UHGV virus genome: UHGV-0171332 | DNA from: a virus | DNA length: 18,525 nucleotides | Strand: one strand, 5' to 3' | Shown here: positions 1-18,525 of the stretch, one piece after another | Position numbering within the stretch: the first letter of the stretch is position 1 | Layout of the letters: every line of letters starts with the position of its first letter | The notes under the pieces: model-generated | The model's database searches: none | The model's input: the letters and a program-made list of their open reading frames with translations, nothing else | Told to the model about the DNA's origin: nothing | Translations under genes and position numbers: made by a program

Positions 1-116
1 TTTATCAATCATTTTAAGAAAAATTTTTATTTTTTATTTCCAGGCAGGATGGTAAATAATCAAAAATGTGGAAAGGACAGAGAGAACAATGTTTTTAATA
101 TAGGAAGATTCTTAAA
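1..116 (+). promoter_or_regulatory. AT-rich upstream region of lom, probable promoter region
   Basis: Seen in sequence: strongly AT-rich leader with T-runs directly upstream of the lom start. No -35/-10 boxes were mapped, so the exact promoter is not assigned. Confidence 0.3.
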
Positions 117-854
117 ATGAAAAGTATCACAAAATTTCTTGTGTGCGCAACTCTGGGCTTAGGTGGATTAACTGCACAGGCACATGCTGCATCTGGTGAT
201 AGTACCGTATCCCTTGGATTCGCTCACCTTCAGCTATCCGGGCTGAATAATTTTGTTAAGGATTTAAGTCTTCATAACCTTGATACCTTTAACAATTTTG
301 TGAATGAAAACTATTTCAATTCACCTGGAGAATATGACGATGCGTTTGTCCGGGGCCATGATGGTAAAGAGAAAAGTCCCTTGGGAATGAACATTAAGTA
401 TCGTTATGAGATTACGGATGAGATCGGTGTTATAACCTCTTTTGCATGGGCTCGATCCATGACTAATGCACAGGCATTCATTGATGTTAAGCCTTCCGAT
501 CCATCACGAGAGGTAAAAAAACCGGCAGCTTCAGCGAGAACTGATATCAGGGCTAATTACTGGAGTCTACTATCCGGTCCTTCGTGGCGGTTTAATGAAT
601 ACCTCAGTGTGTATTCAATGGCAGGTGTTGCGGTTGCAAAAGTAACTTATGATTTGAAAGTTAACGACAATCTTAATGGTGGTGTAGGTAGTTTTTCTGA
701 AAGTAACAGCACCAAAAAAACGTCTATTGCATGGTCTGTCGGCGCGCAATTTAACTTCAATGAAAGTGTTACTATGGACGTCACTTATGAAAGCTCAGGC
801 TCTGGCGACTGGAAAACTGATGGTTTATTTGCAGGCATTGGCCTGAAATTCTGA
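117..854 (+). CDS. lom: Lom/Ail/PagC/Rck-family 8-strand outer-membrane beta-barrel protein (245 aa)
   Basis: N-terminal signal peptide ending AQAHA. Family-typical motifs STVSLGF, GMNIKYRYEITDEIGVITSF and C-terminal SGSGDWKTDGLFAGIGLKF with terminal Phe closely match my recollection of lambda Lom (recalled, not searched). It is about 40 aa longer than lambda Lom. Confidence 0.9.
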   Translation: MKSITKFLVCATLGLGGLTAQAHAASGDSTVSLGFAHLQLSGLNNFVKDLSLHNLDTFNNFVNENYFNSPGEYDDAFVRGHDGKEKSPLGMNIKYRYEITDEIGVITSFAWARSMTNAQAFIDVKPSDPSREVKKPAASARTDIRANYWSLLSGPSWRFNEYLSVYSMAGVAVAKVTYDLKVNDNLNGGVGSFSESNSTKKTSIAWSVGAQFNFNESVTMDVTYESSGSGDWKTDGLFAGIGLKF

Positions 855-876
855 GTAATACCCGACAACATGTCAT

Positions 877-902
877 AACCCGCTGTGATGGCGGGTTTTT
901 TG
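877..902 (+). terminator. Rho-independent terminator of lom
   Basis: Inverted repeat AACCCGC / GCGGGTT with a 7-nt loop, followed by a T5 run and TGTTG, 23 nt after the lom stop codon. Confidence 0.6.
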
Positions 903-1086
903 TTGCCCGTGCAGGGCAAAAATCGTAGATTATGCGCGGGTGTCTTTCGGCTGATGGCTGGAAGGTGAACCTGAAGGCCTGATGTGGAAAGGCCCCGAGT
1001 CAAACATTTTGTTTAACCCGAGGCCCTAACCATCATACCTTAAGCAAGTAGAAGGTTAGCGCCTCTCCACTCAGGAGGCAAGCGCT

Positions 1087-1227
1087 ATGTCGCAAAAATC
1101 GCTCATCACCGTCACAATTTGTATGACGGTAATCTTCACCATCTGGATGTTACACGGCTCGTTGTGTGAGTTCCGGCTGAATTTGTGGGGAGCGGAGTTT
1201 GCGGCGTTCTTACAGTGTAAGCAGTAG
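1087..1227 (+). CDS. Hok/Gef-family type I toxin-like small membrane protein (46 aa), not in the supplied ORF track
   Basis: ATG at 1087 preceded by AGGAGG (1073-1078). Translation is MSQKSLITVTICMTVIFTIWMLHGSLCEFRLNLWGAEFAAFLQCKQ: an N-terminal hydrophobic helix followed by the SLCE[FIV]R and E[FV]AAF motifs recalled from Hok, Gef/HokC and RelF/HokD. The SD lies inside a predicted stem (1058-1086). Confidence 0.6.
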   Translation: MSQKSLITVTICMTVIFTIWMLHGSLCEFRLNLWGAEFAAFLQCKQ

Positions 1228-1236
1228 GAAAACCGC

Positions 1237-1258
1237 GACGGGGACGAAAGTCCCCGTC
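1237..1258 (+). other. GC-rich stem-loop with GAAA tetraloop, 3' of the hok-like ORF (RNA structural element, no U-tract)
   Basis: Perfect 9-bp inverted repeat GACGGGGAC / GTCCCCGTC around a GAAA loop, 10 nt after the stop codon. It is not followed by a T-run, so it looks more like a stabilising or processing hairpin than a canonical intrinsic terminator. Confidence 0.4.
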
Positions 1259-1307
1259 AACTGGTTGCTGAGGTTCAGCCGATATGGCACCCGTTTCTGG
1301 TGAGAGA

Positions 1308-1685
1308 ATGGACGACAAAATTCTCCGGTATATGCAGCGTGTTGTGAGAAATTCCCGCAACCCTGAATTTATGAATGAAGTTAAAGACGCCTGCCTTAAA
1401 AAGCAGGCGTTTTGTTTTGAGGCACCTGATGGCTTTCTGGTGCTGCGTTCTGTGCTCAGTGCTGATGGTATCCCTTATGTTTTGGTGTTGCTGGGCGTGT
1501 GTACGGGGAGTAACAGCGTTGAGCGTTATCTGCCGGAGGTGAAGACATTAACCCGTCTGGCTGGCGGACGCTGGGCTGAATTTCATACGGCAAGACGGGG
1601 ATTTATCCGGCTGGGAAAACGTCTGGGCTTTGAGCGAATGCCGGATGATGAGGATGGCTTCATGGTGTTCAGGATAGCGGTCTGA
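1308..1685 (+). CDS. Hypothetical protein (125 aa; alternative start at 1284 gives 133 aa)
   Basis: Intact ORF. The ATG at 1308 has a purine-rich GGTGAGAGA stretch just upstream; the ATG at 1284 has GAGG further upstream. No motif recognised. It is bracketed by the 1237-1258 hairpin and the terminator at 1737-1760. Confidence 0.5.
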   Translation: MDDKILRYMQRVVRNSRNPEFMNEVKDACLKKQAFCFEAPDGFLVLRSVLSADGIPYVLVLLGVCTGSNSVERYLPEVKTLTRLAGGRWAEFHTARRGFIRLGKRLGFERMPDDEDGFMVFRIAV

Positions 1686-1736
1686 CTGCCACTGTATTCA
1701 TTATCGTGTGTAAACCAATTGCAATTCACATTCTGA

Positions 1737-1760
1737 CCCTGCCCCGGCAGGGTTTTTTGT
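1737..1760 (+). terminator. Rho-independent terminator
   Basis: CCCTGC / GCAGGG stem with a CCCG loop followed by TTTTTTGTT, about 50 nt after the stop of the 1308-1685 ORF and just before the 1777 start. Confidence 0.6.
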
Positions 1761-1776
1761 TATCCAGGGGGCCATA

Positions 1777-2433
1777 ATGGGCGGAAAAAAAGGCGGTGGT
1801 GATACCAAAGTAAAACCAACAGCAGCGCAAATAGCACAGGAAGAAGTGGCCTGGAAAGGGTGGCAGGATTATCAAAAAATCCTCCGCCCGGCTGAAGATA
1901 ACTTCATGGAAAAGGTCGATGACCTGAACAGTGAGCAGCAGTACGACAATATTGCTGGCACCACAAATCTGGGGTATCAGAAACAGTTTGGCGAAGCACG
2001 GAAGGAGCTGGCGGGTAATCTTGCTCAGTCCGGTGTTGACCCGTCCAGTGGTCGCTTTAACGCGGTAATGAATGCGAACCAGAGTGATCAGGTAACCGGG
2101 CAGATTGACACAACCACACGGGGGCAGGTATCGCAGGCAGATAAGTATGTTGCCGGGCTACAGGATGTTGCTGCTCTCGGTTCTGGTCAAAAGGCGGATG
2201 CGTTACAGAGTTTTAACTCGCTGGCAGACAGCAGTCTGGCAAAAGCTAAATCGGACGCACAGGCTGCGTTTACGAAACAGCAGGGGCGAGCCTCTCTTGT
2301 TGGCGCTGGTTTGGGTGCGGTAGGTGCATATGCGATGTATAAGGCTGGCGGTAGCGGAGGAAGTGGCGGTGCTAAAACACCTGGCACCGGCGCTAATGCC
2401 ATTCAGCATCAGGCTCAGAACTGGAGACTGTGA
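1777..2433 (+). CDS. Hypothetical protein (218 aa); Lys/Gly-rich N-terminus, Gln/Ala-rich middle, Gly/Ala hydrophobic segment plus Gly/Ser tail at the C-terminus
   Basis: Intact ORF, first gene of a tightly spaced co-oriented block, preceded by GGGGG. The segment ASLVGAGLGAVGAYAMY is a small-residue (glycine-zipper-like) hydrophobic stretch. No catalytic motif recognised. Confidence 0.6.
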   Translation: MGGKKGGGDTKVKPTAAQIAQEEVAWKGWQDYQKILRPAEDNFMEKVDDLNSEQQYDNIAGTTNLGYQKQFGEARKELAGNLAQSGVDPSSGRFNAVMNANQSDQVTGQIDTTTRGQVSQADKYVAGLQDVAALGSGQKADALQSFNSLADSSLAKAKSDAQAAFTKQQGRASLVGAGLGAVGAYAMYKAGGSGGSGGAKTPGTGANAIQHQAQNWRL

Positions 2434-2435
2434 TT

Positions 2436-2882
2436 ATGGAGTACGGTAAATACGAAACACTTGCGAGATACGGTTATACCGGAGCTGCCCGTCCACAGGG
2501 TGACTGGCAGACGTCAGCAGCGCTGACACGCCAACAATACGACGACTGGCGAACCAGATATTTGCCCCGCGTGGCAAGGCTGGCTGACCTTGGCGAGAAC
2601 AACAGCCTGATGAATGCACAGCTTGCCCGGGTGGGCGGCCTTGCCACTTCCAGTCTCCGTACAGCGCAGATGGCGCAGGATAACCAGATGGCGAGATACG
2701 GGGTAAGCCGCCCGGATAATCCCAACAGTAACACACTGGGTTTGCGTAATGCTCTGGCAATTGCTGGCGCGAAAAATGGTATCCGTGAAGCAGAGCAGGA
2801 TCGCCAGATGAACATACTGACGGGGGCTTCTGCACCTGCAAGACAACAACTGAGTGTTGGCGGAAAACTGGTGTCAGCGTAA
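2436..2882 (+). CDS. Hypothetical protein (148 aa; the ORF track starts it at GTG 2430, overlapping the upstream stop)
   Basis: ATG at 2436 with GGAGA 8-9 nt upstream; GTG at 2430 is the alternative. The stop of the upstream gene lies within 5 nt, suggesting translational coupling. Gln/Arg/Ala-rich, no recognised motif. Confidence 0.55.
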   Translation: MEYGKYETLARYGYTGAARPQGDWQTSAALTRQQYDDWRTRYLPRVARLADLGENNSLMNAQLARVGGLATSSLRTAQMAQDNQMARYGVSRPDNPNSNTLGLRNALAIAGAKNGIREAEQDRQMNILTGASAPARQQLSVGGKLVSA

Positions 2883-2891
2883 GGGGGCAAT

Positions 2892-3143
2892 ATGGGATAC
2901 GGTTTACTGGATATTGCGAATCAGTCGCGGCGTGAGGCATTACAGGGAATAAGTGATGCCGACAGACGACGTGAAGAAATTGAGGCCGCGAACAAACAGA
3001 TGGCGGCGCAACAGAAAGCGCAGAACAAACAGAATATCGGCACGGGAATTGGTACGGGTGCAGCTATGGGCGCTGCTGTTGGTGGTCTCCCCGGTGCGGC
3101 TATTGGTGCTGTCATAGGTGGTATTGCTGGTTCTTTGTTTTAA
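2892..3143 (+). CDS. Small protein (83 aa) with charged N-terminal half and C-terminal glycine-zipper transmembrane segment
   Basis: SD AAGGGGG 5 nt upstream of the ATG. The C-terminus GIGTGAAMGAAVGGLPGAAIGAVIGGIAGSLF is a repeated GxxxG/A small-residue hydrophobic segment typical of membrane-inserting helices. Confidence 0.6.
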   Translation: MGYGLLDIANQSRREALQGISDADRRREEIEAANKQMAAQQKAQNKQNIGTGIGTGAAMGAAVGGLPGAAIGAVIGGIAGSLF

Positions 3144-3153
3144 GGAGTGGTGA

Positions 3154-4419
3154 ATGAGCGGATTTGCACAGGGTTTACTTGCCGGATTCAGCACGGTTGA
3201 CCAGGCAATGACCCGTCGTAAGGAACTTGGTTTGCGAGAAGCACAGCTTGCTCAACAACAGAAAAATAACGAGCGCGATTTTGAATTTGCACAGTCGCAG
3301 TTTGAACATAATAAAGACGTTGATCAGCGGAACTTTGATTACAGAGCCAAAGTCGACGACCGTAATTATGCACTGCAGGAAAGGGAGTTTAACGCCAACC
3401 AGAATTACCGGAATGCGTCGCTGGGTATGGAGCAGCAGCGACTCCGGATGCAGAAATACAACCAGCGACGGCTTGAGTATAACGATATGCTGGCGCGCGA
3501 TCAGCCTGTGATGGCGGCGCTTGGAAAGGCTGTGGATGCTGGCGATCGGGATGCAGCAATGCGTCTTTACGGCCAGTTGTCAGAGGGTAATCCGCTGAGG
3601 CTGATGGCGAATGATGGCTATGTAGCGAAAGCGGGTCAGGCCGTGAACAACCTGCAAAAAATCTTTGATGACAAGCCAGACAGGGCTATCGCTTCACTTA
3701 ATACGCCGGAGAATCTTGATGTCCTTTCCGGGGTGTTTGGCCCGGAACTGCAACAGCGTATTGGCATGCCCGATTCAACCGGGAAAAAGACGATAAAAGA
3801 GGCCAGGATTGGCAGTATAGTACCGGCACAGCAGGAAGGGTACATACTTATCGGCCTTGATCTCACATACAGTGATGGCTCTACAGCACATAAACCCGTT
3901 ACGGAATACGGCAGTGCACATCCTGATGATCAAACCGTGCTGGCGGTGCCTGTTGATAAGGCTGTTGAGCTTGTCAGGGAACGCAGTAAATTCGCGGAAA
4001 TTTCGAAAAATTTCGGCTATTTCACGCCGAAGCAGCAGGGACTTTCTGCGGATCAACTTCAGAAAGGAGCCAGCCAGGTAGCGATAAAGGTTGCACAGGA
4101 CGGCGGTGATGCGCAGGGAGCAGTGACGCAATATTATGCTTCGATGGGACTGCCGCAGTATCAGCAGCAAATTCAGCAGCAAAAAATTCAACAAGGGATT
4201 ACCAGTTGGGCGGGTGATGATCCGGATAAGCAGGCATTTGCCAGAGAAGTGGCCTCCCGTCAGCCAGAAATGCTGGAGCCTCAGAATCAGAAATTGCTGG
4301 AACACGGGTATGCGAATTTTCTCCGTATTCAAAAGGCCAGGGAGGAACAGGCCAGGGATGATAGCGCGGCCTCTGCATCTGAGTTTATCCGTGGTCTGAA
4401 ACAGAATTACGCGCAGTAA
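3154..4419 (+). CDS. Hypothetical protein (421 aa), Gln/Asn/Arg-rich, probably coiled-coil rich
   Basis: SD AAGGAG upstream and the start lies 10 nt after the previous stop. The N-terminus has a GLLAGF small hydrophobic patch followed by long charged Q/R/E-rich stretches. No catalytic motif recognised. Confidence 0.6.
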   Translation: MSGFAQGLLAGFSTVDQAMTRRKELGLREAQLAQQQKNNERDFEFAQSQFEHNKDVDQRNFDYRAKVDDRNYALQEREFNANQNYRNASLGMEQQRLRMQKYNQRRLEYNDMLARDQPVMAALGKAVDAGDRDAAMRLYGQLSEGNPLRLMANDGYVAKAGQAVNNLQKIFDDKPDRAIASLNTPENLDVLSGVFGPELQQRIGMPDSTGKKTIKEARIGSIVPAQQEGYILIGLDLTYSDGSTAHKPVTEYGSAHPDDQTVLAVPVDKAVELVRERSKFAEISKNFGYFTPKQQGLSADQLQKGASQVAIKVAQDGGDAQGAVTQYYASMGLPQYQQQIQQQKIQQGITSWAGDDPDKQAFAREVASRQPEMLEPQNQKLLEHGYANFLRIQKAREEQARDDSAASASEFIRGLKQNYAQ

Positions 4420-4450
4420 TTCACCATTCCCGTTAATACTATTTCCTGAT

Positions 4451-4477
4451 ACCCGGTCATTGTGCCGGGTTTTTTTA
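4451..4477 (+). terminator. Terminator-like hairpin immediately upstream of the giant ORF RBS (possible attenuator)
   Basis: ACCCGG / CCGGGT stem with an 8-nt loop followed by T7, ending about 10 nt before the ATG at 4488. The GGAG Shine-Dalgarno sits right after the T-run. Confidence 0.45.
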
Positions 4478-4487
4478 TGGAGTCTGT

Positions 4488-7400
4488 ATGGCTTATTCCG
4501 ATGAACAGCGCCCTGAAGCGCAATTTGGCAACCAGAGCCGCAACAGCCTGAACATTCAGCAGCCGGGAGAGACTGACAGCTATGATGTGTTTTTCTCCGA
4601 TCCCAATCGCTGGAAGGACAACAGCACGTCGTTCAGCCTGGGCGATGTATTGCCAACTATGGGGAAAGGTGTCGCCCAGTCCGTCCGGGGGACAGGGGAA
4701 ATGGCCCGTGGACTCGGTGATGCGATGATTCAGAGCCCGGTAAAAACAGGGGTACGTATTTTAAATGAGTTCAGCCGTATGGGGCTGCCGGGAGTCGCAA
4801 CTGTTCAGGATATTTTTGTCGGTGGCAGCAAGGGGGCGGATGAGGTCATCGACACTCTGCCTGATGGAAAAAATGCGGTTACTGATACTGTCGGTAAAGG
4901 TCTGAAGGTCACAGGCAAGGCCGTCAGTGGCGGCGCTAAAGCCTCGGATGAATGGCTGACTGGCAAGATGTCGCCGGGGGCGCAGCGGGCGCTGAATACA
5001 CCGATGACTGAAGGATATGATGATTCAGCGGTCTGGGTAGCGAAAGGGGTTAACCTGATTGGTGCGCTTGTACCGGATATGGTTGCAGGCGGTGTGACTA
5101 AAAAGCTGGGTGATGTCACTCTGCGAAAAGTGCTGACCGCCGGGCTGGAGAAAAAATACATCGCGGCAGGGATGCAGCCGGAAAGAGCCACAGCACTGGC
5201 AGCCGAAGCTGTCGATAAAAAAATGCCGGATTTTTTCCAGGCAGGCCTGATCACCCATTCCACTGTCAGTGCGCAAGGGCGGAGTGCAATGGCAGCGGCA
5301 GATGCTGTTCTTAACGCGGATTATTCTGAGCTGGCGAAGTCACCGAAATTTCAGCAGACCTTTTTGTCAATTGATGCAGATCCGCAGCACGCGCAGCTTA
5401 CTGACCGCCAGAAAATGGACCTGGCAAAAGAGCGTGTTGCCGATGAGGTGCGTGCGCAGCTGGCAACCGATCCTGAATTGCTGGCTGTGAATGCCATGGC
5501 GGCAAAACTGGGCGATGCTCAGTTGCTTAATCTGGCGATGCGGGGCACGGCGAAGACCGTTAAAAGCGGCATTGTCAGAAATGCCACGGAACAGGGGACG
5601 ATTAATGCGGCGCAGGGTGGCTATTCACGCTATCAGGAAAACACGGCATTGCGTGAGACCGCCGGAATGGATGTGTCACCGTGGGAGGGCGTGGCTGACG
5701 CAACGATCGAAGGTGCAGCCCTTGGTGCTGCAATGGGGGCACCATTCGGTGCGGCTGCCGGATATCGTGGAAAACGTCAGGCGGCAGATGAAGCAGCCAT
5801 GCGTGAGGCTGAAAGCGTTCCTCAGGACGAATCGGCTCCGCAACCCGAACCGGTTGATCCGGTGGCACAGCATCGTGAATCTATGCAGGGGATGAATCGC
5901 GAGCAGCTTCTGGAACAGTATGCTGATGCGGATATGGCACATGAGGGAGACACGTCTGCCGTTCATCGCCGGGAAGCCGCCAGCCAGCTGTTGAATGAAC
6001 TGGATGAACAGGCGAAGCGACAGGCGGTGATGGATGAGCTGAAGGCGAAGCCGCGCCCTGAACTGCTTGAGGAATACCGAAAACTCAGCCAGAAGGAAGG
6101 GCGTACTGATACTGAAGAGCAGCAGTTACAGGCAATACGTGATGTGCTTCGCCCTCAGCGGGAGGCCAGACCGGAGGCACAGCCACAGCCGGAAAATGCG
6201 GATGATGGCGACGGGAGTATTTACCCGACGGTGCGGTTCCGCGATCCGGATGAAGTTCGTATTGAAATTAACGAGAGTGGTGCGTCCAGACCAGCAGAAC
6301 GCATTGAAAAGGTGCGTCCGGACAACCGTTATTTCACGGATGAAAAAAGTGCTCTGGGGAGCGACGTTTTCCGCAATGCCAGCGCCACCGGCCTGAAACC
6401 GTCCGTAGTGAAGAAAGGCGAGAATCAGTATGCCGTTGAAATGGATAATCCTGCGTTCTCTGAAGATGTGGCAACGGAGACCATTAACACTCTGGCTGAC
6501 GGAGAGCGTATTACTGATGCTGATCCGATGGAACAGCCCGCGTTCATGCGTGACCCGCGATTCCGTGGTTTTACGGGGGATGATACAGAAGTGCAGGCCC
6601 GTCTTGCTCGTGGCAACGCGCCGACGGCGGAAGAACTGGTGCGTTCCCAGATGGCTGAAGGTGATGCCGGTCCGACAGCACAGGAGTTAACTGAGCGTCC
6701 ACGCCTTCCCGCTCCCGGCGATATTCATCCCGGACAGGGATATCCGTTACCAGGAGAAGTAGCGCGTACGCCGGATGAAAATCAGGCCGGACGTGGTGGT
6801 CGTTTTACCACAACCGGTGAGGTGAAGGGCCAGAGTTTCCAGAAAGGACGTGCGCAGGCACCGGAAAATGCCGCTGGTCGCCAGGGGGAAATACTGGAGG
6901 GCGAAACAGTTCGTCGTGGTCTGCCGTCACCGGATGAGCAGAACGCCACAGCACCAGTGCGTGAAGGTCTTCCTGCACCTGAAAGTCAGCGTGGGGTTGA
7001 TATGCCACAGCCTGAATCACTCCCTCGTATGGTTCGTGACTCCCTTCCGGAACTGGCACAGCAGGCAGAAGCACGCAGACAGACCGGGGATAATCGCCAG
7101 ACCATAACCGATGTTCCGGATACTGAGGTGCCGGTGCCGGTAGATAAACCGAGCACTCACCAGCAGGCGCGTGGTGCGAAAATTGAAGACTTTGGCGAGG
7201 AGATTAAGGGCGCGGCAAAACACCGTTATGCGCAGCTTGCTGAAGCTATGGGTAAAACGCTGGAGGATGGGGAGTACGCGACACAACCACTGAGCAAACT
7301 GTTTCCAAAGCCGGATTATGCCCGTCTGGAAAAAGAAGGTGTGGATAGTGACACGCTGGCAATGATGGCGTTGTATCGCAGTGAAATTCCCACCAGAACA

Positions 7401-10400
7401 AGCCGTAACATGCAGAAATGGATCAGCATTGTTAAAAGCGGTCGCGAAGCTACTGCCGGTATGCTGGAGGGGAAAATTCCGGCAGCGAAACTGGCTGATA
7501 TGATGGACAGTAAGCCGGGGTTACGGAGCATGTCGGATACCTGGAAACTGCTCCGTACGCTTTCTGCATTGCAGATTGATAAAGCATCCGGCTATCGTGT
7601 CAGGTCCGGTGTTTATTCGTTTGTCGGGGGAAAACGTTACGATCCGCCGCAAATGATGTATTCGCTTCGTGATAGCAAGGGGCGCGACCTCTTTTTCTCG
7701 GAAAGCCGGGATGAGTTACTGAAAAAGGCGAAAGCATATTTCGATGAACAAGGCTCCAGAGAAAGGGAAACGCCAGCAACCTCTGCTGATGACAGAATAA
7801 CCTTTGACGTGTACCGGCATAAGGCCAGTGGCGACATTTTTATCGGTTATGGCAAAAACAGGCAGAAACTGAAGGGCGGTTTTGAGTCTGCCCGTGATGC
7901 ACATGATTATGTGCGCACACATCGTGATGAGCTGGTTAATCAGGTGAAGGCGCTGCGTGAAGTCTCGCGTGAGGAGCAGCGTAACGCCACCAACCGCGAT
8001 CGTACCGGACCAGAACGCCGCAAGGGGGATGTTTCGCCGGAGCAGTTCAGTGATGCGTTTGGTTTTCGTGGTGTGCAGTTTGGTAATTATGTGGAAAGTC
8101 CGCGTCGTCAGGCTGATTTGAACCGGGCTTATGACTCGCTGCATGACCTGGCTGACGTGCTGAACGTGCCGACAAAAGCGCTTTCTCTGAACGGTCGTCT
8201 TGGGCTTGCTTTTGGTGCCCGTGGTAAGGGTAAGGCGGCGGCACACTATGAGCCGGGTGAGGTGGCAATCAACCTGACAAAAGGTAACGGACCGGGGGCG
8301 CTGGCCCACGAATGGTTCCATTCACTGGATAATTATTTTGGTCGTTATGATGTTTCCACTGACGGGAAGATCACGTCAGGTGGCGACTATATGACGGAAG
8401 CACAGCGTGCCGGGCGCGTATTTAAAGACGGCAGGTATGTTGATGCGGAATATCCGGTACGTCAGGAGGTTTACGACGCGTTTAAAGGCGTGATGAAAGC
8501 CATTAACAGCAGTGACATGTTGCGTCGTTCTGAACGCCTGGATGGCGTTCGTTCAAAACCGTACTGGTCAACGGATGTTGAAATGGCGGCGCGAGCCTTT
8601 GAGCGTTATGTTCAGGATAAAGCGCGTATGGCTGGCGTGGAGAATGATTATCTGGTCAATATCCGTAAGGCGGATGACCATGGACAGCCGGACACCTACG
8701 CTTATCCGACGAATGCAGAACTGGATGGCGGTATTCGTGAGGCATTCGATCACTTGTTCCGAACACTGAAAACCCGTGAGACGGACAAGGGAGTTGCGTT
8801 TTATTCCCGTAAGGGCGTGACCCGCACACCTGAAGGCAATCTGATTTCGGATGTTAACCGCAGTGCGGAAGCCAAAGGCAGTCCGGTCCCGCAGGTTGAA
8901 GCTGTTGCCCGTGGCGTGATTAGTGGCATTAAGGACAGTGACCTGAAGGTCCGCGTGGTGAAGTCACAGAAAGAGGCTGAAGCACTGGCGGGTGAATCAT
9001 TCGACGGTTACGGCAAGGTGCACGCGTTCTATCGTCCGGATAAACGTGAAATTGTCCTGGTGGCGGATAACATCCCTGACGGGCGGACCGTTCGCGAGAA
9101 GTTACGTCACGAGATTATTCACCATGCAATGGAGCATGTAGTCACGCCAGCGGAATATCAGACGATTATTAAGACCGTGCTGAAAACCCGTGACAGTGAT
9201 AACGCCACCATCCGTGAAGCCTGGCGTAAGGTTGATGCGTCTTATGGTAAGGAATCACCGGAAGTGCAGGCGGGTGAATTTCTGGCGCATATGGCAGAGA
9301 AGCAGCCGATTAAATTCGTGGCGGCATGGGAGCGTGTTGTTGCCCTGGTCAAAGGGGTACTGCGTCGTACGGGGTTACTGAAGCCGACGGAACTGAACGA
9401 TATCAGACTTGTTCGCGAAACTATTCGCACGTTAGGCCAGCGTGTGCGGGAAGGTTACACGCCGCGTGAGGATGGCGCGGACGCATCGTCTCAGTACTCC
9501 CGTAGCGGTAAGCCTGATCCGTTCAAAGTGCCGGAAGGTGAGGGCGAGCGTTATCGTGATGACCTTGCCAGAATGATGAAGTCTCTGCGCACCACAGATT
9601 TAACGGTAAACATCGGGCGTACGCCGCCGGTATTGCGTCACCTTGGCGCACCAGATTTGCCGCTGGTTATCTCCCGCGACACTGTGCGTAAGGCCACCAA
9701 TGGAGTGAAACATGTGGTGCCGATGGATGTTATCGAGAGACTACCGGAACTGATGCACGATCCGGATGCAATTTACCGTTCCGCGACAGAAAGAAATGCG
9801 GTTGTGATGCTGCTTGATGCCATGGATAAAAATGGTGATCCTGTAGTGTCAGCGGTACACATGAAGGCTGTCCGGTCGCGCCTGGAAATCAACAAGGTAG
9901 CTTCGGTTTACGGTACGGAAGGAGGAATGAATAAGGCAAATAGTCTGGATAAAGCCGGATTAACGCTTTACCGGAAGAAAAAATTAAGCCGCGATAACCT
10001 TCTGCACAGAGGGCTTCAATTGCCCAAAGGGGAACATTCTTATCGCGGCTCTGTAGATAAAATACTCTATCCTGAAGATATTCGCAAGGGGCCGTATTAC
10101 TCCCGCACCAGCAGTCTGACGCCGGAAGAGACAATTGCATCCCGTTTTGTTCGCCAGATGCAGGATAAATTCCAGGTGCTGAAGGCGGTGCAGGAGAATA
10201 TCCGTAAAACTGGCGGAAAAATAGATGACAGCAATAACGCCTATATGGCTGAAGAACTCTTCCACGGGAAGGCGGAAAACGACCTGAACGTAATGAAGGA
10301 GCGCTACGTTCAGCCGCTGGCCAAATTGCTGGCGGACTACAAAATTGCGCAGGCCGATCTGGATGAGTACCTCTACGCCCGTCACGCGCCGGAACGTAAC

Positions 10401-12842
10401 GCGCATATTGCGAAAATCAACCCGAAAATGCCGGACGGCGGTTCGGGGATGACCAACGCGGAAGCGGCGGAAATCATGCAGCGTGTGCGTAACAGCGGCA
10501 AACAGGCACAGTATGACCGTCTGGCAGGGATTATTGACGATATGCTGGCCCGTCGCCGTGAGATTATCCGTGAGGCAGGACTGGAAGAGAGCGGCGTGGT
10601 GGATGCCTGGCAGAAAGCCTACCGTTACTACGTCCCCCTGAAAGGGCAGGATGTTGACGGTGTGGTGTCACTGCCACGTACAGGCAAGGGATTCACCATC
10701 GGCGGGCGTGAAAGTAAGCAGGCCATGGGGCGTGCATCCCGCGCACAGTCTCCTTCCACTCAGGCGATACAGGATTTGAGTGAATCGCTGATCCGCAATC
10801 GCAAAAATGAAGTGGGTAACGCCTTCCTGAAACTGGTACAGGATAATCCCGACAAGGATTACTGGCAGGTATTCACTGATGACAGACCGGATACAATGCG
10901 TGTGATTGCAGAGCGCAAGGACCAGGAAACTGGTGAAACCATTCGCGAAGTTGTCGAGCGCCCTGTGCCGATGGCAATGATGGCGGATCGCTACTTCACC
11001 ACCAAAAAGGACGGCAAAACTTACTACATTAAACTTCATGATCCGCGCCTGATGCGTGCGATGAAGAACATGGGGCCGGAAACCAGTAACGCCGTAATCC
11101 GTACGCTGGGGAAAGTTAACCGCTTCCTGGCAACGGTGAACACGTCGTATAACCCGGAATTTCTGGTCAGTAACTTCATCCGTGACGTGCAGACTGCGGT
11201 GATGAACCTGAAGGCTGAGCAGGGAAGAAGCGACGGCAAACTGAAAGGGCTGGATAACTTATCCGCGCTGGCTGTGGTGAAAGACAGCCGTTCCGCCATG
11301 TCAGCCGTATACGCAAGTCTGCGGGGTAAAACCCTCACGGGCAAAGGCGCACAGTGGCAGAAAGTGTGGAAAGAGTTTGTTGAGGACGGAGGTAAAACCG
11401 GCTGGTTTAACATGGGTGACCTTGAGGGCCAGCAGAAGGAAATGGATCGCCTTGTGTCGCTGGCGAAGGGCGGATGGAAAGGCCAGAGTATCGGTGCATG
11501 GCATTCGTTCCTGAACCTGGTCGAGGATGCCAACGGCGCGGTTGAAAACGCTCTGCGTCTTTCTGCCTATAAACACGCCCGTGATGCCGGTTTGTCACGC
11601 CAGCAGGCGGCGTCTCTTGCCAAAAACATGACGGTGAACTTTAACCGTCGTGGTGAGCAGGGGATGCTGATGAACTCGCTGTACATGTTTGCCAACGCCA
11701 GCATTCAGGGGACCGCAAACCTGGTGAGAACGCTCGGACATCTTAATGGCGACGGGCCGTTACTGGAGCGCCTTCGCTGGAAGAATCTCAATGTACCGCA
11801 GAAAATCGTGCTTGCAGCTGTGGGAGCGGGTTATCTGCTTGGCTCGCTTAACCGCAGTGTGGCGGGTGAGGATGATGACGGGGTTAACTGGTACGACAAA
11901 GTACCGTCTCATGTGAAAGAGCGTAACCTCGTCATCATGAAATCGATGTTCGGGGGCAAGGCCGGTGAGTACTGGAGTATTCCTCTGCCTTACGGGTACA
12001 ACGTGTTCTTCCTGCTTGGTCATACAGCTGAAGGTGTGGCAGCGGGCGACCTGACTGCTTCACGTGCTGCCGGTAATGTTGTCGGCGGTATCCTGGGAGC
12101 ATTCAGCCCGATCGGCAGCGAGACGTCGGAAACGTTGTCGGGGGCATTGCTGAAAAACGCAGCACCGACCATTCTGCGTCCGTTTGCGAACCTTGCCATG
12201 AATGAAAACTTCATGGGGGCGCAGATTTACCAGGAGAACATGCCGTTTGGTACACCAAAACCTGACAGCCAGCTGGGAAGACGTTCAACGCCAGAAGCGT
12301 ACAAGGCGTTTGCATCCTGGCTGAATGCGTTCTCAGGTGGCAGCCAGTATCGTCCCGGCGCGGTGGATATCACACCGGAATCGCTGAAATTCTGGATTGA
12401 CTATATCTCCGGAGGGACAGGGCGCTTCATTTCCAAAACCACGGATGCGGCGGTGAAATCGCTGAATGGTATTGATATACCGGAACAGCAGGTGCCCTTC
12501 CTGGGGAAAATTTCGGGTGAGGTGATGCCGTATGCAGACCAGCAGAAGATGTACGACCGGATGACAGAGGTTGCGCAGTATCACGCAGAGCTGAAGAGTC
12601 TGACCGGTGCAGAAAGAACGGCGTTCATTGACGAGAACAACGGAAAATTGTTGATGAACGGGCTTATGCAGGATACCCGGAAGAGACTGAAGGATTTGCG
12701 CAAACAGCGCGATGCCATTTATGCCGACAGTTCTCTCAGTCTGGCGCAGCAGGCGGCGATGGTGAAATCGGTAGAGCGGGATATGAAGGTTGCCGTGGAT
12801 CGGTTTAACCGCGAGTACAACAAAAAAGTGGGAGTGGATTAA
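4488..12842 (+). CDS. Giant multi-domain protein (2784 aa) with two HExxH (zincin-like) motifs, a Pro/Glu/Gln-rich low-complexity linker and hydrophobic Gly/Ala segments; function unknown
   Basis: Uninterrupted 8355-nt ORF with GGAG SD. HEWFH at aa 1274-1278 (nt 8307-8321) and HEIIH at aa 1541-1545 (nt 9108-9122). Gly/Ala hydrophobic stretch EGAALGAAMGAPFGAAAGY at aa 408-426 (nt 5709-5765). C-terminal hydrophobic segments near aa 2438-2454 and 2529-2545. No Walker A or methyltransferase motif seen. Coding status is high confidence; functional assignment is low. Confidence 0.85.
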   Translation: MAYSDEQRPEAQFGNQSRNSLNIQQPGETDSYDVFFSDPNRWKDNSTSFSLGDVLPTMGKGVAQSVRGTGEMARGLGDAMIQSPVKTGVRILNEFSRMGLPGVATVQDIFVGGSKGADEVIDTLPDGKNAVTDTVGKGLKVTGKAVSGGAKASDEWLTGKMSPGAQRALNTPMTEGYDDSAVWVAKGVNLIGALVPDMVAGGVTKKLGDVTLRKVLTAGLEKKYIAAGMQPERATALAAEAVDKKMPDFFQAGLITHSTVSAQGRSAMAAADAVLNADYSELAKSPKFQQTFLSIDADPQHAQLTDRQKMDLAKERVADEVRAQLATDPELLAVNAMAAKLGDAQLLNLAMRGTAKTVKSGIVRNATEQGTINAAQGGYSRYQENTALRETAGMDVSPWEGVADATIEGAALGAAMGAPFGAAAGYRGKRQAADEAAMREAESVPQDESAPQPEPVDPVAQHRESMQGMNREQLLEQYADADMAHEGDTSAVHRREAASQLLNELDEQAKRQAVMDELKAKPRPELLEEYRKLSQKEGRTDTEEQQLQAIRDVLRPQREARPEAQPQPENADDGDGSIYPTVRFRDPDEVRIEINESGASRPAERIEKVRPDNRYFTDEKSALGSDVFRNASATGLKPSVVKKGENQYAVEMDNPAFSEDVATETINTLADGERITDADPMEQPAFMRDPRFRGFTGDDTEVQARLARGNAPTAEELVRSQMAEGDAGPTAQELTERPRLPAPGDIHPGQGYPLPGEVARTPDENQAGRGGRFTTTGEVKGQSFQKGRAQAPENAAGRQGEILEGETVRRGLPSPDEQNATAPVREGLPAPESQRGVDMPQPESLPRMVRDSLPELAQQAEARRQTGDNRQTITDVPDTEVPVPVDKPSTHQQARGAKIEDFGEEIKGAAKHRYAQLAEAMGKTLEDGEYATQPLSKLFPKPDYARLEKEGVDSDTLAMMALYRSEIPTRTSRNMQKWISIVKSGREATAGMLEGKIPAAKLADMMDSKPGLRSMSDTWKLLRTLSALQIDKASGYRVRSGVYSFVGGKRYDPPQMMYSLRDSKGRDLFFSESRDELLKKAKAYFDEQGSRERETPATSADDRITFDVYRHKASGDIFIGYGKNRQKLKGGFESARDAHDYVRTHRDELVNQVKALREVSREEQRNATNRDRTGPERRKGDVSPEQFSDAFGFRGVQFGNYVESPRRQADLNRAYDSLHDLADVLNVPTKALSLNGRLGLAFGARGKGKAAAHYEPGEVAINLTKGNGPGALAHEWFHSLDNYFGRYDVSTDGKITSGGDYMTEAQRAGRVFKDGRYVDAEYPVRQEVYDAFKGVMKAINSSDMLRRSERLDGVRSKPYWSTDVEMAARAFERYVQDKARMAGVENDYLVNIRKADDHGQPDTYAYPTNAELDGGIREAFDHLFRTLKTRETDKGVAFYSRKGVTRTPEGNLISDVNRSAEAKGSPVPQVEAVARGVISGIKDSDLKVRVVKSQKEAEALAGESFDGYGKVHAFYRPDKREIVLVADNIPDGRTVREKLRHEIIHHAMEHVVTPAEYQTIIKTVLKTRDSDNATIREAWRKVDASYGKESPEVQAGEFLAHMAEKQPIKFVAAWERVVALVKGVLRRTGLLKPTELNDIRLVRETIRTLGQRVREGYTPREDGADASSQYSRSGKPDPFKVPEGEGERYRDDLARMMKSLRTTDLTVNIGRTPPVLRHLGAPDLPLVISRDTVRKATNGVKHVVPMDVIERLPELMHDPDAIYRSATERNAVVMLLDAMDKNGDPVVSAVHMKAVRSRLEINKVASVYGTEGGMNKANSLDKAGLTLYRKKKLSRDNLLHRGLQLPKGEHSYRGSVDKILYPEDIRKGPYYSRTSSLTPEETIASRFVRQMQDKFQVLKAVQENIRKTGGKIDDSNNAYMAEELFHGKAENDLNVMKERYVQPLAKLLADYKIAQADLDEYLYARHAPERNAHIAKINPKMPDGGSGMTNAEAAEIMQRVRNSGKQAQYDRLAGIIDDMLARRREIIREAGLEESGVVDAWQKAYRYYVPLKGQDVDGVVSLPRTGKGFTIGGRESKQAMGRASRAQSPSTQAIQDLSESLIRNRKNEVGNAFLKLVQDNPDKDYWQVFTDDRPDTMRVIAERKDQETGETIREVVERPVPMAMMADRYFTTKKDGKTYYIKLHDPRLMRAMKNMGPETSNAVIRTLGKVNRFLATVNTSYNPEFLVSNFIRDVQTAVMNLKAEQGRSDGKLKGLDNLSALAVVKDSRSAMSAVYASLRGKTLTGKGAQWQKVWKEFVEDGGKTGWFNMGDLEGQQKEMDRLVSLAKGGWKGQSIGAWHSFLNLVEDANGAVENALRLSAYKHARDAGLSRQQAASLAKNMTVNFNRRGEQGMLMNSLYMFANASIQGTANLVRTLGHLNGDGPLLERLRWKNLNVPQKIVLAAVGAGYLLGSLNRSVAGEDDDGVNWYDKVPSHVKERNLVIMKSMFGGKAGEYWSIPLPYGYNVFFLLGHTAEGVAAGDLTASRAAGNVVGGILGAFSPIGSETSETLSGALLKNAAPTILRPFANLAMNENFMGAQIYQENMPFGTPKPDSQLGRRSTPEAYKAFASWLNAFSGGSQYRPGAVDITPESLKFWIDYISGGTGRFISKTTDAAVKSLNGIDIPEQQVPFLGKISGEVMPYADQQKMYDRMTEVAQYHAELKSLTGAERTAFIDENNGKLLMNGLMQDTRKRLKDLRKQRDAIYADSSLSLAQQAAMVKSVERDMKVAVDRFNREYNKKVGVD

Positions 12843-12965
12843 CAGAAATGGCCCCGTACGGAAGTGCGGGGCTGATTAAGAAATAAACACACATTAACCT
12901 GTAATAACCGGAGCTATTAACATATAGTCAGAAAGAGTGTTTCATGTGAGACAGAGAGCCGATTT

Positions 12966-13184
12966 ATGTTTAATGAAGAAAAAGTTGCGCAAATGGCAGC
13001 GTATTTGCTGAAAAAGCATGGCGGATCTATGCGTTTCATTAAGCTGATGAAGCTGATGAAGCTGATGAAGCTGATGAAGCTGATGTATCTCTCTGACCGC
13101 AAAGCAATGGAGTCTTTAACCGGGAAGGGGAGAGGTTTGAATGCTCCCCCACAATTCCCCGGCATCAAATCTCCATGCAGGTGA
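12966..13184 (+). pseudogene. Truncated Panacea/SocA-like (DUF4065-type) phage-associated gene fragment carrying an in-frame repeat expansion
   Basis: The N-terminus MFNEEKVAQMAAYLLKKHGG...KLMKLMYLSDR resembles the start of Panacea-domain proteins as I recall them (KLQKLLY-type helix). The ORF stops after 72 codons where it meets the 3' end of the convergent minus-strand gene block; full-length family members are roughly twice that length. Confidence 0.4.
13041..13085 (+). repeat. Perfect 9-bp tandem repeat (AAGCTGATG) x5, in frame (KLM x5)
   Basis: Five head-to-tail copies read directly in the sequence. The minus-strand reading gives the spurious ISF repeat ORF. Confidence 0.95.
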
Positions 13185-13270
13185 ACTATTTTACCCCCAG
13201 CGGCAAATCGCAAAAACAATCAGTGCGATCAAAATGGCAGCCACTACAATTGCAAATGCTTCAGGCTAGG

Positions 13271-14197
13271 TCATTGGCGTACCTCCTTCGGCGGTTCTGG
13301 TAGCGGCATCCAGTGGGTTACTTCTTTGAGATGCAGGTCTTCGCCATCACCGTCATCCCAAGTGGGATTGCCATCATTAAACCAGTCGCCATATACGCCG
13401 ACCTGAGTGTTGGGGATGCTTGGTGGGTAGTTGTTTTTAAAGTCAGCTGCTAACACATAGTATTGTCGCTCTCCCATTTCTGGCATTCGATCACTACAGC
13501 TTATCCAACCATCCGGAGTTACCGGAACTGGCGGAACGGCTGTTTGCTCTCGAACGTCATTAGTCGCTATCGGTTCTGCTGCCAACTGACTGGCATATTT
13601 GTTAATGGTAACGATAAGCTCTTGCTCAGCCTCATCCAGACAATCACCGATACCTCGCCTGTCACCGTCAAAATCATCGAAATCGGCACGAATCTTGGCA
13701 ACCTTCAGGATTGCGGACAACACCTCACTAGGAATTACCGGATAGTTGGTTGACGTTTCCGCGATTTCCCGAAAATTATTGGTTGACGAATTCTTGTTTT
13801 CCCGAAAGTTTCCGGACTGAAGCATAGCGGCACGGCAGGCGTTCCAGCCTCTCACCTCTGCAATAGCGGCAACAGCATCAACCGCGTACATGCTAAGAGG
13901 ATTAGGCATTGGTTTTTCTTCCGGTACTACTGGTGCTGGAGGGGCGGCGTAAATGCCCTCTATCACTAAATGTTTGCGCTCAAAATCATCTGGCTCTCGA
14001 TGATATACGTAACTCCAATCACCAAGGTTATCATTGCGCCTGCAACGGAAACCTATCGGCTCGGCTTCCAGCGCTGCCAGTGCAATTCGTGCCAGTTCTT
14101 CCGCTTCTTCTGCTGGCAGTACAACGTTGCTACCCGGTCCGTATGTTTCGCGCCACTGCTTGATTGTCAGCAGTCGCCCTTTGGTAATAGTGATCAT
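13271..14197 (-). CDS. DUF551-domain protein, Ead/Ea22-region type (308 aa)
   Basis: C-terminal region DGWISCSDRMPE...YYVLAADF...THWMPLPEPP matches the DUF551 signature as I recall it. Its stop lies at the convergence junction and its start overlaps the upstream gene stop by 4 nt (ATGA), indicating an operon. Confidence 0.7.
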   Translation of the reverse strand: MITITKGRLLTIKQWRETYGPGSNVVLPAEEAEELARIALAALEAEPIGFRCRRNDNLGDWSYVYHREPDDFERKHLVIEGIYAAPPAPVVPEEKPMPNPLSMYAVDAVAAIAEVRGWNACRAAMLQSGNFRENKNSSTNNFREIAETSTNYPVIPSEVLSAILKVAKIRADFDDFDGDRRGIGDCLDEAEQELIVTINKYASQLAAEPIATNDVREQTAVPPVPVTPDGWISCSDRMPEMGERQYYVLAADFKNNYPPSIPNTQVGVYGDWFNDGNPTWDDGDGEDLHLKEVTHWMPLPEPPKEVRQ

Positions 14198-14709
14198 GCC
14201 GCGTTTCCTTCTTTCTTATTAACAATCACACCGTCATATATTTCATTAAGGTGCCCTCTCAACTCCATGCGCCTTAATGCAGATAACATGTAATCGCATT
14301 CAACCTGCTTATTCCCAGTAAATGGCTTATCGTCAGGATTACCCCAACAGCAATTACCCCTGGGCCATCCATGTACTTTCCGTACTCTTCCGTTAACAAC
14401 GTGAAGTAATCCCCAGCCGGGAGGTAAATCCTCAACTGAAATAATTTCCGGCTCACTAATAAAGAATCGCCAGTCGCCCATGCCAAGTGAGGGATTTTTA
14501 CGGAAACGCTTTTTTCTATCTGCCAACAAGTCAGCACGAGAACACTTCGCCTCTATCAGGCATGATGCTGAATTTCTGAATCCCATAGCATCTGGCTGTT
14601 CTCCGGTACTGGTTACAGCTATAAAGCGGTCATGAAAACAAACCTTGAACCCGTTGCGCTTAAGGAACTTGTACGCAATCTGACAGAGTTCGCGGTGTGT
14701 TAATGCCAT
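14194..14709 (-). CDS. Hypothetical protein with PD-(D/E)xK nuclease-like motif (171 aa)
   Basis: Motif EQPD...(12 aa)...LIEAK: a PD followed by ExK at spacing typical of the restriction-endonuclease-like fold. The C-terminal half is Cys/Trp-rich. Fold assignment is an inference from motif only. Confidence 0.55.
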   Translation of the reverse strand: MALTHRELCQIAYKFLKRNGFKVCFHDRFIAVTSTGEQPDAMGFRNSASCLIEAKCSRADLLADRKKRFRKNPSLGMGDWRFFISEPEIISVEDLPPGWGLLHVVNGRVRKVHGWPRGNCCWGNPDDKPFTGNKQVECDYMLSALRRMELRGHLNEIYDGVIVNKKEGNAA

Positions 14710-14710
14710 A

Positions 14711-15412
14711 TCACTCTCCTTTGATGCGAATGCCAGCGACGCGTAATGCGTGTTCTAGGTCAATCAGGTAAAGCCAACTGCCATTTTCTTTAGGTATCAT
14801 GACGTGGCGCTCATCATCATTTATCGGATGTCCATATCGAAGGCCGTAGCGAGTCGGCAAATGAACTTCCCGCGTTTCCAGCTCTTTAACGCGTTCCTCC
14901 AGTTCGTAGACCCTGCATTGTTCTCTATCATCAATCAGATATAACCCAAGACATTCGCTTTCTACCCAACCGCCAAAATCATGATCGTAACGCTCACATG
15001 AAAACTCACCGTCACCGTCCTTTGTTGGAATGGTGTAACTATCTAATGGGCCACCATATGTCGGCACATTTCCCAATGTTGGATGCTCAATCCACATGAA
15101 AAATGTACGTCCGGTTATTGGGCAAATATCTGGCCGCCATTGGTTACGAACAGCCTTGGTTTCGGATAATTCTTCAGCGTGTTGTTTTACTTCCTCAAGC
15201 TCAACACGCAGCTTCCCAACCGTAAGAGCAATTTCCTCGTTCTCCTGGTCGCGGCGTTTGATGTATTGCTGGTTTCTTTCCCGCTCATCCAGCAGTTCCA
15301 GCACAATCGATGGTGTTACCAATTCATGGAAAAGGTCTGCGTCAAATCCCCAGTCGTCATGCATTGCCTGCTCTGCCGCTTCACGCAGTGCCTGAGAGTT
15401 AATTTCGCTCAC
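14711..15412 (-). CDS. Ead/Ea22-like family protein (233 aa)
   Basis: N-terminus MSEINSQALREAAEQAMHDDWGFDADLFHELVTPSIVLELLDERE followed by a charged coiled-coil-like stretch, as recalled for Ea22-like proteins of E. coli lambdoid prophages. The 4-nt overlap (ATGA) with the upstream TraR-like gene fits lambda early-left organisation. Confidence 0.7.
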   Translation of the reverse strand: MSEINSQALREAAEQAMHDDWGFDADLFHELVTPSIVLELLDERERNQQYIKRRDQENEEIALTVGKLRVELEEVKQHAEELSETKAVRNQWRPDICPITGRTFFMWIEHPTLGNVPTYGGPLDSYTIPTKDGDGEFSCERYDHDFGGWVESECLGLYLIDDREQCRVYELEERVKELETREVHLPTRYGLRYGHPINDDERHVMIPKENGSWLYLIDLEHALRVAGIRIKGE

Positions 15413-15630
15413 TTCGAACCTCTCTGTTTACTGATAAGCTCCAGATCTTCCTGGCAACTTGCACAAGTCCGACAACCCTGAACGACCAGGCGTCTTCGTT
15501 CATCTATCGGATCGCCACACTCACAACAATGAGTGGCAGATATAGCCTGGTGGTTCAGGCGGCGCATTTTTATTGCTGTGTTGCGCTGTAATTCTTCAAT
15601 TTCTGATGCTGAATCAATGATGTCTGCCAT
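15409..15630 (-). CDS. TraR/DksA-family C4 zinc-finger protein (73 aa), phage TraR-like (lambda orf73-type)
   Basis: CCECGDPIDERRRLVVQGCRTCASCQ contains the CxxC...CxxC zinc ribbon with the conserved acidic tip of the DksA/TraR family. The size matches phage and plasmid TraR proteins. Confidence 0.8.
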   Translation of the reverse strand: MADIIDSASEIEELQRNTAIKMRRLNHQAISATHCCECGDPIDERRRLVVQGCRTCASCQEDLELISKQRGSK

Positions 15631-15680
15631 CTTCCATTAATCCCTGAATTGTTGGTTAATACGCTTGAGGGTGAATGCGA

Positions 15681-15707
15681 ATAATAAAAAAGGAGCCTGT
15701 AGCTCCC
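15681..15707 (-). terminator. Intrinsic terminator on the minus strand inside the early-left-like cluster
   Basis: On the minus strand: GGAGC / GCTCC stem with a 5-nt loop followed by a T-rich tract (TTTTTTATTATT), between the stop of the 15729-15944 ORF and the TraR-like start. Confidence 0.45.
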
Positions 15708-15728
15708 TGATGATTTTGCTTTTCATGT

Positions 15729-15944
15729 TCATCGTTCCTTAAAGACGCCGTTTAACATGCCGATTGCCAGGCTTAAATGAGTCGGTGTGAATCCCATCAG
15801 CGTTACCGTTTCGCGGTGCTTCTTCAGTACGCTACGGCAAATGTCATCGACGTTTTTATCCGGAAACTGCTGTCTGGCTTTTTTGATTTCAGAATTAGCC
15901 TGACGGGCAATGCTGCGAAGGGCGTTTTCCTGCTGAGGTGTCAT
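15729..15944 (-). CDS. Hypothetical small protein (71 aa from internal ATG; the ORF track extends it to 16010, 93 aa)
   Basis: Intact ORF in the early-left-like cluster. Start is ambiguous: the ATG at 16010 has no SD and sits 10 nt after the upstream stop; the ATG at 15944 has a weak GGGA upstream. No motif recognised. Confidence 0.45.
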   Translation of the reverse strand: MTPQQENALRSIARQANSEIKKARQQFPDKNVDDICRSVLKKHRETVTLMGFTPTHLSLAIGMLNGVFKER

Positions 15945-16020
15945 TGAACAAGTCCCATGTCGGCAAGCATAAGCACACAGAATATGAAGCCCGCTGCCAG
16001 AAAAATGCATTCAGTGGTTG

Positions 16021-16212
16021 TCATACCTGGTCTCTCTCATCTGCTTCTGCTTTCGCCACCATCATTTCCAGCTTTTGTGAAAGGGATGCGGCTAACGTGT
16101 GAAATTCTTCGTCTGTTTCTACTGGTATTGGCACAAACCTGACTCCAATTTGAGCGAGGCTATGTGCCATCTCGATACTCGTTCTTAACTTAACGGTAGA
16201 TGCTTTGTGCAT
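16021..16212 (-). CDS. Hypothetical small protein (63 aa), lambda orf63-like by position and size
   Basis: Internal ATG at 16212 preceded by a G7 tract. The long form of the track ORF (to 16458) would overlap the ren start and its promoter region, so it is disfavoured. Assignment to the lambda orf63 family is by length and position only. Confidence 0.45.
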   Translation of the reverse strand: MHKASTVKLRTSIEMAHSLAQIGVRFVPIPVETDEEFHTLAASLSQKLEMMVAKAEADERDQV

Positions 16213-16321
16213 ACAGCCCCCCCATTTATTATTTATCTCCTCAGCCAGCCGCTGTGCTTTCAGGGGATTTCGGATTACAGAAAGGCCGGGAAATACCCAG
16301 CCTCGCTTTGTAACGGAGTAG

Positions 16322-16420
16322 ACGAAAGTGATTGCGCCTAAACCTCTAAATCGTGCACAGGCTCTGGCGAAGATCGCAGAAATTAAAGCTAAGTTCGGAC
16401 TGAAAGGAGCAAGTGTATGA
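16322..16420 (+). pseudogene. Possible 3' remnant of an upstream replication-region gene (lambda P-like position) ending in an ATGA overlap with ren
   Basis: A 33-codon open frame (TKVIAPKPLNRAQALAKIAEIKAKFGLKGASV*) with no start codon; its stop overlaps the ren ATG as in stop-start coupled phage operons. Identity as a P fragment is inferred from synteny only. Confidence 0.25.
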
Positions 16421-16719
16421 CGGGCAAAGAGGCAATTATTCATTACCTGGGGACGCATAAGAGCTTCTGTGCACAGGACGTTGCCGCGGTAACAGGCGCA
16501 ACCGTAACCAGCATAAATCAGGCTGCGGCTAAAATGGCGCGGGCAGGAATCCTGGTCGTTGATGGTAAGGTCTGGCGAACGGTGTATTACCGGTTCGCTA
16601 CCAGAGAAGAACGGGAAGGAAAGGTGAGCACGAATCTGATTTTTAAGGAGTGTCGCCAGAGTGCCGCGATGAAACGGGTATTGAGGGTATATAAAAGAAC
16701 ATCAATGGGTACACAATGA
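16417..16719 (+). CDS. ren: Ren-like protein (100 aa)
   Basis: SD AAAGGAG upstream. The sequence MTGKEAIIHYLGTH...VTSINQAAAKMARAG...VWRTVYYRFATREEREGK matches my recollection of lambda Ren (not searched). It sits immediately upstream of emrE, as renD does in DLP12. Confidence 0.6.
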   Translation: MTGKEAIIHYLGTHKSFCAQDVAAVTGATVTSINQAAAKMARAGILVVDGKVWRTVYYRFATREEREGKVSTNLIFKECRQSAAMKRVLRVYKRTSMGTQ

Positions 16720-16786
16720 TGAAACAGGTGAGTTGAGTTCAAACTGTAGTACAATTCTCTCCAGTTTGAACAGGAAAGAATATGCT

Positions 16787-17119
16787 ATGAACCCTTATAT
16801 TTATCTTGGTGGTGCAATACTTGCAGAGGTCATTGGTACAACCTTAATGAAGTTTTCAGAAGGTTTTACACGGTTATGGCCATCTGTTGGTACAATTATT
16901 TGTTATTGTGCATCATTCTGGTTATTAGCGCAGACGCTGGCTTATATTCCTACAGGGATTGCTTATGCTATCTGGTCAGGAGTCGGTATTGTCCTGATTA
17001 GCTTACTGTCATGGGGATTTTTCGGCCAACGGCTGGACATGCCAGCCATTATAGGCATGATGTTGATTTGTGCCGGAGTGTTGGTTATTAATTTATTGTC
17101 ACGAAGCACACCACATTAA
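16787..17119 (+). CDS. emrE: EmrE small multidrug resistance (SMR) efflux transporter (110 aa)
   Basis: MNPYIYLGGAILAEVIGTTLMKFSEGFTRLWPSVGTIICYCASFWLLAQTLAYIPTGIAYAIWSGVGIVLISLLSWGFFGQRLD...STPH is near-identical to E. coli EmrE as I recall it, including the catalytic Glu14 in helix 1. The track's TTG start at 16733 adds 18 non-conserved residues and is rejected. Confidence 0.92.
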   Translation: MNPYIYLGGAILAEVIGTTLMKFSEGFTRLWPSVGTIICYCASFWLLAQTLAYIPTGIAYAIWSGVGIVLISLLSWGFFGQRLDMPAIIGMMLICAGVLVINLLSRSTPH

Positions 17120-17150
17120 AAATAATTTGTTTCTAAACGACTAAAATATG

Positions 17151-17190
17151 GAGGCTCTTATATTTATATGAGCCTCGTTTTATGCTTTTT
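17151..17190 (+). terminator. Rho-independent terminator of emrE
   Basis: GAGGCTC / GAGCCTC stem with an AT-rich 12-nt loop followed by GTTTTATGCTTTTT, 30 nt after the emrE stop. Confidence 0.6.
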
Positions 17191-17377
17191 GTTAATGTCT
17201 TTATTTTTTTTTATGTATTCTTTTGTGCTTTCAAGATTATGGTGTAAGAAAATTGCAATACGATTATTGTTGTATATTCAAGATAATGTGACCTTAATTG
17301 TCTTTTTAAATAAAAATTAAACAAAAATTATATCTCACCACTAAGGTTTATAAAAACATACGTTAGCAGGTGTCACC

Positions 17378-18525
17378 ATGAAAAAAGCCATAGCATATAT
17401 GCGATTTTCATCACCAGGTCAGATGTCTGGCGACTCATTAAACCGACAGAGAAGACTTATTGCTGAATGGTTAAAGGTAAATAGTGATTATTATCTTGAT
17501 ACCATAACATATGAAGATTTAGGATTAAGTGCATTCAAAGGAAAGCATGCACAATCAGGAGCTTTTTCGGAATTTTTAGATGCTATAGAGCATGGTTATA
17601 TATTGCCAGGAACTACATTGTTAGTTGAAAGTCTGGACAGGCTTTCAAGAGAAAAAGTCGGTGAAGCGATTGAACGTCTGAAATTGATTTTGAATCACGG
17701 TATTGATGTTATAACTCTTTGCGACAATACAGTCTATAATATTGACTCTTTGAATGAGCCATATTCATTAATAAAAGCCATACTTATAGCACAAAGGGCA
17801 AATGAAGAAAGCGAGATAAAGTCAAGTCGGGTTAAATTATCATGGAAGAAAAAACGGCAGGATGCACTGGAATCAGGTACGATTATGACGGCGTCTTGTC
17901 CGAGATGGCTATCCTTAGATGACAAAAGAACGGCTTTTGTTCCAGACCCCGACAGGGTGAAAACTATTGAGCTAATTTTTAAACTCAGGATGGAAAGGCG
18001 CTCATTGAATGCAATAGCCAAGTATTTAAATGATCATGCTGTAAAAAATTTCTCAGGAAAAGAAAGTGCATGGGGGCCTTCTGTAATTGAAAAATTATTA
18101 GCGAATAAAGCTCTGATAGGTATATGCGTACCTTCATATCGTGCAAGAGGTAAAGGAATAAGTGAAATCGCTGGCTATTATCCCAGAGTCATATCAGATG
18201 ATTTGTTTTACGCTGTGCAGGAAATTCGGTTGGCACCTTTTGGTATTAGCAATAGTAGCAAAAATCCTATGTTGATAAATCTACTTCGAACAGTTATGAA
18301 GTGCGAGGCTTGTGGTAATACCATGATTATTCATGCGGTATCTGGAAGTTTGCATGGCTATTATGTTTGTCCGATGAGAAGACTGCATCGATGTGACAGG
18401 CCATCAATAAAGAGAGATTTGGTTGATTATAATATCATTAATGAGTTGCTTTTTAATTGTAGCAAAATCCAACCAGTTGAAAACAAGAAAGATGCTAATG
18501 AAACTTTAGAGTTGAAAATTATTGA
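17378..18525 (+). CDS. ybcK: Large serine recombinase (resolvase/invertase-type N-terminal catalytic domain), 5' part only; runs off the window end
   Basis: N-terminus AIAYMRFSSPGQ matches the catalytic-serine motif of serine recombinases (Y-x-R-x-S-x-x-x-Q), and Cys-rich CEACGN...CPMRRLHRC suggests a zinc ribbon in the recombinase domain. The symbol is assigned by synteny with DLP12 emrE-ybcK: the 258-bp spacing matches my recollection of K-12 to within a few bp. Confidence 0.8.
   Translation, partial: MKKAIAYMRFSSPGQMSGDSLNRQRRLIAEWLKVNSDYYLDTITYEDLGLSAFKGKHAQSGAFSEFLDAIEHGYILPGTTLLVESLDRLSREKVGEAIERLKLILNHGIDVITLCDNTVYNIDSLNEPYSLIKAILIAQRANEESEIKSSRVKLSWKKKRQDALESGTIMTASCPRWLSLDDKRTAFVPDPDRVKTIELIFKLRMERRSLNAIAKYLNDHAVKNFSGKESAWGPSVIEKLLANKALIGICVPSYRARGKGISEIAGYYPRVISDDLFYAVQEIRLAPFGISNSSKNPMLINLLRTVMKCEACGNTMIIHAVSGSLHGYYVCPMRRLHRCDRPSIKRDLVDYNIINELLFNCSKIQPVENKKDANETLELKII

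Follow-up and report, generated by a model that had tools for sequence, protein, structure and literature searches.

Positions 903–1294 of the window (the whole stretch of 18,525 nucleotides of virus genome UHGV-0171332 analysed here) probably constitute a functional hok/sok-type type I toxin–antitoxin module, a reading to which we would attach a probability of about 0.8. In the best explanation, the module belongs to a HokA-like, mok-less subfamily with a toxin of 46 aa, and it is an accessory gene lying between lom and an L0129-like gene in a Stx prophage of the 933W type (Sepvirinae). The ORF itself is almost certainly a Hok-family gene with a hok-type mRNA. The initial annotation had already proposed a module of the hok/sok type, and this proposal is now supported by a profile match and by a long-range RNA pairing that co-varies; its claim to novelty, on the other hand, was overstated, since the gene is in RefSeq and an identical peptide has been reported to be toxic. 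The features of the locus are collected in Table 1.

Table 1. Observed and predicted features of the module and its 3' flank, in window coordinates.
Feature	Position	Strand	Description
Predicted hok promoter	903–931	+	-35 TTGCCC (903–908), 17-nt spacer, -10 TAGATT (926–931); just 3' of the lom terminator
Full-length hok mRNA core	936–1294	+	5' end inferred at ~936–938; 1294 is the last base of fbi
tac-like 5' element	936–954	+	GCGGGUGUCUUUCGGCUGA; pairs with 1275–1294 in the full-length fold and with 987–997 after 3' truncation
ucb-like box	987–997	+	GAAAGGCCCCG; GGCCCCG (991–997) pairs with CGAGGCC (1019–1025), with a C.A mismatch, in the full-length fold
Predicted Sok-like antisense RNA	~1046 to 985	-	~60 nt; both ends inferred by homology and perhaps off by a few nt
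Target hairpin of processed mRNA	1020–1065	+	GAGGC/GCCUC and CUAACC/GGUUAG, 1020–1031/1054–1065; apical loop 1039–1047
Predicted sok promoter	1053–1081	-	-35 TTGCCT (reverse complement of 1076–1081), 17-nt spacer, -10 TAACCT (reverse complement of 1053–1058)
SD-sequestering hairpin	1058–1086	+	anti-SD 1058–1068 against AGGAGG 1073–1078 and 1082–1086
hok-family toxin ORF	1087–1227	+	ATG start, 46 aa, peptide MSQKSLITVTICMTVIFTIWMLHGSLCEFRLNLWGAEFAAFLQCKQ
GC hairpin	1237–1258	+	9 bp, GACGGGGAC-GAAA-GTCCCCGTC; predicted 3' protective stem of the processed hok mRNA
fbi-like 3' element	1275–1294	+	UCAGCCGAUAUGGCACCCGU; pairs with tac; 7 of 8 inner-helix pairs changed on both sides
First downstream terminator-like site	1387–1418	+	ACGCCTGC-N8-GCAGGCGT plus TTTTGTTTT; inside ORF 1284–1685

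The Toxin Gene and Its Family

The elements on which the initial annotation was built, namely the short ORF, its AGGAGG Shine–Dalgarno (SD) sequence, the stem enclosing the latter, and the GC stem with a GAAA loop behind the ORF, are all present as it described them. The SD sequence lies 8 nt 5' of the ATG. Residues 6–22 of the peptide (LITVTICMTVIFTIWML) are hydrophobic, SLCEF occupies residues 25–29, and C44 lies within LQCKQ, so that the peptide has the shape of a Hok/Gef toxin: around 50 aa, an N-terminal hydrophobic helix, an L-C-E motif, and a second cysteine in the tail. A survey of Hok homologues (bioRxiv 10.1101/2025.08.07.668861) gives L30/C31/E32 and a Cys or Tyr at logo position 48 as the residues conserved in the family. 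The same source reports that both cysteines are directly encoded in HokA too, whereas other Hok mRNAs need TadA editing for one of them; here, C27 and C44 are each coded directly by TGT, so no TadA editing is needed.

The initial annotation had staked its assignment to the Hok/Gef family on a profile search, and this search proved positive: the peptide matches Pfam HOK_GEF (PF01848) over profile positions 6–42 of 42 with 33.2 bits against a gathering cut-off of 22 (E = 4e-8). A database search yielded 56 related protein clusters from E. coli, Shigella, and Salmonella, most of them exactly 46 aa long, and every cluster with a source name is named as Hok/Gef family. In 31 distinct homologues, nine residues are invariant (M1, Q3, K4, C27, A39, L42, Q43, C44, and K45) and 14 others nearly so. 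An alignment with known toxins, which had also been suggested, placed HokA of K-12 closest among those compared (45% identity over 47 aa), followed by HokW (37% over 35 aa) and R1-type Hok (30%). The more specific NCBIfam models were not reached: the score was 38.4 bits for the HokA equivalog NF007290 (cut-off 89), which was the better of the two Hok models, and 22.7 bits for the Hok subfamily NF007279 (cut-off 73), a model built around R1-type Hok. By its sequence, the peptide is thus to be regarded as HokA-like, but not as HokA.

Overexpression of the ORF had been put forward as an experiment, and it has already been carried out by others on an identical peptide, reportedly with a positive result. 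In the survey mentioned above (bioRxiv 10.1101/2025.08.07.668861), this peptide is entry 72_1589 of the high-abundance cluster 72 in Table S2 and was cloned under an arabinose promoter as plasmid LRP157. According to the survey text, 42 of the 45 Hok homologues tested were toxic on overexpression in E. coli, and the three non-toxic ones are named; 72_1589 is not among them and is, by exclusion, reported as toxic. Sok, mok, and the structure of the mRNA were deliberately left out of that survey.

The description of the gene as unannotated is right for the original 933W record and for many phage deposits, but not for RefSeq/PGAP, which names it, in complete E. coli genomes, as "Hok/Gef family protein" (WP_000078907.1). 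Of 5426 such genomes, 1550 contain the 441-bp region, in as many as 7 copies, and it is also present in 198 phage records, mostly of Stx-converting Sepvirinae; the identical peptide occurs in 129 phage records. Labels such as "MokW-like host killing" or "prophage host toxic membrane protein" are found in some of the phage records, and in many the gene is not annotated. The 933W reference record has the identical ORF at 45660–45797, between lom and L0129, with no feature annotated there. Searching the literature by RefSeq accession, or for hok in connection with 933W, returned nothing on the locus between lom and L0129. The gene and its peptide are, then, already known, and the gene call alone adds nothing new, the gene being named already in over a quarter of the complete E. 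coli genomes. What is added here to the published survey consists only of regulatory details (the placement of Sok, the absence of mok, a proposed direct SD switch, and a lost terminator); of these, control without mok and the lack of a terminator in 933W-type surroundings appear to be undescribed. The gene call has a practical use in that many deposited Stx-phage records, including that of reference 933W, omit this 141-bp gene.

Limits, Promoters, and Context of the Module

The initial annotation named lom as the upstream neighbour, and ORF 117–854 is indeed an Ail/Lom gene (Pfam, 105.5 bits). The lom terminator, listed by a terminator scan, is a hairpin at 877–897 followed by a T run. Immediately behind it lies the predicted hok promoter, the hexamers and spacing of which are kept in most homologous loci and align with those of the hokW and R1-like promoters. 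A consensus promoter scan with a 9-of-12 rule listed neither this promoter, which matches 8 of 12, nor the sok promoter discussed below; because both fall below the rule, their placement rests on homology. Among loci in unrelated contexts, homology starts at the promoter and ends 2–3 nt past GGCACCC, and it is on this basis that the module is delimited as ~903–1294.

The module has the orientation of lom and the surrounding late genes. In the 933W-type context, there is no terminator directly 3' of fbi, and the first site is found 93–124 nt further on, inside an ORF (Table 1), the annotated start of which lies in fbi; elsewhere, P2-like contexts included, fbi is followed by an intrinsic terminator within 20–35 nt. 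In the 933W-type context, the primary hok transcript may end at this first site, 1387–1418. Since no terminator follows fbi there, the real 3' end of the transcript, and hence the route by which it would be processed, is uncertain.

Two Mutually Exclusive Folds of the hok mRNA

For the comparison of RNA structures, loci were collected via exact-protein look-ups from Stx phages, P2-like phages and prophages, Salmonella, Citrobacter, and E. albertii. A scan of genome contigs gave only 7 loci, 3 of which stood under implausible organism names and are probably contamination. The structural alignment comprised 15 diverse loci; two others, L023 and L024, were left out as having lost the 5' tac region.

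The Rfam model RF01794 (sok/hok leader) matches 938–1098 on the + strand over its full length (model positions 1–157) with 35.1 bits (E = 9.4e-5), which does not reach its gathering threshold of 59. Other members of the subfamily score 36–57 bits, the R1-like locus 87.2, and hokW 113.5. In the hokW and R1-like controls, it is the sense strand that is matched, whereas sokW is annotated on the minus strand; the model therefore describes the sense-strand hok leader. The hok mRNA folds with a z-score of -6.7 relative to shuffled sequences.

RNA folding of the region had been suggested as a way of looking for long-range pairing of the tac/fbi kind; such pairing was found, and it co-varies across homologues. 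The predicted pairs (936–944/1286–1294 and 947–954/1275–1282) are kept in all 15 loci. In the same full-length fold, the cells of the alignment that correspond to the ucb/GAGG-box stem are 100% paired, and 2 of its pairs co-vary. In the minimum-free-energy fold of 936–1304, the SD hairpin consists of 1058–1062/1082–1086 and 1064–1068/1074–1078, with a pairing probability of 1.0 for the SD bases 1074–1077; its cells are 97% and 69% paired in the two halves across the 15 loci. The start codon of hok is itself paired with 1198–1207 in this fold. Overall, 88.6% of cells are paired in the full-length fold, a figure that drops to 34–50% with slid partners, and in 22 pairs both bases have changed.

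The GC hairpin behind the stop codon stands where R1 and hokW have their own hairpins, its cells are 98.5% paired, and 5 of its 9 pairs show compensatory changes. In R1, the counterpart stem protects the processed hok mRNA from 3' exonucleases (PMC9841398), and by analogy the hairpin here is predicted to be the homologue of this protective stem. That it might instead be the intrinsic terminator of hok was considered and rejected: there is no T run on the + strand, and the hairpin both co-varies and matches the stem at the R1 processed end. The terminator scan lists it on the minus strand only.

When the transcript is cut, in silico, at 1258–1274, the predicted minimum-energy fold switches from tac/fbi to tac/ucb (937–948/987–997) together with a target hairpin. 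The cells of the latter are 97% paired, with one compensatory change from G-C to A-U, and RNAalifold independently picked it as a consensus structure. Within it, GAGG at 1020–1023 is the counterpart of the mok SD of R1, here with no mok start behind it. In the truncated fold as a whole, 92.4% of cells are paired in the 15 loci, and 12 pairs are doubly changed. Each partner of tac, fbi as well as ucb, co-varies with the same tac columns, and in one locus (L025) three alternately pairing positions (columns 58, 89, and 129) have changed together. Such coupled covariation is the pattern expected from the hok folding pathway as summarised in PMC9841398. Covariation across the 15 loci thus backs both of the modelled structures and shows two mutually exclusive folds of a hok-family mRNA. 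For a transcript ending at 1235, tac is predicted to be held in a local 5' hairpin, as in the metastable form of R1.

A Predicted Sok Antisense and the Absence of mok

The initial annotation did not place the antisense RNA and suggested looking for it opposite 1000–1090. A Sok-like RNA is now predicted, by homology, to start inside this interval: the minus strand of 985–1046 aligns with the annotated sokW of 933W and with the Sok strand of the R1-like locus. The predicted RNA has a free 11-nt 5' tail and a stem of ~18 bp followed by UUUCC (z-score -6.2), a fold that resembles that of sokW, and its tail is complementary to the apical loop of the target hairpin. In its putative promoter, both hexamers recur letter for letter in the sokW region of 933W, and they are 17 nt apart, as in sokW and in the R1-like locus. 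AGGTTA, the complement of the -10 hexamer, is invariant in 14 of the 15 loci; the exception, AGGATA, corresponds to TATCCT, as in R1. Like the ends of this RNA, its existence and the trimming of the hok mRNA at the 3' end are predictions.

A mok frame had not been placed either, and none exists at the locus, all three frames being closed between 1041 and 1059. Neither the window nor 12 of the 15 homologues have an ORF starting with ATG, GTG, or TTG that extends to the hok SD, and in the other three such ORFs are at non-homologous positions; in the hokW and R1-like controls, the same scan finds an ATG at -57. Around 16 nt are missing here where these two loci carry the mok ATG. A near-cognate start, AUC at 1032, was rejected as a candidate, as it opens an ORF of 3 codons that the homologues do not keep. 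The subfamily as a whole, with its loci in E. coli, Salmonella, Citrobacter, and E. albertii, has lost mok. In R1, Hok is synthesised only if mok is translated as far as the hok SD (PMC9841398). Without mok, this mechanism cannot apply unchanged, so the logic of control must differ, and Sok cannot act by blocking the translation of mok.

A Possible Control of hok without mok

How, then, might hok be controlled? In the scheme suggested by the two folds, a weak constitutive promoter would give a stable full-length mRNA in which tac is paired with fbi and the strong SD of hok is locked in its hairpin. Slow trimming of the 3' end as far as the GC hairpin would free tac, which would then pair with ucb and so release the GAGG box (1019–1025). 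The box would in turn capture the anti-SD (1060–1065), whereby the Sok target hairpin would form and the ribosome-binding site of hok would become cheaper to open. An unstable Sok would bind the target loop through its free 5' tail, and the duplex would presumably be cut by RNase III. With Sok covering the GAGG box, the anti-SD would return to the SD, such that hok would be controlled directly, with no mok leader. The loss of Sok, be it through loss of the prophage, a block to transcription, or antisense interference due to read-through from the late operon after induction, would allow Hok to be made and the inner membrane to be depolarised.

Folding energies are in the direction that such a switch would call for. 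The computed cost of opening the TIR (1070–1092) is 16.2 kcal/mol in the full-length fold, 11.7 in the truncated one, and 16.1 in the truncated one with 985–1046 blocked. The direction is the same in 11 of the 15 homologues, and 4 of them do not have the predicted pattern. In the truncated fold, the predicted pairing probability of the SD is still high, in weak 3-bp stems. On the strength of such modelling, the direct anti-SD switch, in which tac/ucb pairing frees the GAGG box, the box captures the anti-SD, and Sok reverses this, stands a little short of an even chance. Cleavage of the Sok duplex by RNase III may be sufficient by itself.

A wider proposal, which we put forward tentatively and would not back at even odds, is that the 46-aa HokA-like cluster is a natural mok-less form of hok/sok in which the relic of the mok SD, the GAGG box, is re-used as an anti-anti-SD and Sok shuts the hok ribosome-binding site directly; in 933W-type Stx phages, the terminator would have been lost and the module embedded in the late operon, so that a second Hok beside HokW could affect the timing of lysis and the release of Stx2 and phage. 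Regulation without mok, if confirmed, would extend the hok/sok paradigm in a modest but clear-cut way.

Alternative Readings of the Locus

One alternative concerns the role of the module rather than its identity and, at the level of RNA, does not conflict with the best explanation. The module might be a helper of lysis in the late phase, like hokW, rather than a system for addiction or maintenance of the prophage: Q-antiterminated read-through would flood the cell with hok sense RNA and silence or outcompete Sok, and Hok would then speed the failure of the membrane and the release of phage and Stx. That late read-through after induction raises the level of sense RNA and interferes with Sok is speculation, which would fit the induction-dependent production of HokW. 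This role would agree with an orientation shared with lom and the downstream late genes, and with the fact that the only terminator is that of lom in front, the module having none of its own behind. Moreover, hokW has been found to be produced after induction and to roughly double phage release (PMC8621323). However, this reported effect is modest, and the same module is also found outside any late operon, at P2-like prophage ends, where it has a terminator of its own, so its role cannot be specific to a late-operon position. Lysis assistance as the proper role of the module is, on balance, unlikely.

Another possibility is that the locus is a regulatory relic, with an intact ORF never translated from its native mRNA as a result of the deletion of the mok leader and the loss of the terminator, much like those chromosomal hok loci that are inactive in tests of post-segregational killing. 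The closed frames between 1041 and 1059 and the gap at the site of the mok AUG would fit with this, as would the missing terminator and the existence of frameshifted alleles of the hok ORF in some Stx phages. Chromosomal hokA, hokB, and hokC gave no killing in earlier work, as cited in the survey (bioRxiv 10.1101/2025.08.07.668861). Frameshifted alleles are, however, also to be expected of a gene that is costly when active. Furthermore, while the loss of mok extends to the whole subfamily, the ORF, a strong AGGAGG or GGAG SD, both folds, and the putative sok promoter are all maintained, compensatory changes included, a pattern that drift would not keep, and the peptide is identical in the 129 phage records. 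A relic therefore seems a very unlikely description of the locus, for which a functional mok-less module remains the preferred reading.

Finally, the idea of a small chance ORF with no toxin function beside an ordinary terminator hairpin, to which the shortness of the ORF and a codon-position variability that is not decisive for coding (variable sites at 30, 21, and 34 of 46 codons for positions 1, 2, and 3, thus not strongly concentrated at the third) lend a little colour, has a negligible probability and is already refuted by the Pfam match above its cut-off, the conserved residues, and the covariation of a GC hairpin that behaves as an RNA element, to which the reported toxicity of the identical peptide (in the survey text) may be added.

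Comparison with Known Systems

At the level of the protein, the 46-aa peptide is identical to cluster 72 entry 72_1589 and to WP_000078907.1, with no difference between them. With hokA/sokA of the E. coli chromosome, it shares the MxQK N-terminus and the WM, SLCE, and AAFLxCK motifs, as well as two directly encoded cysteines. HokA, however, has 50 aa and an annotated mokA frame, as against 46 aa and no mok frame here, and hokA/sokA is found at the chromosomal cspA–glyS site, whereas the present module is borne by a prophage.

The hokW-sokW module, of 933W and of Sakai prophage 5 (PMC8621323), comes from the same phage family, and 933W carries both modules. Their architecture is shared, with a promoter, a GCGGGTG 5' end, a sok promoter (here a predicted one) of the form TTGCCT-17-TAACCT, a GC hairpin after the stop codon, and fbi. 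Nevertheless, HokW has 51 aa and is accompanied by mokW, whereas the toxin here has 46 aa and no mok. In 933W, the characterised hokW-sokW-mokW (PMC8621323) lies at 58.4–58.8 kb on the minus strand, and the present locus at 45.66–45.80 kb on the other strand. That the two might be one and the same was rejected on the basis of their differing sequences, their positions ~13 kb apart in 933W, and the absence of the hokW start sequence from the window. Since hokW lies elsewhere in a genome that also has the identical ORF, a phage of the 933W type can have a pair of distinct hok modules. Studies of hokW in Sp5/933W have not taken into account the other module, the presence of which could hide the phenotypes of deletions.

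Finally, hok/sok of R1 is plasmid-borne and has mok, whereas the module here is prophage-borne and mok-less and has a strong SD of its own, AGGAGG, in front of hok; it also differs from R1 in that, in the 933W-type context, no terminator directly follows fbi. The order of the elements is nonetheless common to both, from tac/fbi and ucb through the GAGG box, the dcb-like anti-SD, and the Sok target hairpin to the 3' GC stem, together with a predicted metastable 5' hairpin (PMC9841398), and R1 even has the C.A mismatch of the ucb/GAGG stem.

Loss of the Terminator and the Downstream Reading Frame

In the P2-like and other prophage contexts that we collected (loci L006-L029), the hok module ends in a strong intrinsic terminator, which lies 20-35 nt past fbi, the 3' element of the hok mRNA. 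In the 933W-type context, for which positions 1295-1420 of the window were compared, a terminator directly after fbi is absent. The module has lost its terminator in the 933W-type context, and the homology between contexts therefore stops 2-3 nt past GGCACCC. The L0129-like ORF downstream of hok has another possible start, an ATG at 1308, which is preceded by GGTGAGAG; its profile searches against Pfam and NCBIfam gave no match.

Features of the window and natural frameshift alleles of hok in the collected loci
Feature	Position	Strand	Remarks
L0129-like ORF	1284-1685	+	PGAP annotation; the annotated start (1284) falls within fbi of hok
Terminator-like hairpin	1387-1418	+	ACGCCTGC-N8-GCAGGCGT then TTTTGTTTT; good; within the L0129-like ORF
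Single 2784-aa ORF	4488-12842	+	RefSeq annotation: LPD38 domain-containing protein
DUF551, Ead/Ea22-like, DUF1382/DUF1317 ORFs	13271-16458	-	Right part of window
Small-multidrug-resistance (SMR) family ORF	16733-17119	+	Right part of window
Frameshift allele	L015:901-1045		Stx2a phage Stx2_8243 group
Frameshift allele	L016:890-1040		Stx2_EH2011

The LPD38 domain-containing ORF takes up 45% of the window.

Alleles and Distribution of the Module

Phages TL-2011c and Stx2-86 (L013 and L014) carry a Hok allele that is just 54% identical (MPQKTIIVSILCITILMIVWMIHNSHCEFRLNIMWSQFAAFLQCKQ), around which the 5' and 3' untranslated regions are nearly identical. Diversification seems to be faster in the coding part of hok than in the RNA control regions. 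The protein P0005 appears to have arisen by recombination between the two alleles. Two natural frameshifts were found: an additional G (+1) within the GGGG run of hok, yielding a product of 44 aa that lacks the AEFAAFLQCKQ tail, and an 8-nt deletion past codon 3, which destroys the frame. The first frameshift group, that of Stx2_8243, comprises around 48 phage records, as assigned by tblastn identity band.

The enterobacterial phage module also occurs in genome contigs titled Xanthomonas pisi, Planococcaceae MAG, and Vagococcus sp. (L004, L005, and L007). The Xanthomonas pisi match is a 100% identical 857-bp contig, and the Planococcaceae MAG sequence contains a run of N; most likely, all three matches reflect assembly contamination.

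Comparison with Other hok Loci

In 933W, a second hok locus, hokW, lies around 13 kb downstream of the present one; it was looked for across the whole window and was not found. At the hokW locus (L017, 933W 58037-59486, reverse complement) and at an R1-like hok locus (L018), the Rfam model RF01794 matches the sense strand, at 703-877 and 332-503, respectively. Although the model is named “sok antitoxin”, its match covers the leader of the hok mRNA as far as the start codon (AUG) of hok, on the strand opposite to that of the annotated antisense RNA, sokW, and strand calls from RF01794 are therefore inverted.

Follow-up and report, generated by a model that had tools for sequence, protein, structure and literature searches.

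A conserved predicted terminator abuts the ribosome-binding site of the giant virion-protein gene in the late operon of Stx-type prophages

Results

Gene content and operon context

The window, that is, the whole stretch of 18,525 nt analysed here (UHGV virus genome UHGV-0171332), has matches in 186 phage records, nearly all of them Stx-converting or related short-tailed Escherichia/Shigella phages, and in 420 of the 5,426 complete E. coli genomes. It represents a prophage of the short-tailed Stx type (933W/Sp5/phi24B-like), namely the distal end of its late operon, with the genes in the following order: lom (117-854, identified by phrog_108) and its terminator, a hok-like gene, a gene encoding 133 aa, a terminator at 1735-1754, four small genes (1777-4419; 218, 150, 83 and 421 aa), the terminator-like hairpin region at 4451-4487, and a giant ORF of 2,784 aa on the plus strand (4488-12842). 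The last of the four small genes (421 aa; 3154-4419, plus strand; stop codon TAA at 4417-4419) encodes a homologue of the phi24B virion protein gp48 and matches phrog_601 with E = 2.7e-200. The giant gene, both the last and the largest of the late genes (8.4 kb), encodes a polyvalent virion protein (LPD5, LPD1, MuF_C, LPD38) homologous to phi24B gp47 and Sakai ECs_1242.

In Stx phages, late transcription starts at pR' and depends on antitermination by Q (PMC7547250). The window itself ends before Q; in the FORC_069 prophage, 99.7% identical to positions 1-13526 of the window, and in Sakai Sp5, the same strand carries a Q gene of 144 aa about 27 kb upstream, and both relatives have the layout of a Q-antiterminated lambdoid late operon. 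This Q protein matches phrog_79 and also the Q21 structures 6JNX and 6P18 (E = 1.3e-7; a partial match covering residues 8-86). A consensus scan yielded zero sense-strand promoter-like sites at positions 1-13749 of the window, hence none in the stretch from the hairpin to the start codon of the giant gene, and a local promoter for the giant gene was rejected as a candidate.

The match to Stx-type prophages does not extend into 13527-18525, which is a DLP12-like early-left region (DUF551, Ead/Ea22, TraR/DksA, ren, emrE, ybcK) where no integrase was found. The junction near 13.5 kb suggests a recombinant of two prophages, and none of the complete E. coli genomes matches the stretch over its full length. 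The prophage may thus be recombinant, its right end from about 13.5 kb being DLP12-like.

The hairpin, the U-tract and the Shine-Dalgarno sequence

The stop codon of the 421-aa gene is followed by a 31-nt 3' UTR spacer (4420-4450), and the hairpin (4451-4470, plus strand) starts 32 nt past the TAA. The arms ACCCGGT and GCCGGGT form a stem of 7 bp, consisting of five G-C pairs, one A-U pair and a loop-closing U.G pair, around the 6-nt loop CATTGT; folded by itself, the hairpin has an energy of -11.1 kcal/mol (z = -3.05). The stem is directly adjoined by a U-tract (4470-4478), made of T7 at 4470-4476 and then AT, in which the first T (4470) can pair with A4451, leaving the tail UUUUUUAU. Next come the Shine-Dalgarno (SD) sequence GGAG (4479-4482), the 5-nt spacer TCTGT and the start codon at 4488, 11 nt from the end of the T-run. 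The sequence-only reading had described a 6-bp GC stem and a T7 run ending about 10 nt before the ATG, with GGAG squeezed between them. This description holds for the T-run, its distance to the start codon and the placement of the SD, the stem being the one point to be amended, as it has five G-C pairs and one A-U pair (plus the U.G pair) rather than six G-C pairs. The observation of a terminator-like hairpin set against the ribosome-binding site (RBS) of the giant gene is thus confirmed.

The site carries the usual features of an intrinsic terminator: a G+C-rich stem (about 5-14 bp) with a short loop, a U-tract (about 6-8 nt) adjoining the stem and retained in all 13 sequence variants described below, and location on the sense strand past a stop codon. 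In the consensus terminator scan it was among the best terminator-like plus-strand sites of the window. A transcription attenuator or a riboswitch would be expected to look different, as no conserved alternative (antiterminator) pairing was found at the site, and zero Rfam families were matched in the whole window at the gathering threshold. We also considered sequestration of the SD, since in the minimum free energy fold UUCC at 4443-4446 pairs with GGAG. This candidate was rejected, as 4421-4500 does not fold significantly (z = -1.41) and the anti-SD is missing from Salmonella and from the E. coli group that has diverged most, so that the extra pairing is not conserved.

Non-random occurrence of terminators in the late operon

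A loose scan of the window produced 19 sites compared to 19.3 in shuffled sequences, that is, no enrichment, and stricter thresholds (four or more G-C pairs; six or more T in 8) were therefore applied to the 35.4-kb late operon of the FORC_069 prophage. The sense strand yielded 27 raw matches (13 distinct sites) against 0.78 raw matches in dinucleotide shuffles and 6 raw matches on the antisense strand. Ten of the 13 distinct sense-strand sites are intergenic (about 11 by another count), and at the rate seen in the shuffles about 0.0015 chance sites would be expected per given 68-nt spacer. In the window itself, the strict sense-strand matches are at 877, 1386, 1735 and 4451. Since the sense strand has far more strict motifs than shuffled sequences do, the 4451 hairpin is not a chance occurrence.

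In this relative, intergenic sense-strand terminators follow Q, Rz, the capsid gene (21511), the virion gene that comes next (21952), lom and the 133-aa gene; others are found in the lysis region, between the portal gene and the 335-aa and capsid genes (19110) and before the giant gene. The 4451 terminator is real but ordinary, being one of about a dozen in the late operon. Four of them (21511, 21952, 32425 and 35141) end at most 25 nt from the next start codon; hence, tight packing of a terminator and an RBS is a general trait of this compact operon and is not special to the giant gene.

Two other terminators of the window are the one after the lom moron (877-902, plus strand; hairpin at 877-897) and a sister site (GACCCTGCCCCGGCAGGGTT and a T-run; 1735-1760, plus strand) situated about 17 nt before the ATG at 1777 of the first small gene, the latter being kept in Salmonella relatives with a compensatory change from C-G to A-T. 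The match at 1386 is a strong, terminator-like bidirectional hairpin (1386-1411; GACGCCTGCCTTAAAAAGCAGGCGTT and TTGTTTTG; -15.2 kcal/mol) inside the 133-aa gene (ORF 1284-1685), almost unchanged in Salmonella relatives (2909-2934 in L053, 2883-2906 in L055). The spacer between lom and the next gene (855-1283) contains a hok/mok-like ORF at about 1088-1227 and a minus-strand hairpin at 1259-1236. Its equivalent in phi24B, the region between lom and vb_24B_43, is the reported source of the 20-nt RNA 24B_1 (PMC4426718).

The repeated packing of a hairpin against an RBS bears on one alternative, by which the hairpin would act after transcription, as a block to 3'-exonucleases or as a 5' protective structure after cleavage, and would, together with the U-tract, insulate and enhance the RBS via S1 binding, termination being incidental. 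The four closely packed sites share the same layout of hairpin, U-run and SD, two of these cassettes are kept in Salmonella relatives, and the stem ends at -18 from the start codon, presumably at the edge of the ribosome footprint; in addition, the equivalent junction of a Burkholderia phage has an SD-sequestering hairpin (see below). On the other hand, neither an exonuclease block nor an RBS insulator needs a U-tract abutting the stem, yet the tract is always retained; other such terminators, those after lom, the portal gene and Rz, are far from any RBS; and the extended fold pairing UUCC with the SD is neither conserved nor significant. We consider this explanation unlikely as the main function, although a post-transcriptional role could possibly coexist with the gating of transcription discussed below.

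Conservation and covariation of the stem

The comparison covered 48 IMG/VR loci, one RefSeq phage and four contigs of Salmonella prophages with a giant protein about 60% identical in its N-terminal part, and gave 13 distinct intergenic sequences. In these, the UTR 5' of the hairpin is divergent, while the stem, the abutting U-tract and TGGAGT...ATG are retained. The U-tract consists of 7-10 T in E. coli and is TTTTTTATTT in Salmonella, and TGGAGT, the SD region, is invariant in 13 of 13 variants. The stem occurs in five versions (ACCCGGT/GCCGGGT, GCCCGGC/GCCGGGT, GCCCGAC/GTCGGGC, ACCCGGT/ACCGGGT and GCCCGGC/ACCGGGT), three of them within E. coli, all with energies between -10.1 and -13.1 kcal/mol.

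In the alignment of the 13 distinct sequences from E. coli and Salmonella (A1), 97.8% of the cells are paired, and two-sided changes are seen in three of the seven pairs. At slid control positions, 26-46% of the cells were paired with zero compensatory changes, and the observed values were reached by 2 of 500 shuffles. As the covariation rests on few independent substitution events, it is supportive rather than overwhelming. Judging by its sequence features and their conservation, the hairpin is predicted to be a genuine, selectively maintained Rho-independent terminator.

A separate feature of the spacer, which is otherwise variable in the relatives, is TTAA(T) at 4434-4438, located 13-17 nt 5' of the hairpin and invariant in 13 of 13 variants including Salmonella (columns T16 T17 A18 A19 of A1). 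Two short contigs labelled Xanthomonas pisi DSM 18956 (L050 and L051; 376 and 663 bp) encode fragments 80-90% identical to the E. coli giant protein and most likely represent contamination of the Xanthomonas assembly.

The junction in distant phages

The order of the small-gene block and the giant gene is shared by E. coli, Salmonella and Vibrio phages, the Vibrio giant protein being about 30% identical at the N-terminus and about 41% at the C-terminus. In the Vibrio phages K248 and D53, a strict terminator (AGCCCGCCTAGTGCGGGTT and TTCTTTTG) is situated 12 nt past the stop codon of a 467-aa gene, and about 85 nt that include a promoter-like site separate it from the giant gene. In the Vibrio phage douglas 12A4 there is only a 9-nt gap, and the Ralstonia phage Eline has a small hairpin without a U-tract; these two cases rule out a universal terminator at the junction. 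In the Burkholderia phage BcepMigl, the junction has a hairpin of -48 kcal/mol (z = -7.75) with the SD in its 3' arm. Thus, the giant-gene junction is often, but not always, structured, and the kinds of structure differ. The BcepMigl spacer (80 nt; L061, 6698-6790) precedes a DarB-like giant gene of 4,658 aa, and its hairpin, whose 3' arm holds the SD GAGGGGAG, is in itself a candidate translational control element.

The K248 and D53 junction, where the hairpin and the promoter-like site together look like a true operon boundary, would fit the notion that the 4451 hairpin is a non-functional relic, either of an old operon boundary of the ancestral structural module or of a mosaic junction, that has been passively carried along. 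The same notion would fit the most diverged E. coli group, where nucleotide similarity begins near the upstream stop codon. However, a passively carried element would hardly be expected to show two-sided stem changes at a constant energy (-10 to -13 kcal/mol) or to keep its U-tract in both the E. coli and the Salmonella lineages, where the UTR beside it has diverged, and we regard a relic as very improbable.

The terminator at the RBS in E. coli and Salmonella, the terminator with a promoter-like site in Vibrio and the SD-sequestering hairpin in BcepMigl could also be taken together. By such a broader interpretation, the junction before the giant virion/ejection gene would be a conserved control point of a widespread podophage module, and the Stx cassette would still tune the ratio of the giant to the small proteins despite Q, either because some Q-loaded polymerase still terminates or at the level of mRNA processing, stability or translation. 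We find it distinctly unlikely.

The giant protein and its neighbours in virions

A 2026 preprint on phi24B reports the giant protein gp47 in virions, describes it as abundant and proposes that it is an ejection protein. We used the raw peptide-spectrum match (PSM) counts from its supplement, apparently obtained from a whole-virion digest; such counts are semi-quantitative and reflect incorporation rather than synthesis. The capsid protein has 1,674 PSM (about 4.1 per residue), followed by gp47 with 746 (0.27), gp48 (421 aa) with 179 (0.43), the portal protein with 101 (0.14), gp50 with 83 (about 0.5), gp51 with 82 (about 0.35) and the 86-aa ORF with 6 (about 0.07). The count for gp47 is therefore the second highest, its value per residue is above that of the portal protein, and the upstream proteins detected best, three in number, differ from it by no more than about 1.2-2.1-fold. 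The giant protein is not a rare virion component in phi24B. The premise of the sequence-only reading, that a very large minor component follows abundant small ones, is a poor fit here, as gp47 is abundant and, per residue, at most about two-fold below the three upstream proteins detected best.

The homologues of all four small genes (gp51, gp50, the 86-aa ORF and gp48) were detected in phi24B virions. The 83-aa Gly-zipper protein (2892-3143), annotated as 'bacteriocin', was dismissed as a contaminant in the phi24B preprint and may belong to the internal/ejection module.

For the giant gene of uninduced EHEC Sakai, Hfq CRAC data place ECs1242 17th of all coding sequences, with reads almost all antisense, e.g. 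26,613 versus 1,456 sense (PMC4104026, Table S1A), which implies an abundant Hfq-bound antisense RNA within the giant gene in lysogens. On the minus strand of the giant gene of the window (4488-12842) we observed a candidate promoter-like site at 6474-6445 and candidate terminator-like sites at 5240-5226, 7789-7773, 10436-10420 and 11649-11630. As for an Hfq-bound RNA derived from the 3' UTR at the hairpin, ECs1241 and the respective coordinate range do not appear in the CRAC data of Tree et al. 2014, in which Hfq peaks are under-recovered at terminators.

The virion counts bear directly on a further alternative, an attenuator that sets stoichiometry: a fixed fraction of polymerases, even Q-modified ones, would terminate at the hairpin, so that less mRNA would be made of the giant gene than of the four small genes. 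The motif is that of a good terminator, and the lower value of gp47 per residue (0.27 versus 0.43, about 0.5 and about 0.35 for the upstream proteins) agrees with a step-down; yet the giant protein is abundant in virions, and the counts are crude and measure incorporation, not synthesis. According to the phage L genome paper, intra-operon terminators may either give partial termination or stop spurious non-antiterminated transcription (PMC8022706). A terminator or other structured element is present at the equivalent junction of the distant Vibrio and Burkholderia phages, although the douglas 12A4 junction spans only 9 nt. Moreover, the same motif is found between the genes for the portal protein (12 copies per virion) and the capsid protein (hundreds of copies), where a step-down would be harmful. 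Complexes of the Q21 type constrict the RNA exit channel and block the formation of terminator hairpins, and the Q protein of the relative is related to Q21, which also argues against termination of modified polymerase. We consider an attenuator rather unlikely. Hence, of the two possibilities offered by the sequence-only reading, fixed attenuation is the weaker one and is weakly supported, while expression only under antitermination agrees with the position of Q upstream in the relatives, the lack of a local promoter-like site in the scan and the induction-linked expression of the 8-kb ORF in phi24B described below.

A proposed gate overridden by Q

The reading that we prefer, and to which we give about an even chance, is that the hairpin is a genuine intrinsic terminator which halts polymerase in its unmodified state but lets Q-loaded polymerase pass. 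It builds on what was observed: a motif that is non-random in its occurrence, conserved and covarying, its setting in the late operon, a scan that gave no local promoter-like match, and published expression linked to induction. From these we infer that unmodified polymerase terminates, that Q-loaded polymerase reads through, and why the element has been selected.

In such a scheme, polymerase lacking Q and originating from moron promoters (lom, hok), spurious starts or read-in during lysogeny would let the hairpin form, would be released at the U-tract and would never enter the 8.4-kb gene. Q-loaded polymerase coming from pR' would read through the 4451 terminator and roughly ten others, so that the giant gene would be expressed only in the lytic programme, at a transcript level roughly equal to that of its neighbours. 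In the mRNA, the hairpin would leave the U-rich stretch and GGAG single-stranded for independent initiation of translation.

In phi24B lysogens, the lom level is similar with or without induction, whereas the downstream 8-kb ORF (CM7) follows induction (PMC3342100). This contrast is what intervening terminators would produce. In a literature search, we found no usable gene-resolved RNA-seq coverage of induced Stx prophages. Against a gate at this particular position, no promoter-like site was found in the scan between the 1735-1754 terminator and the 4451 hairpin, and terminators of lom and hok are already present upstream. In addition, the terminator at the equivalent junction of K248 and D53 may point to a function that belongs to the module and not to control by Q.

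Discussion

Lambdoid phages are already known to have intra-operon terminators, of which the 4451 site is a new, well-conserved example. In the most widespread Stx-converting phages, the giant protein is abundant in the virion and 14% of the genome is occupied by its gene. The possible silence of this gene in lysogens and the control of its dosage bear on the cost of the prophage and on phage production. Term-seq and dRNA-seq data exist for Sakai (GSE143631; PMC7547250), a strain that carries the site, with the U-tract at about 1,296,008-1,296,012 on the plus strand of NC_002695.2. Being conserved and covarying, with no local promoter and with products that can be quantified in virions, the site is a clean test case for terminators in antiterminated late operons.

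Several known systems may be compared to it. Partial terminators and stabiliser hairpins that set operon stoichiometry include T7 Tphi after gene 10 and the malEFG REP hairpins. These, too, place a stem-loop inside a single transcription unit, separating upstream genes from the one that follows, but they act on a polymerase sensitive to the signal or on mRNA decay alone, whereas at 4451 the polymerase is expected to be terminator-resistant.

Morons, defined as cassettes of a promoter, a gene and a terminator, such as lom (Juhala et al. 2000, as cited in PMC4104026), likewise carry intrinsic terminators within the late operon, the lom terminator at 877-897 being of this kind. In contrast to a moron, the four genes before 4451 encode virion proteins and are syntenic in E. 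coli, Salmonella and Vibrio, that is, in all relatives examined, and no promoter-like site was found at 1755-4450.

The terminator tR', located after pR' in lambda and in Stx phages (the Q target unit and the source of the StxS/6S RNA; PMC7547250), also stops unmodified polymerase and lets Q-loaded polymerase pass, as is predicted for the 4451 site. The strengths are similar, a candidate hairpin just after Q in the relative having -10.7 kcal/mol. However, tR' is a promoter-proximal primary switch, whereas the 4451 site, about 27 kb downstream, would be at most a secondary barrier and has no known short RNA product.

Another close parallel is the terminator after the procapsid module of the P22-like phage L (PMC8022706), which is likewise canonical, on the sense strand and between late genes of an operon with a presumed single Q-dependent promoter, and for which the same two roles have been hypothesized. 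The 4451 site differs in that it belongs to another phage lineage (Sepvirinae, with an N4/GP4-like structural module), lies at another junction, before a giant gene for a polyvalent virion protein, is conserved with covariation and abuts the RBS.

Follow-up and report, generated by a model that had tools for sequence, protein, structure and literature searches.

A variable, probably slippage-prone 9-bp coding repeat in a putative PanA pseudogene remnant of a 933W-like Stx-type prophage

The DNA analysed here (hereafter the window, a single stretch of 18,525 nt) comes from a 933W-like (Sepvirinae) Stx-type prophage and forms its right arm. The late arm ends with a gene for a very large polyvalent protein, behind which a 72-codon ORF runs towards a convergent block of minus-strand genes. 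This gene order is common to the Shigella phages POCJ13 and 75/02 Stx, to the prophages of cM8a and FORC_069, and to O104:H4 outbreak strains. The features of the window are as follows.

117-854: Lom, followed by several small genes
4488-12842, plus strand: gene for a 2784-aa polyvalent protein (LPD5, LPD1, MuF_C and LPD38 by Pfam), the last gene of the late arm
12850-12873, plus strand: G+C-rich hairpin just past the stop of the polyvalent-protein gene (-20.5 kcal/mol, z = -5.4 against shuffles)
12966-13184, plus strand: 72-codon ORF, read here as a remnant of a PanA (Panacea-domain) gene plus read-through (ORF list, PHROG matches)
12966-13113, plus strand: part of the ORF homologous to full-length PanA (PhiR5_2 DNA alignments, tblastn with the 174-aa PanA, homologues P0016 and P0017)
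13113..13114: putative deletion joint, from a one-long-gap alignment to PhiR5_2 (L027)
13114-13184, plus strand: non-homologous tail of the ORF, TGKGRGLNAPPQFPGIKSPCR, former intergenic DNA that is not conserved in frame
13120-13162: imperfect inverted repeat CCGGGAAGGGGAG...CCCCCACAATTCCCCGG between the convergent units
13271-14197, minus strand: convergent DUF551 gene (Pfam PF04448, E=1.2e-19)
15228-15283: crossover from Sepvirinae-type to DLP12-like lambdoid prophage, inside ea22 (14711-15412, minus strand)

The polyvalent-protein gene precedes the locus in cM8a, POCJ13, FORC_069, 933W, PhiR5_2 and the IMG/VR locus L026, and the DUF551 gene is the neighbour on the other side in POCJ13, cM8a and FORC_069. 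DUF551 is the first gene of a minus-strand, b-region-like block that continues with a hypothetical gene, Ead/Ea22 (14711-15412) and TraR/DksA (15409-15630). The stop of the 72-codon ORF lies 86 nt before the stop codon of the DUF551 gene, and the frame does end where the convergent minus-strand cluster begins, as the original prediction had stated. The hairpin at 12850-12873 is terminator-like but lacks a T tract, and a consensus terminator scan did not pick it up. On the minus strand just past the DUF551 stop, at 13191-13265, we noted a strongly hydrophobic, transmembrane-like stop-to-stop frame (PEAFAIVVAAILIALIVFAICRWG, followed by a stop) with no ATG and only an internal GTG, possibly the remaining C-terminal end of a gene for a small membrane protein.

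Within the ORF, Tandem Repeats Finder reported (AAGCTGATG)x5 at 13041-13085 on the plus strand (period 9, 5.0 copies, 100% matches, score 90), the sole array with at least three perfect copies in the 18,525-nt window. By our own arithmetic, four exact reiterations of a 9-mer are expected by chance in 18.5 kb at 18525 x 4^-36, or ~4e-18. The array sets in 75 nt past the ATG at 12966 and is read in frame as KLM x5 within the ORF, the translation of which is MFNEEKVAQMAAYLLKKHGGSMRFIKLMKLMKLMKLMKLMYLSDRKAMESLTGKGRGLNAPPQFPGIKSPCR; the perfect in-frame array called earlier from the letters is therefore confirmed by both the program and the translation. Rfam found no family anywhere in the window at gathering thresholds. 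At E<=1 the C/D-box snoRNA models SNORD74, sR2 and sR5 matched the array below threshold (13033-13105); we regard these matches as chance, the repeat unit chaining a C-box-like UGAUGA (CTGATGA) and a D-box-like CUGA (CTGA), and as an artefact to be borne in mind when automated scans are read. A minus-strand ORF of 100 codons at 12917-13219, with a TTG start and ISF repeats across the array, is considered spurious, having no support.

The original prediction held that the ORF is a truncated Panacea/SocA-like gene and proposed a search of its product against Panacea/DUF4065 profiles. On this point the outcome was divided. Pfam (E<=10) returned no family for the 72-aa and 63-aa alleles, and scans of the 72-, 66- and 63-aa alleles with Pfam and NCBIfam gave nothing relevant; the full-length gene found at the same site in relatives does match PF13274. 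The PHROG matches of the ORF were to phrog_3658 (a remnant family), phrog_28947 (the 933W-type remnant) and phrog_1281 (the full-length family), and the phrog_1281 profile matched the ORF weakly (E=1e-4 to 3e-4) as against 1.4e-38 for the full-length protein. The ORF is thus tied to Panacea only via PHROGs and direct homologues. Among the latter, P0016 and P0017 are identical to it through ...FIKLMYLSDRKAME and then continue with LYGFPISGDHYFSMNKGPVLSQTY..., with divergence after ...DRKAME; both match PF13274, and the P0017 gene lies directly 3' of the same polyvalent-protein gene. In PhiR5_2 the same site holds a complete 174-aa gene that covers 112 of the 113 positions of PF13274 (E=2.4e-19). 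Full-length PanA also occupies this site in the IMG/VR loci L013 and L014, and L026 has a partial, 109-aa PanA copy after the same LPD5/LPD38 gene. Residues 10-47 of the ORF are the N-terminus of the PhiR5_2 and P0017 PanA proteins, save for the extra KLM units, which upholds the predicted Panacea-like N-terminus, and the syntenic full-length gene in PhiR5_2 and several IMG/VR prophages upholds the predicted truncation.

Codons 1-49 of the ORF in the window correspond to codons 1-37 of a one-copy allele. Because a full-length gene is present at the same site and DNA identity with PhiR5_2 stops at 13113, we read the ORF as a remnant. A GPV beta-strand next to the central helix is strongly conserved in PanA (Kurata et al. 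2022, PMC8832971); the ORF does not have it, since the homology ends before the NKGPVLSQTY segment of PhiR5_2. In addition, no adjacent co-directional partner gene is present, the distance to the convergent DUF551 gene being only the 86 nt given above. Since profile match, GPV strand and partner gene are all missing, the ORF is unlikely to encode a functional Panacea protein; judged from sequence, it is a gene fragment and should be filed neither as a Panacea-domain protein nor as a toxin-antitoxin system.

A single-sequence AlphaFold model of the ORF predicted one helix at residues 4-17 and another at 22-51, the latter spanning the repeat, where pLDDT was best (83-91); residues 52-72 had pLDDT ~50-55 and no secondary structure. 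Such a model, two helices and an unstructured tail, is weakly consistent with a remnant. A scan of 12700-13400 found no sigma-70 promoter; two terminator-like calls inside the ORF from a scan of the same interval look like chance. The ATG of the ORF is kept and its reading frame is open in >1500 contigs. Furthermore, the first 75 nt of the ORF show 0 substitutions between 933W and the window, compared with 7 differences in the 123 nt upstream, a weak hint that the N-terminal codons, or a DNA or RNA element located there, may be under constraint.

DNA identity between the window and PhiR5_2 begins upstream of the ATG and breaks off at 13113; in the one-long-gap alignment, window 13089-13113 equals L027 4561-4585 at 25/25 positions. 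Relative to PhiR5_2, ~470 bp are absent, namely all of PanA from codon 38 onward, stop included, and the opening codons of what remains of the partner gene. Past the joint, window 13116-13181 resembles L027 5054-5134 (~80% over ~65 bp), with a local alignment score of 31 against 17.5 +/- 2.4 for shuffles, and the collinear part includes a hairpin (CCGGGGA...TCCCCGG) and the decamer TCCATGCAGG. No copy of window 13114-13270 was found downstream of any full-length PanA. The pattern appears to fit a single internal deletion in a somewhat diverged ancestor; because no full-length locus has an identical downstream segment, this model relies on the ~80% match over ~65 bp, and replacement by a related allele could also have produced the joint. 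The joint itself is common to POCJ13, 75/02 Stx, O104:H4 prophages and >1500 contigs, regardless of repeat copy number.

The last 21 codons of the ORF are read-through of this former intergenic DNA. A 1-bp-shorter variant gives a different, 91-aa product and is present in 508 contigs, including O104:H4, versus at least 1000 for the 63-aa form. The inverted repeat at 13120-13162, which lies in this region, has a homologue in the hairpin that follows PanA in PhiR5_2 (alignment to L027 5054-5097). It folds on the plus strand at -26.1 kcal/mol (z = -2.6) and on the minus strand at -32 kcal/mol (z = -3.0), and is likely a bidirectional terminator-like hairpin.

The number of 9-bp units varies among close relatives. 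One copy is found in POCJ13, 75/02 Stx and the full-length PhiR5_2-type genes, two in FORC_069 and most IMG/VR loci, three in E. coli cM8a, five in the window, and six in the IMG/VR locus L011 and the metagenome contig L031. The flanks of the array are identical among the 1-, 2-, 3-, 5- and 6-copy loci, which are otherwise 97-99.8% identical. A window-type remnant is present in 43 of 5,426 complete E. coli genomes, with two copies in 42 of the 43, three in the remaining one and five in none. A metagenome scan placed alleles with at least three copies on one contig, and a collection of 15 billion proteins contains no exact copy of the 72-aa product. Over 8,968 bp, L031 and the window differ by 12 substitutions (99.77% identity) and by one repeat unit, and cM8a is 99.3% identical and two units apart; repeat copy number would therefore shift within the time of a few substitutions per 9 kb.

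Intact distant relatives (P0008 and P0010-P0015) read LKLMKLLYL at the corresponding position, that is, two KLx units. Because intact relatives also carry two such units, the two-unit KLMKLMY appears to be the native KLxKLxY motif of the family's N-terminal helix, spelled in this lineage with identical codons. A diverged Panacea relative, P0018 (108 aa, PF13274 match), reads HLKLLKLMKLLYLSDRE, with three KLx units rather than two, and this suggests that the helix motif may have gained one unit independently in another lineage. We also observed that the RefSeq/PGAP name of the same remnant changes with repeat number: the 3-copy allele (L001, cM8a 3267-3467) is a 'Panacea domain-containing protein' and the 2-copy allele (L003, FORC_069 3267-3458) a 'hypothetical protein'.

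The earlier note had left two options for the array, a hypervariable site or a relic of a rearrangement, and had suggested comparing copy number across related genomes, where five invariant copies and no longer homologues would have spoken for an intact small gene. The comparison gave the opposite: copy number is variable, from one to six in loci 97-99.8% identical, and longer homologues exist. The relic option fell away, as the array lies 28 bp upstream of the joint at 13113/13114 and KLMKLMY matches the native KLxKLxY. Short perfect tandem repeats are an established substrate for slipped-strand mispairing, and from the pattern of alleles we infer that the array is a slippage VNTR.

To place the remnant among its relatives, an intact version of the cassette can be seen in Yersinia phage YeP1. 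Its 186-aa PanA is 49% identical to the PhiR5_2 protein (PF13274, E=7.7e-21) and overlaps a 135-aa downstream gene by 4 nt, the usual PanAT layout. The 135-aa partner matched no Pfam family; it may encode a toxin. In PhiR5_2 (L027, PV340546, 4474-5025) PanA is kept and the partner is cut to 15 codons. In 933W (L004, AF125520, 5265-5612) codons 1-27 of the ORF are shared and are followed by an out-of-frame jump to the last ~24 PanA codons, and the 62-aa L0135 begins directly past the PanA stop. The parts of the YeP1 partner matched by L0135 are residues 5-15 and 91-134 (pairwise E=7e-8 and 0.004; PHROG cross-match E=1.9e-5), and L0135 so, judged by the YeP1 comparison alone, looks like an internally deleted partner gene; a homologue search with L0135 returned no longer E. 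coli version. The size of the partner thus runs by lineage from 15 codons in PhiR5_2 through 62 aa in 933W to the intact 135 aa of YeP1. Because three lineages show three different lesions, the locus is most simply read as a two-gene PanA cassette that is decaying under no selection.

The full-length PanA alleles at the locus (PhiR5_2, L013, L014 and L023-L026) carry a single KLM unit, and in all of them codon 9 is changed from CAA to TAA and followed by ATG (TAAATG); the annotated 174-aa product of PhiR5_2 starts at this Met10. The TAAATG could allow reinitiation, or it could be a first step of decay.

We next consider the surroundings of the locus. The original prediction had taken the absence of int and xis between the accessory and leftward clusters as a sign that two phage modules were joined here. 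Neither gene is present in the window, and this part of the claim stands. Their absence is not unusual, however: in Sepvirinae prophages int is at the other prophage end and not between the late arm and the leftward block, and in 933W and FORC_069 the leftward DUF551/Ea22/TraR/Ant block extends to attR (the attR core in 933W, the disrupted ynfG in FORC_069). The missing int/xis should accordingly not be taken as a scar at 12843-13270. The joining of two modules at this interval is not supported for this genome. The closest relatives are collinear with the window across the locus (cM8a 9700-15304, L031 4674-13632, L011 12987-15304), but the locus does border an older boundary, which leaves the word 'scar' partly true: past ~13181 the right-hand modules differ by lineage, with the DUF551 block in the window and POCJ13, IbrB/IbrA in PhiR5_2, and a ygiW-like gene plus hokW in 933W, and for this reason the PanA slot is seen to adjoin an old mosaic boundary.

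A switch of parental type is located elsewhere, 2 kb to the right of the repeat locus. As far as 15283 the sequence of the window is that of cM8a; from 15228 to its end it is that of E. coli strain 1409, and the two share a stretch of 56 bp. The prophage of strain 1409 is DLP12-like and sits at the lambda att site (ybhC-ybhB), with int and xis on the far side of ea22; the window has neither because the exchange at 15228-15283 puts the Sepvirinae arm in their place. The DLP12-like part runs TraR, DUF1382/DUF1317, P remnant, ren, emrE, ylcJ, ybcK. The combined Sepvirinae/DLP12-like arrangement is absent from all complete E. coli genomes and from the 6-copy relative L011; the switch reflects either true recombination between prophages or a chimeric assembly at the 56-bp shared stretch.

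Several details of the DLP12-like block can be added. Window 16021-18525 is 99.7-100% identical to strains 1409 and ET358 and includes the replication-protein-P remnant, ren (16417-16719), emrE (within 16733-17119, for an SMR transporter), ylcJ and the first part of ybcK; like DLP12, the block has lost the immunity and replication region. The DUF1317+DUF1382 frame at 16021-16458 is one 145-aa ORF in the window, and the annotation of strain 1409 has a frameshifted DUF1317 and a separate DUF1382.

Taken together, these results favor, with a probability of roughly 0.85, a reading in which the ORF is a PanA pseudogene remnant left by a ~470-bp deletion, carrying a drifting slippage VNTR, in a decayed two-gene cassette of 933W-like Stx-type prophages. 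The ancestor would have held PanA and a downstream partner in a 'moron' slot after the polyvalent-protein gene of such prophages. A deletion of ~470 bp would then have taken out the remainder of PanA together with the beginning of the partner, leaving the first ~38 PanA codons, from which translation would enter the former intergenic DNA and stop after 21 unrelated codons. The retained KLxKLxY motif would be spelled by two identical units (AAGCTGATG AAGCTGATG), and two perfect units may suffice for slipped-strand mispairing during replication. From there the array would drift among 1, 2, 3, 5 and 6 copies, with stability falling as length grows. With a 9-bp unit and a gene that is presumably already dead, gains and losses would stay in frame and would probably be neutral.

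We weighed this reading against others. The ORF might be an intact, functional small gene encoding a two-helix micro-protein derived from the PanA N-terminus, with a KLM-variable second helix, possibly acting as a decoy or modulator of co-resident PanA-type antitoxins or toxins. The same start is used and the frame is open in all window-type loci (at least 1500 contigs), three lineages show no variation in the N-terminal 25 codons, PGAP calls the 3-copy allele a 'Panacea domain-containing protein', and AlphaFold places helices there with its best pLDDT (83-91) over the repeat; the three KLx units of P0018, which still matches PF13274, suggest that the helix may tolerate insertions. Yet three quarters of the domain is gone, GPV strand included, the C-terminal third is hairpin read-through that is frameshifted in a third of carriers, no promoter-like site was seen in 12700-13400 and no profile sees the domain. 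Moreover, 933W has destroyed the same gene in another way and the full-length version has a stop at codon 9, a pattern of no selection, and we consider a functional small gene unlikely. Its stronger form, in which an expressed helical micro-protein of ~60-75 residues has the binding of its KLM helix to the PanA-type antitoxins or PanT toxins of other prophages tuned by slippage, is highly improbable; if true, the micro-protein would be a rapidly evolving decoy in inter-prophage competition or superinfection.

An illegitimate join of two modules, which removed int/xis and gave birth to the repeat in the same event, draws on the lineage-specific modules right of ~13181, by which a mosaic boundary abuts the locus, and on the lack of int or xis in the window. 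It is very unlikely, given that the closest relatives run collinear through 9700-15304, that the 13113/13114 joint recurs in POCJ13, 75/02 Stx, O104:H4 and >1500 contigs at any copy number, that the repeat is 28 bp from this joint and matches the native family motif, that int in this group is found past attR, at the opposite end of the prophage, and that the parental switch is at 15228-15283. That the five copies arose through faulty assembly or sequencing of a two-copy locus is scarcely credible: the exact product is indeed missing from the 15 billion proteins and five copies from every complete E. coli genome, but the 45-bp array is shorter than any modern read, six copies recur in L011 (IMG/VR) and L031 (metagenome), which belong to the same lineage and were assembled independently, and cM8a has three.

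The reading as a PanA pseudogene remnant with a slippage VNTR has practical consequences. In annotation, the ORF should be named a PanA pseudogene fragment and not a 'Panacea domain-containing protein' or 'hypothetical protein'. The 9-bp array, which evolves fast, could serve as a cheap marker to separate near-identical Stx-type prophages, its states being two copies in the O104:H4 type, one in POCJ13 and 75/02, and 5-6 in the lineage of the window. The three independent decay states of one PanA-partner cassette form a clean natural series in Stx phages and a small data point on the erosion of addiction or defence cassettes after their fixation in prophages. Literature searches on DUF4065 with Shiga toxin and on VNTRs in Stx phage or 933W found no description of the locus.

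With regard to known systems, the closest comparison is to PanA of the PanAT type II toxin-antitoxin systems (PMC8832971). The N-terminus of the ORF, MFNEEKVAQMAAYLL...KLMKLMYLSDRKAME, is that of a PanA subfamily, and the same MIFSEQKVAQ N-terminus was restored to the Pseudomonas moraviensis PanA (PMC8832971); the syntenic 174-aa homologue passes the Pfam threshold, and YeP1 shows the typical overlapping two-gene layout. Unlike these systems, the window keeps ~38 of ~183 codons and is without GPV strand, Pfam match or adjacent partner. A second comparison is to the decayed addiction or moron cassettes of 933W-like Stx prophages (L0135, the hokW/sokW region), which likewise lie between the polyvalent-protein gene and the leftward b-region-like block. 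The 933W remnant ORF with L0135 and the ORF of the window are lesions of the same ancestral cassette; the window differs in having another deletion, no L0135, ygiW-like gene or hokW, and the DUF551 block directly.

The array itself resembles in-frame coding VNTRs and simple-sequence contingency loci: it is head-to-tail and perfect, its unit length is divisible by three, and it is polymorphic among near-identical genomes, with the longer alleles (5, 6 and 6 copies) in one sub-lineage. In classical contingency loci a functional gene is switched on and off, or a surface protein is varied. Here, in contrast, the host gene appears already inactivated and the 9-bp unit never shifts the frame; because of this inactivation, copy-number variation has no evident phenotypic output. 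The locus is thus most probably an ordinary slippage-prone coding VNTR in a pseudogene.

Follow-up and report, generated by a model that had tools for sequence, protein, structure and literature searches.

The window, by which we mean the whole 18,525-nucleotide stretch of UHGV virus genome UHGV-0171332 that was analysed, carries a string of leftward-reading phage genes (Table 1), within which lies a gene originally predicted to encode a PD-(D/E)xK nuclease-like protein of the early-left accessory cluster. That placement is borne out by its flanking genes, one with a DUF551 domain and one of the Ead/Ea22 type, and by the same order in Shigella phage Ss-VASD, where a single strand carries int, xis ... 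DUF551, gp12 (the orthologue of our gene), Ea22 ... exo, a RecT-like gene and gam. The Ead/Ea22-like gene serves to mark out the exo-xis accessory region of lambdoid phages. The genes are tightly spaced: the stop codon of the candidate nuclease gene overlaps the start codon of the DUF551 gene (ATGA, 14194-14197), and at its other end it follows almost directly upon the Ea22-like gene, an arrangement that suggests translational coupling inside one leftward operon. A scan for promoters and terminators gave counts that were not above those in shuffled sequences.

Table 1. Features at and around the candidate nuclease gene (positions in the window; residues numbered from the ATG).
Feature	Position	Strand	Remarks
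2784-aa ORF, left side of the window	4488-12842	plus	Phage homologues annotated 'LPD5 domain-containing protein'
Downstream gene, 308 aa, C-terminal DUF551 ('EaA')	13271..14197	minus	Pfam PF04448, E 1.2e-19, residues 230-304
Predicted PD-(D/E)xK gene, 171 aa, stand-alone; remote homologue of MmcB/DUF1052 by profile and model comparison	14194..14709	minus	ATG start; coordinates as in the original prediction
Putative catalytic motif codons, P39-D40 ... E53-A54-K55	14545..14595	minus	Read from the sequence
K55 codon	14545-14547	minus	
E53 codon	14551-14553	minus	
D40 codon	14590-14592	minus	
TGA stop of upstream Ea22-like gene	14711-14713	minus	1 nt ahead of the nuclease ATG
Shine-Dalgarno AGGAG	14716..14720	minus	6 nt ahead of the nuclease ATG; read from the sequence
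Upstream gene, 233 aa, Ead/Ea22-like	14711..15412	minus	Pfam PF13935, E 9e-20
TraR/DksA-type C4 zinc-finger gene	15409..15630	minus	Further upstream, same leftward string; PF01258, E 1.6e-8; PHROG 54, E 8e-25
DUF1317/DUF1382 gene	16021-16458	minus	Further upstream

The DNA surrounding the gene is of the Stx-phage type (Sepvirinae), and its best DNA matches are to Stx2 phage 86, to Shigella phages POCJ13, 75/02 Stx and Ss-VASD, and to many Stx1a and Stx2a phages. The arrangement of the window as a whole was found in none (0) of the complete E. coli genomes in the collection searched, and no int, xis, exo-bet-gam or pL/N region was found in the window. On the left, the long rightward ORF stops 430 bp short of the DUF551 gene, and from approximately position 15180 rightward the window matches, at 99.7% identity, a segment of the E. 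coli chromosome that carries Ea22-like, TraR/DksA, Ren-like, EmrE and ybcK genes; we take this right-hand segment to resemble the DLP12 prophage remnant. The prophage to which the gene belongs here may be rearranged or defective, and expression of the gene in the window is uncertain because the leftward string abuts the Ren-like and EmrE genes and is without a pL/N region. The ORF itself is intact, with 98-99% identity to copies in functional phages.

The motif on which the original prediction was based is present, with P39-D40 followed by E53-A54-K55, and the 12-residue spacing between D40 and E53 is as it was described; only the residue numbers had been set one too high, and the positions proposed for mutation as D41 and K56 are actually D40 and K55. 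Taken by itself the bare motif is no evidence, because the chance level is too high: when this protein is shuffled 20,000 times, the pattern D-x(8-25)-[DE]-x-K arises in 59% of the shuffles and the stricter PD-x(8-25)-[DE]-x-K in 5.6%. We judge it to be real because it is conserved across the family, a view backed by the fold and by profile comparison. The three residues D40, E53 and K55 are retained in all 112 of 112 close homologues, and each is retained in 124 of 125 distant representatives (50%-identity clusters covering the region); among all 237 sequences that cover the motif columns, the triad is lost in only two. About as constant as the triad among the 125 distant representatives are E37, D60 and D64 (124-125/125), together with K67, R70, G78 and R81, and position 27 is occupied by either D or E in 107 of the 125. 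Comparison with the Ss-VASD orthologue, from which the gene differs at 10 synonymous and three non-synonymous sites, gives a dN/dS of approximately 0.08, a ratio usable for this near pair only as distant pairs are dS-saturated; these substitutions mark the ORF as a genuine gene on which purifying selection acts.

The C-terminal half of the protein had also been described as rich in cysteine and tryptophan, which is loosely true in that it holds three of the seven cysteines (120, 121 and 138) and all four tryptophans (80, 99, 115 and 122). The richness does not stand up as a meaningful trait, since none of the seven cysteine positions is conserved in the family and, among the tryptophans, only W99 is. 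A zinc or Fe-S site in this half was rejected because no cysteine position is conserved in the 125 representatives, and the same observation disposes of a Cas4/AddB-type Fe-S nuclease, which requires four conserved cysteines.

Fold prediction and profile comparison had both been proposed as checks on the nuclease assignment, and both came out in its favour. The best AlphaFold2 model, built from a 32-sequence alignment, has a pLDDT of 84.5 and a pTM of 0.79, the other four of the five models being lower (pLDDT 65-75). It contains the alpha-beta-beta-beta-alpha-beta core of the PD-(D/E)xK superfamily, with a predicted order of helix 5-18 (corresponding to the N-terminal helix-like segment recognised originally), strand 23-25, strand 41-45, strand 48-54, helix 58-65 and strand 80-85, after which come a hairpin at residues 100-113 and a helix at 134-150. 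In the model D40 opens the second core strand and E53-x-K55 closes the third, and the two-residue turn at 46-47 would set D40 opposite E53 in the hairpin. A Foldseek search with the model matches 3DNX with an E-value of 3.1e-6, and some of its matches among predicted viral structures are phage proteins that bear the name 'MmcB-like DNA repair protein'. 3DNX is listed as a structure of DUF1052 (PF06319, COG5321) in the PD-(D/E)XK census of Steczkiewicz et al. 2012 (PMC3424549), and the present name of PF06319 in Pfam is 'DNA repair protein MmcB-like'.

Searches with the single sequence revealed little of this. The window protein has no match in Pfam or NCBIfam at E <= 1, neither it nor its two neighbours has a match in PADLOC-DB 2.0 at E <= 1, and a single-sequence search of PDB sequences returned noise only (a lectin and a flavin reductase, E 0.2-0.9). 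In PHROGs the protein falls into families 9263 and 631, neither of which has an assigned function, with a weak match (E 0.005) to a PHROG designated 'DNA repair protein'. A profile of the family searched against PDB sequences finds 3dnx at E 0.2, with D...IExKxSRxDFxAD aligned. We assembled a reference set of four MmcB genes from Sinorhizobium, Rhizobium and Bacillus plasmids, verified by Pfam at 59-265 bits, and compared it with the family by hhalign. The 32-sequence family alignment matches the four MmcB proteins with a probability of 92% and an E-value of 6e-7 over 127 columns, and a 44-sequence alignment of distant members does so with a probability of 96.9% and an E-value of 1.3e-10. Position 27 (D/E), D40, E53 and K55 are paired with the MmcB invariants E42, D52, E66 and K68 respectively, such that the aspartate, glutamate and lysine of the putative active site each align with their MmcB counterparts, and the helix motif S-R58-x-D60-F-x-x-D64-x-K-K67-x-F-R70 is common to the MmcB proteins. 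Homology to the PF06319 structure 3DNX is thus detectable both by profile-profile and by structure comparison, while the PF06319 threshold itself is not reached, the best relative (P0266) scoring 16.9 bits against a cut-off of 22; distant members of the family have sub-threshold Pfam matches to MmcB-like, Hjc, AHJR-like and VRR_NUC.

The core fold, the conserved triad and the MmcB profile alignment together support the candidacy of the protein as a PD-(D/E)xK nuclease, and the gene very probably encodes a DNA-cutting enzyme of the restriction-endonuclease fold. By alignment and model, the protein belongs with the PD-(D/E)xK proteins as a remote MmcB homologue, outside PF06319 as now modelled. 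Because the Pfam, NCBIfam and PADLOC models all miss it, we regard the family (PHROG 9263/631) as an un-modelled, phage-borne sister family of MmcB, a placement that sequence relationships point to. MmcB itself is described in a review as an SOS-induced PD-(D/E)XK endonuclease that guards Caulobacter against mitomycin C and cisplatin (PMC9578287), and it may work with translesion polymerases on interstrand crosslinks (PMC9578287; bioRxiv 10.1101/2022.06.10.495655).

The phage family differs from MmcB/DUF1052/COG5321, represented by SPO1766 of Silicibacter pomeroyi (3DNX) and by Caulobacter crescentus MmcB, with which identity is only about 19-23%. It has a signature of its own, consisting of H5, E37-x-P-D, K-K-x-F-R, G-M-G-D-W-R and P-x-G-W-G-L-L, and its carriers are phages and prophages, of Gammaproteobacteria among other hosts; MmcB, by contrast, is for the most part chromosomal and alphaproteobacterial, and is reportedly SOS-regulated. 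The likeness to Hjc (PF01870), AHJR-like (PF18743), VRR-NUC (PF08774) and NucS is far weaker than that to 3DNX, with no Pfam match above threshold, and the extra C-terminal beta-hairpin and helix of the phage family (residues 100-150) are common to MmcB but absent from Hjc. Unlike Type II restriction endonucleases such as SdaI, NgoMIV, the FokI cleavage domain and BspD6I, the family lacks a DNA-recognition domain, and it has neither a conserved cognate methyltransferase (DNA_methylase accounts for three of 141 neighbours) nor a PADLOC match.

The family is widespread. The protein matches 304 clusters at 90% identity, every named one of which is a 'hypothetical protein', and 3351 representatives of 50%-identity clusters at E <= 0.001 (2449 at E <= 1e-10). 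The identical protein is recorded from Salmonella, with close cluster members in E. coli and Shigella. Of 5426 complete E. coli genomes, 928 (17%) carry the gene, at up to six copies per genome and with 248 places on plasmids; a spread sample of 12 of the E. coli matches consists entirely of 'hypothetical protein' annotations. By tblastn, 643 phage records carry the family. Among them are phages of Vibrio and Klebsiella, a jumbo phage of Tenacibaculum and members of the strictly virulent Ackermannviridae, for example the ViI-like Salmonella phages and Dickeya phage LIMEstone1; phage P7 and a record named Escherichia phage P1 have the gene as well. Among similar Stx phages its occurrence is patchy, with only part of the 499 records that match a 2.5-kb stretch having the gene. 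The record for Klebsiella phage FKP10 already names a family member 'DNA repair protein'. We found no functional study of phage MmcB-like proteins in the literature, and none of the nuclease-related terms looked for occurs in the exo-xis modelling review PMC8614690.

The company that the gene keeps varies from phage to phage. In the Ackermannviridae it lies directly upstream of the DNA primase gene, and in LIMEstone1 a separately annotated homing endonuclease adjoins it. In Vibrio phage X29 it is within a replication/recombination module that includes a recombination-associated exonuclease, an RNase T-like exonuclease, a RusA-like resolvase, Dam and SSB, and a DUF551 gene adjoins it there as well. 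We surveyed the neighbours at 76 IMG/VR loci, with 141 immediate neighbours, and at six metagenome loci. The IMG/VR neighbours are mixed, with DUF551 (7/141), dATP/dGTP pyrophosphohydrolase (5/141) and Ea22 (5/141) accompanied by methylases, helicases, NinB, NinG, SSB and DnaB, and no partner gene or operon recurs consistently across these 76 and six loci, the top families each making up no more than 5% of neighbours. Several fusions were set aside: those in P0137 (a TniB/AAA-like N-terminus) and P0226 (a 270-aa C-terminus of unknown kind) are single-contig cases with no interpretable pattern, and those in P0122 and P0009 (fusions to Ea22) and P0020 (a deletion-fusion to DUF551) resemble rearrangements that happened locally between adjoining genes.

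We consider the most plausible reading, to which we give a probability of roughly 0.55, to be that the gene encodes a divalent-metal-dependent phosphodiesterase of the restriction-endonuclease fold, belonging to the sister family of MmcB and serving phage replication, recombination or repair. This role is suggested by the position of the gene in the leftward early string together with exo, bet and gam in intact lambdoid phages, and by its primase neighbour in virulent phages; of the functions originally put forward, which included recombination, superinfection exclusion and anti-defence, the context favours DNA metabolism over exclusion. In such an enzyme the carboxylates of D40 and E53, aided by the acidic residue at position 27 (D27/E), would hold Mg2+ or Mn2+, and K55 would position the attacking water, while a face comprising R58, K66, K67, R70 and R81 would bind DNA. 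The enzyme would then cut DNA, its choice of substrate most probably being governed by damage or branching and not by a specific sequence, and one could speculate that its task is to remove lesions from the genome of a prophage whose induction comes at just the time that DNA is damaged.

Four other functions are less well supported than a DNA-metabolism endonuclease, although each has something to recommend it. An anti-defence or host-takeover nuclease, which would destroy host DNA, a nucleic acid used in defence or a signalling molecule, would be at home in a variable accessory region of the kind where counter-defence genes cluster, and related loci do carry a Lar-like restriction-alleviation gene, DNA methylases and a pyrophosphohydrolase of the MazZ type (the dATP/dGTP enzyme noted above); presence in both temperate and virulent phages is likewise often seen for counter-defence genes. 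We regard this function as unlikely, since the protein has no apparent similarity to known anti-defence families and its nearest relatives are repair or structure-specific nucleases, and the Ackermannviridae copy is in a replication module beside primase rather than in an early host-takeover cluster. A prophage-encoded nuclease that cuts incoming foreign DNA, in defence or superinfection exclusion, would agree with the frequent use of PD-(D/E)xK nucleases as effectors of defence systems, with the exclusion genes held in prophage accessory regions and with the Ren-like gene nearby. But the family is present in phages that are strictly virulent, LIMEstone1 and the ViI-like Salmonella phages among them, no sensor or partner gene accompanies it, PADLOC finds no match at E <= 1, and in Ss-VASD the gene is part of the lytic early string rather than of a lysogen-expressed moron cassette, all of which make this explanation very improbable.

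Carriage by virulent phages is also ill-suited to a regulator of lysogeny, and we think it quite improbable, if by a slight degree less so than exclusion, that the protein is a catalytically silent DNA-binding or regulatory protein that tunes the lysis-lysogeny decision. Some PD-(D/E)xK domains are indeed inactive binders, and Ea22 and the small exo-xis ORFs, which are its neighbours, have been reported to be developmental modulators (PMC10834534); against this, the near-invariance of D40, E53, K55, E37, D60 and D64 (124-125/125) has the appearance of a working active-site signature, and sequences without the triad are rare (2/237). Least probable of all, and a function to which we attach very little weight, is that of a free-standing homing-type selfish endonuclease spreading its own gene among related phages. 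The patchiness among similar Stx phages and the multiple copies in single E. coli genomes are what such an element might produce, yet the protein has no DNA-recognition extension and consists of one domain of 160-170 aa homologous to a chromosomal repair enzyme, the family spans phages from those of Enterobacterales to those of Vibrio and Tenacibaculum in many contexts, and LIMEstone1 possesses a homing endonuclease of its own beside the gene.

A more specific form of the repair reading concerns the neighbouring gene. In 17 of 80 viral loci a DUF551 gene lies within 3 kb on the same strand (a raw count with no early-region baseline), and a fusion of the nuclease to DUF551 is present on two independent metagenome contigs. 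These observations, together with the ATGA overlap in the window and the adjoining DUF551 gene in X29, raise the idea that the two proteins are partners; with only 17 of 80 loci showing the association, we reject DUF551 as a universal, obligate partner. The protein could be a phage-specific lesion or branch endonuclease with DUF551 as its targeting or partner module, which repairs or unhooks damage in the phage chromosome at SOS-triggered induction, and we offer this as a distinctly unlikely proposal, rated below the anti-defence function but above a silent regulator. If true, it would represent a phage counterpart of the MmcB crosslink pathway and provide a first function for DUF551. The DUF551 link, recurrent yet non-universal, is the only lead here with some novelty.

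The family is a new, un-modelled member of a known superfamily, widespread and unsurprising in kind, and it changes no concept, as small nucleases are expected in phage early regions. It does reveal a shortfall in Pfam and NCBIfam coverage that could be remedied by building a model for the family, and its assignment to the MmcB branch leads to a concrete, testable activity and to the exact residues, D40, E53 and K55. The gene is present in about one-sixth of complete E. coli genomes, in P1/P7-like plasmid prophages and in virulent phages that are candidates for therapy (the ViI-like and Limestone-like Ackermannviridae). If damaged or branched DNA is its substrate, then the recovery and replication of Stx prophages after DNA-damaging treatments, and hence the release of toxin, may be affected.

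Genes encoding DUF551 proteins are recurrent neighbours of the nuclease family, the phage-borne homologues of the predicted MmcB-like PD-(D/E)xK protein in the window, although the association is not universal. In Vibrio phage X29 a DUF551 gene is the immediate upstream neighbour of the nuclease-family gene, and one family member, P0222, is a 236-aa nuclease-DUF551 fusion that is present in two independent metagenome contigs. Among the IMG/VR loci, 17 of 80 have a same-strand DUF551 gene no more than 3 kb from the nuclease-family gene, as a raw count.

The catalytic triad is missing in only two of the 237 members that cover the motif columns, P0149 and P0225, the first of which has V-H-V-V where others have I-E-x-K; both may be inactivated copies. 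We note also that in Dickeya phage LIMEstone1 the insertion of F-LimV exactly separates the nuclease-family gene from the DNA primase gene, and that these two genes adjoin directly in Klebsiella phage FKP10.

Coordinates of features in the window and at compared loci
Feature	Position	Strand	Remarks
Ail/Lom outer-membrane protein gene	117-854		ahead of 2784-aa ORF
Single 2784-aa ORF	4488-12842	+	phage-record homologues annotated 'LPD5 domain-containing protein'
72-aa ORF	12966-13184	+	PHROG matches 3658 and 28947, both of unknown function
Perfect tandem repeat, 9 bp x 5	13041-13085		AAGCTGATG; inside the 72-aa ORF
DUF551 gene	13271-14197	-	downstream of nuclease gene, ATGA overlap
Terminator-like hairpin	15690-15708	-	8-bp stem, 4 G-C pairs, then TTTTTATTATT
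Ren-like gene	16417-16719	+	
EmrE/SMR efflux gene	16787-17119	+	
DUF551, Vibrio phage X29	4660-4977		
Nuclease-DUF551 fusion, metagenome contig L011	3073-3783		
Nuclease-DUF551 fusion, metagenome contig L012	3044-3754		
Homing endonuclease F-LimV (annotated), LIMEstone1	5594-6250		

On the left side of the window lies the 2784-aa ORF, which several PHROG families of unknown function also precede; as in Shigella phage POCJ13, no integrase intervenes between this ORF and the lambdoid early-left (ea) genes. The 430 bp that separate this giant ORF from the DUF551 gene hold the 72-aa ORF, in which the repeat is translated as (KLM)x5; the gene may be prone to slippage, phase-variable or in decay.

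On the leftward strand, a strong hairpin that separates the TraR/DksA gene from ORF 15729-16010 resembles the lambdoid early-left operon terminators that are read through by antitermination; the total count of terminator-like sites in the window is not above that in shuffles. From about 15180 to its right end at 18525, the window matches a segment of an E. coli chromosome at 99.7% identity; this segment carries Ea22-like, TraR/DksA, Ren-like, EmrE/SMR efflux and ybcK genes. The full arrangement occurs in no complete E. coli genome of the collection. Because exo/bet/gam, N and pL are all absent from the ea genes to ren, the accessory cluster in the window appears to be joined to a defective prophage.

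Follow-up and report, generated by a model that had tools for sequence, protein, structure and literature searches.

The window analysed here is a stretch of 18,525 bp, corresponding to a whole metagenome contig (ENA ERZ1034626 NODE_1117, about 5x coverage). Towards its right end, leftward accessory genes of lambda type are followed, at a short distance, by a piece of a possible replication gene and by ren, with no immunity region between them. The questions raised by this arrangement are whether it results from a deletion, at which nucleotides the exchange took place, what was lost with it and how such a join may have been formed. A previous reading, made from the letters of the sequence alone (the sequence-only reading), had placed a deletion junction within about 200 bp separating the two sets of genes.

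The junction and the genes beside it

Two arms of lambda-like sequence were found by blastn to meet in this region. The left arm (window 15195-16340) corresponds to lambda 30178-31323, with 97.7% identity, and the right arm (window 16339-16692) to lambda 40202-40555, with 93.5% identity. When E. coli K-12 is used for comparison (566.6-570 kb), positions 16339-16507 match peaD/renD at 99.4%, and positions 16506-18525 match the 3' part of renD, emrE, ylcJ and ybcK at 98.4%. The boundaries of the arms locate the breakpoint at 16339/16340, on a TA dinucleotide which is present in both parents, at lambda 31322-31323 within orf60a and at 40202-40203 within P, as established by blastn and by comparison with lambda, KFu019, EC50 and K-12; the microhomology at the joint amounts to these 2 nt. 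Judging from these alignments, the TA at 16339/16340 is very probably the scar of a deletion of about 8.9 kb in a lambdoid prophage, by which the TA of orf60a codon 10 was joined to the TA of P codons 207-208.

The deletion junction proposed earlier is therefore real, but it does not lie in a 200-bp spacer. The minus-strand genes had been described as ending at 16212, which is instead the start codon of orf63 (DUF1382; 16021-16212, minus strand), an intact gene. A remnant of orf60a (DUF1317) continues on the same strand and fills 16185-16340, so that the 200 bp are not intergenic. This remnant has neither the start codon nor the first 9 codons, its residues 10-55 align at 87%, and it is frameshifted at a run of seven C residues near 16218, from which it reads on into orf63; it is annotated by PGAP as 'DUF1317 family protein, frameshifted'.

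On the plus strand, the startless frame reported to run into the ren ATG with an ATGA overlap is indeed present: it is open from 16322 to 16420 (32 codons and a stop), and the ren ATG is at 16417. Its assignment to the tail of a replication gene holds for the last 26 codons, which correspond to lambda P 208-233, but not for the first 6, which are antisense to orf60a. Alignment to the 3' ends of P genes supports the assignment, at 93.5% for lambda and at 99.4% for peaD/renD of K-12 DLP12. The P remnant, of the DLP12 allele, extends from 16341 to 16420 on the plus strand, within the mechanical open frame starting at 16322; it consists of the last 26 of 233 codons plus the stop, overlaps ren by the ATGA at 16417-16420 and carries a single substitution with respect to lambda P 208-233, a G-to-A change at 16341 (R208K). 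In strains 1409, ET358 and F1005 the same fragment is labelled by PGAP as 'replication protein P, missing N-terminus'. For the purposes of annotation, calls of 'P' and DUF1317 at this locus are to be taken as pseudogene fragments, and the element should not be counted among inducible phages.

To the right of the junction, ren (16417-16719, plus strand) is intact and codes for 100 aa. It is followed, on the same strand, by emrE (16787-17119), coding for an SMR efflux transporter and representing cargo of the DLP12 type, by the small ORF ylcJ (17168-17320) and by ybcK (17378-18525), a large serine recombinase gene cut by the end of the contig, in which Resolvase, Recombinase and Zn-ribbon domains are found and the YxRxSSxxQ motif is intact. 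YbcK is listed among the 16 site-specific recombinases of K-12 (PMC5426353). To the left, beyond orf63, the minus strand carries an orf61 homologue (15729-15944, 71 aa), a zinc-finger gene of the TraR/DksA type, located where lambda has orf73 (15409-15630), and a chimeric ea22-like gene (14711-15412, 233 aa). Predicted promoters and terminators in the interval 15600-17200 were no more numerous than in shuffled sequences, and no promoter-like site directed into ren or into orf60a'/orf63 was found there.

Two minor features of these genes may be recorded. A mechanical ORF of 145 aa (16021-16458, minus strand) starts at an ATG antisense to ren, crosses the junction and runs through the orf60a remnant into orf63, staying in frame because of the C7 frameshift. 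In addition, a 1-nt indel distinguishes ylcJ of the window (17168-17320) from that of strain 1409 (L001 21469-21620); the gene is open in the window (50 aa) and is marked as frameshifted by PGAP in 1409, ET358 and F1005.

An 80-mer spanning the junction was found in 3 of 5,426 complete E. coli genomes, namely those of strains 1409, ET358 and F1005, all of which match the junction region at 100% across 1,101 bp. This result bears on the notion that the joint was created by metagenome assembly, or that the region is the native intergenic DNA of an unusual phage. The coverage of the contig is only about 5x, and the contig is a mosaic: positions 1-15304 share 99.7% identity with a prophage remnant adjoining ynfG/ynfF in E. 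coli cM8a (97.8% in O104:H4), positions 15179-18525 share 99.6% identity with a defective att-lambda prophage of strain 1409, and a stretch of 126 bp (15179-15304) inside the ea22-like gene (14711-15412) belongs to both homology blocks. An independent second metagenome contig (L007), however, is 100% identical over 2,599 bp, equivalent to window 14565-17163, so that neither the mosaic point nor the deletion junction is an assembly artefact; for the junction, an artefact is refuted by the three finished genomes and the second metagenome together. Both arms are, moreover, truncated coding sequences, orf60a being without its start and P without 207 codons. Taken as a whole, an artefactual or native origin is hardly credible.

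The lost interval and related elements

The lambda interval missing from the window is 31324-40201. It includes exo, bet, gam, kil, cIII, ssb/ea10, ral, N with nutL, pL/oL, rexBA, cI, pR/oR, cro, cII, O with ori-lambda, codons 1-207 of P and the first 28 nt of orf60a. When 24 lambda proteins were compared with the window by tblastn, matches were obtained only for ea22, orf61, orf63, residues 10-55 of orf60a, the C-terminus of P and ren; int, xis, exo, bet, gam, kil, cIII, N, rex, cI, cro, cII, O and ninB gave none. Pfam scans of the remaining window ORFs revealed no repressor or replication domains. The earlier observation that repressor, cro, N, O and P genes are missing from the window is borne out by these searches, P being represented by its C-terminal fragment only. 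The loss goes beyond the immunity and replication regions, as the Red/kil/N part of the early-left operon has gone as well. The early-left genes had also been supposed to have lost their native pL, and this is the case, since pL, together with N, falls inside the deleted interval.

With such a gene content, the element would be unable to repress, to antiterminate, to replicate or to kill its host from the early operons. Those genes of the exo-xis region that survive (orf63, orf61, the orf73-like and the ea22-like gene) would be left without pL, and ren without its native pR.

The elements carrying the identical junction in 1409, ET358 and F1005 are one and the same, inserted between ybhC and ybhB/bioA (att-lambda) and equipped with lambda-type int and xis. 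In the left part, the order is int, xis, a few small genes, a truncated ea22, an orf73-like gene, orf61, orf63 and orf60a'; across the junction, orf60a' is followed by 'P, ren, emrE, ylcJ and ybcK; further to the right come nin genes, rusA, quuD, a porin gene, lysis genes, a Rha-family gene and the small terminase subunit and, at the far right, fragments of an invertase and of a tail-fibre assembly gene. No immunity, replication, head or tail-shaft genes were found in this att-lambda element of the three strains. The sequence-only reading had considered the window element probably cryptic, and this agrees with the visibly defective state of the elements sharing its junction, the copy in the window being judged by its relatives. 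As early functions have been lost and the emrE and ybcK cargo has been kept, we infer, from the deleted interval and from these relatives, that the element is a domesticated cryptic remnant retaining cargo of the DLP12 type. By itself, the scar shows no more than that a dead DLP12-related prophage, in which emrE and ybcK are retained, is carried on the contig.

The prophage DLP12 of E. coli K-12, whose gene order is intD-xisD-exoD-peaD-renD-emrE-ylcJ-ybcK, had been suggested to have undergone the same kind of deletion. In kind the parallel is correct, the right arm being the ren-emrE-ylcJ-ybcK block and the immunity and replication regions having been lost, but the event is a different one. 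The two elements share a right arm made of a C-terminal fragment of P, ren, emrE, ylcJ and ybcK (98.4-99.4% identity) and the loss of immunity, replication and Red genes; furthermore, the xisD/exoD boundary of K-12 is found at the same TA of orf60a as the left breakpoint of the window. They differ in that exoD/peaD of K-12 joins lambda 31627 to 39974, whereas the window joins 31323 to 40202-40204; of exo, 264 bp remain in K-12 and none in the window, and of P, 312 bp remain in K-12 and 80 bp in the window; orf60a, orf63 and orf61, kept in the window, are absent from K-12; renD of K-12 contains an IS3; and the K-12 prophage is located at argU with intD, while the window-type elements of complete genomes are at att-lambda with lambda-type int and xis.

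Further variants are known from other strains: orf60a/'O-P-ren in KFu019, the same junction with an additional P-internal deletion in EC50, dam'/'P in REL606, exo'/'P in STECUZB006, orf63'/bet' and gam.../'P in PSS-07, orf60a/'ren in BS74R-D and exo'/'ren in strain 41. In all of them a truncated early-left gene is joined to a truncated O, P or ren, and the immunity region is missing. Compared with the window, the right breakpoint is different in each variant, the left one is often different too, and the window type is rare, given its occurrence in three complete genomes of the 5,426 searched. The lethal and immunity core has evidently been lost many times over in the DLP12 family, and the window is a further deletion variant of a cryptic prophage of this family, ordinary in kind, for which exact breakpoints are now given.

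Recurrent breakpoints and the origin of the joins

The left site is the TA of GCGCC-TA-CCCGG (lambda 31322-31323), in orf60a codon 10, 25 nt downstream of the exo stop. To the nucleotide, the same TA recurs in no fewer than 17 distinct deletion junctions, which run in both directions and include xisD/exoD of K-12 MG1655 (loci L004, L008, L009, L013, L015-L025, L127, L134 and L144-L153); these junction types are possibly not all independent, as homologous recombination can swap the alleles on either side and there is an over-representation of K-12-like strains. In KFu019, EC50 and BS74R-D the left breakpoint is identical to that of the window, again to the nucleotide. A pattern scan, requiring a match to orf60a up to ...GCRCCTA followed by divergence, returned 11 loci with about 10 different right arms. 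Among the right arms joined to this TA, two sites in O are represented, along with P207 (the P allele being a second, divergent one), ren, the ninB and ybcO regions, the C-terminus of a replication gene, late genes and stf; all of the arms are oriented as expected for deletions inside a prophage. Complete genomes add orf60a/P codon ~33 (FORC 064) and orf60a/dam (YZ_2_2).

In an unbiased scan of 120 loci, anchored 30 nt upstream, breaks within 700 nt were confined to two places: 31323-31325, in 4 loci, and 31716, in 2 loci. Junctions retaining the other side of the orf60a TA were also found: one is internal to intD (...GGCGG-TA-CCCGG), the other is upstream of int (...GTGAGG-TA-CCCGG) and coincides with the xisD/exoD boundary of K-12 MG1655. 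An 80-mer centred on the intact site matched 3,221 genomes, 2,927 of which have an intact copy; for about 294 of the 3,221 the best match is only a half, beginning or ending at the TA. Among species-representative genomes, the left-arm junction pattern gave no hits, and the reciprocal pattern was found in two K-12-type E. coli genomes only. No description of the breakpoint was found in the literature on orf60a, on DLP12/emrE/ren, on illegitimate recombination in lambdoid prophages, on ybcK or on microhomology in cryptic prophages.

The partner sites show a sequence rule of their own. A TA is present at the exchange point in all 15 partner sites for which an uninterrupted parent could be recovered (chance P about 4e-21). 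GGTA is found in 10 of the 15, compared with 7% of the TA sites of lambda (binomial P = 6e-9); position -2 is G in 13 of 15, and position -1 is G in 10 and C in 3, which gives a consensus G-(G/C)-T-A with a G/C-rich 5' flank. The bottom strand of the orf60a site reads GGTA. No extended or dyad-symmetric recognition sequence common to the partner sites was detected beyond this consensus and its flank.

About 250 fetched loci were compared with lambda. Among the 23 distinct deletion junctions found, 16 have a TA inside the junction microhomology, exoD/peaD of K-12 (GGGAGG-TA x TGGTT-TA) being one of them, and 7 do not cross at TA. Several partner sites are used repeatedly (O 39349 twice, P 40203 three times, gam 32926 twice), and further reused TA sites are exo 31627/31632 and exo 32002/32005; the reused sites in O, P, gam and exo were seen in loci L009, L022, L025, L185, L217 and L238. 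Inversion-type adjacencies were not found in any of the approximately 250 loci, for which selection and search design both favour deletions. With the orf60a TA and other TA/GGTA sites being reused in this way, the decay of E. coli prophages does not look random at the nucleotide level.

Such a concentration of breakpoints might still have no specific mechanism behind it, and derive from ordinary microhomology deletions that are over-counted by descent, with arms spread via recombination and selection acting for the loss of the exo-to-P interval. Many other left breakpoints do occur, in exo, gam, dam and orf63, the loss of kil, N, O and P is plausibly advantageous, and the databases are biased towards K-12 derivatives. 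Selection, however, is unable to fix a breakpoint at one nucleotide, and at least 17 different partner sequences are joined to the same TA; the P values obtained for TA at 15 of 15 partner sites and for the excess of GGTA, and the single other break position within 700 nt in the unbiased scan, point in the same direction. A purely non-mechanistic origin of the hotspot, which we regard as improbable, is thus largely contradicted, and some process would appear to target these sites.

The joint of the window needs a further remark. It reads CCTA-A-ACCTC, where a clean exchange at TA would give CCTA-G-ACCTC, as is the case in locus L022; either a substitution or some other history must therefore be assumed. 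The deletion could have occurred in two steps: first a junction of the KFu019 type (orf60a/'O(141 bp)-P-ren) at the same TA, then a 757-bp deletion from there to P codon 207. KFu019 and EC50 both carry orf60a/'O at the same left nucleotide, the extra DNA of KFu019 with respect to the window is exactly 757 bp, and the window sequence GCGCCTAA-ACCTC may be read, with no point mutation, as the KFu019 left arm through CCTAA followed by P from ACCTC. That secondary deletions occur is indicated by EC50, where the further P-internal deletion ends at the same P site, and by 99COLEC, probably derived from the window type. The left arm of the window is, however, the lambda-like allele (GATTGCGCC) and not that of KFu019 (GATCGCGCC), to which it is only 97.5% identical over 642 bp; the window-type elements are located at att-lambda and KFu019 at argU; and the second deletion would have to begin within 1 nt of the first junction. 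Finally, the orf60a x P207 join of L022 shows the expected G and involves another allele of P, so that a direct join between the two sites is possible. A two-step history is conceivable, though we consider it less likely than not; otherwise the junction would have been made in a single step within an intact prophage.

In 99COLEC (L150 2480-2520), the junction ...GTGTTGCCTG/AAACCTCTAAATCG (...GCCTG/AAACCTC) has the unusual A of the window and not the native G of P. This atypical A, kept at the P site, suggests derivation from the window type, and the 99COLEC junction is probably a second deletion, by which the whole exo-xis remnant of a window-type element was taken out.

As to how joins at TA could be made, the structure of the joints is always left arm-TA-right arm, one copy of the TA being kept, and both reciprocal product types are found at the orf60a site. 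The exchange looks RecA-independent. A cut-and-rejoin reaction with a 2-nt stagger at TA would fit every product, carried out by a serine recombinase on pseudo-sites or by a nuclease plus ligase; in the latter case the TA ends might be ligated while RecBCD destroys the excised piece. TA-anchored microhomology joining, starting from a site-specific lesion, would be an alternative option. We put forward, as a tentative proposal, that these prophages may have been gutted repeatedly by a TA-specific, sequence-preferring cut-and-rejoin activity, having its strongest site in orf60a and its source in YbcK, a Pin paralogue or a TA-overhang nuclease; the scar of the window, several further DLP12 variants and both DLP12 junctions of K-12 would be covered by this one mechanism of domestication.

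The more definite statement that the TA/GGTA joins were made by an enzyme with a 2-nt stagger, either a serine recombinase (YbcK or a Pin-type invertase) or a TA-overhang nuclease with ligase, is in our opinion quite questionable, and the evidence is divided. Every such junction has the form left arm-TA-right arm with TA in both parents, and the orf60a site is found in both reciprocal forms. A sequence preference is seen in the flank that is deleted, which end resection and 2-nt annealing would not predict, and orf60a was joined to P207 twice independently, in two alleles. The gene ybcK, about 1 kb to the right of the junction, has the full architecture of a large serine recombinase and an intact catalytic motif; yet junctions of this sort also occur in elements with no ybcK nearby, such as that of BS74R-D, and no report on the activity or function of YbcK was found in the literature on ybcK. 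The partner sites, as noted, have no extended or dyad-symmetric sequence, and rejoining that is blind to orientation predicts inversions, of which none was seen in about 250 loci, unless they are selected away. No recombinase, nuclease or structure has been tied to the orf60a site. For integrases, moreover, a palindromic central dinucleotide is unusual.

Other candidate activities were considered and rejected. A 4-nt stagger, of the gyrase type, predicts that a whole tetranucleotide comes from one parent, which is not seen: the bases flanking the TA come from different parents, and such a stagger therefore does not fit. Models based on XerC, IntI, lambda Int and RusA, and on IS5, IS630, IS1, IS608, RAYT and IS110-type elements, judged provisionally on their consensus sequences, appear to fail on the crossover position, on the absence of an IS or on a missing core. 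Hairpins predicted at the orf60a site and at P207 by single-strand folding were no more stable than those of shuffled sequences (z from -1.25 to +0.08), which leaves an explanation based on structure without support.

Two known types of deletion may be compared with the joins described here. In lambda Int-promoted 'b' deletions and in Cin-mediated quasi-cix deletions, one endpoint is fixed at a recombination site, and variable partners share the crossover nucleotides. The likeness lies in the fixed endpoint and in the variable partners with shared crossover nucleotides; the difference is that the fixed site is there an established att or cix site served by an identified recombinase, whereas here it lies inside orf60a and has no enzyme linked to it. 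Microhomology-mediated illegitimate recombination, or alternative end-joining, in E. coli is similar in its RecA-independent look and in the very short homology at the joint, but dispersed breakpoints are expected from it, whereas here a single position is common to 17 or more types of junction, and TA is the crossover in 16 of the 23 junctions. Processes mediated by microhomology are not known to favour one dinucleotide or to return many times to single nucleotide positions.

A conservative recombinase would predict excised circles containing ...GG-TA-CCCGGATATT, while slippage or resection would not. Should an enzyme be responsible, it would provide a concrete mechanism by which the lethal core is stripped from lambdoid prophages while the cargo stays; should none be, the orf60a TA would still be a practical marker for sorting remnants of the DLP12 family.

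Mosaic structure of the window

In a search with the whole window, no complete E. coli genome was found to contain it entirely; the best one covers 83%, up to position 15304. The two parents of the mosaic at 15179-15304, of the ynfG type and of the att-lambda/DLP12 type, are inverted relative to each other on the chromosome, and the window could accordingly mark one endpoint of an inter-prophage inversion spanning about 850 kb.

The ynfG-type block (1-15304) contains Lom (117-854), Hok (1087-1227), an 83-aa Gly-zipper/bacteriocin-like ORF (2892-3143), several hypothetical genes and an ORF for a 'polyvalent protein' of 2,784 aa (4488-12842), with LPD5, LPD1, MuF_C and LPD38 domains, at the end of a late region of the short-tailed lambdoid type; leftward DUF551 and ea22-like genes follow. 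No Rfam family was detected over the whole window at gathering score. In the interval 12843-13270, which separates the end of the late genes (marked by the LPD5 protein) from the leftward accessory genes, neither an integrase nor an att site was found, and the ynfG remnants of cM8a and O104:H4 likewise have none between the same genes. This common absence suggests that, in this type of phage, the leftward accessory genes are on the tail side of attP, like the b region of lambda.

A small ORF of the same region (12966-13184) includes a perfect tandem repeat of 9 bp in five copies (AAGCTGATG, 13041-13085), coding for KLM five times. The corresponding ORF is 201 bp long in cM8a and 276 bp long in O104:H4, and in view of this difference the number of KLM repeats may vary.
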